DNA from: an uncultured delta proteobacterium
GTDB taxonomy: Bacteria; Myxococcota; Myxococcia; Myxococcales; Myxococcaceae
Direction: 5' to 3'
Assembly: GCA_963771175.1 (NCBI GenBank)
Contig: CAVYSY010000033.1
Span: forward strand, 320,001-384,000
DNA: 64,000 nucleotides
Shown here: piece after piece, positions 1-64,000 of the stretch
Layout: each line of letters starts with the position of its first letter
How positions within the stretch are numbered: position 1 is the stretch's first letter
Position numbers and translations under genes: made by a program
Notes under the pieces: generated by a model
The model's database searches: none
What the model was told of the DNA's origin: nothing
What the model saw: the letters and a program-made list of their open reading frames with translations, nothing else

Positions 1-2651
1 GCCAGTCCACCACCACGCCGGAGACGGTGAAGGGCTGGTTCGCCTTCACCTTGTCCACGTTGGCCTGGAGGCCCACGTAGTACGCCTCCGGGTGCACGGG
101 CACGGTGGCCTCGCCGAGGGTGGAGCGGCCACTGCCGGCCTCGAAGACGCTGGCCTGCGCCACCAGCTTCGCCGGGCCCTTGAAGCCGCCCGCGTCCTGC
201 TGGGCCGGGCAGCGCAGCAGCGTGCGCCCCTTCGTGTCCAGCTCGCCCTTCACCTGCCCCAGCACGGAGGCCTTCGCGTCCGAGCCGCTCGGGCGCCACA
301 CGCCGTAGGCGTACTGGGCATTCTCCTTCGGGCGGAAGACGGACGGCTCCAGCCGGCACGTCACCTCCACCGGACTGCTCTCCGCCGAGCCGCCGAAGAG
401 GTAGGCCGCCTCCACCGTCACCGGCACCTCCTCGCCCTGCACGTAGCCGGGCTTCTCGGCGCGGGCCGTCACCTTCATGCGCTCGGGGACGAACTCCTCC
501 ACGTTGAGGCCGTACGAGGCCACCTGATTCTGGGCCACGCTCAGCACCACGCGGTAGGCGCCCGTGTCCTGGTAGGCCTCGAAGGGCACGTCCAGCGACA
601 CCAGGCCCGCCTCGTTCGTCTTCAGCGTCACCTTCTTCAAGTCTCGCTCGCGCGGGTCCACCACCTTCAGCTCCACCGGCATTCCCTCCGGCGGGGCCAT
701 GTCGTCCTGGCCGCGCAGCACGGCGACCACATGCGCGGTGTCACCCGGGCGGTACACGCCCCGGTCCGAGTAGAGCGAGGCTCGGTAGGGCTTCTCGGAG
801 CGGTACGGCTCGCCCTGCACGTCCGAGTTGGCGATGTCCGTCTTCAGCTCGCTGTACTTGAGGTAGGTGAAGTCCTCGCCCTTGCGAGCGATGAGGGCGA
901 AGGGCTCGGCGGTGTCCTCGCCCGGGGCGGGCACCGTCAGCTTGCAGCCCTCGGCGCCGCCGGTGGTGCAGCGGGCCACCGACTGGCCGCTCTTCTTCAC
1001 CAGGGACACTTCCACGCCCGGACAGCGGCTCGGTGCTCTCCATGCCGAGCGCCCACACCCATACCTCCTCCTTCGCCTCCGAGCCCTTCGGGGCCGCGCC
1101 GCGCTTGGCCACGAGGCTCAGGTCCGTGAGGAGGATGCGCGAGGCGGCCGACTTGTAGCCGCCCGAGGCGGTGAGCTCCACCACGCCCCGGGTGCTGGCG
1201 GGCACGAGGCTCCCCACGTCCAGGTAGGTGGTGGACAGCGTGTCCTGCGCGCCCCGCAGGGGCAGCGTCTTGCGCAACAGCACGTTGGAGGTGCGCTCGT
1301 CGGCGGCCTCCTGGCCGTCGTTGCTCATCCAGAAGATGAGGTTCTCCTGGGGCACGTGGCGCACCACCAGGTCCACCCCGTCCAGGTTGAGGTGGTTGAG
1401 GGGCAGGTTGCGCCAGGCGCTGCGCGGCAGGTAGCGGCCGGTGGTGGCGAAGCTGAGCTGCGGGCTGCGCGCGGAGACGGAGAAGGACGCCTCGTAGGTG
1501 GAGAGCAGCGTGCCGCCCGTCGTCGAGCTGGCGCCCGCGTCGATGCGCATGGCGTAGGAGCCGCGCTTGAAGTCACCGAAGACGCGGAAGCCCCAGCGCG
1601 AGGGCGACACGGAGAACTTCACCGGCGGGTTGAAGTGGATGGCGTCCGCGGCCACGTCGTCGTCGAGGCTGCAGCGGTTACCGCGATTGCCGTAGTACTC
1701 GTAATCCTCCTCGCCCTCGGCCGCGCTGGGCGCTTCGTCACCGCCGACCTCGCGGCAGCGGACTTCCACGTAGTGACCGGTGGAGCCCTCCTGCACGTAG
1801 GCGTTGGTGATGTCGAGGCGCTTGCCCACGAGCAGCTTGAAGGAGCCCTCGCCCGCGGCGGCGGTGGCGGCGTTGCGGCCGGCGGAGGACAGGCCCGACT
1901 TGAGGGTGAAGCGCACCTCGGAGCCCGGCCTGAGACTCGAGCCCCCGAGGGCGGCGGTGACGATGTGGCGCTCCGTGGGGTGGGAGCGCAGCTTCACGTC
2001 GGACAGCGACTTGCCGTCCACGGAGAAGGCGGCGAACCGGCGCACGGCGGCCACGTCCACGGGACCGGAGAAGACGAGGTCCGCCTCCACCTTGCCCTTG
2101 CGCACGTCCATCTGCCGGGGCGAGAGGCGCAGGAAGGAGAAGGCCGACGTGGTGAAGGAGCGGCTCCACTCGCCCGAGGACTTGGGCTTCAGCACGGAGC
2201 CATCACCCAGCTCCAGCGCTTCGAGGGTGACGGTGTACTGGGTATTGAAGGCGAAGCTCTCGCGCGGGGTGAAGACGAGCGTGGAGGGGCTGCGGAAGAG
2301 CAGCGCGCCCGGCACGTCCGGCGACACCGTGACGACGGTGCCCTTCTTCACCTCGTTGCCCTCGGGCGCCACGGCGCGAGGGAACTCCAGCACCACCTCG
2401 CGCGGCACCATGCCCTCGGAGCCGAGCTCACGGATGACGGGGTCGACGGACTCGGCCGAGAGCGGCGCCGGGCTCGTGGCGGACGAGCCGCTGGCCGAGG
2501 AGCCCGCGGTGGAAGTGCCGGACGAGTCCGGAGTGCTCTTGGACTCGTCCTTCTTGCAGCCGGCGAGTGCGCCCACCAGCAGCGCCGCCAGCACCCAGCG
2601 CGCCTTGAGCGAGCGGGACGGCAACGGCATTGGAACTGACCGCGGACCCAT
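1..2651 (-). CDS. Bacterial alpha-2-macroglobulin (MG2 domain) lipoprotein, 5' part; runs off the window start; one frameshift near 1018
   Basis: Lipobox LAGC and Ig-like N-terminal domains. After the frameshift the reading continues with A2M-typical ASLYSDRGVYRPGDT, VEEFVPERMKV and AYLFG. RBS GGAGGA precedes the ATG at 2651. Confidence 0.85.
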
Positions 2652-2872
2652 GGTTCCTCCGAGAAGATGACTCGGGTTGTTCATGAGCATCCCCCCCGAG
2701 CGAAATCGCGGGCGACGCTAGGGCGGCTCGCGGGCGGCGGTCAACGCTGGGGACTCGGAGTCACCCACTGAGGGTCAGCGCACCGGCCCGGCTTCCCGCA
2801 TGTGACTCGAAGCGTCCCCCCTCCTCCGGTGGCCCATGAGGTAAGCTGGCGGGGCTCGGAGGTCCAGCACCC

Positions 2873-3934
2873 GTGCCCCTCGCCAACGCAGGCCTCGCCC
2901 ACATCCCCCCTGAAGCCCTCCTGGTCCTCGCGCCCCTGCTGCTGCTCTGGAAGCGGACGCATCGGGTCCTCTTCCGCCTCACGGCCTGGTGCTGCGACTG
3001 GGGTGCCTTCCGCGCCACGCGCGCCCTCGCTGGCTTCCTGGAGATGCTCCCCCTCGCGGATTGGATGCGCTCCCCGCTGTGGCGCCTGAAGCTCTACGCG
3101 CTCTCGGCACTGGGAGAGACCGAGGCGGCCGTCGCGGGCGCTCGCAGCATCGCGAGCCATGCCAGCGCCGACGCCTGCGCGCCTTGCGCCAACTGCGCGA
3201 TCAACCTCTTCATCAACGCGGGCCTCTACCGGGAGGCGCTCGCCATCGAACGGGACTGGCAGGGCCCATCCCATCCCGACGAGCCGTGGATGGCGCGGGA
3301 GTGGACCCTGGTGCGCTTCAACCTCGTCGAGGCCGTCTACAACCTCGGCGGCTGGGAGGCCGCCCGTGCGCGCCTCGCCGCCCTGGAGGAGCCGGCACGC
3401 GCGTACCCCTACCTCTGGAATTTCTTCCCCATTCAACGGGCGTGGATCCTCGCGCACACCGGGCACGGCGAGGAGGCGCTCCGCGCACTGGAACAGGTGG
3501 ACTGGCGGCGCATCTCCCGGGTGTACCGCAGCGAATTCTTCTTCACCCGCGCCGCGGCGCTGCTGGCGCTCCACCGGTACGACGAGGCGCGACGGGCGGC
3601 GGTGGAGGGGCTGGAGCGCGCGCGCCGGGACTCCAGCGCGAGAAACGGGCTGTTCCTGCTCGGGAGGATCGTCCTGGCGGCGGGACGTCTGGAAGAGGCA
3701 CTGCGCTTCTTCGAGGCCGGCGCCTCCCACCCCACCTACAAGGGCCAGGGCGGAGACGCACTGCTGGCGTGGGGAGACTGCCTCGAGAAGCTCGGTCGCC
3801 ATGACGAGGCCCGCGTGGCGTGGGGGCTCGTCCTGGAGCGCGACAAGCAGAGCGGCGCGGCCTGGGAGGCGACCTCGCGGCTGGGTTCCACCGCCCCCGG
3901 CGCGGTCCCGAGGACGCCGGGCAGGACCGGGTAG
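2873..3934 (+). CDS. TPR-repeat protein with N-terminal hydrophobic segment
   Basis: 353-aa ORF with TPR-like helices (e.g. LFLLGRIVLAAGRLEEALRFFEAG, ALLAWGDCLEKLGRHDEARVAW). Confidence 0.65.
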   Translation: MPLANAGLAHIPPEALLVLAPLLLLWKRTHRVLFRLTAWCCDWGAFRATRALAGFLEMLPLADWMRSPLWRLKLYALSALGETEAAVAGARSIASHASADACAPCANCAINLFINAGLYREALAIERDWQGPSHPDEPWMAREWTLVRFNLVEAVYNLGGWEAARARLAALEEPARAYPYLWNFFPIQRAWILAHTGHGEEALRALEQVDWRRISRVYRSEFFFTRAAALLALHRYDEARRAAVEGLERARRDSSARNGLFLLGRIVLAAGRLEEALRFFEAGASHPTYKGQGGDALLAWGDCLEKLGRHDEARVAWGLVLERDKQSGAAWEATSRLGSTAPGAVPRTPGRTG

Positions 3935-3960
3935 CCGAGTGCCGCGCACGGGGCAGGACG

Positions 3961-4890
3961 TCACCCGCCTCCACGGGCCGGCTCGGGAGCCGTGCCCCAC
4001 TGCTCCGGCGAGTACAGGCACACCCCGTTGCCCTCACCGTCCGTGCCCACACAGAACTTGAGCGCCCCGCAGGAGCCGGGCTGTTGCGTGGAGCAGCGGC
4101 GGCGGCAACGGCCTTCGTGGCAACGGAAGTCTTCCGGGCAGGCCTCGTCCCCCTCCCTCCCACAGGGTTGGACGCAGGACCTCCAGCCCTCGCCCACGAC
4201 GGCGAGAATCGTCTCCGTCTCGCACACCTTGTTCCCGGGACAGGGCTTCTCGTGACAACGGCGCCCCATGACGCTGGCGCATACCGACACGCCCCCCGCG
4301 CGCCGGACGCACTGCTGCCCCTCGGGGCACGCGCGGCCCTCGCACGAGGGCTGGCACACCGGCCCGTCCGGGTCCCCGCGAGCGCAGAAGAAGCCCTCCG
4401 GGCACGTCCCCTCCTTCCCGGGCACGCACCTCCGGCCGCACCACCCGGCAAGCCCGCAGACGAGCCCCTCCCCACAGGCCCATTCCCTCTGGGGTGACAG
4501 CGGCCACCGGAGGCACTGCGCTCCCTCCTCGCGCGTCCCCTCGAAGACACACGCACGCAGCGCCACCCGTTGCCCCGGCAGGGGCATGGACCGGCAGACT
4601 CCATACGGAGAGCACCACTCGTCCGACTCGCACCCCGAGGTCGTGCACCACCGTTGCTGGAAGCGCGGATCGAGAAAGCAGATGAGCCCTGGATCGCACT
4701 GCGCGTCCTCCCGGCAGGGCTGACGGAGGGTGCGCAGGTCGCGAACCTCACCTGGCGACAACCAGGGGATGAAGCGCCAGCCCTCGACCTCCCGCTCCGG
4801 GGGCGCCCGCAGCCAGAGGACGACGAGCAGCATCGCCGGGAGCACCAGCAGCGACCCGGCGAGGACCCCCCACACGACTCTCCACTTCAT
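3961..4890 (-). CDS. Membrane-anchored Cys-rich repeat protein (myxobacterial type)
   Basis: N-terminal TM helix followed by repeated CxxxxxCPEGxxC-type modules; divergent from the toxin-like gene. Confidence 0.7.
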   Translation of the reverse strand: MKWRVVWGVLAGSLLVLPAMLLVVLWLRAPPEREVEGWRFIPWLSPGEVRDLRTLRQPCREDAQCDPGLICFLDPRFQQRWCTTSGCESDEWCSPYGVCRSMPLPGQRVALRACVFEGTREEGAQCLRWPLSPQREWACGEGLVCGLAGWCGRRCVPGKEGTCPEGFFCARGDPDGPVCQPSCEGRACPEGQQCVRRAGGVSVCASVMGRRCHEKPCPGNKVCETETILAVVGEGWRSCVQPCGREGDEACPEDFRCHEGRCRRRCSTQQPGSCGALKFCVGTDGEGNGVCLYSPEQWGTAPEPARGGG

Positions 4891-5009
4891 GGCGCGCGAG
4901 CCCCTCCGTGCTCCCACCTGCCCGGGTACATGGTGCGGGCCATGCTACCCGCGAGGTCAGCCCGCCGCACGACTTCATCCACCACCAACACCGAAGGTAA
5001 CGTGCGCCC

Positions 5010-5909
5010 ATGCCTTCGCGGAAGATTCGTCTCTCGCCCCAGCGGCGCCGGGCCGCGCTCTCGTTCCTGCTCGCCCTGCTGGCCAGCGTCAGCACCGGCG
5101 GCTGCTATGCCTCGACCGAATGCACCGCGGCGGATACCACCCATTCCTGCTGTTTGAAGAATCACCGGTTGGACCCCTGGTTCTGTGATGGGCTCGAAGG
5201 GGCGGAGGCGGCCACGAGCTTCCGAGAGCCCGCCACCCTCACGCAACAGGGTGCGGCACTGAGCACCAAGGAGGTAGCGGCCATCACCGGAGCCGCGGTG
5301 GGCGGCGCCATCTTCATCCTGATCCAGGGCGATGACGACCAACTCGATGAGCTCCAGGACGAGTTGGACCCACTGATGGAGGAGTGCGCCAGGCGCGCGG
5401 AGCAAACAGTCAACCGCCTGCGCTTGGGAGGCAAGATCCTCGGCCCGGACGAGTGCAACGAGCAGGTGGGTGTGGATAAGAATGGGAAGCCCGTGACACG
5501 AGCCATGGCCCTGGGCAACGAGAAACACGAAAAAGCCTTCGCGTGTGTCGAGGAGACGCTGGGAAGGAGCATCCCCGGATACTTCGTCATCGAGCAGCGC
5601 TATCGCTTCAACAGCAAGACGAGACAGTACGAGCCCATCAGCAAGGAAGAAGTCGAGCGACTCGTGCGGACAGGCCGGACGAAGGAGCTCACGGGCAGTC
5701 TGGAGCCCGATTTGGTCATCCACGCAGGAACCCCCACACACATACGCTTCATCTACGACTTCAAGTTCCCCTGCGCCCAAGACAAGCTTCCGACATGGAG
5801 GGCTTATTCGCGAGGTCCTCATCGGGATCATACCCAAGGGGAAACGTACCAGAAGTCCTTCGGCGTAAAACCAGCTCGGGTGTCGCCAAAAGACGGAGTC
5901 ATTCGATGA
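5010..5909 (+). CDS. Putative lipoprotein toxin with C-terminal PD-(D/E)xK (VRR-NUC/TseV-like) nuclease domain
   Basis: Signal peptide ending in TGGC. C-terminal LEPDLVIH...IYDFKFPC motif. Stop codon overlaps the next gene (ATGA). Confidence 0.6.
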   Translation: MPSRKIRLSPQRRRAALSFLLALLASVSTGGCYASTECTAADTTHSCCLKNHRLDPWFCDGLEGAEAATSFREPATLTQQGAALSTKEVAAITGAAVGGAIFILIQGDDDQLDELQDELDPLMEECARRAEQTVNRLRLGGKILGPDECNEQVGVDKNGKPVTRAMALGNEKHEKAFACVEETLGRSIPGYFVIEQRYRFNSKTRQYEPISKEEVERLVRTGRTKELTGSLEPDLVIHAGTPTHIRFIYDFKFPCAQDKLPTWRAYSRGPHRDHTQGETYQKSFGVKPARVSPKDGVIR

Positions 5910-6850
5910 GCGAGCACTACCCGCGAGTCCGCCAGTACTCGGAAGATGGACTGCTGACTTTACGCGATGGGCTCATCATCTGCTTCTTCATGCGGCGCCC
6001 ACACGGAGAAATCGGACCAGCCGTCACGCGCGCCCTGGACCTCTATCTCGATGCGATAGGACCCGAGAAGCTGGGCTGGTACGTGGACCTTCAAAGCGAC
6101 TATGACCCCGAGGAGTACAAGGGTGTGGAAGCGGAAATGCGTCCTCTGGACGGCAAGTGGTGGGCAAAGGCTCGCGCCGACCTGAGCGACCCCACCAGCT
6201 GCATCCTCCAACTGGAGGAGCATGCCGATCAGGTGGGGGGATTTCATTTCGAGTATTACGGCAGGCAGCCCGAAACGCTCAACACGCCCACACAGCAGGA
6301 CGTCGTGAGCGCGGTGTCGTTCTGGCTTCCCACGGAGTACCTGGAAGAGCAAGGTCCCGCGCGCGTCAGGGAACTGGCCACCGCAATGGCTCGCGAGCTC
6401 CCCCTCAACTCCGGCTATGTCAGTCTTGCCTTCAACTACCTCGTGCGCTTCAAGGCGGTCGTCCAGGCAGTACACGAGAAGTGCTTCCGCTACCCGGGCC
6501 TGGATGTGCATGACCTGAGCGAAGCGTCCATGGAAACAGGCACGCGGGTGCGAGGGGCCTACTGGCTGAATTTCTACGGGCAGCCGCTGCTCGGGCAACT
6601 CGGAGGCGCGAAAGGTCTTCGCCAGCAGCTCGAATCCCGCGAGGTAGCTGTCGAGACAGTGGGAGAAGAAAAGGTATTGGTCGCCCTGGGAGAATGGCCG
6701 GATTCGGGAGACGTGGAGCGCAAGAGCGAGCTGCGTCCGTATCGTGCCCTGGCTCGGGTTCTGGAGCCGCACCTGTACGAGGAGCGCCACCGCTGGTTCG
6801 GCTTTTCTCGGGAACAACTCCGTCGCTGGCAGCGCCGCTTCCTCGATTGA
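5906..6850 (+). CDS. DUF3396 (TsiV-like) immunity protein
   Basis: Starts MSEHYPRVR. Family-typical SFWLPTEYLEEQG, RYPGLDV, RGAYWLNFYG and RRWQRRFLD. Translationally coupled to the upstream nuclease. Confidence 0.75.
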   Translation: MSEHYPRVRQYSEDGLLTLRDGLIICFFMRRPHGEIGPAVTRALDLYLDAIGPEKLGWYVDLQSDYDPEEYKGVEAEMRPLDGKWWAKARADLSDPTSCILQLEEHADQVGGFHFEYYGRQPETLNTPTQQDVVSAVSFWLPTEYLEEQGPARVRELATAMARELPLNSGYVSLAFNYLVRFKAVVQAVHEKCFRYPGLDVHDLSEASMETGTRVRGAYWLNFYGQPLLGQLGGAKGLRQQLESREVAVETVGEEKVLVALGEWPDSGDVERKSELRPYRALARVLEPHLYEERHRWFGFSREQLRRWQRRFLD

Positions 6851-6931
6851 GGAGCGCTGACCTTCCAGGCGCCATTCCTCCCAACACGCGCCCTGCTCGT
6901 TCCCGCGGAAATGCGGCCCAGTCGCCGCTCA

Positions 6932-6994
6932 CTTGTAGACGTCTACAAGCAATGTGCGACAAAACCACACACCGCTTGTAGATATCTACAAGCG
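6932..6994. repeat. Pair of perfect palindromes CTTGTAGA(CG/TA)TCTACAAG
   Basis: 6932-6949 CTTGTAGACGTCTACAAG and 6973-6994 CGCTTGTAGATATCTACAAGCG; AT-rich and intergenic. Confidence 0.85.
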
Positions 6995-7068
6995 ACACCC
7001 GGGGCGCGCGTCAAAACGGCTGGAGGCAGCCCGACGGCCCTCGCAAGCCACGGTAAGGTGCGCGGCCG

Positions 7069-7785
7069 ATGCCTCTGCCCATCCGACTGGTGTTGCTACG
7101 CCCGCGCAACGCGGAGAACCTGGGTGCCGCCGCCCGGGCCATGAAGAACTGCGGGCTGTCCGAGTGGACCTGGGTCCACCCCGAGGCCGAGGACCTCGCC
7201 CCCGCGCGCCGGCTCGCCGTCCACGCCGAGGACGTGCTGCGGGCCGCTGGCCGCGCGGACTCGCTCGATGCGGCCGTGGCCGACTGCGTGTGGGTGGTGG
7301 GCACCAGCTCGCGCAAGGTGGAGGGCAAGCGGCGGCTGTCCCCCCGGGCCGTGGCGGAGGAGATGGTGCAGCGCGCCGCCCAGGGCCCAGTGGCGCTCGT
7401 CTTCGGGGATGAGCGCAGCGGGCTCACCAACGCCGAGGTCGAGCGGTGTCACGACCTGTCCGCCGTGCCCACCGCTCCCGAGCAGCCCTCCATCAACCTC
7501 GCCCAGGCCGTGCTGCTGTACGCCTACGAGCTCCGGATGGCCACGCTCGCCGCCGAGCCCCACCCGCCGGCTCCCCTCCCCGTCGCGGCCACCGACTCCG
7601 AGCTGTCCCAGGTGGAGTCCGCCCTGGAGGACGCCCTCGTCACCGGCGGGTTCCTCGTGGACAAGCACAGCGGGCGCACCGGGCTGCGCGACCTGTTCGC
7701 CCCGCTCCGCCGCTCCCGGCTCACGCGCAAGGAGGCGAGGCTGTGGCTCGCCGCCCTGCACACCCTGGCCAAGAAGCTGCGCTGA
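7069..7785 (+). CDS. trmJ: SPOUT RNA methyltransferase, TrmJ/LasT family
   Basis: RLVLLRPRNAENLGAAARAMKNCGL, ALVFGDERSGLTN and PSINLAQAV motifs. Confidence 0.85.
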   Translation: MPLPIRLVLLRPRNAENLGAAARAMKNCGLSEWTWVHPEAEDLAPARRLAVHAEDVLRAAGRADSLDAAVADCVWVVGTSSRKVEGKRRLSPRAVAEEMVQRAAQGPVALVFGDERSGLTNAEVERCHDLSAVPTAPEQPSINLAQAVLLYAYELRMATLAAEPHPPAPLPVAATDSELSQVESALEDALVTGGFLVDKHSGRTGLRDLFAPLRRSRLTRKEARLWLAALHTLAKKLR

Positions 7786-7788
7786 GTC

Positions 7789-8774
7789 TCAACGCGCGGC
7801 GCCCAGCAGCCGGTTCATCAGCTTCGGGTCCTCCGGCAGCAGCCCCGACCTCGGGAGCCGCTTCAGCAGCTCCTTCCAGCGCGGGTCCGCCTTGTACGTC
7901 TTCTGGAGGAGCGGCAGCGCCTCGTCCACCTTCCCCACGTTGACGAGCGACACCGCGTGCCAGAACACCATCTCCGCGTTGCCCGGCGCCAGCGCCTCGG
8001 CCGAGGAGTAGGCCTTCAGCGCCTCGTCCGTGTCGTTGCGCTCGATGGCCAGGTCGCCCTCGTTCATCAGGTTGTAGGCGCGCTGCAGCGTCACCAGCCG
8101 GCGCAGTTCCTTGAGTGGCACCGGGTGGTCCTCCACCCGCAGGTCGAACCTGCGGTCCGCCCAGGGACGCCCCGTGGACTTGCCGGACACCACGATGAGC
8201 GCCGCGGACTGCTTGCCCCGGATGTCACCGCCCTGCGCCTCCGCGGCCTCGAGCGCCGCCAGCATCCGCTCGGCCAGGTCGCCCTTCGCCTCCCGGTAGG
8301 CCCGCGCCATCGCCGGCCACACGGTGTCCTTCTCCATCATGTTCGCCTGCACGGAGAAGTTCTCTCCGATGCTGTGGCCCGCGGCGGCGATGCACTTGTC
8401 CCCCGTGTGGGCCGCCACCCGGCCCTGCGCATCGATCATCGCCACCTGCCGCACCTGACTGGCGGAGTCGGCGGCCAGCAGTCCGGCGAGGGCCTCGGAG
8501 GCGCTGCGACCCGCGCGCATCAGCTCCAGACCGAGCTTCCCGTAGGACGGGTCCACGAAGGACTGGGTGGCCACCGCGCCCACGCCCGCCTCCGCCCAGG
8601 GCACCGCCGAGCCCACCGAGAACCAGTGGGACTGCACCGCCACGCCCAGCTCACCCGTCTCGGGATCTCGCGCGACGATGGAGTAGGTGTGGACGGGCCG
8701 CCGGGGGCGGGGGCCGGCTCGGCGGCGAGCACCGGCACGGCGAGCAGGACGAGCAGCAGGACGGAACGCACCAT
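7789..8774 (-). CDS. DUF1028 (Ntn-hydrolase-like) secreted protein with C-terminal TPR; frameshift near 8700 separates the signal peptide
   Basis: HTYSIVARDPETGELGVAVQSHWFSVG and GGDIRGKQSAAL motifs. Signal peptide MVRSVLLLVLLAVPVLA lies in an adjacent frame. Confidence 0.8.
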
Positions 8775-8935
8775 GGATCCTCCGGAGAGCGGGGCCGGGG
8801 AGCCTGAGCGAGCGGGCACTCGCCTGCAAGCCCACTCCCGCCCGAGCGCCGGGCAAGCGGGGAGGAGAGGCCCGCCGTGCTCCGCGCCGCCGGTCGCTAC
8901 CTTCTCCAGGGAGTCCAATGCGGAAGGAGCTGACC

Positions 8936-9157
8936 ATGTGGCACATGCCCTACGAGCGGATGGCCGTCGGTGACGAGGCCGATGACACCCCGGACAATTA
9001 CGCCCAGCGGGAGGCACCGCCCCAGGGCGAGCCCGGACGCACGCCCGGCCAGGCCGAAGGCGCCGACGGCGAAGAGCGAAAGATGCCCCAAGGCGAGCCC
9101 GGCCCGACGCCCGGCTCGGCCGAGGGTGGTGGTCTCGATGAACCCTCGCGGCATTGA
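8936..9157 (+). CDS. Small acidic hypothetical protein with duplicated PQGEPGxTPGxAEG motif
   Basis: RBS AAGGAG before the ATG at 8936; internal duplication. Confidence 0.55.
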   Translation: MWHMPYERMAVGDEADDTPDNYAQREAPPQGEPGRTPGQAEGADGEERKMPQGEPGPTPGSAEGGGLDEPSRH

Positions 9158-9184
9158 CGCACGACCGTTACAGTGGCCCGAGCC

Positions 9185-10006
9185 ATGTCTCACAAGCCAC
9201 CCCCCCGCAGGTCGTCCTCGCCGCCCCCCTCCGCCAAACACGTTCACCCCGGGAGGTGGGAGGGCAAGCCCAAGCCGGACTGGCTGTCGCGCGCGCTCGC
9301 TCGGGCCGGGGTGCTGGCGAAAGAGGATGCCGAGGAGGCCATCCAGGCGGGCCGCGTCTCGGTGAACGGGCGGGTGGTGAAGCATCCCCTCGCCCCGGTG
9401 CCGCCAGGGGCCAGCGTGCGCCTGGACGGCCTCCCCGTGTCGCTCGAGGCCCCCACCCGGGTGCTGGCCTTCCACAAGCCGGCGGAGCTCCTCACCTCCA
9501 CCGTGAGCCAGCACAAGGTGGGCACCGTCTATGAGGTGCTCCTGCCCCAACTGCCTCCAGAGCTGGCCGGCTACACCTGGCACGCGGTGGGCCGCCTGGA
9601 CCGGGGCACCACCGGGCTGCTCCTCTTCACCAATGACGACAAGCTGGTGACGCACGCGACGTCGCCCGAGACGCTCCTGCCCAAGCGCTACGTGGCCACC
9701 GTCTTCAGCGAGGCGGACGAGGAGAAGGTGGAGCCGCTACGCCAGGGCCTGCAATTGGAGGACGGCCCGACCCGGCCCGCACAGGTGCGGGTGCGCGACG
9801 CGCACACCGTGGAGGTCACGGTCACCGAGGGCCGCAACCACCAGGTGAAGCGGATGCTGGGGGCGGTGGGGCTGCCGGTGCGCGCCCTGCACCGCGAGGC
9901 GGTGGGCGGGGTGGAGCTGGACGTGCCCGAGGGCTCCTTCCGGCTCCTCACCGATAAAGAGGTGGCCGAGGGCCTCCACTACGGCCCCGCCACCTCGGGC
10001 TCATGA
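9185..10006 (+). CDS. rRNA pseudouridine synthase, RsuA/RluB family, with S4 domain
   Basis: S4-like GRVSVNG, catalytic VGRLDRGTTGLLL and TEGRNHQVKRM. Confidence 0.9.
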   Translation: MSHKPPPRRSSSPPPSAKHVHPGRWEGKPKPDWLSRALARAGVLAKEDAEEAIQAGRVSVNGRVVKHPLAPVPPGASVRLDGLPVSLEAPTRVLAFHKPAELLTSTVSQHKVGTVYEVLLPQLPPELAGYTWHAVGRLDRGTTGLLLFTNDDKLVTHATSPETLLPKRYVATVFSEADEEKVEPLRQGLQLEDGPTRPAQVRVRDAHTVEVTVTEGRNHQVKRMLGAVGLPVRALHREAVGGVELDVPEGSFRLLTDKEVAEGLHYGPATSGS

Positions 10007-10348
10007 CTGCCGCTTGAGGCTGCCCACGGTGAAGCCCGCCTGCCGCGGCTGCTCCCGGTTGATCTCATCCGCGTGGGCACGGGCCACCTCCGGCGCGCCG
10101 GAGGAAGAGCGCGAGCCCAGGGTCAGGGCCTCTCGGGGCGCGGCGGGCGCGGCCGGGGAGGCGCTCCGCCCCGCGGCCCCTCCGAGCAGCTCCTGGATGC
10201 GCGCCCAGCGCACCTTCTCCTCGGCCATGAGGCGGGTCAGCTCGTCGCGGGCGCTGGCGTCCTGCAGCTCGCCAGCGGCGGCCGCCACGCGCTCCAGGAA
10301 GGGCATCAGGTAGCCGATGTCCCTGTCGAAACCACTAGGCTTGGCCAT
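10001..10348 (-). CDS. Hypothetical protein
   Basis: 115-aa ORF with RBS GGAGGA and a plausible helical N-terminus. Confidence 0.6.
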   Translation of the reverse strand: MAKPSGFDRDIGYLMPFLERVAAAAGELQDASARDELTRLMAEEKVRWARIQELLGGAAGRSASPAAPAAPREALTLGSRSSSGAPEVARAHADEINREQPRQAGFTVGSLKRQS

Positions 10349-10672
10349 GTGAATCCTCCGCGGGCAGGGAGACGAGCCCCCCTCCCCCTCATCTACTCCG
10401 GGAACGGCCGTCCGGGCAGCTCTCCCCCCATACCCCCGGAAATCGCCGGGGGCGACAGAAGCTTTTGGGGCGCTTCCTGGTTATGAACGGCGAATGTAGG
10501 CTGGGCTCCTCCAGCAGCCCAGCCGCCGGGGGGGGCTTCCCCTCCGGCCTCAGAATGAGTAGACGGCTCCCCGTCTCCCTGTCGATTTGGCTGGAAACTT
10601 CAAGTGGCGGGAAGTAAGGGCGCCCCCTGCCCTGTTCTCGCAGGACTTCAATCAGCAGAAGGACCGACTCTC

Positions 10673-12787
<2,115 letters not shown>

Positions 12788-12827
12788 TGCCGCGCATGCA
12801 CGGCCTGACAGTTCCAGGCTGTTGAAG

Positions 12828-12861
12828 GAAGGCGCCTCCCCCGGGGGCGCCTTCTTTTTTT
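12828..12861 (+). terminator. Rho-independent terminator after fusA
   Basis: GAAGGCGCCTCC-ccg-GGGGCGCCTTC-type GC-rich hairpin followed by a T7 tract. Confidence 0.85.
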
Positions 12862-12931
12862 CCGGGCCCGACGGTTTCCGACGTCTCTTCCGTCCCGGGC
12901 CCTCCGGGGACAAACCCCAACTCGAGTACCT

Positions 12932-14384
12932 ATGACTTTCGAAGATCTGAAGCTCGCCGACACCCTGCTGCGCGCCGTGAAGGCCGAGGGCTACACCACG
13001 CCCACGCCCATCCAGCAGCAGGCCATTCCCCACGTGCTGGCCGGCAAGGACGTGCTCGGCTGCGCGCAGACGGGCACCGGCAAGACGGCGGCCTTCGCGC
13101 TGCCCATCCTGCAGCGGCTCTCCGTGGGCCGCCCGCCCCGCCCGCCCGCGGCCGCCCCATCCGCGCGCTCGTGCTCACCCCCACCCGCGAGCTGGCCGCG
13201 CAGATCGGCGAGAGCTTCCGCACCTACGGCGCGCCACACCGGCCTCACCTCCGCCGTCATCTTCGGCGGCGTGGGCCAGAACGCCGCAGGAGCAGTGCCC
13301 TGCGCCAGGGCGTGGACATGCTCGTGGCCACGCCCGGGCCGCCTGCTCGATCTCATGCAGCAGGGCTTCGTGTCCTACAAGTCGCTCGAGGTGTTCGTCC
13401 TCGACGAGGCCGACCGCATGCTGGACATGGGCTTCATCCACGACGTGAAGCGCGTCATCGCGGCGCTGCCCAAGCAGCGGCAGACGCTCTTCTTCTCGGC
13501 CACCATGCCGCCGGAGATCCAGGCGCTGGCCAACAGCATCCTGACGAATCCGGTGCGCGGTGGAGGTGACGCCCGTGGCCACCACGGCCGAGACCATCGA
13601 CCAGCGGCTGTACTTCGTGGAGAAGGAGCAGAAGCGCGGCCTGCTGGTGCACCTGCTGCAGAACGAGGCGCATCCAGCGGGCGCTCGTCTTCACGCGCAC
13701 CAAGCACGGCGCCAACCGCGTGGCCGAGCAGCTGGAGACGGCGGGCATCGGCGCCGACGCCATCCACGGCAACAAGAGCCAGAACGCGCGCGAGCGGGCG
13801 CTGGCGGACTTCAAGTCCGGCGCCTGCCGGGTGCTGGTGGCCACGGACATCGCCGCGCGCGGCATCGACATCGACGGCATCACGCCACGTCATCAACTTC
13901 GACCTGCCCAACGTCCCCGAGACGTACGTGCACCGCATCGGCCGCACGGGCCGGGCGGGCGCGGCGGGCATCGCCCTCTCGTTCTGCGACACCGAGGAGC
14001 GCGCGTACCTGAAGGACATCGAGCGCACCATCCGCCGGCGCGTGCCGGTGGTGGACGCCCATCCGCACCGCTCGGGCCAACCGGCGCCCTCGCCCACGTC
14101 GCTCGACGCCCCGGCCCAGGCCCAGCGGAGCCCTCGTCAGCCCCAGGGGCAGCCCCGTGCGCGAGCGGGGTGGAGGCAACGGTGGACAGCGCCGTCGGGG
14201 CGGCGGCGGTGGTCGCGGCGGCAACGCCGGGGCCTCCCGGAGCGCGGAGTCGGCGCGTTCCGGCCAGGGCAACCGCTCGGCCACCCAGCAGACCCGCCAG
14301 GGACCGCGTTCCCAGGGAGCGGCTCCGGCCCCGGCGGCAGCGCCCGCCGTTTCCCAGAGGCCTCGCGCGCCCAAGTGGCTGTAG
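12932..14384 (+). CDS. rhlE: DEAD-box RNA helicase (RhlE-like); several frameshifts, probably sequencing errors
   Basis: Q motif [37 protein letters not shown] and [12 protein letters not shown] are spread over three frames; Gly/Arg-rich tail. Confidence 0.85.
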
Positions 14385-14429
14385 AAAAGGGCCCGCGACG
14401 AGAACCTCCGTACTGCTTCCGAGATACAC

Positions 14430-16355
14430 GTGACCCTGCTTCGCGCCGCCGATGTCCAACTGTCCTTCGGCAGCCGCACCGTCTTCCAGGGCCTGACGCT
14501 CACCATTGAGGAGGGCGAGCGGGTGGGCCTGGTGGGGGTGAACGGCTCCGGCAAGTCCTCGCTGATGAAGATATTGGCGGGGGTGGCCCGTCCGGACGCG
14601 GGCGAGCTCCAGCTCCGCCGCGGCGCGCGCGTCACCTACCTGCCGCAGGAGCCCGAGTTCGCCCCGGGCGCCACGGTGGCCTCGGAGCTGAGCGTGGCCC
14701 AGGCGCCGCTGAAGGAGGCCCTCGCCGCGCACACGGAGCTGATCCGCAGGCTGGAGTCCATGCCGGCCGAGGCCCAGGGCAAGCCGCTGGAGCAGCTCGC
14801 GGCGCTGTCGGACCGCATCGAGCAGCTCGGCGGCTGGGACACGGAGCACCACGCCAAGACGCTGCTGGACCGGCTGGGCGTGAAGGACTGGGACCGGCCG
14901 GTGGCGGAGCTGTCCGGCGGCCTGCGCAAGCGCGTGGCCATCGCCCGCGCGCTGCTGATGCGGCCGGACCTGCTGATGCTGGACGAGCCCACCAACCACC
15001 TGGACGCGGACACGGTGGACTGGCTCGAGGACGAGCTGGACCAGCTCCCCGGCTCGCTGCTGCTGGTGACGCACGACCGCTACTTCCTCGACGACCTGGT
15101 GGACCGGATCGTGGAGATCCAGCCCGGCGAGGGCGTCATCTCGTACCCGGGCAACTACGAGGCCTACGTGGAGCAGAAGCTGGTGGCCCAGGAGAACGCC
15201 TCCCTCGCGCAGCACAAGCGCGAGCGGTGGATCGCCCAGGAAGTGGCGTGGCTGCGCAAGGGCCCGGAGGCGCGGCGCACCAAGAGCAAGGCGCGCATCG
15301 ACCGGGCGCGGAAGCTGATGGAGGAGAAGGGCTTCCAGCGGCCCAAGGTGGCGGGGCTGCAGGTGATGCAGGCGCCCCGGCTGGGCCACACCGTCATCGA
15401 GGCCGAGGGCGTGCACAAGTCCTACGGCGAGCGCGACGTGCTCAAGGGCGTGGACTTCCTGCTCCAGCGCGGCGAGCGCGTGGGCCTCGTCGGCCCCAAC
15501 GGCGTGGGCAAGACGACCTTCCTGCGGGTGCTGCTCGGCGAGCTGCCGCCGGACTCCGGCAAGGTGGTCATCGGGAAGAACACGAAGGTGGCCTACTACG
15601 ACCAGAAGCGCGCCTCGTTGGACCCGGAGCAGACGGTGTACGAGGCGGCCTCGCCGCGCGGGGAGGACTGGGTGGAGCTGGGCGACCAGCGGGTGGCGCT
15701 GCGCGACTACCTGGATGACCTGCTCTTCCCCGTGCCCATGCAGCGCATGAAGGTGAAGGCGCTGTCGGGCGGCGAGCGCAACCGGCTCCTGCTGGCGCGG
15801 CTCTTCCTGGAGGGCGCCAACGTGCTGGTGCTGGACGAGCCGACGAACGACCTGGACATCGTCACGCTGAACGTCCTCGAGGGGCTGCTGCTGGACTTCG
15901 CCGGCAGCGTGCTGCTGGTGACGCACGACCGGTACTTCCTCGACAAGGTGGCCACCTCCATCCTCTCCTTCGAGGGCGACGGCAAGGTGGTGCGGTACGA
16001 GGGCAACTTCGCGATGTACCGGCGGCTGAAGGAGCAGGCGAAGGCCGCCGCGACGCCCGCCCCCGCTCCGAAGAAGGCGGAGCCCACCCTGGTGGCGGCC
16101 GAGCCAAAGCAAGCGCGCAAGCCGGGCAAGCTCTCGTACAAGGAGCAGCGGGAGCTGGACGGGATGGAGGCGGCCATCGAGGCCGCGGAGACGCGCAAGG
16201 CCGAGCTGGAAGCCCAGCTCGTGGACCCGAGCGTCTACTCCAGCAGCGCCAAGGCAGCCGAAGTGCAGAAGGCGCTGGAGGAGACGGCGGTGGAGGTGGA
16301 GCGCCTCTACTCGCGCTGGCAGGAGCTGCAGAACCTCGCCGCCGGAGCCGCCTGA
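14430..16355 (+). CDS. uup: ABC-F family ATPase (Uup-like, C-terminal coiled coil)
   Basis: Two ABC domains ([37 protein letters not shown]) with no TM segments; C-terminal [11 protein letters not shown]. Confidence 0.88.
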
Positions 16356-16387
16356 CGCTCCCGAGAACCCAACCACTGTGAATGCCC

Positions 16388-16420
16388 CCTCTCCCCTTGG
16401 GGAGAGGACTGGGCTGGGGG
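16388..16420. repeat. REP-like intergenic palindrome
   Basis: CCTCTCCCC-TT-GGGGAGAGG hairpin followed by ACTGGGCTGGGGG, between the two ABC-F genes. Confidence 0.55.
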
Positions 16421-16454
16421 ACTCCCCTGCCCTCCTGTATCCTGTAGAGGTCCC

Positions 16455-18078
16455 ATGATTCGTCTCGACAACATCGGCAAGCAGCACGGACAGCAGATCC
16501 TCTTCGTGGAAGCCACCGCCCAGCTCAACAAGGGCGAGAAGATTGGGCTGGTGGGCCCGAACGGAGCGGGAAAGTCGACCCTCTTCCGGATGGTCGTTCA
16601 GCGGGAGCACCCGGACGAGGGACAGGTGTCCGTCGATCGCGGCGTGACGATCGGCTACTTCGACCAGGACGTGGGCGAGATGTCCGGCCAGAGCGCGGTG
16701 GCCGCGGTGATGGACGGCGCCGGGCCGGTGTCCGAGGTGGCCGCGGAGCTCAAGCAGCTCGAGGCGGCCATGGCGGATCCGGACCGCATGGACGAGATGG
16801 ACAAGCTCGTCGAGCGCTTCGGCGTGGTGCAGGGGCGCTACGAGGAGCTGGGCGGGTACGCGCTGGAGGGACGGGCGCGGGAGATCCTCGCCGGCCTCGG
16901 CTTCTCCGAGGAGATGATGGACGGGGACGTGGGGGCCCTCTCGGGCGGGTGGAAGATGCGCGTGGCGCTCGCGCGCATCCTGCTGATGAGCCCGGACGTG
17001 ATGCTGCTGGACGAGCCCAGCAACCACCTGGACCTCGAGTCGCTCATCTGGCTGGAGAACTTCCTCAAGGGCTTCGAGGGCGCGGTGCTGATGACGAGCC
17101 ACGATCGCGAGTTCATGAACCGCATCGTGACGAAGATCATCGAGATCGACGGCGGCGAGCTGACGACGTACTCGGGCGACTACGAGTTCTACGAGCAGCA
17201 GCGGGCGCAGAACGAGAAGCAGCAGCAGGCGCAGTACGAGCGCCAGCAGGCCATGCTCGCCAAGGAGCTGAAGTTCATCGAGCGCTTCAAGGCGCGCGCC
17301 TCCCACGCGGCCCAGGTGCAGAGCCGGGTGAAGAAGCTGGAGAAGATCGAGAAGGTGGAGCCGCCCAAGCGTCGCGAGACGCTGGTCTTCGAGTTCCAGC
17401 CGGCGCCGCGCTCGGGCGACGACGTGGCGAAGCTGGAGCAGGTGGTGAAGGGCTACGGCAAGCGCCGCATCTACAACGGCCTGGACTTCCTCGTGCGACG
17501 CGGAGAGCGCTGGTGCGTGATGGGCGTGAACGGCGCGGGCAAGTCCACGCTGCTCAAGCTGATCGCCGGCGAGTCCAGTCCGGACGATGGGGCCGTGTCG
17601 CTCGGCGGCAGCGTGAAGATGGGCTACTTCGCCCAGCACGCCATGGAGCTGCTGAAGCCGGACCAGACCGTCTTCGACTCGCTGGTGGACAAGCTTCCCC
17701 CGCGCCTCGCAGGGCTCGCTGCGCGCGCTGGCCGGGTGCTTCGGCTTCTCGGGTGACGAGATCGAGAAGAAGTGCAAGGTCCTCTCCGGAGGCGAGAAGG
17801 CACGACTGGTACTGGCGCAGATGCTCTACGATCCGCCAAACTTCCTCGTGCTCGACGAGCCCACCAACCACCTGGACATGGCGACCAAGCAGATGCTCAT
17901 CGCGGCGCTGGCCAACTACGAGGGCACGATGCTCTTCGTGAGCCACGACCGGCACTTCCTGGGCGCGCTGTCCAACCGGGTGCTGGAGCTGACTCCCGAG
18001 GGCATCCACCAGTACGGTGGTGGCTACACGGAGTACGTGGCGCGCACGGGCCACGAGGCGCCTGGCCTGCGAAGCTGA
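16455..18078 (+). CDS. ABC-F family ATPase; frameshift near 17700
   Basis: Two ABC domains (GPNGAGKS, LSGGWKMR; GVNGAGKS, then LSGGEKAR and DEPTNHLD in the next frame). Confidence 0.88.
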
Positions 18079-18092
18079 CCCTGGAACAGCGA

Positions 18093-18959
18093 ATGACCTT
18101 GTTCAAACATCCCGAAGACCGCATCCCCGTCCTGCTGTTCTCGTTGGTGTTCGCGGCCGACCTGGCGATGTACTTCCTGGCGCGGAGCTGGTGGCTGCCC
18201 CTCCTGTGGTTCGGCGTGATGATCATCCCGAAGGGGTGGATCAGCGCGTGGAACCACCACCACCAGCACGTGGCGACATTCCGCTACGCCCTGCCCAACC
18301 GCCTCCTGGAGATCGTCTTCGGCTTCCAGACCGGGGTGACGTCCCACGCGTGGTTCCTGCATCACGTGGTGGGCCATCACCGCAACTACCTGGACCAGAC
18401 GAAGGACGAGTCCACCTGGAAGCGCCCCGATGGCACGACCATGGGCGAGATGGAGTACTCGCTCATGACGGCCCTCACGGCCTACCCGCGGGCCTTCCGC
18501 GTGGGGCGGGAGAAGCATCCCCAGGCGCTGCGCGTCTTCCTGGCCATGTGCGCACTGCATGTGGTGCTGCTCGGCGTGCTGTTCTGGCACAACTGGTACA
18601 ACGCGCTCTTCGTCTTCCTGCTGCCCATGTGCGTGTCGCTCTACGTGACCGCGTGGGCCACCTACTTCCACCACGTGGGGCTCGAGACGACGAAGCACGA
18701 GGAGGCCTCGTACAACATCCTGCACCCTGGCTATAACCTGATGACCGGCAACCTCGGCTACCACACCGCGCACCACACGAAGCACGGGTTGCACTGGTCG
18801 AAGCTGCCGGAGCTGCATGCGAAGATGGCGCGGGACATCCCCCCCACGCTCTACCGCCAGCCAGGCATTCCCTTCGTGTGGAGCGGCTCCGAGGCGAAGC
18901 TGGAGCTGAGCACCGAGGACGTGGAGGCGCTCGCCCAGCGGACCCAGGCGAGCACCTGA
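18093..18959 (+). CDS. Membrane fatty acid desaturase family protein
   Basis: His boxes HHHQH, HVVGHH and HTAHH, plus TM segments. Confidence 0.85.
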   Translation: MTLFKHPEDRIPVLLFSLVFAADLAMYFLARSWWLPLLWFGVMIIPKGWISAWNHHHQHVATFRYALPNRLLEIVFGFQTGVTSHAWFLHHVVGHHRNYLDQTKDESTWKRPDGTTMGEMEYSLMTALTAYPRAFRVGREKHPQALRVFLAMCALHVVLLGVLFWHNWYNALFVFLLPMCVSLYVTAWATYFHHVGLETTKHEEASYNILHPGYNLMTGNLGYHTAHHTKHGLHWSKLPELHAKMARDIPPTLYRQPGIPFVWSGSEAKLELSTEDVEALAQRTQAST

Positions 18960-18998
18960 TACATGCGGCGGAGCCGTCGGTGGGCTACAACCCTCCGC

Positions 18999-19723
18999 AT
19001 GCTCCGCCACACGTTCCTCGCCATCCTCGGCCTCACGTTGGCAGCCTGCGCCACGCAGCAGGGCAACACCCGTGAGGTGCTCCAGCGCGCCGACACCCGC
19101 TTCTTCGTCCGCGAGCAGTGCCAGCCCAAGGGCACTGCCTCGCTCGCCCGTGACCAGGTCACCGGGCTCGACGAGCTGCCCGGCTCCCTTCGCGACCGCG
19201 TCCTCTCCGACCTCCCCCTGGAAGCCATCGGGAGCAGGCCGTTCATGCAGTGCCAGGATGTCGCGGCCCGGCTCCTCGAGGACCGGCTGCACGCGCTCTG
19301 CTGGCCGGAAGCGCGCGTGACCTCGCAGGCTGCCCCCGCGACCAAGGCCCCCGCGACCAACGCCCCCGCCCAGCCCCGGCTGAACGTCCAGCTCGGGGCG
19401 CGCTACCAGATCGACGCCATCTGGGTCGTCCGGGCAAGAACACGAAGGTGTCCTCGGCAAGCGTCACCAAGGCGGCGAAGAGCGCGCTCCCCAAGGACAA
19501 GGCCTGCACGGCGAAAACGCTCGAGAACATCCGGTCGAGCGTCTCCGAGCTCGGGACGTTCCACCGGGTGCTGGTCGTGCCGGGCCCCCCTCTCGGGGAT
19601 CAGAAGAAGGTGCCCGTGGTCGTCGACATCAGCGAGAAGGCTCCGCCCCCTCCTCCGAAGGCGCAGGAGCCCGGCCAGGTGAAGAAGGAAGGGGCGGCGG
19701 CGGGAACACCCCGCTCGAAATGA
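18999..19723 (+). CDS. Hypothetical lipoprotein; frameshift near 19430
   Basis: Lipobox LAAC; the reading continues in the 19250-19723 frame. Confidence 0.55.
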
Positions 19724-19736
19724 GCCGCTCGCTCGG

Positions 19737-21080
19737 TCAAGGACTCCGGGGACAGGGCGGCGAGCTGGGGCAACGCCCCTCGGGGTCCCTGGGCGTCGTT
19801 TCCGTGCACTCCGCGATGCGGGCGAACGTATTCGTCCCCAGGAAGCTCACCCCCGAGGAGCCACTCCACCCCCGCAGGATGCCGTGGCCAGCGCTGTCCT
19901 CGATGCGCGAGTTGGCGATGAAGGGCGCCGTGGGCTCCTGGAAGACGAGAATGGCCGAGCTGACGTCGAATGAACCCGGCAGGTAGTTGCAGCCGTAGCT
20001 CGAGCATTGGCAGGCGCCGCCCGCGTAGCGCACCCATGCGGACTCCAGCCGGCTGCTCGGGTTCAGCCCGTCGAAGCGGATGCCCGCCCAGTCCCCCGCG
20101 GCCGGCAGGGCCAGAGCGGACGTGAAGACCACGGGGCGGGAGGCCGTCCCCGCGACGATGAGCGCGCTCCGGCCGTCATACACACGCAGCGTCGTCCGCG
20201 GCTCGAAGCGCAGCTCGGCACCGGCCTCGATGGTGAGGGTGGCCGCGGTATCGGTGTTGCCCACCTGGAGCCCCCCCACGCGGTAGGGCACGCCCAGGTC
20301 CCTCAAGGTGGCATTCCCGCCAAGAAAGAAGATGCTGGAGGACGCCACGGAGGGGCTGACGAAGATGGCATTGGCGCGGTTGCCCGTATAGGTGCCGGAG
20401 GGCAGCGTGCCCAGCGCGTTGGGGTTGACGGCCAACGGCTCCGGCCCACTGTCGCTGCCCGAATCACGGATGACCAGCGAGGAGGAGCCCTCGGCGAAGC
20501 CGGCCGTGCCATTGAGCACCACGCCCCGGGTGAGCGAGCCTTCGATGGTGACGTTGTCCACGAAGAGCGGGCGCGGCCCGGGAAGCTCCGCGCCAGCATT
20601 CACGCGCACGGTGGCCTCGCCGATGGAGGGATCTCCACCGCCCGATAGCACCGTCCACGCGAGCCGCGCCGAGCCGCCAGCGAAGATAAGGAGCTGGCCC
20701 CACGGCTTGCTCGCATCCAGGCGTTCGAAGCGAATCGGGCGCTCCCGCGTGCCCGAGGCCACGAGCGAGCCGCCGCCCTGAAGGGTGATGGAACGCGCCG
20801 GGCCCACGCGCACGATGGCACAGGGCTGTACCGTCACCGCGGCACGTACCAGCAGGTCCCCGGCGATGACATGAGGGCTGGAAGAGGACCAGGTCTCGGG
20901 TGCGGAGATGGTGCCCTGATGCTCGATGGGCGCCCCCGTGGGCGTGGAGCACCCGGCCTCGGGCTGCCCCGCGTCCGGGGTCCCCGACGGATCCCCCGGA
21001 TCGGAGCCCGAGGAACAACCCAACAAGGTGCCGGCCGTCAGCAGACCCATCAGCATGCATCGTCGAAATGAACCACTCAT
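19737..21080 (-). CDS. Lipoprotein with parallel beta-helix-like repeats
   Basis: Lipobox LLGC; repeated TLTIEAGAELRF / GTASRPVVFTS / GDWAGIRF motifs. Confidence 0.7.
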   Translation of the reverse strand: MSGSFRRCMLMGLLTAGTLLGCSSGSDPGDPSGTPDAGQPEAGCSTPTGAPIEHQGTISAPETWSSSSPHVIAGDLLVRAAVTVQPCAIVRVGPARSITLQGGGSLVASGTRERPIRFERLDASKPWGQLLIFAGGSARLAWTVLSGGGDPSIGEATVRVNAGAELPGPRPLFVDNVTIEGSLTRGVVLNGTAGFAEGSSSLVIRDSGSDSGPEPLAVNPNALGTLPSGTYTGNRANAIFVSPSVASSSIFFLGGNATLRDLGVPYRVGGLQVGNTDTAATLTIEAGAELRFEPRTTLRVYDGRSALIVAGTASRPVVFTSALALPAAGDWAGIRFDGLNPSSRLESAWVRYAGGACQCSSYGCNYLPGSFDVSSAILVFQEPTAPFIANSRIEDSAGHGILRGWSGSSGVSFLGTNTFARIAECTETTPRDPEGRCPSSPPCPRSP

Positions 21081-21310
21081 GGCGTCAGTCTCCAGGAGGG
21101 AAGATCAACTTCCCCGACCCTGACCATCGCCGCTTCGCACGGAAGTGCCAACGTCCAGGAAGCCGGTGATGAAACCCGAGGGACGTCAGTTCCACTGCTG
21201 CGCGGGGGCGACGAGCTGCTCGCGCAACATGGCCAGCGGCGTCGCCCAGTTGTCCTCCCACCGGAAGCTGGCGAGCTGCCGGGACTGGCTGCCGCTCGTG
21301 GGGGTTCGGG

Positions 21311-22117
21311 TCAGCGCTCACCGTACAGGACGGTGTTCCAGGCCATGAGCCGGACGCCGGGGATTCGGCCGAGGAGGTCGTCCATCCGTGACAGGGGCCG
21401 GATGACGTGTCCGTAGCGCTCCCCGTCGCGGATGACCTTCTTCCAGTAGCGGTCCTCGGACGGCGAGACGCGCTCGCCCAACCAGAAGTAGAGGAAGATA
21501 CCGAGCGAGGCGATCCAGAACTCGCGGTGCTCGGCCCGACTGAACTGGGTGAGGATCCACTGAACGTCCGCACGCTCCAGGGGGCGCTCGTCCTGGGTCC
21601 TCACGTCGGAGGCCAGCCACCGGTACACCCAGATGGCGGGGTTGTAGGCCAGCGGCTCGATGAAGGCGAAACGGCCTCCCGGCTTCAGCACGCGCCGCAT
21701 CTCCGGAATGACGGTCTTGATCTCCACGTGGTGGAGCACGCCGTTGCCGTAGACGATGTCGAACTCCCCGTCCGCGTAGGGAAGCCGCTCGGCGGGGCCA
21801 CAGAACGTCTTCACGTCGAGGCCCTGCGCCTTCGCCGCCTGCTCGAGCACGGCGAGCTGCCCGGGAGAGATGTCCACCGCGCGGACGGAGGCGCCACGCG
21901 AGGCGAAGTACAGGCTGGCCTCGCCCATCCCGGAGCCCAGGTCCAGCACCCGCCGGCCAGACAGGTCTCCGAAGTGGGAGAGGATGAAGCGGTTCTCGAG
22001 TGCCGTGGGGCTCTCGAAGGATTCGCGGACGAGGAGTGTCTCGTCGCGGGTGCTCTCGGCCCAACGGTCGTGGGCCTCGCGCTCACGCCGCTGTCGTTCG
22101 GTCAGTCTGGGATCCAT
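21311..22117 (-). CDS. Class I SAM-dependent methyltransferase
   Basis: VLDLGSGMG, LPYADGEFDIV and RVLKPGG. Confidence 0.85.
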   Translation of the reverse strand: MDPRLTERQRREREAHDRWAESTRDETLLVRESFESPTALENRFILSHFGDLSGRRVLDLGSGMGEASLYFASRGASVRAVDISPGQLAVLEQAAKAQGLDVKTFCGPAERLPYADGEFDIVYGNGVLHHVEIKTVIPEMRRVLKPGGRFAFIEPLAYNPAIWVYRWLASDVRTQDERPLERADVQWILTQFSRAEHREFWIASLGIFLYFWLGERVSPSEDRYWKKVIRDGERYGHVIRPLSRMDDLLGRIPGVRLMAWNTVLYGER

Positions 22118-23072
22118 GAGCCGCCTCCTTGGCGTTCGAGCCAACCTGGATGTCCTGCAACAGGTACAGCGGGCGGGCCTTCACCTCGTCGTAGATGCGG
22201 CCCAGGTACTCGCCCACGATGCCCAGACACAGCAGCTGCACGCCGCCCAGGAAGGTGATGGCCACCATGAGCGAGGCCCAGCCGGGGAGCGACTCGCCGG
22301 TGATCACCTTGAGGTACACGGCGTGCACGGCATAGGCGAACGAGAAGAGCGACACGAGAAAGCCGAAGCCGGTGGCGAGCCGCAGCGGGAGGATGGAGAA
22401 CGAAATGATGGCGTCCACCGCGAAGCGCAGCATCTTGGAGAACGGGTACTTCGTCTCCCCGGCGGCCCGGTTCGCCCGCTCGTAGGGCACCCCCACCTGC
22501 CGGAACCCCAGCCACGCCACCAGCCCCCGGACGAAGCGGTTGCGCTCGCGCACGCGCTCGAGGGCATCCACCACCGGCCGCGACATCAGGCGGAAGTCTC
22601 CCGTGTCCGCGGGGATGTCCACTGCGGTGAGCCGCCGGATGAGCCGGTAGAAGAGGGCCGCGGTTCCCCGCTTGAAGAGGCCCTCCCCCTCGCGGCGGGT
22701 GCGTACGCCGTAGACGACGTCGTTGCCCTGCCTCCACAACTCCAGCATCCGGGGGATGAGCTCGGGCGGATCCTGGAGGTCCGCGTCCAGCACCACCACG
22801 GCCTGGCCCCGCGCCTGCTCCAATCCGGCCGTCAGCGCGATCTGGTGGCCGAAGTTGCGCGACAGGCGCACGAGGCTGACGCGCTCGTCCGAGGCGCGCA
22901 GCCCCTGCATGATCTCCCAGGTCTTGTCGGAGCTCCCGTCGTCGATCAGCACCAGCTCGTAGGAATCCTCCGTCGTCGCCATCACCTGGGAGACACGGCG
23001 GTACAGCTCGGGGAGGACCTCCTCCTCGTTGAAGACGGGAACGACGATGCTGCACGTGGGAAGGGCGCTCAT
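22083..23072 (-). CDS. GT2 polyprenol-phosphate glycosyltransferase (GtrB/ArnC-like)
   Basis: VVPVFNEE, IDDGSSD, SRNFGHQ, LDADLQDPP and GDFRLM motifs, plus two C-terminal TMs. Confidence 0.9.
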   Translation of the reverse strand: MSALPTCSIVVPVFNEEEVLPELYRRVSQVMATTEDSYELVLIDDGSSDKTWEIMQGLRASDERVSLVRLSRNFGHQIALTAGLEQARGQAVVVLDADLQDPPELIPRMLELWRQGNDVVYGVRTRREGEGLFKRGTAALFYRLIRRLTAVDIPADTGDFRLMSRPVVDALERVRERNRFVRGLVAWLGFRQVGVPYERANRAAGETKYPFSKMLRFAVDAIISFSILPLRLATGFGFLVSLFSFAYAVHAVYLKVITGESLPGWASLMVAITFLGGVQLLCLGIVGEYLGRIYDEVKARPLYLLQDIQVGSNAKEAAHGSQTDRTTAA

Positions 23073-24581
23073 GGGGTGCGGGGCTCCCGCTGGTAGAGCC
23101 ACCACACGCCGCTCTGGGCGACCAGACGGACCGGCTCGGTGGCCGAGGCGAACAGGCGAGGTCCGGGGTCCTTCTGCGCCCGGAGCACGAAGTAGTCGTA
23201 GTCCCCGTCGAGTTCCCAGCGGAAGCGCTTGGGGTACCAGTACAGGTCTTTCGTCATGCGCGGCTTCTTGCCGGGCCGGAAGCGGACCAGCTGGGGGAAG
23301 AACTCCGCGAACGAGAACCCGGGCCGCCCCCCCTTCTGGACCTGGTACCAGGCGGGGAAGTGCACGAAGGAGGGCGACGGGATGAACGTGTACGGAGTCA
23401 CCAGGAGGAAGCCGAGGGAGAGGACCCGGCGACGAGGCTCCATGTGGGCGCTGATCTCATCGAAGCCCCGGGCATCGGAATCGAAGCTCTGGAAGCGCAG
23501 CGTGAGCACCGTCAGCCAGCCCAGCGTGGCGAGGACGAACCCCGTTCGGAGCACCCGGCGCCACGACTCGCGCGAGGAAGGCAGGAGGACCAGCAGCAGG
23601 GCCGGCAGCGCGAACACGGCGAAGCGCTCGTTGAGGAAGGAGGTACCGAAGGCCCGGTGCGGCGCCAGCAGGTGCACCAGCACCAGGGTCAGCGCGGCCA
23701 GCCAGCGCAGGGGCGCGCGCCTCGGCTTCGCCGACAGCACCAGGGCCAGCAGCAGCAGCCCCCCGACCACCGCCGCCTGCGTGTCCCCCCTGTTCCCCAG
23801 GAGCATCGCCGGCAGCGTGACCAGCCGGGTCAGGGGCCTGAAGTCCCACGTGGCCTCGGCGCGGACATCTCCCTCCGAGTCATGGGTGATGAGCGCCCAG
23901 ACTCCAGGAGAAGAGCACCCCCGGGAGGAAGGGGGCGAGCCGCACGAGCGCGCCGCGAACGCTCCGGCAGCCCTCGAGGACCAGGAAGCCCGCCGCCGCG
24001 CCCACCACCGCGAACACCAGCACGTGGCACAGGCACAACAACACGCCGATGGCCGCGAACGCCCCGCCCCGCCGCCACGTCGGCTCTCGCGCGAAGCCGA
24101 GGGCCGCCACGAGGAAGAGCATGCCCACCGGGAGCGCCACGAGGTAGTTGAGGAAGCCCCAGTAGAAGCTGAAGCCGAACGCCATCGGGTAGCCCAGGAG
24201 CGACCACCACCGGTCTCCGCCCGTCTCGCGCAGCAGCCGGTGCAACGAGAGGGGAAACGCCAGGACGGCCAGCGTCACCACCAACTTGATGGCCTGGAGG
24301 ATGGGGAGGACGCAGGCGGCGAGCCGCACCAGCGTGTACCCGCCCAGGTAGGGCGTGAACCAGTTCAGGACATAGTCCTGAGCGAGGCCCTGCGTCGGGT
24401 CATCGTAATGCTGCCACAGGTAGATCTGCGCAGCGTGCTGCGGCAGATCCACCATCGGCAGATAGCGCACTGTCCACAGGGTCACGAGCACGGCGAGCGC
24501 GCAGAGCGAGTGAGCCGTCCAGTACCGGCGCGTATCAGGGGCGTGGAGGGAATCCATCGGTCGTAGGGGGGACGAGTACAC
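23069..24581 (-). CDS. Polytopic membrane protein, putative GT-C-fold glycosyltransferase; frameshift near 23870
   Basis: Many TMs with an N-terminal loop LPMVDLPQH; split over two ORFs; stop overlaps the GT2 start (ATGA). Confidence 0.55.
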
Positions 24582-24729
24582 ACCGGACCGTCTCCCGGGT
24601 CACGAGATACCTGGGTGCGGCGAATTGCCTGCCAGGTCCCTCCCAAGACGGGCATGAGCACGAACGAGGCCCCGGCTACCCGGAACGCGGAGCGAGGGGC
24701 CCTCGGGTCCCCCACCCGGAGCCCACGCC

Positions 24730-26631
24730 CTACTTCGGCATCATCCCGAAGGCCTTGAGCATCGCCACGGCGATGCCCATGAGGCTCTCGCCAGCGATGA
24801 AGCCCGAGCCCACCGGGCAGCACGGTGGCCTCGGCCAGCTTCGGCTTGAAGCGGCGCAGGCACCTCGGCGATGGCCGCGCCGATGAAGAAGGCAATGGAG
24901 CTGGCGCCCGGAATGACGATGGCCAGTCCCGAAGCCCGCGGCCGACGGGATGAACGGCTTGGCCTTCTTCGGCGCCCAGCGATCCAGCAGCACCAGCGCC
25001 GACGCCCAGCGACAGCGCCGCACAGCGCGCCGATGCGGGCGACTGGTGCAGCGCGCTCACGCCCGTTGACGAGCATCTTCGACACGCCGGCCCACACCAG
25101 CGACGCGGGCGCCGGGAACTCCTCGGTGCCCAGCACGTCCGCGCTCGGCACCAGCAGGTTGAAGGCCGGCACCACCACCGCCGCCCCGGCCACCACGCCG
25201 AAGAGCTGCGCGATGAACTGCTTGCGCGGGTTGGCGCCGAGCAGCCAGCCCGGTCTTGAGGTCCGTCAGCAGGTCCGCCGCGTGCAGGCCCACGCCGCCC
25301 GTGGCATTGGCGCTCATCACGTTGGCGGCGAGGTTGCCGGGCAGCAAGGCCGCCGTAGATGAGCTGCGTCACCGGCCCGAGCGCCTTGGTGGGCGTGGTG
25401 TCCGTCTCGCCGGTGACGCGCGCGGCGATGACGCCCATCACCACCGACAGCGGCAGCGCGAGCACGCCGGCCCACCACGGAATCTGGAAGAGGTACGCCA
25501 TCAGCCCCACCACCACCGGGCCCGAGCACCAGCGAAGCCCAGCGGGAACCAGGTGGGCGGGCACTCGACGTCGGCGAGCGGATCCTTCTCCTCCTCGCCC
25601 TTCTTCCCGAACAGCCCCGAGAGCGCCTGGAAGGATTTGGCCACGCTCCGCCACTGGAAGGCGAAGGACAGCACGCCCGACGAGACGAGCACCGAGGCGC
25701 CCGTCCACAGCGATCCACGCGTTGATGGCCTTGTACGTCACCTCCGGGATGACGCCGCGGCTCGACCATCTCGGGGGCGAGGAAGCCGTAGGTGAAGACG
25801 GCGCCCAGCAGCATGGACCAGCCCGTCTTGAAGCTCACCAGCGCCCCGGCGCCCACCAGCAGCAGGCTCAGGTCGAACGAGAGCGTCCACGCCCCCGCCG
25901 GCTTGCCGCCGAGGGTGAAGGGCAGGCTCAGCTTGGCGGGCAGGTTCCACGCGCAGCCACGAGGCCTTCGCGTCCCGCGCAGAAGGCGATGAGGGCCCCC
26001 ACGAGGCCCGCGATGCCGAGGAAGCGCGCCTTGCCGCGCGAGGCCTCATCCTGCCCGTGGAGCGCCTGGAGCGTCTCGGCGGTGGCCGTGCCCGTGGGGA
26101 ACGGGAGCTGCTCGATGTTGACGAGCTGGCGCTTGATGGGGATGGCGGCGAAGACGCCCATCGCGGACGATCACCGCGAACCACGCCACCAGCCACCCCG
26201 TGGACGGCAGCGCCCCGGTGAGCATCAGCAGCGCGGGCACCGCCGCCATGTTGCCACCGCCCGTCATGTACCCCGCCGCCGAGGCCACCGAGCCCACCGC
26301 GTTGTTCTCCAGCGCGGAGACCTCCGTCTTCACCAGCCCCACGGCCGCGCAGGAGGCCGAAGATCGAGAAGGAGAGGATGCACGCGGTGATGGTGACGCC
26401 CAGGCTCCAACCCGTCTTGAGGATGACGTACAGGTTGGAGAGGCACATCACCGCGCCGATCAGCATGCCGGCGATGACGGCCCGCACGGTGAGCTGGCGC
26501 GCCTCCCCCTTGTAGACGTTCTCCAGCCAGTACCGTTCCGGGTCCTGGGTAGCGGAGGCGGAGCGCCGCAGAGAGTCGGTCTCGGGCGAAATCGGGAGCT
26601 GCTGGGGCGAGGGCGAAGCGGACTGGCTCAT
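24730..26631 (-). CDS. OPT-family oligopeptide transporter; many frameshifts
   Basis: QLTVRAVIAGMLIG, SNLYVILKTGW, LENN, LPFPTGTATA, GETD and DLLTDLKTG motifs across several frames. Confidence 0.85.
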
Positions 26632-26697
26632 TGGAGTCGCAACGTTACCGGAACAACCCCTCTGGGACGAGCATCCTTCGCCCTCGCGGCCGCCTGC

Positions 26698-27192
26698 TCA
26701 GTGCTCGTGCCCGTGAGCGCCGCCCGGGCCGTGGGCGTGGCCGTGCTGCTTCTCCTCGTCGGTGGCCGCGCGGACTTCACGCACCGTCACGTCGAAGTGG
26801 AGCGTCTTGCCGGCCATCGGGTGGTTGAGGTCCACCACCACCGAGTCCCCCTTCAGCTCGCGGATGGTGATGGGGATGACGTCCCCGCCCTCCGTCTGCG
26901 CCGAGATGGTCACTCCCGGTTGGATGGGGGCGTTCGGGGGGAACATGTCGCGGGGCACCGTCTGGAGGCCGCGCGGGTCGTGCTCGCCGTAGCCCTGCGA
27001 GGGAGGCACCACCACCAGCTTCGACTCGCCGACGGCCATGCCCTCGAGCTGCCCCTCCAGGCCCGGGACGATCTGCCCCCGACCATGCATGTAGGCGAGC
27101 GGCTGGCCGGGCTCACTCTGATCGACGACTTCCCCATCACCGAGGTGCAACCGGTACTCCAACGAGACGACGCTGTCCTTGGACACCTTCAT
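26698..27192 (-). CDS. slyD: FKBP-type peptidyl-prolyl isomerase SlyD
   Basis: YMHGRGQIVPGLE, VDLNHPMAGKTLHF and a His-rich tail. Confidence 0.92.
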   Translation of the reverse strand: MKVSKDSVVSLEYRLHLGDGEVVDQSEPGQPLAYMHGRGQIVPGLEGQLEGMAVGESKLVVVPPSQGYGEHDPRGLQTVPRDMFPPNAPIQPGVTISAQTEGGDVIPITIRELKGDSVVVDLNHPMAGKTLHFDVTVREVRAATDEEKQHGHAHGPGGAHGHEH

Positions 27193-27264
27193 GTGGGCTG
27201 CTCCTTCTGTCCTACGGGTATGGGACGGCAATGCGGCCGGGGCAACCCGAGCCTCCTCGGATGC

Positions 27265-28551
27265 TCAGGAGGCGGGCGACTCGGGCTGGAGCGCGACGGG
27301 CTCGGGCTCGGCCTCGAGGGCCGGCTCGCCGCGGGAGACGTAGACGGCGGCGGCCAGGTCTCCCGTCACGTTGAGCGTGGTGCGGCACATGTCGAGGAAG
27401 CGGTCCACGCCCAGCACCAGCGCCAGGCCCTCGGGCGGAATCTTGAAGAGGCCCAGAATCATCGCGATGACGGGGATGGAGCCGGCCGGAACGCCCGCCG
27501 TGCCGATGCCCGCCAGCACGCAGATGAACATGACGATCGCCTGGTCCGACAGGCTGAGCTGCACGCCGAACACCTGCGCCAGGAAGAGCACGGTGACGCC
27601 CTCGAAGAGCGCGGTGCCGTTCTGGTTCATCGCCGAGCCGGCGGTGAGCACGAAGCGCGACACGTTGCGCGGCAGCTTGAGGTTCTCCTCGGCCACCTTC
27701 AGCGCGGTGGGCAGCGTGGCGCTGGAGGACGCGGTGGAGAAGGCGGTGACGATGGCCAGGCGGCTGTCGCGGAAGAAGGCCAGCGGGTTGCGCCCTCCGA
27801 GGAAGCGCACCGACAGCGAGTACACGCCGAACATGTGCAGCCCGAGCGCCAGCAGCACCACGCCCACGTAGGACGCCACCTGCATCAGCACGCCCATGCC
27901 CAGGCGCGCCATCATGCTGAAGAGCAGCGCCCCCACGCCGATGGGCGCCAGCTTCAGCACCCCGTCGATGAGCTTCATCATCACGTCGTAGAGGCCTTGA
28001 ATCGTCTCTCGCAGCCGCTGCGCGCCCTCGGTCGGCGTCAGGGCCAGGCCCAGGCCGAAGATGAGCGAGAAGACGATGAGGGCGATCATGTCCCCGTCCG
28101 CCGCCGCCTTCACCGGGTTGCTGGGGATCATCGCGGCGATCAGCGAGGGCACCGAGGTGCTGCTCGGCGCGGGGGCGGCCTGCACCGAGGTGCCCTTCAT
28201 CGCCAGCGCGCGCGCCTCGTCGCTCAGCCCCACGCCCGGCTTCAGCGTGTTGACCAGCACCAGCCCGATGAGCACCGCGATGCTGGAGATGACCACGGTG
28301 TAGCCCAGGGTCCGCAGACCCAGCCGACCAAGCTGCTTCAGGTCCAGCTCGCACACGCCCATCACCAGCGCGGCGAAGAGCAGCGGCACCACCAGCATCA
28401 GCAGCGCCCGGAGGAAGAGCTGCCCCACCAGCCCGGTGATGTTCGTCACCACCCAGTCGAGCCAGGGCGTACCTCCGGCCAGGAGATTGGCGGCGATACC
28501 CGCCACCGTGCCGATGGCGATGCCCAGGAGCATCTTCTGGTGCTGCTTCAT
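27265..28551 (-). CDS. Dicarboxylate/amino acid:cation symporter (DAACS, GltP-like)
   Basis: AFSTASSSATLP, AMNQNGTAL, GTAGVP and DRFLDMCRT. Confidence 0.92.
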   Translation of the reverse strand: MKQHQKMLLGIAIGTVAGIAANLLAGGTPWLDWVVTNITGLVGQLFLRALLMLVVPLLFAALVMGVCELDLKQLGRLGLRTLGYTVVISSIAVLIGLVLVNTLKPGVGLSDEARALAMKGTSVQAAPAPSSTSVPSLIAAMIPSNPVKAAADGDMIALIVFSLIFGLGLALTPTEGAQRLRETIQGLYDVMMKLIDGVLKLAPIGVGALLFSMMARLGMGVLMQVASYVGVVLLALGLHMFGVYSLSVRFLGGRNPLAFFRDSRLAIVTAFSTASSSATLPTALKVAEENLKLPRNVSRFVLTAGSAMNQNGTALFEGVTVLFLAQVFGVQLSLSDQAIVMFICVLAGIGTAGVPAGSIPVIAMILGLFKIPPEGLALVLGVDRFLDMCRTTLNVTGDLAAAVYVSRGEPALEAEPEPVALQPESPAS

Positions 28552-28614
28552 CCGGAAGCCTCTTGCGTGTCGCTGGGGGACGAATCCCCCTGTGGGGACA
28601 GAGGGCCGCTCAGC

Positions 28615-29448
28615 CTACCGGTGATTCACGGTGGCGGATACCTTGTCGTCGGGGGCGGATGTCTCCGGCTGGACCCCAGCTCCCCGAGCCAGCTCACTCG
28701 CCGTCTCCCGGAGCCGACGGGTGACGCGCTCGGCCCACTCGGGCTCCACCTCCAGGCACGCCGCCTTGCGCCCCAGCCGCAGCGCCGCCGACGGCATCGA
28801 GCCACTGCCCGCGAACGGGTCCAACACCCAGTCCCCCGGCCGGCTCCACGTGCGCACCAGGGGCTCCAGCACGGAGAAGGGCTTGTGGTGCGGGTGGTTG
28901 CCCCAGCGCGCCGCCTCGGCGTCATCGTCGTAGCCCCCCACCACTGCCCAGACGGTGGGCAGCCCCGCCGGATCCAACGGCGGCTCGGGCGTGCGCGAGA
29001 GGACGAGCGCCACCTCGTAGACTCGCAGCGTCTGCTCGTTGGCGTTCTTGTCCGTGGTGCGCTTGCCCCAGACGTACTCGCCCCGCAGGTGGCTGAAGCC
29101 CAGCGAGCGCGCCACCGCGAGGATGGGCTCCTTGCCCAGCAGGTTCGTCCAGATGGCCAGCGTCGCGTCCGGCGTCAGGTGCGCCACCGCGCGCGTCATC
29201 CACGCCTCGGTGAAGGCGCGGTAGTCGCGCACCGTCTCGAAGCGCACGATGGGGTTGCGGTCGATCTTCTTGTTCGCGCGGGCATCTCGCAGGTCCCCGC
29301 CCTTGCGACGCCGCGTGAGCAGGCAGTACGGCGGATCCGTGTGCAGGAAGGTGGCCTTCGTCTCCCCCAGCACCGCTCGATAGCCCTGGGGCTCCCGCGC
29401 ATCGGCCCGCTGGCAGCGGAAGGACTCGCTCTCGTCGTGAGGATTCAT
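28615..29448 (-). CDS. Orphan N6-adenine/N4-cytosine DNA methyltransferase (beta-class motif order)
   Basis: Catalytic TDPPY precedes HPHHKP and the SAM-binding VLDPFAGSGS. Confidence 0.8.
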   Translation of the reverse strand: MNPHDESESFRCQRADAREPQGYRAVLGETKATFLHTDPPYCLLTRRRKGGDLRDARANKKIDRNPIVRFETVRDYRAFTEAWMTRAVAHLTPDATLAIWTNLLGKEPILAVARSLGFSHLRGEYVWGKRTTDKNANEQTLRVYEVALVLSRTPEPPLDPAGLPTVWAVVGGYDDDAEAARWGNHPHHKPFSVLEPLVRTWSRPGDWVLDPFAGSGSMPSAALRLGRKAACLEVEPEWAERVTRRLRETASELARGAGVQPETSAPDDKVSATVNHR

Positions 29449-29479
29449 CCGGCGTGCACCCTACCCCAGCCTCCCCGCT

Positions 29480-29737
29480 TCACCACCGCCCTATGAACGG
29501 CCGCCCCATGCGCGGCTCGGCCCGCGTGACGGCGAGGATTTGTCCCACGGACACCCGCTCGTGCGACTTGAAGACGGCGAAGTCGTCCCCCTGCTCGGTG
29601 ACGACGTCCACTACCTCGTCGATGAAGGCCTCGCCCTCGCGGAGCTGGACCGCCACCGACCGGTGCCGCAGGACCGCCTCCTCGAGCACGTCGATGAAGT
29701 CACAGCGACCCACCTCGTCCTGGCATATCCGGGTCAT
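29480..29737 (-). CDS. Rho-binding antiterminator Rof (YaeO)-like protein
   Basis: 85 aa; CDFIDVLEEAVLRHRSVAVQLREGE resembles the Rof N-terminal CDxYDxLE pattern; RBS GGGGAGG. Confidence 0.6.
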   Translation of the reverse strand: MTRICQDEVGRCDFIDVLEEAVLRHRSVAVQLREGEAFIDEVVDVVTEQGDDFAVFKSHERVSVGQILAVTRAEPRMGRPFIGRW

Positions 29738-30007
29738 CGCCTCCCCACCTCCGGCGCAGTCCCTCCGCCGCGCCGCGTCCAGTAAGCGTAATGTCTTCCC
29801 AAGCCCCTCGCCCTCCAGAAAGTCCCGAGGGCTCGTCCGCCCCCTGAATCCGCACTCCAGGCCATAATGTCGGCGGTTGGCCGCATGTCCACCCTTCCCC
29901 GTTGGCTGACGCACACCTCCTGGCCCCGGGTTCCATGTGGGGACGGCCCCGCCTGGGAGGCCAGTGGTAACTCGGACGGAGACCCTCTCCGCAGGAGATT
30001 CCCCGCC

Positions 30008-30400
30008 ATGCGTCCGACCCTGCTCGCGGGCAGTGCGCTGCTCGCCTTCGCCGCCCTCGGCTGTGCCCCCTCGCCAGAGGAGGTATGCCGCAAGATGGTC
30101 GACCAGCTCTGCGAGCGGAACTTCGCGTGCCGGACGGACAAGGACACGGCCGTGTTCAAGTACGCCTACGGCGCCGACGTGAACGAGTGCAAGACGAAGT
30201 TCTACGCCTCCAACGAATGCGGCGAGCGACAGGAGGATGCGCAGAACTGCGTCGGCTCCAACTCGGGCAAGCGCGAGTTCAACGCCAGCAAGTTCGCCGA
30301 CTGCCAGGAGGCCCTCGCCGGGCTCTCCTGCCAGGAGTACGTCAACCAGCAGAACGACCCGAAGCAGACCCCCGCCGTCTGCCAGCAGATCTGCCAGTAG
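30008..30400 (+). CDS. Cys-rich lipoprotein
   Basis: Lipobox ALGC, about 10 further Cys, RBS AGGAG. Confidence 0.7.
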   Translation: MRPTLLAGSALLAFAALGCAPSPEEVCRKMVDQLCERNFACRTDKDTAVFKYAYGADVNECKTKFYASNECGERQEDAQNCVGSNSGKREFNASKFADCQEALAGLSCQEYVNQQNDPKQTPAVCQQICQ

Positions 30401-30421
30401 GCCCGAGCGTCCGCCCCGGAC

Positions 30422-31612
30422 TCATCTCTTGCGCCGACCCCGCCGCGGGGTGCCGAGCCTCCGGGCCTCCTCCACCCAGCGACCCTGGAGACGCGCCTCG
30501 GTCGCGAGCGACTCGTCCCAGGAGGGCCCGTCCGGCAGCATCCGTTGCGCGTATTCGAGCATGAGCCGCTCCAGCGCGCGCTCCTCGCACACCCGACGCA
30601 GCTCGTGCGCGTCCAGGCCGCAGGCCGCGAGGTAGGCCTCGCGCTCCTTCGGCGGAATGCCCAGGTGCGCCCACCACTCCGTCTCGGCCCGCGCCACCTC
30701 CTCGGGAGTGGGTGCGAGGCCGAGCGTCCGCGCCTGGCCCGCGAGCAACGCCCTCCGCAATCCCGCCTCGGCCAACGCCGCCGCGTCGGGTGACTCGTGC
30801 AGCGCCGCGAGCACCGCCTCCGAGGACACCAGGTCCTCCCCCACCGCGCACAGGCCCTCCACGAGGCGCCGGCGGCGCACATAGGAGGACGGCGCGGCCC
30901 GGCCGGTGCTCGCTCGCATGGGGGCCCGTGCTCCCGAGGCGACGAATGCCGCGGCCGTCTGGATGCAGGCCCGCGCGTCCTCGCGCTTGAGGTCCTCGAG
31001 GCCTCCCGCGGCCCAGGCGTCCCACTTCGCCCGGGTGGCTGGACGCCATGCCTGCGTCACCGCCGCCAGCACCCGGGGCCAGGTGCGGTCCTGGTAGAAG
31101 AGGGCCTCGGCCGCGTCCACCAGCGCCTGGGCCTCGCGAGGGGCGAGCACCCGCGCGAGCCGCGCCAGCCGGGCCGCGTGGCGCACGTTGACGAGTGGTA
31201 CCGTGAAGGCCCGGAAGCCGTGCTCCGCGTCGGCGTGGAGCAGCGCCACCTCGGAGTCGTCCACCAGCTCGCCTCGGCGGTAGGCCTCGAAGATGTGGCC
31301 CACGCCCACCACGCCGTGCTCATGGAGCTCCGCCGCGCGCAGGGCGCCCATGCTGCCCCCGCCGAACACCGCCACCCCGGCATCGAGCGCGGCCAGCAAC
31401 TCGTGGTGCCACACGGAGGGCTGCGCCTCGAAGACGCCGTCCACCAGCGCGATGGCCCTCGGGCGCAGCGAGAGCGCCCGCCACACGTCGCCCTGGCGCG
31501 CGGGCGGCAGCACGCGGCACGGTGCCAGCGCGAGGGCCTCCTCCTCCGGCAACGAGGGGCCGAGGAAGACGACGAGGTCATCGGGACGGGAGGGGGCCGG
31601 ACGGCGTTTCAC
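30422..31612 (-). CDS. tfuA: TfuA-like protein with C-terminal extension
   Basis: VFLGPSL, PPARQGD, VDGVFEAQPSVWHHE, SMGALRAAEL, DDSEVALLH and VPLVNVR. Confidence 0.9.
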   Translation of the reverse strand: MKRRPAPSRPDDLVVFLGPSLPEEEALALAPCRVLPPARQGDVWRALSLRPRAIALVDGVFEAQPSVWHHELLAALDAGVAVFGGGSMGALRAAELHEHGVVGVGHIFEAYRRGELVDDSEVALLHADAEHGFRAFTVPLVNVRHAARLARLARVLAPREAQALVDAAEALFYQDRTWPRVLAAVTQAWRPATRAKWDAWAAGGLEDLKREDARACIQTAAAFVASGARAPMRASTGRAAPSSYVRRRRLVEGLCAVGEDLVSSEAVLAALHESPDAAALAEAGLRRALLAGQARTLGLAPTPEEVARAETEWWAHLGIPPKEREAYLAACGLDAHELRRVCEERALERLMLEYAQRMLPDGPSWDESLATEARLQGRWVEEARRLGTPRRGRRKR

Positions 31613-32823
31613 AGCAACTCCGAGACGAGCAGGCCCGGCACCACCACGCGCACCACGTGGAGTCCGGGGAGAGGGGCATCCAGATCGACGGCGGCGGCCC
31701 GGGGGAAGCCCGCCCGAGCGAGCCGGGCCAGCACCTCGCGCACCGCCTCCTCCGGCGAGGACACCTCATGGGAGAGCTCGGGCATGGACTCGATGGATCG
31801 GCGCGGGCGCACCTCGGCACAGGCGGCGGCCAGGGCCAGGGCCGGCTCCCGGTCCGCCGCGGCCACATCCTCACGGGCGCCGTGGATGTCGGTCAGGCGA
31901 GACTGCGCCGCCTCCAGCAGGGCGCCGAGCAGGGCCTGGTCCCGACTCAGTGAACACGCGTAGCCCGCCGCCAGGGGCACGGGGCCCTGCTCCCGGTCCA
32001 CGAGAAGGGCCGCGCCCACGGGCAGGCCCGCGGCGCCAGGAGAGCGCGCGCCGGGGGTGAGGTCGAAGAGGTGGACAGCGAAGCCGCGCTGCCCCAGAGC
32101 CCCGGCGAGCGCCGCCGTGCGGGGAGCACCCTTCTCCAGTCCCGAGGGGCGCAGCATGCGCGAGCGAAGCGCCTCCTCCGTCCAACCGTCCGGGAGGAGG
32201 CGTGCGAGCTGGTCGCGCTCCGTCGCCTCCAGCAGCGCGTGCAGGAGCGCCCGCGAGCGCTCGGAGTGGGCGCCCGAGCCGTTGCTCGTCCACTGGACGC
32301 TCACCGGGCCGAGAGCCGGCGCTCCCGTGGGCGGGCAGTACACGCCCTGGGCGGGGACGAGCACGGGCGCACCCGAGTGCAGCTCGGTCGCCTCGCGCCA
32401 CGCGCAGCGCACCTCGCGGCCCCACAGGCGAGGAACGACTACCGCGCCCCGAGTGCCAAGGGCCTCGGCCCCCCAGGCGGCGCGCCCCCGGGCCTCCAGC
32501 CCCGCCAGGGACCCCCAGAGGAGCCGCTCCGGCGGCACCGTCTCCGCGGCCCACAGTTCCGCCGTCTCCAGGAGGGCCCCGGCCTTCGCGGCCTGGAAAT
32601 CCAAGCCCTTCCCATTGCACACCTGCAGCACGTAGCCGCCTGGACGCACGGCGGCGGCCACCTCCACGCCCGCCCGGTCCAGCCCGGTCACCCGCGCCAC
32701 CCGGGTGACGCCGAGCGCGCGGGCGAGCCGGTCGAGGAAGGAAGGTGTCAAAGGGGTTACAGGAGGGAGGGGCACGGCGGAGCTCGGGGGCGGGAAGTGC
32801 GTGGGCCTGGCGGCGGGAAGCAT
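31609..32823 (-). CDS. ycaO: YcaO-family protein (TfuA-associated thioamide synthetase type)
   Basis: GVTRVARVTGLDRAG, NGKG, SNGSGA, LLEATERD, EAAQSRLTDIHGARED and VVVPGL; overlaps tfuA (GTGA). Start position uncertain. Confidence 0.88.
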   Translation of the reverse strand: MLPAARPTHFPPPSSAVPLPPVTPLTPSFLDRLARALGVTRVARVTGLDRAGVEVAAAVRPGGYVLQVCNGKGLDFQAAKAGALLETAELWAAETVPPERLLWGSLAGLEARGRAAWGAEALGTRGAVVVPRLWGREVRCAWREATELHSGAPVLVPAQGVYCPPTGAPALGPVSVQWTSNGSGAHSERSRALLHALLEATERDQLARLLPDGWTEEALRSRMLRPSGLEKGAPRTAALAGALGQRGFAVHLFDLTPGARSPGAAGLPVGAALLVDREQGPVPLAAGYACSLSRDQALLGALLEAAQSRLTDIHGAREDVAAADREPALALAAACAEVRPRRSIESMPELSHEVSSPEEAVREVLARLARAGFPRAAAVDLDAPLPGLHVVRVVVPGLLVSELL

Positions 32824-32857
32824 GCTAGGGGAGGCCGGGCCCAGGAGGAGGAAGAAG

Positions 32858-33325
32858 ATGCTCGACGTGGGAGATGCCGCCCCGGACTTCTCCGGGACCG
32901 ATTGCCAGGGACGCGCCTTCTCGCTCTCCGCGATGCGGGGGCGGCGGGTGGTGCTCTTCTTCTTCCCCAAGGCCTTCACCATCGGCTGTACCGAGGAGAC
33001 GCGGCACTTCCGCGACAACCACGAGCACATCCGGGCGCTCGGAGCGGAGCTGGTGGGCGTGTCGGTGGACACGGTGAAGACGCAGTGCGCCTTCGCCGAG
33101 CAGGAGAACATCCACTTCCCGCTGCTGGGCGACGAGGAGCGCACCATCAGCAAGGCGTATGACGTGCTCTGGCCCGTGCTGAACGTGGACCGGCGCGTCA
33201 CCTACATCATCGACCCGAGCGGATACATCGAGACGGTCATCCGCCACGAGGTGCGCGTCTACCGGCATCTGGACGACGTGCTGCGCTACCTGCGGGAGCA
33301 CCCGCTGGAGGCGGCGGGCGCCTAG
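32858..33325 (+). CDS. bcp: Peroxiredoxin, BCP/PrxQ family
   Basis: GDAAPDF, FFPKAFTIGCTEE and RVTYIID. Confidence 0.88.
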   Translation: MLDVGDAAPDFSGTDCQGRAFSLSAMRGRRVVLFFFPKAFTIGCTEETRHFRDNHEHIRALGAELVGVSVDTVKTQCAFAEQENIHFPLLGDEERTISKAYDVLWPVLNVDRRVTYIIDPSGYIETVIRHEVRVYRHLDDVLRYLREHPLEAAGA

Positions 33326-33370
33326 GGTTCACAGGAGCAGAGGTACTCGTGGTAGCGAGCTTTCGCGCTG

Positions 33371-33941
33371 TCAGTGCGCGTCGAGCTCTCCCAGACGCTT
33401 CTCCAGGTCCTCGCCGAGCTCCGTCGGCCGGCGCAGCACCGAGGCCATCAGGACCACCGTGCCATCCGTCCGGTCGACACGGGTATGCACCTGACGAAAG
33501 CCCTCCTGGAGATCCTGCATGAGTTGTCCGCGCAGTTTATCGCCCCACTCGTAGAACAGGCCCTCCCAGTCCCTCGAGCCACCCTTCCTGTGTGGCCATC
33601 CGGACTTCCAGAGCGCCCATCCGCCCCTCCAGCTTGTCCATCCGGGACTCCAGCTTGTCCATCCGGGACTCCAGCTTGTCCATCCGGGACTCCAGCTTGT
33701 CCATCCGGGACTCCAGCTTGTCCATCCGGGACTCCAGCTTGTCCATCCGGGATTCCAGCTTGTCCATCCGGGCGTTCAGACCCTCCATCTGAGCGCCCAG
33801 ACCCTGCACCTGAGCGCTCAGACCCTGCACCTGAGCGCCCAGACCCTGCACCTGAGCGCTCAGACCCTGCACCTGAGCGCCCAGACCCTGCACGGCCTTC
33901 AGGATCTCGGCGCCCATCTCGCCACTCATCGTCTCCACCAT
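33371..33941 (-). CDS. Heptad-repeat coiled-coil protein; frameshift near 33565
   Basis: RBS GAGGAG, then (VQGL[G/S]AQ)x5 and (MDKLESR)x7. After removing one base it continues GLEGLFYEWGDKLRGQL...ELDAH* to 33371. Confidence 0.6.
33628..33893. repeat. Two adjacent 21-bp tandem repeat arrays (VNTR)
   Basis: TCCAGCTTGTCCATCCGGGAC x7 (33628-33774) and CTGAGCGC[C/T]CAGACCCTGCAC x5 (33789-33893). Confidence 0.95.
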
Positions 33942-34148
33942 CGTCGCTCCCTCCTCGCCCTCCCGGGCAGTCCATGAGCCGCCCTGACCCGCGACTCGCA
34001 GCATGGCGGAGCCTTCCGCCAGCGCGAGCACCAATATAACCTTTCAAGTAGGGTCCACGCAACTACCTGGCAGAACACCCGCCCCCGCCGGGACGTCCGC
34101 GAGAAAAATCGCCTTTAACTTTTCGCCGGCTCCGGGGTTTGTAGGGGC

Positions 34149-34766
34149 GTGAGGGCCCTGGACCCATCCCTGGCGCTGATGGAGGCCGCCACCGAGCCGA
34201 GTGACGAGGCGCTGTGCCGCGCCTTCCTGGCGGGTGATCAGGCGGCCTTTGGCACGCTGGTGGAGCGACACCGGGCCCTGATCTTCTCCCTGATGCGGCG
34301 CTACGCGACCCGGCCCGAGGACGCGGCGGACCTCGCCCAACAGGCGTTCCTGCGAGCCCTGGAGGCCTCTCGCCGCGTCTTCTCCCGCTGGAGCCCCACC
34401 GGCCCCACGCCCTTCCGGGCCTGGCTGGTCCGCATCGCGCTCAACCTGGCGAAGAACCACGCCCGCCAGGGACTGCGCTGGCGCCGGATGGAACTGGTGG
34501 AGGTGACAGAGGCCGCCGCCCCGGACGAGTCCGCGCAGGAGGCCCTGGAGCGCGCCGAGCGGGAGCGACAGGTACGCGCCGCGGTGCTCGCCCTGCCCCG
34601 CCGCCAGCGGGAGGTGCTGACGCTCCGGGTGGACGGAGGGCTCGGCTTCCGAGAGATCGCCGAGACGCTCGGCATCACCGAGACGAACGCGAAGGTGAAT
34701 TTCCATCACGCCGTGAAGCGCCTGCGGGCGCAGGTGGCGGACACGCCCGAGGAGGGGCGCCCATGA
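34149..34766 (+). CDS. ECF RNA polymerase sigma-70 factor
   Basis: AFGTLVERH, AADLAQQAFL, FRAWLVRIALN, and region 4 LPRRQREV..EIAETLG. Confidence 0.9.
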   Translation: MRALDPSLALMEAATEPSDEALCRAFLAGDQAAFGTLVERHRALIFSLMRRYATRPEDAADLAQQAFLRALEASRRVFSRWSPTGPTPFRAWLVRIALNLAKNHARQGLRWRRMELVEVTEAAAPDESAQEALERAERERQVRAAVLALPRRQREVLTLRVDGGLGFREIAETLGITETNAKVNFHHAVKRLRAQVADTPEEGRP

Positions 34767-35308
34767 GCGCGTGCAGAGACCAGGAGGAACTGCTCACCCT
34801 CCATGCCACGGGGGCACTGGAGCCCGAGGACGAGACTCGGGTGCGCGCGCACCTGGAGTCCTGCGCGGCGTGCCGGGCCGAGGTGGAGGCCCTGCGCGAG
34901 GTACTCGGGCTCGCGGCGCTGCCCCCTCCGTCGGTCCGGGAGGAGGCCCTGCTGGCGGCGCTGCCCCGGAAGACCGCGGATGCCTGGCTGAGCACCCAGC
35001 TCCGGCAGGCGGCGCGAATGCGGACCGCCGGGGCGCTCCTGGCGGCGGCCGCCGTGCTGCTGCTGGCACTCGGACCGATGGTGCAGCGGCGTGTGGCCCC
35101 ACGCGCACTGCCGGCCGAGGTGGAGCTGACCACCAGCCCCGCCGAAGAAACCCCGTCCGAGCTGGAGCAGTGGGCCCTGTCGGATCCGCTGGCCGACGCA
35201 CTCGACCCGGCCGAGGTGCAACTCGAGGAGCTCGACGACGACACCGAGCCCTCGGATTCCGAGTTCGAGGATTTCCTGTCCTACCCCCATCCTGGAGAGT
35301 CGCTGTGA
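34763..35308 (+). CDS. Zinc-binding anti-sigma factor (ZAS) with TM helix
   Basis: HLESCAAC (HxxxCxxC) motif and one TM; overlaps the sigma factor stop. Confidence 0.85.
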   Translation: MSACRDQEELLTLHATGALEPEDETRVRAHLESCAACRAEVEALREVLGLAALPPPSVREEALLAALPRKTADAWLSTQLRQAARMRTAGALLAAAAVLLLALGPMVQRRVAPRALPAEVELTTSPAEETPSELEQWALSDPLADALDPAEVQLEELDDDTEPSDSEFEDFLSYPHPGESL

Positions 35309-35850
35309 TGAAGCCCTTTCGACTGGCGGTGCTGACCCTCACCCTGCTCCCCCTGGTGGCGCTGGCCGCGCCGCCCGAGGGAAGTGAGGCCACGGAACGC
35401 GCGGAGAAGCAGACGCGGATGATGCGGGTGCTCAGGCTGGCGGAGGAGCTGGAGCTGAACGAGTCCCAGGCGCTGAAGATGGCGGAGACGATGCGCCAGT
35501 TCGACGAGAAGCGGCGGCCCCTGCTGGAGCAGGTGCGCGACTCGGCCCAGGTGCTGAAGCGGGCCGCGGAGGGAGACGCCTCGGCGCAGTCGCAGGTGGA
35601 CCCGTCGGTACAGCGGGTGTTCGACGCGCGGGCGCAGCTCACGACGCTGGACCGCGACATGTACCAGGCGCTCGCGAAGGACCTGCCTCCGCAGAAGCGG
35701 GCGCAGCTCGCCATCTTCATGGCCCGTCACGAGGGCAAGCTGATGAAGCATGTGCGGAGATTGGAGCGCGAGGACCGGCGGCAGGAGCGCATGCAGCGCC
35801 AGCAGGAGCGGATGAAGCACATGCAGCAGCGTGGCGCCGGCGGCCAGTAG
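35308..35850 (+). CDS. Secreted helical Spy/CpxP-like protein
   Basis: Signal peptide, LELNESQ and LPPQKRAQL (LTxxQ-like); TGATG coupling to the anti-sigma gene. Confidence 0.6.
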   Translation: MKPFRLAVLTLTLLPLVALAAPPEGSEATERAEKQTRMMRVLRLAEELELNESQALKMAETMRQFDEKRRPLLEQVRDSAQVLKRAAEGDASAQSQVDPSVQRVFDARAQLTTLDRDMYQALAKDLPPQKRAQLAIFMARHEGKLMKHVRRLEREDRRQERMQRQQERMKHMQQRGAGGQ

Positions 35851-35867
35851 GCCCGAGCACCCCGGCC

Positions 35868-36842
35868 CTACACGCGCACCAGCAGGGCCATCTGGTGCGC
35901 GCCGATGCCGAGGCCCAGGAGGACGAGGTACTTCGTGCGCAGCTCGCGGTGGTAGCGGGCCAGGGTGACGGGGATGGAGGCGAGCACCATGTTGCCGCAG
36001 TCCTCCATCGTGTGCAGGTACTCGCGGGGGCGGATCTTCTCGTTCCAGTGGTCGAGCAGCTTGCGCGTAGCCTGGTGTGACACGAGGGTGATGTCGTCCC
36101 CGGTGAGGCCGTGCTTGCGCAGCAGCCGCTCGACGAGCCTCGGCGGCCCGTCCATGCCGGTGAGCAGGAAGGCCTCCAGGCCCCGGGAGGGCTCCAGCCC
36201 ATACACGGGTTTGTCGAAGCCCGCCTCGGGGCGGGGGCGCAAGGTCATCGCCCCGTACTCGTCGCTGAAGGTGTCGGCGGCGTAGTCCACCAGGACGAGC
36301 CGCTCCCCGGGCCCGAGCACGGCCGCGCCGGCCCCCTCTCCAATCCCGAAGGCGTGACCCTGGGAGTAGTCCAGGTTCTGCGTCCACCTGGAGCCCACCG
36401 CCACGAGCGCCCGCTCCGAGCGCCCGGCGAGCATCGCCTCCCAGGCCAGCACGGCGCCCATGATGAAGTTGCCGAAGTCGGCCTGCACCGGCACCACCAG
36501 CGCGTGCGAGCCCAGCCCCAGCTCCCGGTGCACCTGGTAGAGCTCGTTGGGGGAGATGAACTCGGACACGGCGAGGTAGCCGTAGAGCCGGTCCACCTGC
36601 TCGGGCGACACGCCCGCGTCATCCAGGGCCACTCGCCCCGCCTTCGCGGTGAGCGAGGCCAGCGACTCGCCCGGCCCCAGGTACCGGTGCTCGCGGTTGC
36701 CATAGAAGAGCGAGGCCTCGGACACCCCTTGGGCCCGGGCCGCCTCGCGGATGCGGTCGAAGATGGGGTCGGCACTGGTGCGCACCTGCTCCGGCAGTGC
36801 CGCGCCAAGGCCCAGGAAGGCAATCGAAGGGCGTGTCATCAT
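35868..36842 (-). CDS. FabH/KAS III-like protein lacking the catalytic Cys
   Basis: GEGAGAAVL, SHQA and GNM..ASIP are present; the nucleophile elbow reads VQADFGNF. Confidence 0.8.
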   Translation of the reverse strand: MMTRPSIAFLGLGAALPEQVRTSADPIFDRIREAARAQGVSEASLFYGNREHRYLGPGESLASLTAKAGRVALDDAGVSPEQVDRLYGYLAVSEFISPNELYQVHRELGLGSHALVVPVQADFGNFIMGAVLAWEAMLAGRSERALVAVGSRWTQNLDYSQGHAFGIGEGAGAAVLGPGERLVLVDYAADTFSDEYGAMTLRPRPEAGFDKPVYGLEPSRGLEAFLLTGMDGPPRLVERLLRKHGLTGDDITLVSHQATRKLLDHWNEKIRPREYLHTMEDCGNMVLASIPVTLARYHRELRTKYLVLLGLGIGAHQMALLVRV

Positions 36843-36997
36843 CCCGGAAATCAGCACATTCAGGCGGCCCTGCCCAGCATACAGATGCACGCCCGCCGAG
36901 AGAGCGGGCATGCGCCGCTGCGAGCCCGCCTCCAGGCCGCCGACCGCGGCGCCAGCACCGAGCTGCTCCCGCCCCCGGGGTCCTTCCTGAGGTGCTC

Positions 36998-37573
36998 ATG
37001 TCCGCCACGATTCGTTTCCACGCATCCCTCGTGCCCCTCGCCGTCCTGCTGCTCCTCTCGGGCTGCTGTGAGACCTCGGGAGAGGTCTCCGGCCGCGTGG
37101 GCTCCGAGGCCATCCCGGGTCCGGTCGATCCCTCCTGCGGGTTCGGACTGCGCTACCCCCAGACGTCCGGGGAGAAGACCAACGCCCTGCTCGAGCTCAG
37201 CGCCGCGGGTGGGCGGCTCGCCTTCCGCGCGGAGCTCGCGGACGTGCGGCGCCCTGGCACCAAGGTGTACCTGCTGCCCGAGCCCGGAGGCACCAGCGCG
37301 GACGTGCCGGGCTTCAAGCTCCACCGTCCCGAGCTCGCTCCCCGCATGACCCGGGGAGAGCTCCGCATCCACAACGAGGGCACAGGCGACCTGCGCGGCG
37401 ACTTCACCTTCGACTTCGAGGGCGGCTCACACGCCGAGGGAACCTTCACGGTGTGCAGCGACCCGAGCCTCGACATCGGTGCCCCCTCTTCGAGCCCTGA
37501 CGGGGGCGGCGGTGGCAGTGGCGGCGGGAGTGGCGATGGGGACGACGACCACTGGTGGGACGACTGGGACTGA
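36998..37573 (+). CDS. Hypothetical lipoprotein
   Basis: Lipobox LSGC; Gly-rich acidic tail. Confidence 0.6.
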   Translation: MSATIRFHASLVPLAVLLLLSGCCETSGEVSGRVGSEAIPGPVDPSCGFGLRYPQTSGEKTNALLELSAAGGRLAFRAELADVRRPGTKVYLLPEPGGTSADVPGFKLHRPELAPRMTRGELRIHNEGTGDLRGDFTFDFEGGSHAEGTFTVCSDPSLDIGAPSSSPDGGGGGSGGGSGDGDDDHWWDDWD

Positions 37574-37597
37574 TGGCGCGGTGGGCCCGCCCGACGC

Positions 37598-38515
37598 TCA
37601 GAAGGCGACGGGGATGTCGAGCTGGACGATGGAGTACTTCAGCTTCGACATCGGAGCGTCGAGCGCGAAGGCATAGGCCAGTCCCGGGCGAAGGGTGAGG
37701 CCGTCCCGCAGCTTCACATGGAAGCGGGGGCCGACGGCCACGGTGAGGTTGTCGCGCAGCTCGGGCGAGGTGACGCTGGCGGGAGTAGAGAGCCAGCGCT
37801 GGTAGCGCACCTCGCCGCCGAGCGACATCACCGGGAGCACGAAGTACCCGAGGTGCACCCCCGAGGTGAAGTTCGTCTTCGAGCGATCCGTCTGCACCGC
37901 CTCGCCCCGGACACGGGTGAGCTGGAGGACGGTGGCCTCCAGCTGGGCGGTGAATCCCCCAGCGGTATAGGAGAGGCCCACGCCGGGGAACACGGTGAAG
38001 TCATTCACCGCGAACATGGCGTTGTCCATGGCGGAGCGAGCCAGCACGCCCGAGCGCGTGGCGGCGACCACCGAGGCTTCGGGCTCGTTGCCACCGGACA
38101 TGCCCACCGGGAGGGTGAAACCCAGGAAGAGGGCCAGCCGCAGCGAGTCGTTCAGCGGGAGCGCGTAGGTGGCGCCCAGGGCCGGGTTCACGAAGGAGGA
38201 GCCGCTCGGACCCGTGGCCGGACTGTTGCGCACCGCCCCCAGGCGGACGAAGGGGGCGAGCTGGGGCGTCACCTTGTAGGAGGCCAGCAGCATGGAGGCC
38301 ACGGTGACGCCCTGGCCGCCGTCCACCGGCTGGTTGAGCGCCAGGGTCGTGTCGGAGCGCACGACATTGAGCGCCGCCGTGGGGCGAAGCTGCCACGGCA
38401 CCGAGTACGGCGCGGGCGTGGCCGCCCGGGAGGCCGCGGGCGCGAGCAGCGTCACCGCGGCGAGCACGGCCGCCTTCACGCGGCCCGGAGTGGTACGGAG
38501 CGACTGGGAAAGCAT
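37598..38515 (-). CDS. Putative outer-membrane beta-barrel protein
   Basis: Signal peptide, alternating amphipathic strands and C-terminal Phe (LDIPVAF); starts 11 bp after the nrfA stop. Confidence 0.65.
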
Positions 38516-38526
38516 GGGGTGTGACC

Positions 38527-39962
38527 TCACTCGCCCTTCGGGGCGGCCGTCTGCAGCACCGGCTGCTGCTTGCGCAGCGCGTTCTGGCCGAGCCGCGAGA
38601 AGTTGATGGACTCGCCCGAGGATGCGCGCCGCCTCCTGCGGGCGCGTGGAAGCCGGTCGAGTTCTCCGCCTCGACGAAGTCGAGGTAGAACTGGGCCTTG
38701 CGCTGGAAGTCGCGGGCCTCGGCCAGCTCGGTCGTCCGAGGCGCCCGCGTCCTTGCGCGCCTCGATGTCCTCGATGAGGTCCACCAGCGCGTCCATGGCC
38801 ATGTTGCGCAGCTCGAAGTGACGCGGTCCTGGATGGTCTCGACCCGCGCCTTGAGCTCCTGCCTCGGACCACTTGTGGCAGGTCTGGCAGGCGCGGTTGA
38901 TGTTGAGCAGCGGGCTGCGCACGTGGTGGTCGCTGATCTTCATCGCGCCCTCGCGCTTGTAGGGCATGTGGCAATCGGCGCAGGCCACGCCGGAGCGGGC
39001 GTGGATGCCCTGGTTCCACATCTCGAACTCGGGGTGCTGCGCCTTGAGCACCGGCGCGCCGGTCTCGGCGTGCATCCAGTCCTTGTGCCCGATCTCCTCG
39101 TAGTAGGCCAGGATGTCGTCGACCTTCAGGCCCTTGGCCCACGGATAGGTCGAGCCGCTTCTCCGGGCCCTTGAAGTAGTACTCGACGTGGCACTGGCCG
39201 CAGACGTACGCGCGCATCTCCTGGCGCGTGGCCATCGTGTTGACGTCGTAGTTCGGGACGCCCTGCGCCGCCTTGAGCGCGCGGATGCCCTCGATGAAGC
39301 CGGGCCGCGTGACGCGCAGCTGCATCGTCTTCGGGTCGTGGCAGTCGATGCAGGCGACCGGGTGCTCCACCAGCTTGCGCGCCTCCGCGTAGGGCATCTG
39401 GTTCATCTTCTCGAAGCCCTTGATGAGGTCGCCGTCGCCCAGCTTCTTGTAGGGCACGTAGACCGAGGCGTGGCAGTGCAGGCAGGTGCCGGGCTGCTTC
39501 GCGACGTGCTGGCGCTCGGTGTAGCGTCTGGTCGTCGAGCATGTAGGCGTGGCCGCGCTCCTCGCGGAAGTCCACGGCGAAGGCGTAGCCGGCCCACATC
39601 GTCTTCAGGCGCGGGTCCTCCTCGAGCCGCGACTGCGCCACGACCGAGCGCGGGTCCGCCTGCGGTGGGCGTGCGCGGCACCGCCTCGCTGCCGCCGTAG
39701 CGCGTGCGCACCTGGTCGACCGTGCGCCGGTAGCCGTCGTACTGCAGCGGGAAGTTCTTCCCCCAGACCGCCGGGTCCTCGGTGTCGTCGGTCGAGCTCG
39801 ACGACGCGGAAGAAGGGGTTGCGCGCCTCCTGCTTGCGCTCGAAGATGTTGACCAGCAGCGCCGTGGCGGTCACCGCGCCGCGCGGCCGCGATGAGTGCC
39901 GCGAGGATGGCGAGCCGGGTCTTCCGGCGTCTCGGCTCCGGCTGTGTCGTGGGGTTGCTCAT
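38527..39962 (-). CDS. nrfA: Cytochrome c nitrite reductase NrfA (ammonia-forming, CxxCH heme-1 type); several frameshifts
   Basis: Heme motifs [25 protein letters not shown] and [25 protein letters not shown] and ISDH. Confidence 0.9.
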
Positions 39963-40488
39963 GGTTGGGTCTCCTGTGACCGAAGCCCGGGCTGGCCCAG
40001 CCCTTCCGGGTGGCCCACCGAGTTGTGGCAGCGAAGGCACGAGCGTCTCTGGCGCGCCGTGAGGCGGCCTCGATCGGCTCCACGATCTCGGCGTGGCACT
40101 TGCGGCAGGCCTGCTCGGTCACCTCGCGGTTGCCGGGGCGGATCTGGATGGGCTCGTGGAAGCTGCCGGTGGTGAAGTCGAACGAGTGCCAGAAGCCGTT
40201 GGACGCCTTGGTCGCGTACTTGCCGACCAGGCCCGGCGGCGTGTGGCAGTCGTTGCAGGTGGCCACCGCGTGGTGGCTCGACTTCATCCAGCCGTCGTAC
40301 TGCTCGCGCATGACGTGGCAGTTGGCGCAGGCGGCCGGGTCGTTGGTGAGGTACGAGTAGCCCTTCGCGTAGATGAAGGTGAAACCGCCAATACCGATGG
40401 CGAGGCCCACACACGCGCCCAATGCGATGAGCAGCCAGGAGCGAGCGCTCAGGGCACCTCCCACCGTCCTCTCCGTTGCGCGTTCCAT
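39959..40488 (-). CDS. nrfH: Tetraheme cytochrome c quinol dehydrogenase NrfH; frameshift near 40060
   Basis: TM anchor, then CANCHVM, CNDCH, CRKCH and CLRCHNSVGH. Confidence 0.9.
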
Positions 40489-40625
40489 GCGCCACGGGGA
40501 CTTCAATTCCCGGGCCACGGGTGTTCGCACGGAAACACTGCCTCCGGAATGCATAATTTGCGTGCTGGGGGGAGTGCTCGGAGAAACTTGCGCGGGGGGA
40601 CAGCACGGTTGCCCTCCCCCGCCCG

Positions 40626-41075
40626 CTACTCGGGCACCAGACCCAGCTCGCGCCGGACTCGCTCGGCGGACTCGTGCAGACCCGAGAGCTCCAGCCGGTT
40701 GAGGGCCCACGCCAGCGCCTGACCCTCACGCGAAGCGATGCTGTACGGATAGGACGGCCGCTTCAGATGGAAGACGACGCCCAGCGACAGCCGGAGCACG
40801 GGACCGGGAGCGATATAGGCGATGCCGAGCACCGTCCGTCGAAAGAGCTCATCATGCTCCCGGAACCAGTCCACCTGACGTTGGCGCTGCTCGGTTGACA
40901 TCTTGCCAGCCCGGCACAGGTCGGTGATGACGACGTGGGGTTCCTCGCGGCGCAGGAAGCGAAGCCCCTCGGTGAGGTAGTCCTCGAACTCCTGGTTCGA
41001 CGGATCTCCCACGAAGCGGCTGATGAGCAGCGGCCAGTGCGAATCATCGAAAACGCAGAACCGGGAGGCGCTCAT
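40626..41075 (-). CDS. Small myxobacterial protein (STAS/SEC14-like fold, tentative)
   Basis: 149 aa starting FDDSHWPLLISRFVG; 14 bp after the kinase gene. Confidence 0.6.
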   Translation of the reverse strand: MSASRFCVFDDSHWPLLISRFVGDPSNQEFEDYLTEGLRFLRREEPHVVITDLCRAGKMSTEQRQRQVDWFREHDELFRRTVLGIAYIAPGPVLRLSLGVVFHLKRPSYPYSIASREGQALAWALNRLELSGLHESAERVRRELGLVPE

Positions 41076-41089
41076 GGAAGGGGCAGGAG

Positions 41090-43099
41090 CTAGGGCGAGT
41101 CCGCCCCCACGCGCAACGTGAGGCGCTCGCGCAGACGCGTGGGCTTGCCCGGAGTGACCTCCACGGTCCAGCGCTCGGCCTCATACCCTGGCGCCCTCGC
41201 CATCACGTGCCACACGCCCGGCGTGGGTTTCGGGTCCGTATAGGGGCTGGGAACCTTGCGCTGCCGCCCTTTGGGGTCCGTCAGCTCCAACGTGGTGCGG
41301 CGCGCCGGCCGTACCTCGATGACGAGGCTCTCGTCTCGCGCCACGGAGCGCTCGGCGCGGGTCGGCTGGGCGACGGGCGAGTCTCCTGGCCGTGGCACCG
41401 GGGCTGCCGCCTCCTTCTGCTTCGGCGCGGGCGGCTCCGGCGCGGGCTGCTCCGGCTGCTGCTTCGGCGCGGGTTGGCTCGGGGGCTCCGTGTGGCCTGC
41501 CCGCAGCCCCAGACCCAGCATCACCGCCATCCCCGCGAGCGCGAAGAGCAGGGCCAACAGCCACGCCCTGCGCGCCGAACGGGGCTGAGCGTCCGCCTGC
41601 CCCGGCTGCGGAGCGGGCTTCGCCGGCACGGAGCGCGCACGAGCCGGGGCGGGCGCACTCTTCTCGATGGGCGCAGGGGGAGCCGGCTCGGGGAGCTGGG
41701 TCGCCAGGGCCGGGGCTTGCCTGGCCTCGACGACGCGCGCGGCAGGTTGCTGAATGGGTTCCGGCTCGGGCTCACGCACGGGAGCAGCCGGCGCCTGCCT
41801 GGCCACCACGACGGGCTCCGGTTCAGGCTCCTGTTCGAGCTCACGCACGGGAACGGCCGGGGGAGCCACCACGACAGGCGCGACGGGCTCCGGCTCGGGT
41901 TCCGGTTCGGGCTGCGTGAAGATAGGAGCGGCCGGAGTCAACGGGGCCGCCGCGACAGGGGCGGCGGGTGTCCTCACTGGGACGGGCTCGGGTCGCCAGC
42001 CTTCCGTGCGCGGGGCCCGCCGCATCGCCTCGACCAGGGCGGAGGAGACCCGCACGGGCTCGGGTTGCTGGAGCGCCGCGACGGGAACGGAAGGTGCGCG
42101 CGGTTCTGAAATCTGGGGACTCTTCGCCACCTGGAAGAGCGATGCCCCCGGAGCAGCGGGGACCTGGGTGGGCGTCGCCTCCCGAGACATGGAGACGGGG
42201 GCGGGCGTCGCCTCCCGAGGCACGGGCGGAGCCGATTGAACGGGAGGCTCGGCCTGCTCGACCGGGGCCTCCGCCACCAGCGCGGCGGCGAACTCCTGGC
42301 ACGAGGCGAAGCGACGCTCCGGGTCCAGGTCCATCGCCCGGTGGATGCTCGCCAGCAGTCGGCGCTCCAGGCCCGGGTGCGCCACCTCGGGCAGCACGTA
42401 CTCGGCCCGGACGACCTTCTCCATGATGTTGAAGTCGCTCTCGCCCTGGAAGCACACGTGCCCGGTGGCCAGCTCGTAGAGGGTGACTCCGAGCGAGAAG
42501 ATGTCCGAGCGCACCGTAACGTCCCGGGCCCCGCGGATCTGCTCCGGGCTCATGTACTGCGGGGTGCCCATGCGAACGCCCGTGCGCGTCGTCGGCCTGC
42601 CCTCGGAGTTGGCCACCTTGGCGATGCCGAAGTCGAGGATGCGCACCACCCGCCGGCCGTGGCTCTGCTCCAGGAAGATGTTCGAGGGCTTGAGGTCCCG
42701 GTGGATGACGCCCTGCGCGTGCGCGAAGCCCACCCCCGCCAGCACATGCAGGAAGATGTCGCGCACCTCGTCCGGAGCCGGAGGCTGCTGTGCCCGGGCA
42801 AGGTACTTGTCGAGCGACTCGCCCTCCAGGTAGTCCATCACCAGGCCCGCGACGCCGGGCGCCGCGACCACGTCCGTGATGCCCAGGATGTTCGGGTGCT
42901 TCAGGCGCGCCTGGATGCGGCCCTCGTCCAGGAAGCGGGCCCGAATCTCCGCGTTCACCACCAGCTCTGGGTCGAGCACCTTGAGCGCATGGACGCTGCC
43001 GAGGGCCACATGGTGCACCTTGTAGACGCGCGCCATCCCGCCGCCCCCCAGCTCGCGCTCCACCTCGTAGCGCTCGACCACGTCACCCGGGCTCAACAT
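41090..43099 (-). CDS. Hanks-type Ser/Thr kinase with Pro-rich linker, TM and PEGA-like C-terminus
   Basis: LGGGGMARVY, HALK, HRDLKPSN, DFG and GTPQYMSPEQ. Confidence 0.92.
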   Translation of the reverse strand: MLSPGDVVERYEVERELGGGGMARVYKVHHVALGSVHALKVLDPELVVNAEIRARFLDEGRIQARLKHPNILGITDVVAAPGVAGLVMDYLEGESLDKYLARAQQPPAPDEVRDIFLHVLAGVGFAHAQGVIHRDLKPSNIFLEQSHGRRVVRILDFGIAKVANSEGRPTTRTGVRMGTPQYMSPEQIRGARDVTVRSDIFSLGVTLYELATGHVCFQGESDFNIMEKVVRAEYVLPEVAHPGLERRLLASIHRAMDLDPERRFASCQEFAAALVAEAPVEQAEPPVQSAPPVPREATPAPVSMSREATPTQVPAAPGASLFQVAKSPQISEPRAPSVPVAALQQPEPVRVSSALVEAMRRAPRTEGWRPEPVPVRTPAAPVAAAPLTPAAPIFTQPEPEPEPEPVAPVVVAPPAVPVRELEQEPEPEPVVVARQAPAAPVREPEPEPIQQPAARVVEARQAPALATQLPEPAPPAPIEKSAPAPARARSVPAKPAPQPGQADAQPRSARRAWLLALLFALAGMAVMLGLGLRAGHTEPPSQPAPKQQPEQPAPEPPAPKQKEAAAPVPRPGDSPVAQPTRAERSVARDESLVIEVRPARRTTLELTDPKGRQRKVPSPYTDPKPTPGVWHVMARAPGYEAERWTVEVTPGKPTRLRERLTLRVGADSP

Positions 43100-43126
43100 G
43101 GGACGACTCCACGCCTCCGTTCCCGC

Positions 43127-44575
43127 CTAGAAGAACTCCCAGGAGCCTATCTGTTTCCCGAGCCTGCGCTTGGACGCGATGCGGTAGGCGTCGATGCCCA
43201 GCAGGACGTTCACGACGAACAGGCCGCACATCCCCGTATCCATCGGGCCCACCAGCAGGCAGCACAGCAGGAGGAGGCCGATGCCCTTGAGCACCTGCCC
43301 GTTGTACATCTGACCGACCCCCGGGATGCAGAACAGACCCAGCAGCAGGGCGATCGCGGGCGAGGACGTGGAACCGGGGACGACCGCCTGCGCGGGAGGG
43401 AGCGCGGGACGGGGCGCCCTCGCGGGAGCGGGCGGGGCGCGGGGCGCGAGGAGGTCCGGCGGCGGCTCGCGGTGCTTCACCGCGGGCGGTGCGGCCACTG
43501 GGAGCGCATCGTTCGCCGGAGCCGCCACGGGCACCGGAGGCACCGGGGGCGGCGTGGGCTCCAGACGCGCCGTGTTCATCGCCGGCCTGTTGCCATTCGA
43601 AACGTACGTCGCCGCGAAGGCGGACTCCTGGGCGGGCTCGGATGCGGGCGCGACGTGCCCCACCTGGGTCTTCGCGAAGGAGCGGGACGGCCTCTCAGGC
43701 ACCGCGGGGTTCGCATCGAGCGCCTGCTCCAGGGCCTCGCGGAAGGCGGCGCAGTCCTGGAAGCGCTCGGACGGCTCCACCGCCAGCGCCTTGCGGATGC
43801 AGCCGGCGATGACGGGCGGCAGGTCGCCCACGACACGATCGGGAGGCTCGTAGGTGCCCTCCACGATGCGCTTCATCGTGTCGTACTCGCTCGACGCGTG
43901 GAAGGCGACCTGCCCGGTGGCGGCCTCGTAGAGAATGGCGCCCAGCGCGAAGATGTCGGTGCGCGCATCCACCTCGGCGGCCCCGCGAATCTGCTCCGGA
44001 CTCATGTACAGCAGCGTGCCCATGCGGGCGCCGGCCTGGGTGCGCGCCTTGCCGTCCGCGTTCTCCCCCACCAGCACCTTGGCGATGCCGAAGTCCGTCA
44101 CCTTGGGCTGGAGCCGGCCCCGGCTGTCCTTGCCGATGATGATGTTGTCCGGCTTGAGATCCCTGTGAACGATGTTGTGCCGGTGCGCCTCCTCCACGGC
44201 GTCCAGCACCGGCAGGAAGACCTCCAGGAGCAGCTTGGGCTCCAGTCCCCTGCCCCGGCAGAACTCGCCGAGCGTGGGGCCCTCGATGTAGTCCATCACC
44301 AGCCCCGCCACCGGGGTGGTGACGATCTCCGTCACCTGGACGATGTGGGGATGGCGCAGGTGCGCCTGGATGCGGCCCTCGGCGAGGAAGCGCCCGCGGA
44401 TGTCGTCGCTCCGCGACAGGTCCGCGTTGAGCACCTTCAAGGCGTGCGTGCTGTGCAACCCCAGGTGGCGCACCTGGTACACGGCGGCCATGCCGCCCTG
44501 CCCGAGCAGCCGGACCACCTCGTAGCGACCATCCAGCTGCGTTCCGGGCTGGAGGAGGTTCATGTCACCGCTCAT
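43127..44575 (-). CDS. Hanks-type Ser/Thr kinase with C-terminal TM2-like membrane domain
   Basis: LGQGGMAAVY, HRDLKPDN, DFG and GTLLYMSPEQ; C-terminal IPGVGQMYNGQVLKGIGLL. Confidence 0.92.
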   Translation of the reverse strand: MSGDMNLLQPGTQLDGRYEVVRLLGQGGMAAVYQVRHLGLHSTHALKVLNADLSRSDDIRGRFLAEGRIQAHLRHPHIVQVTEIVTTPVAGLVMDYIEGPTLGEFCRGRGLEPKLLLEVFLPVLDAVEEAHRHNIVHRDLKPDNIIIGKDSRGRLQPKVTDFGIAKVLVGENADGKARTQAGARMGTLLYMSPEQIRGAAEVDARTDIFALGAILYEAATGQVAFHASSEYDTMKRIVEGTYEPPDRVVGDLPPVIAGCIRKALAVEPSERFQDCAAFREALEQALDANPAVPERPSRSFAKTQVGHVAPASEPAQESAFAATYVSNGNRPAMNTARLEPTPPPVPPVPVAAPANDALPVAAPPAVKHREPPPDLLAPRAPPAPARAPRPALPPAQAVVPGSTSSPAIALLLGLFCIPGVGQMYNGQVLKGIGLLLLCCLLVGPMDTGMCGLFVVNVLLGIDAYRIASKRRLGKQIGSWEFF

Positions 44576-44605
44576 ACGCTCGACCCCACGACTCGATTGC
44601 CTCCA

Positions 44606-47383
44606 CTACCCCAATAGCCCGAGCACACCGGACTTGTCCGGACCGAACCCGAGCACCTCCTGGGGCGTACACTCAGGACACCCGTTGGCGCACTTGCAGT
44701 TGGCCAGGATGGCCCGCACCCACTTGAAGGTGTCGTCGATGAGCGCCAGGTCCAGGGCCTCGGCCACGCCCATGCCTTGGAGGTGCCGGTCCACCACGAC
44801 GATGCCGGCCGGGGCCTCGGGGAACATGCCCGGCCCCACCGGCACCACGTCCATGTCCTCGTCGCTGGAGAGCAGGTGCGCCACCAGCACCCCGTCCGCC
44901 GAGCGCGCCAGGTGGAAGAGGACGTTGGGCGTGGTGGCCGCGGGGAAGAAGACGCCGCGCACGCGGGTGCGGTAACGGCAGCTCACCGCGCCCACGTCCA
45001 CCCGCCCCGGTTTGCCCACCTGGGAGTAGCCGGTGACGCTCTCCACCACCGTCGCGTCCAGGGTACACACCTGGTACACGCACCGCCCCGTGCGCACCGT
45101 CTGGGGAGACTCCACCACGGTGGCGGACTCGAACTGGATTCGGAGCTGCGGCCGGGTGAGGGGCCGGTCGTTGGGCACCGGCTTCACGCGCAGCTCGTTG
45201 CGCTTGGTGTCCAGCGAGTGGAGCGGCACCTCGTAGCGCGTGTCTCCCACGGCGAACACGCGGCCCGGGTAGTAGCGCGTCTCCACGAGCAGCCGGTCCA
45301 CCTCGGTGAGGAGCTGGCCACTGTGCACGTCGAGGATGCGCACCACCTGCTCGCTGACGGTGCGCCGCAGCGGGTTGACGACCTCGGCCAGCACGGGCGG
45401 GACGACGGGGCTGCGCACGGGCTCGCGGCCCTGGGCGAGCCGCACCACGTGCCGCTCGGGGCGGAACTTCGGCCCCAGCACCTGCTCCACTCGCGAGCGG
45501 CCGAAGATGGCGGCCAGGGACTCCACGTCCTGCGTCCCCTCCTGCATGGCGGCCTTGAGGTGGGCCGAGGCCAGCGCCCCGTTGTGGTAGCCCACGAGCG
45601 GGCGCGGCGGCATCAGCATGCCGTTGCGGGCGAGCCCATCCAGGTTGCCGTCCCGGGTGAGGAAGCGCGTCACCGGGTTGTCGGAGAGGCCCCACAACGC
45701 GTCATGGGACTGCCCGTCCGCCAGCGGCACCCGGTGAGGGAGCGCCCGGTACGCGGCCACCAGCCATGCCTCGTCCAGCGAGCCCACCGAGGCCACGCCG
45801 AAGAGGGACACGTCGCGCACGAAGCGCAGCTCGCCGCCCCAGAAGTCCACGGCCTTGAGGTCGAAGGCACCGCTCGGGTCGCCCACGGCGGCGGGCAGCT
45901 TCGCCCCCACCACCGGCTCCAGCGCCCGACGCACCCAGGGAGTGCCGGGCTGGACGCGAAAGCCCTCGGCCACACGCCAGACGCGCACGGGGGCGGCGGC
46001 GCGCGGGGTGAAGGGCACCTCGCGGACGGAGATGCCCGGGAACATCTGCTCCACCAATCCACGCGTGCCCGCGCCGCCCACACCCGTGGCCAGCACGTTC
46101 CACCGCGCTCCGGCGGCCGACAGCGCCAGCTCCAGCCGCCGAAGGGTGAACATGCGGTGCGTGGAGACGAGCGGCGTCCCCCGGTCCACCCGCGACAGCA
46201 CCACCAGCCCCACGGAGCGGGCCCACAGGCGGCCGCAGCCCCCGCGCGTCTCGGCGAGCGCGCGGATGCCTCCGGCGGACAGTTGCTCCACGTCCAGGAA
46301 GACGGCGGCCGGCATGCGGTTGCCCGCGAAGGCCTCGCGCAGCGCCGCCTCGCCGGCCAGCAGCGGCCCCGAGGGCCACGAGCCACTGCGCGAGATGGCC
46401 TCGAGCACCGCGTCACGCAGCGCCTCCGGCTCGTCGCTGATGACGAGGCACGGCAGGCCTTCACGCTGGAGCGCGAGCAGCACGCTGGCGGTGAGGAAGT
46501 GGCGCTCCGTCGGGTCCGGCAGGTCTCCCACCAGCCAGCCCTGTTGCGGCGAGCCCCACGCACTGGCGATCTCCTCCAGCGCCCGAGGCGGAGCCCCGGT
46601 GGCACCGGAGTCCCTCCACGCGGCGGCGCTCCAGGCCGGAGCCGGCTCCGCGTTGCCCGTGCCCTGCGTCGCGAGCAGCGGGCGCGCGTTCGCGTCGAGG
46701 GCCCCCAGCTTCCGCCAGAGCGCCGGGACGTCCGCGCGTACGGGAGCGGGAACCTGAGGCTGGGGGGCCTCCTGCTTCACGGGCGGGGGCGCGAGGCGCT
46801 CGGCGCGCGTCCACACGGCGAGCGCCATGCACAGCATGGGCAGCACGGCGGCCACGTCCAGCAGCATGCGACCCGGGCGGTCCTGCCGCCACGCCCCGTC
46901 CACCACGATGAGGGCCAGCACCGGCACCGCCAGCAGCACCAGCGCCAGCGGGTCCGCGAGAGGGACGCGGAAGGGCGTGCCGAACTTGTGGTTCGCCTCG
47001 CGGAACGCGAGCACCGCCACCCCGAGGAAGAAGGCAGCGGCATGGAGCAGGACCAGCAGCACGACCGCGTCCACGGGGAACCAGGTCATCGAGGTCGCGC
47101 CGCGGGTCAGCGCCTGCTCGAGCCCGGCGAGCCACCCGAGCGGCCCGCCCTGCATGGTGGAACTGGCGGCTTCCACCAGCCGGGTGACGAGCACCAGGGC
47201 CAGGGTGACGAGGACGGCCTTGCCCACGGGAAGGGCGGCACGGCGCCAGCGGGAGTTGGGGCCGGGGCCCACCACCACGGCCGCCAGCGACCAGGCCAGC
47301 ACGGGCGTGACGAGCACGAGGCCCCACACCGCCAGGTACGCGAACGTCGCGAGGACGGCCGGATGCGGGAGTTGCAAGGTCAT
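44606..47383 (-). CDS. Membrane-anchored, degenerate MrfA/YprA-like SF2 helicase with C-terminal DUF1998-type Cys4 motif
   Basis: About 5 N-terminal TMs. WARSVGLVVLSRVD..HRMFTLRRL aligns by eye with the MrfA Walker B region. Also HLKAAMQE, YYPGRVFAVGDTRYEV and terminal CKCANGCPEC. Confidence 0.65.
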   Translation of the reverse strand: MTLQLPHPAVLATFAYLAVWGLVLVTPVLAWSLAAVVVGPGPNSRWRRAALPVGKAVLVTLALVLVTRLVEAASSTMQGGPLGWLAGLEQALTRGATSMTWFPVDAVVLLVLLHAAAFFLGVAVLAFREANHKFGTPFRVPLADPLALVLLAVPVLALIVVDGAWRQDRPGRMLLDVAAVLPMLCMALAVWTRAERLAPPPVKQEAPQPQVPAPVRADVPALWRKLGALDANARPLLATQGTGNAEPAPAWSAAAWRDSGATGAPPRALEEIASAWGSPQQGWLVGDLPDPTERHFLTASVLLALQREGLPCLVISDEPEALRDAVLEAISRSGSWPSGPLLAGEAALREAFAGNRMPAAVFLDVEQLSAGGIRALAETRGGCGRLWARSVGLVVLSRVDRGTPLVSTHRMFTLRRLELALSAAGARWNVLATGVGGAGTRGLVEQMFPGISVREVPFTPRAAAPVRVWRVAEGFRVQPGTPWVRRALEPVVGAKLPAAVGDPSGAFDLKAVDFWGGELRFVRDVSLFGVASVGSLDEAWLVAAYRALPHRVPLADGQSHDALWGLSDNPVTRFLTRDGNLDGLARNGMLMPPRPLVGYHNGALASAHLKAAMQEGTQDVESLAAIFGRSRVEQVLGPKFRPERHVVRLAQGREPVRSPVVPPVLAEVVNPLRRTVSEQVVRILDVHSGQLLTEVDRLLVETRYYPGRVFAVGDTRYEVPLHSLDTKRNELRVKPVPNDRPLTRPQLRIQFESATVVESPQTVRTGRCVYQVCTLDATVVESVTGYSQVGKPGRVDVGAVSCRYRTRVRGVFFPAATTPNVLFHLARSADGVLVAHLLSSDEDMDVVPVGPGMFPEAPAGIVVVDRHLQGMGVAEALDLALIDDTFKWVRAILANCKCANGCPECTPQEVLGFGPDKSGVLGLLG

Positions 47384-49776
47384 CGCACACCTCGCGGGGC
47401 GGCCACGGCCGGCTGCGGGGCGGAGCGAGCCCCCCGAGCAATCTCTTCCACGGAGAGGCCCTCCCAGGTGCGAAGGAAGATGACGCGCGCGGCCTTCGAG
47501 GGAGACCAGAGGACGGGCAGGCGCGAGGGCACGTCCCGCAGGCCGGCGTCGAGCGTCTCGCGCCCCGCCGACGGAGCGATGACAAAGCCCTCGCCGGGAC
47601 GGAGGCCGAGCACCGGGTCTCCATGGGCATTCAACGGCTGGCACGGCGGCGCGAGCACCGCGCCCATCCGCGAGCCGAAGTCCCGCAGCACGTCCGCCGC
47701 CTGCTGGCCACCTTCCTGGTCATCCAGCACGCTGCGCTCGGCGAGGGGCCGCACCTGACGCCGGCTCAGCTCGGCGATGCGCTCGGGGTCGCCGCAGGGC
47801 ACGTCCTCGAGCAGCCCGCCCGAGGGCCAGGCACCTTCGAGGAGGCGGTCGGCCCAGACACGGTCCTCGGAGACCTCACGGCGGGAGGCGATCCACCGGC
47901 TGATGACCTCCGGAGGCACGAGCGAGCCGTGCAGCAGCCCGCCCGCACCGAGCAGCGGTCCGAGGTCGTCCAGCCGGGCCTCGACGGCGGGCGTCACGCC
48001 GAGCGCCGAGAGTTCCTGGCGCTTGCGATCCCTCGCCTCCAGCAGTGCATGGCGCACGGCCTGAAGCCGGGCCACGGCGTTCTCCAGTGCGAGGATGGCA
48101 CCCCGGCGGGCACGCTTGCGGCGAACCACGAGCTGCAGCTCCGCCTGTCGAGCGCGACGCCCTCCCCCACCCCGGCTGACGAGCGACTCCAGCGCATCAC
48201 GCCGGAGCTTCAACACCCGGCGGACCTCCTTCCGGGTGTGGTTGCCGACGAAGTAGAGCCACCCGCCTCCAGCGCCCAGCGCGGCGAGCGTGCCGAGAAT
48301 CCACGGCAGGGCCTCGCGCCAGTCGAAGCCGCTGGGGGTGGGAGTGGCCGTGACCGAGAGCTGGACGCGCGAGGGGCCGCTGCCAGCGGTGGGCACGGCC
48401 GGAGTCATGAGCGACAGCGTCCCGAAGGAGACGCCCAGCAGCACGGCGAGCGAGAGAGCCGCGGCGGCCACCATCGCCAGCCCCTTCGAGGGGAGCTCCA
48501 GCAGGGCGTGCTCCAGCTCCTCGCGGTGCGGGTCCACCGGAGGGCCCGACGGCTGGGAAGGATCCAACCGATGCAGGGCGGCGGCCTCCTGGGCCTGCTC
48601 ATCGTGGAGCTGCGCGATGACACGCTTCAGCCCCTGCTCGACGGCGGGGAGCTGGGACAGGCCCGAAGCGGGCCCGAGCGAGGCGTCGAACACCGCCTGG
48701 ATGCCCTGCTCCACCGAGGCAGCCACCTCGGCCTCGGCGCGGTCGAGCGCGCGGAAGGTCTCGTCGGTGCGGGCCTGATCGACGGTGGTGGGCGCGGCCT
48801 CCACCGAGGCCGGCTTGAAGAGGCCGGAGTGGTTGGCGCGAATCTCCTCGGCGGAGTCGAGGGGACCCACGTGAATCTGAGCGGGCAGGTCCACCGGGGA
48901 GCGGGACAGCTCGGCGGCGAGACGACGGGAGAGCTGCGCGGCCTGCCCCTCGACGAAGGGGGCCAACCAGCGGTCATTCTGGAGCGCGGAGACGGCGCCC
49001 ATGGCCAGGGTCGGGTCGGTCACCGACTGCTGCACGCGCTCCACCAGCACCCCGAGCCCGTCATAGGCGGCACGAGCAGCGGCATAGGTGCGCAGGCGCG
49101 ACTCGGGCAGCTCCACCGAGGCGAGCGAGACGAAGCCGATGAGGCCCTCGTCGCGCGCCGGGTGGGCCATGCGCCGGGACACCTCGTCCTCGGTGCGCAG
49201 CCCCGAGGCCACCATGCCGAGCGCGAAGGAGGCACAGGTGGACACCATCTCCTCGGAGGTGAGGGTGCCCGCGGCCGTCTGCTGGGACACGAGCCAGATG
49301 CGGGCCAGCACGGGGAACACGGGCCGCGCACGCGCCCAGCTCTCCAGGGAGGCCAGCCGCGCGAGGGCCACCGAGGCCCGGGGGTTGGACAGCGCCGGCA
49401 CCTGCACCACGAGGTGCAGCGTGGCGGTGCGCTGCTCCGGCGGCCTGTCCGGAGGGAACATGGCGCCATAGCCCTCGGCCAGCAGGCGCGCCGTCTGCTC
49501 GCACGCGGTGAGCAGGTCCTCGTCGCCGCCCTGCAGCGCGGCGGCGAAGGCGACGACATCCAACCGCTGGTCACGCCGCTCGCCCGAGCCTCGGCCCGCG
49601 CGCAGCAGGTCCTCCAGCAGGGGCTGGAGCCCGGCGGCCACGCCCGAGGGCTCGCAGCGCAGCACGCCGAGCAGCGGCGAGGAGGCCTCCAGCGACTGGA
49701 GCGCGCGGCCGATGACCTCATGGCCGAAGCGCCCCAGCCCGAGGAGGACGGTGGGGTACGAAACGGCGGCGTCCAA
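47380..49776 (-). CDS. Degenerate tubulin-like-domain protein with coiled coils and two TMs
   Basis: N-terminal YPTVLLGLGRFGHEV matches the T1 loop of the upstream paralogue; no GGTGSG; TTG start with RBS GAGGAG. Confidence 0.6.
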   Translation of the reverse strand: MDAAVSYPTVLLGLGRFGHEVIGRALQSLEASSPLLGVLRCEPSGVAAGLQPLLEDLLRAGRGSGERRDQRLDVVAFAAALQGGDEDLLTACEQTARLLAEGYGAMFPPDRPPEQRTATLHLVVQVPALSNPRASVALARLASLESWARARPVFPVLARIWLVSQQTAAGTLTSEEMVSTCASFALGMVASGLRTEDEVSRRMAHPARDEGLIGFVSLASVELPESRLRTYAAARAAYDGLGVLVERVQQSVTDPTLAMGAVSALQNDRWLAPFVEGQAAQLSRRLAAELSRSPVDLPAQIHVGPLDSAEEIRANHSGLFKPASVEAAPTTVDQARTDETFRALDRAEAEVAASVEQGIQAVFDASLGPASGLSQLPAVEQGLKRVIAQLHDEQAQEAAALHRLDPSQPSGPPVDPHREELEHALLELPSKGLAMVAAAALSLAVLLGVSFGTLSLMTPAVPTAGSGPSRVQLSVTATPTPSGFDWREALPWILGTLAALGAGGGWLYFVGNHTRKEVRRVLKLRRDALESLVSRGGGGRRARQAELQLVVRRKRARRGAILALENAVARLQAVRHALLEARDRKRQELSALGVTPAVEARLDDLGPLLGAGGLLHGSLVPPEVISRWIASRREVSEDRVWADRLLEGAWPSGGLLEDVPCGDPERIAELSRRQVRPLAERSVLDDQEGGQQAADVLRDFGSRMGAVLAPPCQPLNAHGDPVLGLRPGEGFVIAPSAGRETLDAGLRDVPSRLPVLWSPSKAARVIFLRTWEGLSVEEIARGARSAPQPAVAAPRGVR

Positions 49777-49777
49777 G

Positions 49778-52700
49778 CTAGCTCCTCAGCTCGGTGGCGA
49801 GCGCCTCCACCACGGTGCGCTCATCCTGGAGGAAGCGGCGCTCGGAGTCCTTCTGCTCGGCGACGGCGCGCGCGTAGGCCTCGGTGAGGCGGCGCTGGTG
49901 GGCCTGCACCTCCTCCAGCAGCTTGTTGCGCGAGGGCCGCTCCACCGTCGCGTTCACCCAGGAATCGCGGGCGTTCTTCTCCAGGTCCTCGCGGAGCACG
50001 GGGTCGAGCGCCTCGAAGGCATCGAAGGCGCGCACCCGGTCCGGCGCGAGCTTGTTCTTCGTGCCGGCGAAGCTCCAGTGGTAGCCCTCCTCGTCGCGCG
50101 AGATGCCGCCGAACAGGGCGCACAGGGTGAAGGCGCGCAGGCGGGCGTCACGGGCCTCGCGGGTGGCCTGGGCGCTGCGCTCGACGGCGCGGCGATCCTC
50201 GGCCCGCTTCAGCTCCACCGGGTCCAGGTCGGGCAGGCCCGGCGAAGACTCCCACGCCGCCTCGATGTGCAGCGGGTAGGTGCGGTTCTTGTCGTCGCGC
50301 ACGCGCTTGTAGCCGGCGTACAGGTCGGACTGGACGTTCTTGAACCAGTACACGGGCACGCCGAGCAGCGCGCGGTAGAGCACGAGCGAGTCCCGCTCCT
50401 CCCACCCCGTGACGCGGTTGGAGCCGGACACCACGCCCCTGAGGATGTTCCAGAGCGAGCCCTCCTCGTCGCTGGCGTACTTGTCGTGCAGGCCGGCGTA
50501 GAAGACGTCCGCGGGCGTCACCGTGGGGTCGTCCCGGCGCGTGGCGTCGATGTGGGCCAGCAGCACGCACTCGTCGGACAGGCGCTTGAGCCGATCCTCG
50601 ATGCCGCGACGCACCTCGGTGGCGGACACGGCGCGCAGTTCCTCCTCCAGCTTGCCCTTGCGGCGCAGCTCCTCCAGGTCCTTCCCGGCCTTGTGCAGGG
50701 CGATGTAGCGCTGCTCCAGGTCGAGGCCCGAGGCCAGGTCGAGGCCCATCTCCTCCATCACCTTGCCGTAGACCTGGGTGGCCTGGGTCTCCAGCTTGCC
50801 GCGCACGTGCTGGACGATCTCATTGGCGTCGCGGGCGCGGAGCTGACCGTTGGGGTCTCTCACCGGGGTGAAGGCCTCGGTGACGGTGTCGAAGATGTCG
50901 GCGGCGCGGAAGTGGGCGTCGCTGTCGAGCTTGTGGGCGTAGAACTCCTTCCACAACCGCTCGCGGCGCCGGTCGTCGCGGAGCACCTCGGCGTCCAGGT
51001 AGTACTGGGCCACGTCCGAGCCCGCGTCCACCGCGGCCGGGTCCTTGCGGAAGCGCTCGGCCTGGGACTCGGCGTCACGGGCGCGCTCGTCGGCCACCTG
51101 GGCCACCTTGCGGAAGGACTCCAGCCGGGCCTCGGCGTCCTTGCGCAGCTCGCTCTCGAAGGACTTCCAGAAGAAGCGCTTGATCTCGTCGCGGAACTCG
51201 TTGGCCCAGCTCTCCACCTTGGCCACGGCGCGCAGTTTGGTGGTGGCGAAGGCCTTGTTGTCCCGGTCCGTGAGGCTCTGGAGGAAGCCGGGGTTGGCCT
51301 GCCGCGCCATCTCGCCGTCGAGCCTCGAAATCTCCTGGCGCAGCTCCGGGCTGTCCAGGTCGGGCGGAGCGCCGTCGGCCTTGAGGTAGGCGCCCTCCTC
51401 CGGGTCCTTGAAGGGGACGATGAAGGACTGCTCCAGCAGGCGGATGAGGAAGAGCCGCTGGGAGATGGGGTTGACCTCGTACTCCTTGAAGAAGGACTCG
51501 AAGAAGCGGCCGGTGCGCACGTCGCCGCGCTGGGCCTCGAGGTACTCGCCGCACACGCGGGCGCGCGACTCGTCCTTCGCCCGGCGCAGCACCGCGATGG
51601 CTCGGCTCAGCGACGGGTTGCCCGGGTTGATGGACTGCTTCTCCACGTCCGGGATGTCGATCTGCTCGTCCAGCTTCCCGAAGATGGCCTCCAGCTTCTC
51701 GCGGAAGGCTTCGGCGAGGTTCTTCCCGCCCTTACCAATCTGCTGCTGGATTCCGTAGAACTGGCCCTTCTCGTCGCGGCGATCCTCCTCGCTGGCACGG
51801 AAGGAGACATAGCCCTTGAACTTCTCGTCGATGCGGCGGTTCTTCTCGTTGGGCTCCAGCCGCTGGAAGGCCGGGTCGCCGTAGGGCACCTGGAAGTCCG
51901 GGTGGTCCGCGCCGAAGCAGAGGAACTGCCGGAAGGCGCTCGCCACGTAGCGCAGGCCCGCGTACTTGAGGAGGTCCTTCCGAGGCAGTTGCAGCAGCGC
52001 GGTGCCGAACGAGCCGTAGTGCACGGAGAAGTGGCCCAGGGCGAGCTTCTTCTGGTGCTTCTCGTAGTTGTCGTACTCACCGGCCTGCGCGCCGAGCAGC
52101 GGCGAGAAGATCTGCAGGTAGCAGGCGTCGGCCACCGCGTTCTCGTACTTCTCGATGGAGAGCTGGTCCGGCCGGTCGATGAGGTAGGTGAGCGTGAAGG
52201 GCCGCTCGGAGACGGTCTGGCGGCTGCGGTCCTGGCTGCCCGGGTCGTAGTGGAACTCGATCTCGCCGAGGCCGCCCGAGTAGTCGAGCTGGCGGTTGAG
52301 GTACTCCAGCTCCTTGAGGGCGGAGTAGCCGTTGGCGAGGATGTCCGGATGGAGCTGGGGCTTCACCTTGTCGAGGAAAGCCGTGGGCAGGGTGAGCACG
52401 CCCACCACGCTGGGCCGGCCCCAGCCCGCGTCGAGCACCATGCGGCGCAGCAGGTAGGCCATGGGGAGGAAGCCACCCGAGCCGGTGCCGCCGGCCACCG
52501 AGCCGTAGATCATCACCCGGACGACGCGGTTCTCGTTGTCGCGCCAGGGGTTCTCGCGGCGGGTGGACTCGTCGAGCAGCTTCTGGAGGGCCTTGCGAAT
52601 GCCGCGCCGATCCTCCTCGAGGTTGTAGTAGAGGCGCAGGCGGCTCTCCATGCGGATCTGCCCGGCGCCAGCGCCCTGGGTGGAGCGGAACTGGTAGGTG

Positions 52701-53002
52701 GAGGGGACCCACTGGGTGACGAGCGAATCCTCGTTCAGCTCGCGCTGGCCGCGCTTGCGCTCGATATAGGCGCGTGCGTCGAAGGCGGAGATGAGGAAGC
52801 GGTTCTCCACCGGGACGTCCTTGAGCTTGTCGAGGTCGTCCTTGTTGGTATCGATGGCCACGAAATGGGTGAGCGACTTGATGCGCTCCCAGTTCGGGTG
52901 TCGGCGCAACCGGCCAGAGAGAAGCTGGACGATCTTTCCGCCGTTACCACCGAGTCCCACGAACAGCGTCGGGTTGAACTTCTCCGTCGCGAGCAGCCCC
53001 AA
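49778..53002 (-). CDS. Tubulin/FtsZ-superfamily GTPase (Tubulin_2 / FtsZ-like 1 type), 1074 aa with long helical C-terminus
   Basis: PTLFVGLGGNGGKIV, IDT, GAGQIRMESRL, signature GSVAGGTGSG and ANGYSALKELEY; TTG start with RBS GGAGGGG. Confidence 0.88.
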   Translation of the reverse strand: MGLLATEKFNPTLFVGLGGNGGKIVQLLSGRLRRHPNWERIKSLTHFVAIDTNKDDLDKLKDVPVENRFLISAFDARAYIERKRGQRELNEDSLVTQWVPSTYQFRSTQGAGAGQIRMESRLRLYYNLEEDRRGIRKALQKLLDESTRRENPWRDNENRVVRVMIYGSVAGGTGSGGFLPMAYLLRRMVLDAGWGRPSVVGVLTLPTAFLDKVKPQLHPDILANGYSALKELEYLNRQLDYSGGLGEIEFHYDPGSQDRSRQTVSERPFTLTYLIDRPDQLSIEKYENAVADACYLQIFSPLLGAQAGEYDNYEKHQKKLALGHFSVHYGSFGTALLQLPRKDLLKYAGLRYVASAFRQFLCFGADHPDFQVPYGDPAFQRLEPNEKNRRIDEKFKGYVSFRASEEDRRDEKGQFYGIQQQIGKGGKNLAEAFREKLEAIFGKLDEQIDIPDVEKQSINPGNPSLSRAIAVLRRAKDESRARVCGEYLEAQRGDVRTGRFFESFFKEYEVNPISQRLFLIRLLEQSFIVPFKDPEEGAYLKADGAPPDLDSPELRQEISRLDGEMARQANPGFLQSLTDRDNKAFATTKLRAVAKVESWANEFRDEIKRFFWKSFESELRKDAEARLESFRKVAQVADERARDAESQAERFRKDPAAVDAGSDVAQYYLDAEVLRDDRRRERLWKEFYAHKLDSDAHFRAADIFDTVTEAFTPVRDPNGQLRARDANEIVQHVRGKLETQATQVYGKVMEEMGLDLASGLDLEQRYIALHKAGKDLEELRRKGKLEEELRAVSATEVRRGIEDRLKRLSDECVLLAHIDATRRDDPTVTPADVFYAGLHDKYASDEEGSLWNILRGVVSGSNRVTGWEERDSLVLYRALLGVPVYWFKNVQSDLYAGYKRVRDDKNRTYPLHIEAAWESSPGLPDLDPVELKRAEDRRAVERSAQATREARDARLRAFTLCALFGGISRDEEGYHWSFAGTKNKLAPDRVRAFDAFEALDPVLREDLEKNARDSWVNATVERPSRNKLLEEVQAHQRRLTEAYARAVAEQKDSERRFLQDERTVVEALATELRS

Positions 53003-53111
53003 GGCTCCCCCTCCGAGTCATCTCCACTGCATGTAGAGAGTACCTGTCCGGTATAGCACGGCGGACAGGGAGCCACGCGCACTCGTGGTTTCACCGCATG
53101 CCGACGCTGGG

Positions 53112-54893
53112 TCACACGCCCGGACTCACCCCAGCTCCCGACCCGCGCTGCCCGGCGCCCACGTATCGCGCCCGGATCGACATCCACTTGCGCGCGACCA
53201 CCAACCCGAAGCTCAGCAAGCCAACACTGAGCAGGTTCTCGGCCAGGAGGGCCAGGTGCCGCCCCTCCGCCCCCGCGAAGACGAGGAGCCCCAGCGGCAC
53301 CAGGAGGCAGGTGCCCAGCACGGGGGCCGCGTCGCTCCACGGGCCCGCACCGAAGTTCTCCGCCAGCGCGTGCATCATGCTGAAGACCCCGCACAGGCCC
53401 ACTCCCACCAGCACGCCCATGCTCGCGCCGAACGCGAGGCTGCTGGACTGGTGGTTCTGCAGGATGGGCTGGAGGAAGGCCCCCAGCGAGGCGAAGGCCG
53501 CGACCATGCCCAACAGCACGGTGCCAAACCACGTCCCCGGTGTCTCCCGCCTCCGCAGGAAGAACACCAGCAGGCCTGGGAAGACGAGCAGCAGGCCCAG
53601 CACGGCCCCCAGCGCCCTCTCACGCTCCATGCCCCAGGACAGGTCGGCGTAGGCGAACTGCAAGCCAATGAGGCCCACCGAGACGACCAGCACCAGTCCC
53701 TCCAGCAGTCCCCACATCACCGCCAGCAGTTGCCTCCGGGTGGGCGAGCGTCGCTCGTGCACACGCTGCATCCACAGCACGCCACACGCCGTCCCGCACA
53801 GCGTCCCCGCGGTCACGCCCCCTACAATCCAGCCACCCTCCTGCATCGGTATCGTGACGAGCGCCGCGACGCCCCCCGCCAACCCGCCCAAGGTCGCCGC
53901 TCCGACCGCCGCTCCCACTCCCGTGAGCACGCTCAATCCCAGCGCCCCCACCATGGCGAGGCAGTAGCTCATCATGAGGTGCTGGGAGACCGACTCCAGC
54001 ACACCAGGGAGGAACAACCCGGGGTTGCGCTGGAGCGAGCCAGCGAGTGACAGGTCGAACAGGAGCACCGTGACGAGCGGCCCCAACAGACATCGCAGCA
54101 GGAAGAAGAGCACCGGCGCTTGCTGGGCCTGGGCCACCGAGAGCTCGTACGCACCGAACCCCGGCGCCAGCCGCGGGTCCACACTGGAGAGTTCCCGCTT
54201 CCACCCCTCCGAGTCCGCGATGGCGGCCAGGAAGAGCTGGATGGTCCCGTAGGTGAAGCTCCGCTGCCGCCAGCCCTGCGGCCCAGCACTGGCCCGCCGC
54301 CGCCAGAGCGAGAGGACGGCCGATGCCGAGGTGGCGAGCACCCTTCCCTCCTCCCGCGTCCGCTGGGTCACCAGCCCCACCACCTTGCCCCCCTGCATCA
54401 CGGGGCAACCTGGCAGCGCCCGAGCCTCCACGTCGGCCTCCGGGCTCAGGGTCACCTCGAGGACGTCGCCCTGCGGAGCCAGACGCCCCGGGAGCCGCTG
54501 CCCTCCCTGCGCGGAGGAGAGGAGCACGAGGCAGTTGGAGACCTCCGTCGGAGCATCCTCCAGGAGGAACCACTCCTCCCGCACCTCGGCCGAGCCCCCC
54601 AGTACCTCGACCACGAGGGGCTCGCTTCCAGCCACCGCACTCGGGGCAACTCCCTCCATCTCCGGTGCCAGCAGCGCCAGGTTGGACTCGTCATCCGACT
54701 CCACGACGAGCACCTGCTCCGCCTGCCCCGGCGCTCGGACCACGACGCGTTGCACCTCACGGTGCCGGGGTCCCAGCAGGTGGGAGGCGGCCGTCAGGTA
54801 GAGGCCTGGACCCACGCGCCAGGCCGAGGCCTCACGAGCCTCCTCTCCCGTGGGGGAGAGACGAAGACGAACGACCTCGGGTTGAGTGTCCAT
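53112..54893 (-). CDS. Degenerate trypsin-like domain fused to a polytopic membrane domain
   Basis: LTAASHL, NLALL and LPGCPVMQGGKVVGLV (trypsin-like, but the GxSG Ser is missing), followed by about 10 TMs. Confidence 0.55.
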   Translation of the reverse strand: MDTQPEVVRLRLSPTGEEAREASAWRVGPGLYLTAASHLLGPRHREVQRVVVRAPGQAEQVLVVESDDESNLALLAPEMEGVAPSAVAGSEPLVVEVLGGSAEVREEWFLLEDAPTEVSNCLVLLSSAQGGQRLPGRLAPQGDVLEVTLSPEADVEARALPGCPVMQGGKVVGLVTQRTREEGRVLATSASAVLSLWRRRASAGPQGWRQRSFTYGTIQLFLAAIADSEGWKRELSSVDPRLAPGFGAYELSVAQAQQAPVLFFLLRCLLGPLVTVLLFDLSLAGSLQRNPGLFLPGVLESVSQHLMMSYCLAMVGALGLSVLTGVGAAVGAATLGGLAGGVAALVTIPMQEGGWIVGGVTAGTLCGTACGVLWMQRVHERRSPTRRQLLAVMWGLLEGLVLVVSVGLIGLQFAYADLSWGMERERALGAVLGLLLVFPGLLVFFLRRRETPGTWFGTVLLGMVAAFASLGAFLQPILQNHQSSSLAFGASMGVLVGVGLCGVFSMMHALAENFGAGPWSDAAPVLGTCLLVPLGLLVFAGAEGRHLALLAENLLSVGLLSFGLVVARKWMSIRARYVGAGQRGSGAGVSPGV

Positions 54894-54999
54894 GCGAATG
54901 CCCCCGCGCGAGGCCCACGGCACGGGCCCGAGACTCGCGGCGAGGCCACACGCTAACCTGCTTCAGGGAAGTCCGGTAAGGCGCAGGCTCGGCATCGCT

Positions 55000-55427
55000 A
55001 TGACGCGCTTCCATGGCGTCTTCGCACCCGGCGCGAAACTCAGGCCATTTCTGCTCCCTGCGGCGGCGAGGCCGAGCGAGGAGGAGGCACCCGCGGCAGC
55101 GGCAGCAGGGGTGGGCACGTGCAGGGGGCGTCAGCGCGCACCGAGGCTCGACTGGGCGGGACTGCTGCGCCGCGTTTTCAAGGTGGACGTCTTCTCCTGC
55201 GCCAGATGCGGAGGCAGGCGGCGGGTGCTGGCGTACTTGACGCATGCAGCGGCCATCCGCCCCATCCTCCAGCACCTGAAGCTGCCAGACACTCCTGCGC
55301 CGCTCGCACCTGCGCGCTGGCCACCGCAGGAGGCACTCTGGGGGTAGCCGCTCCACTGCGGCAGCACCCGTAAGCCCCATGCCCACTCGCGCCTCACCTC
55401 GCAACAGGGCCCCTGTTCCTCCTATGC
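55000..55427 (+). mobile_element. IS91/ISCR-like rolling-circle element remnant (transposase C-terminus plus putative end)
   Basis: RFHGVFAPGAKLRP..RLDWAGLLRRVFKVDVFSCARCGGRRRVLA..ILQHL..APARWPP; hairpin AACAGG-GCC-CCTGTT at 55403-55417. Confidence 0.75.
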
Positions 55428-55610
55428 GCCGCGGCCTGGACAGGCGAGTACCCCAAGGGGCTGCGCGGCCTCTCCACCAGGATCTCGGTCGATGACTCCA
55501 GCCCCGCGGTCACGGAGCGCAAGAGCTGGGGAGGGTTGGTCTCCTTTCAAGTGTGTCCTGCCGCTAATATCCGCCGCGGCAGAGCATCCCACACGGGATT
55601 TGGAGAGACG

Positions 55611-57155
55611 ATGACTGCACCGAGGCTTTGGCCGCTCGCGCTGGCCCTGATGGTGGGCACGCTGAGCGCCTGTTACGAGGAACCCACCCCCCCACCGGCC
55701 GGGAATGATGACGCGGGAATCGGCAAGGACGCGGGCGTCACCGACGATGCGGGCGTCGGAACCGACGCGGGCGTGGACCCGTGCAACGTGGACAACGTGT
55801 GCGCTCCCAACGCCACCTGCGAAGCTGTAGGTGGAGCCGCCATCTGCACGTGCAAGGCCGGCTACGCGGGCGACGGCGCGACGTGCGCGGACATCGACGA
55901 GTGCGGCACTGGCACCAACACCTGCGATGCCAACGCCACCTGCGCCAATACGCAGGGCGGCTTCACCTGCACCTGCAACAGCGGCTACAGCGGAAATGGC
56001 ACCTCCTGCTATGCCGGAGCTTCTTTTACCGAGGGCATGGTCACCATCACCCTCGACGATGGATGGGACACGCAGTTCACGGGTGCGCGTCCTGCGCTCA
56101 ATCTGCGCGGTATCCGCTCCACCTACTACATCCCGAGCGATCCGGTCCGTGAGGGCTGGTCGAACTTCATGCATGCCGCGGAGGTGCAGACCCTCATCAA
56201 CGAGGGCAACGAGCTGGCCTGTCACACGAAGACCCACCCGGATCTCACCACCCTGACGGCCGAGCAGGTGGAGATCGAGTTGCGCGACTCGCAGGCGTAT
56301 CTGCAGACCCGGTTCGGCGTGTCGGTGCCCGCCTTCGCCGTGCCTTTCGGCAGGCACAACGACGCCATCCTCTCCACCGTGAAGCCGTTCTACACCAGCC
56401 ACCGCACGGTGGCGCATGGCCAGAACTCCCGTGGCACCAACATCTACAAGCTCCGGGCCTACGACGTGACGAGCAGCGTCACCGTGGACACCGTGCGCGG
56501 GTGGATCAACAAGGCGAAGCTGGACCGGACCTGGGTCATCCTCCTCTTCCACGAGTTCGTGAGCGGCACGCCCACCAGGTCGACGCAGGTCGACATCGCC
56601 AACTTCGAGGCCATCCTCGACCACGTCAAGGCGAGTGGTATGCGCACCGTCACCGTCGCCGAGGGCGTGGCGATGATGGACGGGGTGACGACGGACCCCT
56701 CCGAGTACTCCGTCGTGCACGAGGATGAGCTCGGCAGCGGCTTCGTGGACTGGAGCTGGGCGACGCGCAACATGGAGGAGCGCGGCGTGGTTCACTCGGG
56801 TGTCACGTCCATTTCCTTCGAGCCCGACCACTGGAATGGGCTGAACTTCCACCGCGACGTGGCACTCGATGCGAGCCTCTACCAGTCCATCAACCTGTGG
56901 GTGCACGGTGGCACCACCGGCGGGCAGCTCATCAGTGTGAGTTTCCACGATGGCGTCTACGCGCTCAGCGGCTCGGTGCAGCTGGACACGGTGCTGGGTC
57001 ACCCCATCCAGGCCGGTGTCTGGCAGCAGGTCACCATCCCGATCTCCTCTATGAACCTGTCCACGAACTCCATCCATCAGATCCGCATTCATGATGCCTC
57101 GGGCATGGACCAGGGCACCGCCTACCTCGATGAGATCCTGCTCATCCGCCGCTGA
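55611..57155 (+). CDS. Lipoprotein with two EGF-like domains, a NodB polysaccharide deacetylase and a C-terminal CBM-like domain
   Basis: Lipobox LSAC; CTCKAGYAGDG and DIDEC..NTQGGFTCTC (Ca-EGF); ITLDDG, HTKTHPDL and LFHE. Confidence 0.85.
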   Translation: MTAPRLWPLALALMVGTLSACYEEPTPPPAGNDDAGIGKDAGVTDDAGVGTDAGVDPCNVDNVCAPNATCEAVGGAAICTCKAGYAGDGATCADIDECGTGTNTCDANATCANTQGGFTCTCNSGYSGNGTSCYAGASFTEGMVTITLDDGWDTQFTGARPALNLRGIRSTYYIPSDPVREGWSNFMHAAEVQTLINEGNELACHTKTHPDLTTLTAEQVEIELRDSQAYLQTRFGVSVPAFAVPFGRHNDAILSTVKPFYTSHRTVAHGQNSRGTNIYKLRAYDVTSSVTVDTVRGWINKAKLDRTWVILLFHEFVSGTPTRSTQVDIANFEAILDHVKASGMRTVTVAEGVAMMDGVTTDPSEYSVVHEDELGSGFVDWSWATRNMEERGVVHSGVTSISFEPDHWNGLNFHRDVALDASLYQSINLWVHGGTTGGQLISVSFHDGVYALSGSVQLDTVLGHPIQAGVWQQVTIPISSMNLSTNSIHQIRIHDASGMDQGTAYLDEILLIRR

Positions 57156-57283
57156 TCCCCGCAGCGGCGGCCTCGGGCGAGGAAGAGGCACCAACTCCGA
57201 CGCCGGCAACCCCGGCTTCTCCGAGGTGCCGCAGGGGCTGTACTTCATCCACGATGAGCGCCAGGTGTTTCTGCTGCGCGAGG

Positions 57284-57473
57284 CTGCGGTGGCGAGGCCG
57301 AGCGAGGAGGAGGCACCCGCGGCAGCGGCAGCAGGGGTGGGCACGTGCAGGGGGCGTCAGCGCGCACCGAGGCTCGACCAGGCGGGACTGCTGCGCCGCG
57401 TTTTCAAGGTGGACGTCTTCTCCTGCGCCAGATGCGGAGGCAGGCGGCGGGTGCTGGCGTACTTGACGCATGC
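57284..57473 (+). repeat. Second copy (190 bp) of the IS91 transposase fragment
   Basis: Near-identical to 55058-55247. Confidence 0.9.
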
Positions 57474-57882
57474 GCAGCTCCCCCACGTTCCGCACCACCC
57501 GCGCCCGGTGTCTCAGCTGCGGCATGGCCATGTTCAGCGACGTCTCCAGCGCCCACCGCACATCCGCCAGCCCATCCCGCGCGTCCCAGTCCTCCCCTCG
57601 CGCGAACGTCGTCAGGTCCCCCACCACCTCGCGGATGCGTTGGGTGCCCTGCTTCGCCTCGTCGAGGGCCTCCACGCACTCCACCAGCGTGCGCCGCAGC
57701 TCGTCGGGGTTCCTCGGGCCGTTCGGGTCGCTCAGCTCCTGCTTCAGCTCCGCGAGCGCCTCCCCGATGAAGTTGAGGTTGGAGGAGAGGTAGCCCAGGG
57801 GGTTGTTCACCTCGTGCGCCACCCCCGCCGCCAGCGTGCCCAGCGCCGCCAGCCGGTCCGCCTGCAGCAGCTTCAGCTCCAG
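57474..57882 (-). pseudogene. Internal fragment of an NtrB-type sensor histidine kinase
   Basis: QADRLAALGTLAAGVAHEVNNPLGY H-box; truncated at both ends by IS91 pieces. Confidence 0.8.
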
Positions 57883-57967
57883 TGACAAACGCTCCAGAGC
57901 CAGCGCGCCACGCGCCCCGTAGCGGCACAGCCGCTCCAGCCCCTGCCTGTCGTTGGCGTGCAGGTGT
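57883..57967 (-). mobile_element. IS91-family transposase internal fragment
   Basis: Minus strand reads HLHANDRQGLERLCRYGARGALALERLS, the Tyr-containing motif of IS91-type transposases. Confidence 0.75.
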
Positions 57968-58130
57968 TACCTCTCGCCATTCGCTCCTCCATCTTGGGTG
58001 GACGAGCCCGGCGTTGCATGGCGCCGGACCGCCTGCCTTTCAGGACGACAGGTCGCGTCGATTCGTCTCAGCCCCGCACGGCCGCGAAAAGCGTTGACTC
58101 AGCCAACACCGCCCGCGTTCACTCGTCGCC

Positions 58131-58529
58131 ATGGCAAAGGTCACAGGAATCGGCGGCGTCTTCTTCAAGTCCACGAAGGACCACAAGGCGCTCGCCGCCT
58201 GGTACCAGAGGCACCTGGGCATTCCGCTCGAGGACTGGGGCGGCGCAATTCTGAAGTGGCCGGACGACAAGGCCGAGGACAAGGGCCTCACCGTCTGGCA
58301 CGTCGCGGAGAAGGACAGCGAGTGGTTCAGCCCGAGCACGTCGTCCTTCATGATCAACTACCGCGTCGACAACCTCGACGAGCTGCTCGCGCAGCTCCGC
58401 AAGGGCGGAGTCGAAGTCGTCAAGGGCCCCGAGATCCACGAGAACGGCAAGTTCGCGTGGATCATGGACCCGGACGGCAACAAGGTCGAGCTGTGGGAGC
58501 CGATGCTCTGGGACGAGAAGAACAAGTGA
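58131..58529 (+). CDS. VOC/glyoxalase family protein
   Basis: KVTGIGGVFFK, FMINYRVDNL and GKFAWIMDPDGNKVELWEP. Confidence 0.88.
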   Translation: MAKVTGIGGVFFKSTKDHKALAAWYQRHLGIPLEDWGGAILKWPDDKAEDKGLTVWHVAEKDSEWFSPSTSSFMINYRVDNLDELLAQLRKGGVEVVKGPEIHENGKFAWIMDPDGNKVELWEPMLWDEKNK

Positions 58530-59471
58530 GCCTCTCCCGCCTCGGTGGACGGGTTGACTACGCTGCCTGCCTCGGTGCCTCAGCCGTTCGCTCGTACTCG
58601 GCCGGGCTGACGTAGCCGAGTGAGGAGTGACGGCGCCTGCGGTTGTAGAACACCTCAATGTACTCGAACAGCGCGAGCTTCGCCTCCTCGCGCGTCCGGA
58701 AGCTGCGCGTGTGGACGAGTTCCATCTTCAAGCTGCTGAAGAAGCTCTCGACGACGGCATTGTCCCAGCAGTTGCCCTTGCGACTCATCGAGCTGTCGGT
58801 GGTCCGCACGAAGGGTCGTTTTCTGCGTGCCGCCAGGCCTTTCTGCCGCATGAGGCGGGCGACGCGCTTCTCGGAGACACGTCGACCCCGTGCGCGCAGC
58901 TCCGCATGGACGCGGGGGCTGCCGTAGGGTGCCGCGGCTCTCGCGGTGCACGGCCTCTACCTCCACGGTGAGCTCCCGGTCGCTCTTCTTGCGCTGCGAC
59001 TCGGGCCTCTTGGCCCAGGCGTAGTAACCGGAGCGTGAGACGCCGAGCTGGCGGCACATGAAGGCCACCGACGTGGAGGCCTTCTTCGCATGGATGAAGC
59101 GGAACTTCACTTCATCTCCTTCGCGAAGAAGGCCGCCGCATTTTTTAGCAGGTCTCACTCCAGCTCGAGCTGGCGCACGCGCTTGCGCAGCTGGGAGAGC
59201 TCCGCCCGCTCCTCGCTGGTGAGTGCGCCAGGCCTGCCCTGGCCTTTGTCCGTCCTGGCTTGCTCCACCCACTTGCGGAAGGCGGTCTCGGTCAGGTCCA
59301 AGTCTTTCGCCACCTCCGCGACGGACTTGCCCTCCTCCAACACCAGCTTCACCGCCCCGGCCTTGAACTCCGGGCTGGACTACGTCGCTGCCGTCTCTGC
59401 TTCTTCTCGCTCTCCGACATCGAACACCCTTCCATCACATCGGGGGTGTCCACGGAAGCGGGGGATTTTCA
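58527..59471 (-). mobile_element. IS3-family element, internally deleted and inactive
   Basis: Imperfect terminal IRs TGAAAATCCCCCGCTTCCGTGGAC / TGAGCCTCTCCCGCCTCGGTGGAC. orfA (PEFKAGAVKL..) has a frameshift and a stop. orfB jumps from RTTDS to [12 protein letters not shown]. Confidence 0.9.
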
Positions 59472-59557
59472 CCCCCGAAGGAGCTGCAGATGCTCCACTT
59501 CGGGGATATCTACATGTTGGTGAGGAAAGAGTAGCGAGCAGGTTGGATCGCGCTCGC

Positions 59558-60490
59558 CTACCAAAGAGAGGGGTTGGCGGGAGGCGCGTCCTCCAAGAAA
59601 GGCGTCACCATCGATTCGAGTACCTTCGACTCCCCTGAGAGCCCAATATGAGAGGTCGCGGGGAGGATCACCAACCGCGCCGCAGGAACCTTCGTGAGCA
59701 TCCCAGTTGAGGCCGCCTCCTCATCGCCTCCGCCCCGCAGCTTGAACATCGCCACTGCGTGTTCCAGCTTCACGCCATCCGCATCACCCACGATGACCAT
59801 CGTCTTGGCTGACATGGCGCGCATCTGAGCGTCGGTGATGTTCTGGTCGTTGATGTTCAACACCTTCATCTTCTCGATGTAAGCCTCGAACGCCTTGGGA
59901 TCAGCCGTGTGCTTCTTGAACGCTGCTTCGATTGGAGAACCTGCAAACACCTCGGCGCTCAGGCCCTCAATCGACTTGAACACCGCAGGGTACCAACCGT
60001 CCTTACGATAGGTGGCGGACAGCGAGACGAGCTTGTTGACGAGCGTGGGGTGACGCAACGCCAGCTGCAGTGCCACCCCTCCACCTTGGGAGTAGCCCAT
60101 CACATCCGCGCGCTCCACCTTCAGGGCCCGCAGCAATGCCGCAGCGTCATCGCCGAACTGCTCGTAAGACATCTTCCGCGACGTGTCCGCAGTTCGACCG
60201 TGGCCCTGTTGATCAAAGACAATCACCGGGCGCTTCGCAGCGAAGGCCGCCACCCAAGGCTTCATTGAGTCGGTGGATAAGAAAGCCCCAGGAATCAATA
60301 GCAACGGAGCTGTCTTGGACTTGCCCAGCTCTCCGTACACTTCGTAGTAGAGCTTCAAGCCGTTGATGGGCAGATGGCCACTGCGTGAAGGGCTCGGTCC
60401 TTGCGGCTTGGACGGTGGAGGCGACGACTCCGCAGCCCACGCCGTCACCCCCATGGCAACAAGTCCCATCACCACCATTCGTCGAAGCAT
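59558..60490 (-). CDS. Secreted alpha/beta hydrolase
   Basis: Signal peptide, QGHGRTAD, GYSQGG nucleophile elbow and C-terminal His (ATSH). Confidence 0.88.
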   Translation of the reverse strand: MLRRMVVMGLVAMGVTAWAAESSPPPSKPQGPSPSRSGHLPINGLKLYYEVYGELGKSKTAPLLLIPGAFLSTDSMKPWVAAFAAKRPVIVFDQQGHGRTADTSRKMSYEQFGDDAAALLRALKVERADVMGYSQGGGVALQLALRHPTLVNKLVSLSATYRKDGWYPAVFKSIEGLSAEVFAGSPIEAAFKKHTADPKAFEAYIEKMKVLNINDQNITDAQMRAMSAKTMVIVGDADGVKLEHAVAMFKLRGGGDEEAASTGMLTKVPAARLVILPATSHIGLSGESKVLESMVTPFLEDAPPANPSLW

Positions 60491-60708
60491 CCGGCTGGCC
60501 TCCTCGAAAGAGAGCGCACCGCTTATGCCCGAGCAGACACGGAGCGTCGACGACTCACTTCTGCGATGTAGAGCACTTCACATCGTTAGGACAGCGGTGG
60601 GGTTCGACACGCGAATGCGGTAGCCCTTTCGTCCATTCTCGATAGGGGCGTAGCACTTGCCTTTGAAAAGCACGCTGCCGAATCAAGGCCTGATAACCTG
60701 CAGCCCGA

Positions 60709-60806
60709 GTGTACAACTCACCGACCGATCCCCTCGACCCGAACGCTGGACCTGCCGCGACGCTCCTCAAGCTGGTGGTGGTCTCGGGGCCCAGCACCGG
60801 CGCGGA
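60709..60806 (+). pseudogene. Possible 5' fragment of an FHA-domain gene, fused to IS91 sequence
   Basis: LKLVVVSGPSTGAEL resembles the start of a myxobacterial FHA domain. Confidence 0.35.
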
Positions 60807-60975
60807 GCTCCCTGCGGCGGCGAGGCCGAGCGAGGAGGAGGCACCCGCGGCAGCGGCAGCAGGGGTGGGCACGTGCAGGGGGCGTCAGCGCGCACCGAGG
60901 CTCGACCAGGCGGGACTGCTGCGCCGCGTTTTCAAGGTAGACGTCTTTCTCCTGCGCCAGATGCGGAGGCAGGCG
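60807..60975 (+). repeat. Third copy of the IS91 transposase fragment
   Basis: Near-identical to about 55053-55220, with a 1-bp insertion. Confidence 0.9.
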
Positions 60976-61177
60976 CACTTCGGCCGCTCCCATCCGCTCT
61001 ATCCGCATCGGGGTGGAGTATCATCGTGCCGATGACCGACTTGGAGTTGATGAACCGGCCCCCTCCATCTTCGGTGGAGGCGATGGCGCGGGCGGACGAC
61101 ATCATAGCGGAGCACTTCCCAGCGCCGGGCGACGTATCGGTCCCGGGAGGGAGTTCGCAGCCCCAGGAGTCTCGGCC

Positions 61178-61981
61178 GTGAGCGAATCGAACCAGCCCCC
61201 GCTGGACGCCGCCGAGCGCGAGTTCCTCCAGCTCGTGGAGAATGACGCTCCTGAGCCCGACCTCCAGGCGTTCTTGGAGCGCCGCCCCGCGTTCCTCGTG
61301 CTCCCCCACCTCCTCCACCACGGCCTGTTCGAGGACGTGGTGATCAGTCAGTTCCCGCTCGATACCTCGCTGGTCACTGACTTCGTGTACCTGACGAAGC
61401 ACAGCTCAGAGTGGCGCGTGGTCTTCGTGGAAATCGAGCGCGCCGGCAAGAAGCTTTTCAAGGCGAGCGCACCGTACCCGACCGAGCACCACGAGCTGAC
61501 GGCGGCGGTCGCCCAGGTGAAGACCTGGGCCGAATTCCTCCAGCGGTCCAGCGCGGAGGTGGTCCGTAGGTTGTCCCCTTTGATGAAGGGCTTGGCGCAG
61601 ATTCCGATCAACTTCCGATACGTGCTCGTGATCGGGCGGGACACCCAACTCGACTTGGACCACTCCCTGCGGCAGCGGTGGGCGAGCGAGTTCATCCCGG
61701 GCCTGTGCTGCGTCACCTGGGATACTCTTCTTCGGCACTACCGGAAGCAGCGCGACCAAGCTCTCCACCGCCGAGCTGCGATACAGCAAGCATTGGAAGG
61801 TCGTATCCAGGAGCTGTTCGGCCCGGACCCGCGCGGCGACCTCTGGGAGGCGGCGGACCGGGGAGATCCGCCCGTGGAGTGGCTTCCGAGGGAGCGTCCC
61901 AACGTGCTGTCCCTCACCCGAGCGCGCTACACCTTCAAGGCACTCCACAAAATGGGGAAGGTCGAATCTCGAGTCCTTTGA
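61178..61981 (+). CDS. Shedu (SduA/DUF4263)-like anti-phage nuclease
   Basis: EPDLQAFLE..P, SQFPL..VTDF..VFVEIE, AAVAQVKTW, YVLVIGR and TWDTL follow the DUF4263 pattern. Start uncertain (GTG at 61178). Confidence 0.75.
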   Translation: MSESNQPPLDAAEREFLQLVENDAPEPDLQAFLERRPAFLVLPHLLHHGLFEDVVISQFPLDTSLVTDFVYLTKHSSEWRVVFVEIERAGKKLFKASAPYPTEHHELTAAVAQVKTWAEFLQRSSAEVVRRLSPLMKGLAQIPINFRYVLVIGRDTQLDLDHSLRQRWASEFIPGLCCVTWDTLLRHYRKQRDQALHRRAAIQQALEGRIQELFGPDPRGDLWEAADRGDPPVEWLPRERPNVLSLTRARYTFKALHKMGKVESRVL

Positions 61982-62026
61982 CACCTCTCGAGAGACACCT
62001 CTCGAGAGGGGACGTGAGGAAAAGCC

Positions 62027-63257
62027 ATGGATTTTCGAGCTCGACTGGAGGCGCTCTCTGAGTTGCTCGGGCCCTGGTCCGAGCTCTGGTCTCGCTCCAT
62101 CCTCCAGAATTGGCCGGAGTCCGGCGCCGCCTATCCCGACTCCTGGCTGTCCTATGCGGAATCCCTCGATGAAACGGGAGAGCGGAGGCTGGACCAGGGG
62201 GAGCTTCCCGGTGAGTCCGCCGGCGTCGCTGCATGCGCTCCTGCTCGCGCTTCAGCGGCTGACCGGGCTGCCCTGGCACCAGGGTGTCCATGGGCTGACC
62301 ACGACGGAGGCCCAGGGGCTCAACGCCAAGAAGACCCATGAGATCGAGCGGGTCCTCGCCCTGCTCGCGCCGAGGACGCAGGCCATCCGCCAGGCGGTCG
62401 ATATCGGTGGCGGAATGGGACATCTCGCGCGCCTCTGTGTGAGGACCTTCGACTGGACCTTCCACAGCATCGATCGGGATGCCGCGCTGCAGGAGAAGGG
62501 CCGGGACTGGCTGCGAAGAACCCGGAGCCTGCCGCGGGACAAGCTGGGCTTCCTCCACGCCTCCGTCGAGGATGGGCCGCAGAGCGAGCTCGACCCGCTC
62601 TTCCGCGGCCGGGACCGGGCCTCGCTCGGCCTGCACACCTGCGGGCCGCTCGCCCTCACGCAGATTCGCAAGAGCCAGGACGCGGGCTTCCTCCTGAACG
62701 TGGGCTGCTGCTACGACAAGCTGGACGCCGCACGGGACTACCCGGTCTCCCGCTTTGGGGAAACCCACCGCCTGCCCTTCACACGGTACGCCCTGGCGCT
62801 GGCGACGCGGGAACGGCACCACAAGAGCGGGGCCGAGTTCGCGCTGATGAAACGGGTGTATGCGCACCGCTTCGCGTTCGAGCTCCTATCGAGGAGGGAG
62901 TTTCCCGAGCGCGGCTTCGTGCGGGCGGGGGATGCGCCCAGGGCGCTCTATGCCGGGAGCTTCGCCGTCTATGCGAGGAACCGGCTGGAGCGCCTGGGAC
63001 TCGAGACCCGCATGACGGACGCCGGGCTGGAGGCCTTCGAGGTGTCCGTCCGCTCCGAAACGAGGCGCATCCTCCTCTGTCATCTGCTGCGGGAGCGGTT
63101 CGCGAGGGCGCTGGAGGTCGTGCTCCTGCTCGACCGCGCGATCCTCCTGGAGGAGATGGGCTTCCGGGTCGAGCTCCTGCAGGTCTTCGACCCGCGCCTG
63201 TCCCCCCGCAACATCGCGCTCATCGCGTCCAACGCATCATCACCGCCATCGCGGTGA
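62027..63257 (+). CDS. SAM-dependent methyltransferase (Methyltransf_32-like); frameshift near 62215
   Basis: KKTHEI, VDIGGGMGHL, GLHTCGPLA, VGCCY and LSPRN. Confidence 0.8.
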
Positions 63258-63372
63258 ACTGTTTACCCAGGGATGCGGACTGGAAGTTCCTGATGACCCG
63301 AGCAGCGGGCTCCGCCCACCAGAACAACAAGTTGCGCCTCGGCCGGCGTGTGGCTCCAGGGGGCTGCACGGC

Positions 63373-64000
63373 TCACAGCTCGATGCGGTTGCGGCCCTGG
63401 ACCTTGGCCCGGTACAGACGCTCGTCCGCCAGGCGCAGCAGCGTCTCCAGGTCGGCGCCGTCCCCAGGCATCTCCGCGAGCCCGGCGCTGAAGGTGACGC
63501 GGAAGCGCTGGCCCTTGTCCCCCTCGAATTCGATCCGCGACAGCTCCGCCGCCGTGCGCGCCAGGATGTCCCGCGCCCTGTCCGCCGTGGCTCCCAGCAG
63601 GGCCACCACGAACTCCTCGCCCCCCCACCGGCACCGCAGGTCCTCCCGGCGGAAGCGCGTCGCCAGCAGTCGTCCCATCTGCATCAGCACCCGGTCTCCC
63701 GCCAGGTGCCCATGGGTGTCGTTCACCTTCTTGAAGTGATCCACGTCCAGGAAGCCCAGCGTCAGCGGCCGGCTCAGCCGCTGGGCATCCGCCAGCCGCG
63801 CGCGCAGGTTGTCCAGGAAGGGGCGGCGCAGCAACAGCCCCGTGAGGGCATCGCGCTCGGCGCGCTCGCGCGCCAGCCGCGTCCGCTCCAGCCGGGACTG
63901 CACGCGGGCCCACAGCTCCTCGCGCAGCACCGGCTTGGCGAGGTAGTCGTCCGCGCCCGACCGGAAGGCCGCCACCCGGAACTCCACCCCCGTGTGGGTG
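63373..64000 (-). CDS. Response-regulator diguanylate cyclase, 3' part; runs off the window end
   Basis: GADDYLAKP receiver end, DALTGL, DVDHFKKVND, I-site RREDL and RWGGEEF. Confidence 0.92.
   Translation of the reverse strand, partial: THTGVEFRVAAFRSGADDYLAKPVLREELWARVQSRLERTRLARERAERDALTGLLLRRPFLDNLRARLADAQRLSRPLTLGFLDVDHFKKVNDTHGHLAGDRVLMQMGRLLATRFRREDLRCRWGGEEFVVALLGATADRARDILARTAAELSRIEFEGDKGQRFRVTFSAGLAEMPGDGADLETLLRLADERLYRAKVQGRNRIEL

Follow-up and report, generated by a model that had tools for sequence, protein, structure and literature searches.

How should we read a gene for a tubulin relative of 1074 residues that sits among kinases and membrane proteins, in a genome with a canonical FtsZ elsewhere? 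The window (the whole stretch of DNA that was analysed, 64,000 nucleotides) carries such a gene on its minus strand. A first-pass annotation, made from the sequence alone, had called its product a giant protein of the tubulin/FtsZ superfamily, not FtsZ, encoded outside any division cluster, and had mentioned a paralogue. Is the gene real, to which family does it belong, and what might its product do together with its neighbours?

The gene and its family

At 49778-53002 on the minus strand, a TTG starts an open frame of 1074 codons. Its GC3 is 0.96 vs. 0.41 at codon position 2, like the real genes of a 70% G+C genome, and its full-length homologues are 41-94% identical to it. This ORF is a real gene. 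The antisense frame of 1182 aa is a low-complexity shadow ORF, and not a gene. The TTG start is supported because a Shine-Dalgarno-like stretch lies just upstream, because the homologues start at the same aligned residue, and because of the start codons of the orthologues: at the aligned position there is a TTG in all 9 Archangium/Vitiosangium orthologues examined, and an ATG in all 19 more distant ones. Similar purine-rich stretches precede the starts of the orthologues. The gene and the parts of its product are as follows.

49778..53002, minus strand: FtsZl1-type tubulin-like GTPase gene (P0001), TTG start, 1074 aa; from the ORF and its translation, PF13809, GC3, homologues, and an AF2 model
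53003..53020, minus strand: Shine-Dalgarno-like stretch GGAGGGGGAG upstream of the TTG, from inspection of the sequence
51920..52978, minus strand: predicted N-terminal portion of the tubulin fold (residues 9-361), with a Rossmann-like GTPase domain, a helix presumed to be the core helix, and the strand and helix that open the second domain; from PF13809 (13-357), the model, and Foldseek/VIA
52934..52957, minus strand: T1-type loop GLGGNGGK, residues 16-23; matched by alignment to its counterpart in CetZ 4b46
52658..52675, minus strand: GAGAGQ loop, residues 110-115; G112, A113, G114, and Q115 invariant in 65 sequences
52472..52492, minus strand: T4 signature GGTGSGG (GGGTG(S/T)G type), residues 171-177; inside the sub-threshold PF00091 match
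52049..52093, minus strand: candidate T7/H8 'synergy' segment GAQAGEYDNYEKHQK, residues 304-318; from conservation and its place in the model
50513..51919, minus strand: predicted charged helical insertion of about 470 aa, residues 362-830, within the second tubulin-fold domain; from the model, aligned ranges, and composition
50114..50512, minus strand: predicted remainder of the tubulin fold, residues 831-963; from model secondary structure, VIA, and conservation
49781..50113, minus strand: C-terminal extra module, residues 964-1074, predicted as a small beta sheet (967-986) plus helices; from the model, and kept in full-length homologues

The Pfam HMM PF13809 (Tubulin_2) matches residues 13-357 along profile positions 1-355 of 356, with 185 bits vs. 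a cut-off of 27 (E 3.2e-54), and a whole-genome search with this profile finds a single copy (188.6 bits). The HMM for the Tubulin/FtsZ GTPase domain, PF00091, stays at 18.6 bits vs. a cut-off of 33, its sub-threshold match covering residues 160-209. Comparing PF13809 with FtsZ was the check proposed in the first-pass annotation, and the outcome sides with it. By profile and by predicted structure, the protein is a member of the FtsZl1 family (Pfam Tubulin_2), a very divergent relative of tubulin and FtsZ. The family was predicted and described by Makarova and Koonin in 2010 (PMC2875224). The architecture and the kinase-rich context found here (the gene run also encodes two kinases and membrane proteins) match that description, which supports the assignment. 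A control search with PF13809 hits three species that are present in the FtsZl1 data of PMC2875224: D. radiodurans, C. glutamicum (there as strain R), and M. acetivorans. NCBI names the homologues 'tubulin-like domain-containing protein', and our literature search found no experiment on any member of the family.

The claim that the protein is not FtsZ holds. The only FtsZ_C (PF12327) match in the genome is in a canonical FtsZ on contig C32, and a Pfam search does not find FtsZ_C in the tubulin-like protein. No dcw genes lie near the tubulin-like gene, which is surrounded by genes for kinases, membrane proteins, a deacetylase, and signalling proteins. As to its lying outside any division cluster, the first-pass annotation was right about the dcw neighbours, but the gene does not stand alone, being part of a conserved multigene signalling cluster.

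Predicted folds of the tubulin-like protein and its partner

The AF2 model of the tubulin-like protein has pLDDT 89.5 and pTM 0.72. Foldseek reports 33 PDB matches to it at E <= 1e-3, and the roughly 30 of them that are listed are all FtsZ/tubulin-superfamily chains, the best being CetZ1 (4b46, 1.6e-5). The VIA matches have Z 20.8-22.1 with 302-344 residues aligned at an rmsd of about 3.9, and they pair model residues 9 to about 930 with whole chains; the best (Z 22.1, 336 residues aligned, rmsd 3.9) covers model range 10..930. The top matches of the predicted model are only chains of this superfamily, so the first-pass placement stands, and the predicted structure does contain a tubulin fold.

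All three GTP-binding loops that had been reported as intact are present. GLGGNGGK is the T1-type loop, in the nomenclature of FtsZ and tubulin, and GAGAGQ is presumably the T3-type phosphate-sensing loop. In 65 aligned homologues, G16, L17, G18, G19, G21, and G171-G176 are invariant. In the candidate T7 segment Q306, D311, N312, Y313, and K315 never vary, G308 and E309 are kept in at least 90% of the 65 sequences, and the acidic GEYDN is nearly invariant; we infer the identity of the segment from this conservation and from its place after the model helix 283-299.

The tubulin fold is predicted to be complete but split by a helical insertion (residues 9-361 and 831-963, with the insertion at 362-830). 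The insertion has 17% K+R and 20% D+E, and in the model it holds a 71-residue helix (583-653). An insertion of this size could sterically block tubulin-like protofilaments. After it, the model has strands at 831-837, 862-864, and 872-882 and helices at 850-857, 888-902, and 928-963, with a nearly invariant RxYPLHI motif at 907-913. A Thermaceae FtsZl1 matches this second part weakly, at profile positions 866-928 (independent E 0.009). The stretch after the GTP-binding loops had been described as about 700 aa of charged helical sequence. It is charged and mostly helical, but it is not a plain tail, since residues 831-963 are predicted to complete the tubulin fold.

The gene immediately downstream has these features.

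47380..49776, minus strand: pseudo-tubulin partner gene (P0003), 798 aa, TTG start; located one base past the tubulin-like stop; AF2 model and PDB fold search
49027..49761, minus strand: partner, predicted first tubulin-like fold part, residues 6-250, glycine-rich loops degenerate; from the model, fold search, and hhalign
48235..48486, minus strand: partner, predicted transmembrane hairpin, helices 431-456 and 486-514; from the model, hydropathy, and a membrane helix-pair alignment
47401..47601, minus strand: partner, predicted second tubulin-like fold part, residues 726-792; from the model and aligned ranges (6..~792)

Both genes start with TTG, as the first-pass annotation reported, and a GAGGAG stretch precedes the TTG of the partner. 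Its suggestion that these starts limit expression is speculative. The AF2 model of the partner has pLDDT 85.8. In an unbiased search of 48,161 PDB representatives, its top 16 matches are all FtsZ/tubulin-superfamily chains (Z 14.8-10.5, 237-279 residues aligned), and the first unrelated fold comes at Z 9.8. The two models have the same order of secondary-structure elements and the same insertion point. The partner has no Pfam family match, BLASTP finds no similarity between it and the tubulin-like protein, and hhalign against residues 270-361 of the latter gives a collinear but marginal alignment (E 0.002, probability 14%). The earlier description of the neighbour as a paralogue thus survives at the level of the fold (Z 14.8), while sequence similarity is almost gone.

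The partner has GLGRFGHEV in place of T1 and VPALS in place of GGTGSG. Its hydropathy peaks at 433-451, the loop between the two hairpin helices (458-484) is disordered in the model, and the fold search aligns residues 430..514 to membrane helix pairs. It is predicted to be a motif-less, membrane-anchored paralogue with the same split tubulin fold.

The gene run and its distribution

Beyond these two genes, the run and its upstream side contain the following.

44606..47383, minus strand: membrane protein of 925 aa with an MrfA-type C-terminal region; from PF09369, an MrfA profile match, and hydropathy
43127..44575, minus strand: Ser/Thr protein kinase of 482 aa with a hydrophobic segment in its C-terminal part; PF00069 (E 4e-41) and hydropathy
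41090..43099, minus strand: second Ser/Thr protein kinase, 669 aa, one predicted transmembrane segment; PF00069 (E 4e-49) and hydropathy
40626..41075, minus strand: ORF of 149 aa that ends the gene run; no family match, and matched in 5 of 17 Archangium/Vitiosangium loci at 51-57% identity
53112..54923, minus strand: upstream polytopic membrane protein of at most 603 aa (the start is uncertain); matches come from Archangium-type loci only

The first three genes are tightly packed, with a gap of 1 nt between the tubulin-like and partner genes and an overlap of the partner TGA with the ATG of the membrane protein (ATGA). This third protein begins with some 5-6 transmembrane helices, continues with a helicase-like middle that lacks the motifs, and has a four-cysteine MZB domain (PF09369, 32 bits vs. 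a cut-off of 24.2), which is matched in 18 of 21 family members and whose cysteines are invariant. Its C-terminal ~240 residues give a profile match to MrfA/YprA (6znp) residues 509-748 with E 1.1e-11. The helicase core is another matter: alignment to that of MrfA scores -4.2 bits, and at E <= 0.1 neither PF00270 nor PF00271 hits any of the 21 family members. Its nearest Atlas clusters are DEAD/Helicase_C/MZB helicases, and only 11% of its own cluster has DEAD. A kinase gene lies directly 3′ of the MZB gene in several related loci. The upstream membrane protein has no Pfam, NCBIfam, or PADLOC match; it is about full length in 4 Archangium-type loci and reduced to a short C-terminal piece in the locus of the closest relative.

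The gene order is conserved across several Myxococcota classes. A partner-like ORF follows directly in 54 of the 63 loci with enough flank (2 more are missed only by the distance rule), and an MZB-like ORF comes next in 39 of 48. In the most distant, Bradymonadales-type loci (32-36% identity), profiles leave the partner undetected in 7 and the MZB protein in 9. On the other side, a vWA-like receptor gene ends at most 102 nt from the tubulin-like start in 36 loci, with PP2C and vWA-FHA genes before it; the Pfam vWA matches of the receptor are weak (E 2e-4 and 6.5e-4, below the cut-off). In related Myxococcota the tubulin-like, partner, and MZB genes directly follow the vWA-like receptor, PP2C, and FHA genes. 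Here the junction beside the tubulin-like gene, an insertion hot spot, has received a 12.4-kb insertion that separates the two groups; as the vWA/PP2C/FHA genes lie 14.4 kb away, co-regulation is not evident in this genome.

The tubulin-like gene is found at the syntenic place in all 17 sampled genomes of the same genus. It is present in 2 of 183 sampled genomes of the family outside the genus and in 5 of 13 of one other family of the order, with none found elsewhere. Contigs from four metatranscriptome libraries (3 studies), with 90-99% likeness, cover most of the operon, which fits its expression in close relatives without proving it.

Proposed role, rival readings and known systems

What could this cluster do? 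The role that seems likeliest, with chances that we put at about even, is a phospho-regulated and GTP-driven assembly at the membrane by the tubulin-like GTPase and its partner. The analysis shows the family assignment, the predicted fold with its split topology, the pseudo-tubulin neighbour, and the kept gene order; what we infer is that the protein acts as a GTPase, that the two proteins pair and assemble under phospho-control, and what the biological output is. The tubulin-like protein would be a cytoplasmic GTPase that works with the protein encoded immediately downstream, and the latter, devoid of nucleotide-binding loops, would be held in the cytoplasmic membrane by the helical hairpin in its own stalk. 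GTP bound by the intact subunit would drive a tubulin-like, head-to-tail association on the inner face of the membrane, giving at least hetero-oligomers and possibly filaments. The polytopic MZB protein, with its MrfA-type zinc domain and decayed helicase core, may be a third structural component. Ser/Thr phosphorylation by the adjacent kinases would switch the assembly; the same ancestral cluster also includes the genes for the vWA-like membrane receptors, the FHA proteins, and the PP2C phosphatase. The output would be a change in the membrane or envelope, by remodelling, scaffolding, or permeabilisation.

Phage defence is a serious rival to membrane assembly as the role, possible but on the unlikely side in our judgement. 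Here the cluster would be an anti-phage or anti-competitor conflict system, in which vWA receptors and the kinase/phosphatase/FHA proteins sense attack, and the tubulin-like pair and the MZB protein act as effector, e.g. by abortive-infection membrane damage. Helicases of several defence systems typically carry the MZB (DUF1998) domain, and DEAD/Helicase_C/MZB helicases are the nearest feature neighbours of the third protein. Three Thermaceae megaplasmids carry genes for a vWA protein, a tubulin-like protein, and a hypothetical protein of ~680 aa with a BrxL-like gene directly next; one of these cassettes is flanked by IS701 copies, and another lies beside DUF1156 and Swt1-HEPN genes. These three records are, however, related and not independent, and searches with Pfam and PADLOC found no BrxL, nuclease, or other known effector in the cluster analysed here. 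None of the tubulin-like, partner, MZB, and upstream membrane proteins matches a PADLOC-DB 2.0 family at E <= 0.01, and the kinase matches to PD-T4-6 are generic kinase-domain matches. The patchy distribution outside the genus (2 of 183 and 5 of 13) and the insertion hot spot fit a conflict system, but the gene is fixed within the genus (17 of 17), and its order is kept across classes, unlike most defence islands. The stalk of the partner resembles alpha-pore-forming toxins, weakly (Foldseek E 9e-4, TM-score 0.12-0.23, rmsd about 31).

We regard as distinctly unlikely a further reading, in which FtsZl1 and its neighbour would be an obligate two-subunit 'split tubulin' machine made of a GTP-binding subunit and a dead, membrane-inserted copy, each with its helical stalk of ~470 residues at one and the same point of the fold. 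Its build would be that of dynamin/BDLP (head, stalk, membrane paddle) on a tubulin head; a signal of surface vWA receptors passing through the Ser/Thr kinase, PP2C, and FHA proteins would lead to GTP-driven head pairing or polymerisation that pulls the hairpins and remodels or perforates the membrane, for phage defence or for programmed lysis in myxobacterial development. If true, the pairing of an active with a dead subunit may hold for FtsZl1 operons generally, with their 'B1/B3'-type downstream genes (PMC2875224).

Need there be polymers at all? The tubulin-fold heads might only dimerise on GTP, as homo- or heterodimers, in a dynamin-like manner, with long helical stalks passing the change to the membrane. 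We think such a non-polymerising GTPase switch quite improbable. It agrees with the head, stalk, and membrane-hairpin layout of the two models, and the partner has Foldseek matches to BDLP, Mgm1, Drp1, and SynDLP, but these have low probability (0.2-0.4) and are driven by long helices. Makarova and Koonin left open that FtsZl1 may not form filaments, but they state that all members of the FtsZ/tubulin superfamily characterised until then had been shown to form them (PMC2875224). Further, the T7-like segment, acidic and conserved, points to activation across a longitudinal interface. Finally, an alternative or auxiliary cell-division FtsZ is extremely improbable and already effectively refuted, since only the shared superfamily fold and GTP loops speak for it, and against it stand the sub-threshold PF00091 score, the FtsZ_C domain not found in the protein, the length (1074 aa vs. 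about 350-450 aa for FtsZ), the lack of dcw neighbours, the canonical FtsZ on contig C32, and the gene not being found in 181 of 183 sampled genomes of the family's other genera.

How does the proposed membrane assembly compare with known systems? The third protein is like the MrfA (YprA)/DUF1998 helicases in its C-terminal region, including the four-cysteine zinc domain, and unlike them in that its Walker-type motifs are replaced and ~200 N-terminal residues form transmembrane helices. The Thermaceae cassettes share with this locus a tubulin-like gene directly followed by another gene (there for the ~680-aa protein), with a vWA gene directly upstream; the N-terminus of that protein and the partner family give a weak, collinear alignment of 157 columns (E 0.019, 25% identity), and the HMMER profile of the partner does not detect it. 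Instead of BrxL, the cluster here has the MZB membrane protein and Ser/Thr kinases.

With CetZ, tubulin, TubZ, PhuZ, and FtsZ (3zid, 4b46, 7exc, 2xkb, 1fsz) the pair shares the predicted two-domain fold (Z about 22 for the GTPase and 10.5-14.8 for the partner), and the GTPase also shares the glycine-rich T1 and T4 loops. It differs from them in an identity of only 10-17%, a PF00091 score below cut-off, the extra C-terminal module, and a second domain that holds an insertion of ~470 residues (GTPase) or 475 (partner). As in alpha/beta-tubulin, BtubA/B, and Asgard AtubA/B, two paralogues of one fold, here a predicted one, are adjacent or co-expressed, and BtubA (2bto) and AtubA/B2 (9f6v) are among the best structural matches of the partner. 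In those heterodimeric tubulins both subunits bind nucleotide, whereas here one subunit lacks the glycine-rich loops and has a predicted membrane hairpin, and the two would pair.

The likeness to FtsZl1 as described in PMC2875224 lies in a strong HMM match, in the T1 and T4 loops of an FtsZ-like, GTP-binding N-terminal domain, in a length of ~1000-1200 aa that includes a long stretch of coiled coil or helix (here 1074 aa, with helices dominating 362-830), in neighbouring genes for protein kinases and membrane proteins and, ancestrally, for a vWA protein, and in coexistence with a normal FtsZ. The sole myxobacterial example in that work, from Plesiocystis, has a vWA gene, FtsZl1, a hypothetical protein of ~900 aa, and a histidine kinase. 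The MZB membrane protein is absent from its associated families (A1-A2, B1-B9, GTPase, OmpA), and the downstream partner is not described there as a tubulin-like paralogue. FtsZl1 could be aligned only up to helix H5, the T6-H7 elements and the C-terminal domain not being found by sequence (PMC2875224); in contrast, the model obtained here places a C-terminal tubulin domain at 831-963, after the insertion.

The tubulin-like gene and its family

The gene on which the first-pass annotation fixed is the first of three adjoining genes considered here:

49778-53002, minus strand: tubulin-like gene, a 1074-residue frame from a TTG
47380-49776, minus strand: partner gene, one base past the tubulin-like stop, from a TTG behind GAGGAG
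44606-47383, minus strand: gene for a membrane protein with an MZB domain, sharing an ATGA overlap with the partner gene

The window, contig C33 320001-384000, has a G+C content of 70% and comes from a genome of 9.8 Mb in 58 contigs, whose nearest public relatives are Archangium genomes, where the tubulin-like protein is 97% identical. The gene has a GC3 of 0.96 and codon-position G+C as in genuine genes; a longer antisense frame over it was rejected as a shadow ORF. Its TTG, preceded by GGAGGGGGAG, matches the aligned N-terminus of the homologues. At this position (53002) we find TTG in 9/9 of the Archangium and Vitiosangium orthologues examined and ATG in 19/19 more distant ones, and so the TTG start is a lineage trait. 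For the partner (position 49776), 23 homologues divide into 13 with GTG, 5 with TTG, and 5 with ATG. That both genes start with TTG, as first annotated, is what the sequence says. The GTP-binding loops described as intact are indeed so: all three glycine-rich motifs, among them GLGGNGGK (T1, residues 16-23) and GGTGSGG (T4, 171-177), are unchanged across an alignment of 65 homologues, and a motif scan of the window finds one GGTGSG only within long frames.

In the comparison of family models that the annotation had proposed, the protein matches Tubulin_2 (PF13809; E 3.2e-54, residues 13-357), and scores under the cut-off of the classical Tubulin/FtsZ GTPase model in Pfam. According to PMC9871819, PF13809 corresponds to the proteins that Makarova and Koonin described in 2010 as 'FtsZ-like'; their family name is FtsZl1. 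Together with a canonical FtsZ found separately on contig C32, the family match rules out the identity of a division FtsZ, in line with the original reading. Neither the tubulin-like protein nor the partner has a family in NCBIfam, the core proteins of the cluster have none in PADLOC, and a search of PDB sequences with a 16-sequence profile has CetZ (4b46, E 0.85) as its sole match. A whole-genome search reports one PF13809 gene in this 82% complete assembly, in which tblastn and profiles find no further copies of the tubulin-like, partner, or MZB proteins outside the operon. Relatives are numerous: at least 421 are full-length at E <= 1e-10 among the candidates scored from 5.8 billion proteins, with 41-94% identity among the best 120 listed. 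Myxococcota account for most of them, and some carry the name 'tubulin-like domain-containing protein' already.

The predicted folds of the tubulin-like protein and its partner

An AlphaFold2 model of the tubulin-like protein, built on the 65-sequence alignment, has a pLDDT of 89.5 and a pTM of 0.72. Does it contain a tubulin fold, as the annotation supposed? Foldseek against PDB reports 33 matches at E <= 1e-3, and among the approximately 30 listed all are CetZ, TubZ, FtsZ, or tubulin, the best being CetZ1 (4b46, 1.6e-5). Re-alignment gives Z of 20.8-22.1 over 302-344 residues at an rmsd of about 3.9, and model residues 9 to about 930 align with whole tubulin (1..431) or CetZ (1..345) chains. 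Because of this span, and because of the order of the secondary-structure elements, we take the predicted fold to be split. In the model, it is arranged as follows:

residues 9-361: GTPase domain, presumed core helix 283-299, a helix, and one strand and one helix of the second domain
residues 362-830: charged helical insertion, one helix of which runs for 71 residues
residues 831-963: remaining strands and helices of the second domain
residues 964-1074: extra module

The charged helical sequence that was noticed after the GTP loops is thus well described for the insertion, but not for residues 831-963, which in the model complete the tubulin fold. The 2010 sequence analysis (PMC2875224) could detect neither the T6-H7 elements nor a C-terminal tubulin domain in FtsZl1, and a split fold, if the model is right, offers an explanation of why they were missed by sequence. 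A nearly invariant segment, GAQAGEYDNYEK (residues 304-315), is by its place in the model a candidate for the T7 loop and helix H8. A Thermaceae FtsZl1 weakly matches profile positions 866-928 (independent E 0.009), a hint that the displaced second domain may be a family-wide feature of FtsZl1.

The annotation called the partner a paralogue. By sequence it is not recognizable as one: BLASTP between the two proteins reports no significant similarity (best E 1.7), and hhalign places partner residues 158-245 against tubulin-like residues 270-361 in a collinear but weak alignment (E 0.002, probability 14%). The relationship appears at the level of the fold. We compared a model of the partner (36 sequences, pLDDT 85.8) with 48,161 PDB representatives with no Foldseek pre-filter, and the top 16 chains all belong to the FtsZ/tubulin superfamily, with Z of 14.8 for CetZ, 14.7 for an Asgard tubulin, 14.4 for BtubA, 14.0 for gamma-tubulin, 13.7 for TubZ, 13.3 for FtsZ, and 11.9-10.5 for PhuZ; the first unrelated fold comes at 9.8. 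These alignments cover 237-279 residues over model positions 6 to about 792. After a strand-helix pair (213-248), at the point equivalent to that of the tubulin-like protein, the partner has an insertion, which by model and hydropathy holds hydrophobic helices (431-456 and 486-514) flanking a disordered loop. GLGRFGHEV stands in place of the T1 glycine loop, and VPALS in place of T4. With the same split fold, T1 and T4 replaced, and the hydrophobic helices, the modeled partner is a copy of the tubulin-like protein that has lost the motifs and is anchored in the membrane, and the two most likely arose by a duplication once the insertion was already present. Matches of the partner to alpha-pore-forming toxins and dynamin count as weak analogies only, with low TM-scores and an rmsd near 30.

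The partner family has no Pfam model; a search of 1.84 billion cluster representatives finds 171 of its members at E <= 1e-3. None of 49 distant relatives, taken from the best 150 of the 171, has PF13809 or any other family above cut-off, so there is no sequence bridge to the tubulin-like family. A complex prediction with tubulin-like residues 1-365 and partner residues 1-255, the first half of each fold, scores 0.00 (mark 0.32), which speaks neither for nor against a pairing.

Gene order, distribution, and transcripts

The MZB protein has about five to six transmembrane helices, and its middle region lacks helicase motifs. The C-terminal 240 or so residues, including the four-cysteine MZB domain, match residues 509-748 of MrfA/YprA (E 1.1e-11), and in language-model feature space its soluble part neighbors DEAD/Helicase_C/MZB helicases. 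Two genes for Ser/Thr kinases, with predicted membrane anchors, come after it.

In a synteny survey of 79 related loci, a partner-like ORF lies immediately 3' of the tubulin-like gene in 54 of the 63 loci with enough flank. Two of the nine non-detections are due solely to the distance rule; the other seven are true misses of the partner profile, all in loci of the Bradymonadales type (32-36% identity). The partner is followed by an MZB-like ORF in 39/48 loci. In one Myxococcota MAG (L064, 15563-18461), about 2.9 kb separates the partner and MZB genes, which abut in other loci. On the upstream side, 36 loci have a gene for a membrane protein of about 700 aa, with weak Pfam vWA matches, whose end is no more than 102 nt from the tubulin-like gene, and ahead of it are a second receptor-like protein, a PP2C phosphatase, a vWA-FHA protein, and a zinc-ribbon-FHA protein. 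In this genome, such a cluster starts 3.4 kb past the window end:

contig C33 387403-395807 (locus L087, 3403-11807): two receptor-like membrane proteins, PP2C, vWA-FHA, and zinc-ribbon-FHA

For the promoter-proximal receptor of this cluster, vWA matches are seen in two homologues and stay below threshold. In most loci outside the Archangium type, homologues of these genes directly precede the tubulin-like gene; Archangium-type loci have a gap of 1.0-5.8 kb between the tubulin-like gene and the receptor cluster, versus 14.4 kb here. A 12.4-kb stretch, from window position 54944 to 64000 and onward past the window end (contig C33 374944-387388), has no counterpart at the same junction in the eight Archangium/Vitiosangium loci compared, and its G+C is partly lower (0.63-0.67 at 56-62 kb). 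We read the stretch as a probable insertion that interrupted an ancestral cluster. Since it is absent from the compared loci, and since the homologues adjoin elsewhere, we regard the distal cluster as the other half of the same ancestral system. The genes of the 12.4-kb stretch include a polysaccharide deacetylase with EGF-like repeats, a HisKA fragment, a glyoxalase, an alpha/beta-hydrolase, a methyltransferase, a GGDEF protein, a response regulator with Hpt, and a RibD_C protein.

Two further ORFs deserve a mention. A 603-aa ORF (53112-54923, minus strand) has a soluble N-terminus of about 250 residues, about nine hydrophobic segments, and no family match; roughly full-length homologues occur in only 4 Archangium loci (66-69% identity), and in the locus of the closest relative just a short C-terminal piece matches. 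A 182-aa ORF (38527-39075, minus strand) matches positions 217-329 of the 438-position cytochrome c552 (NrfA) profile, and may be a fragment or have a mis-called start.

The tubulin-like gene is in all 17 sampled genomes of the genus, in only 2/183 from other genera of the family, and, in an order-wide sample, in 5/13 genomes of one other family and none elsewhere. Four soil or biocrust metatranscriptome libraries (three studies) have contigs of 90-99% likeness over most of the kinase, MZB, partner, and tubulin-like genes, one of 2.7 kb running 50259-53005; this fits transcription in close relatives but is no proof of it. The upstream membrane-protein gene (53106-55000) is nearly uncovered, which cannot be interpreted because the gene is poorly conserved in relatives.

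Proposed mechanism, rivals, and comparison with known systems

The reading we find best supported is a GTP-driven assembly at the membrane face, under phospho-control. The intact subunit would bind GTP and associate, in tubulin fashion, with itself and/or with the dead, membrane-anchored copy. Assembly would take place on the inner face of the membrane and include the MZB membrane protein. As the switch, a module of kinase, phosphatase, and FHA proteins would be coupled to vWA-like receptors at the surface. The parts list and predicted folds are what we observe; binding, GTPase activity, and output we infer.

Three megaplasmids of related Thermaceae hosts bring in the main rival. Each of these loci (L089 5366-14458, L091 7422-15381, L092 7321-15398) has a vWA gene, a tubulin-like gene, a gene for a hypothetical protein of about 680 aa, and, directly after it, a gene whose annotation reads BREX Lon-like BrxL. 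The Allomeiothermus cassette lies between two IS701 copies, and the Meiothermus cassette adjoins DUF1156 and Swt1-HEPN genes. The partner profile does not detect the genes 3' of FtsZl1 in Allomeiothermus or Azospirillum, and hhalign of the partner family gives E 0.019 (probability 2.5%) for the former and E 0.12 for the latter, so by sequence a relation of the Allomeiothermus protein to the partner is suggestive at best.

Could the cluster be a defense or conflict system? The position of the cassette directly before the BrxL-like gene, amid defense-type genes, in these three related megaplasmids argues for it, and the MZB domains and the patchy distribution agree. However, the core proteins have no PADLOC matches, the system is fixed in the genus, and the gene order is kept across Myxococcota. 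As second rival, the tubulin-like protein would be a dynamin-like, non-polymerizing switch. A role in cell division is excluded.

Does FtsZl1 have a full tubulin fold, and does it polymerize? The question is long-standing: sixteen years have passed since the family was predicted, and a literature search, judged mostly on titles and abstracts, turned up no experimental work on it, nor a paper linking a tubulin-like protein with DUF1998 and defense, or FtsZ with TerY, PP2C, and vWA. The model gives a concrete, testable answer: the second domain would be present, displaced by a stalk-like insertion, with the adjoining gene encoding a membrane-anchored dead copy. It points to the constructs for expression, the residues for mutation, and the pair for co-purification. 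Should this pair remodel membranes or serve in immunity, bacteria would be using the tubulin fold in a new way.

No branch of the tubulin/FtsZ superfamily is more divergent than FtsZl1, which PMC2875224 reports from most major bacterial lineages and some archaea. According to that paper, its genes adjoin those of vWA proteins, protein kinases, a divergent GTPase, and membrane proteins, and it co-occurs with a normal FtsZ. The tubulin-like gene agrees with every family trait listed there; the family is known and was defined by computation, and the gene is an ordinary member of it that has been annotated before. What is new relative to these sources is a set of predictions: the split topology of the modeled fold, a downstream partner that at the fold level would be a transmembrane pseudo-tubulin of the same topology, and the MZB membrane protein as a putative conserved third component in Myxococcota.
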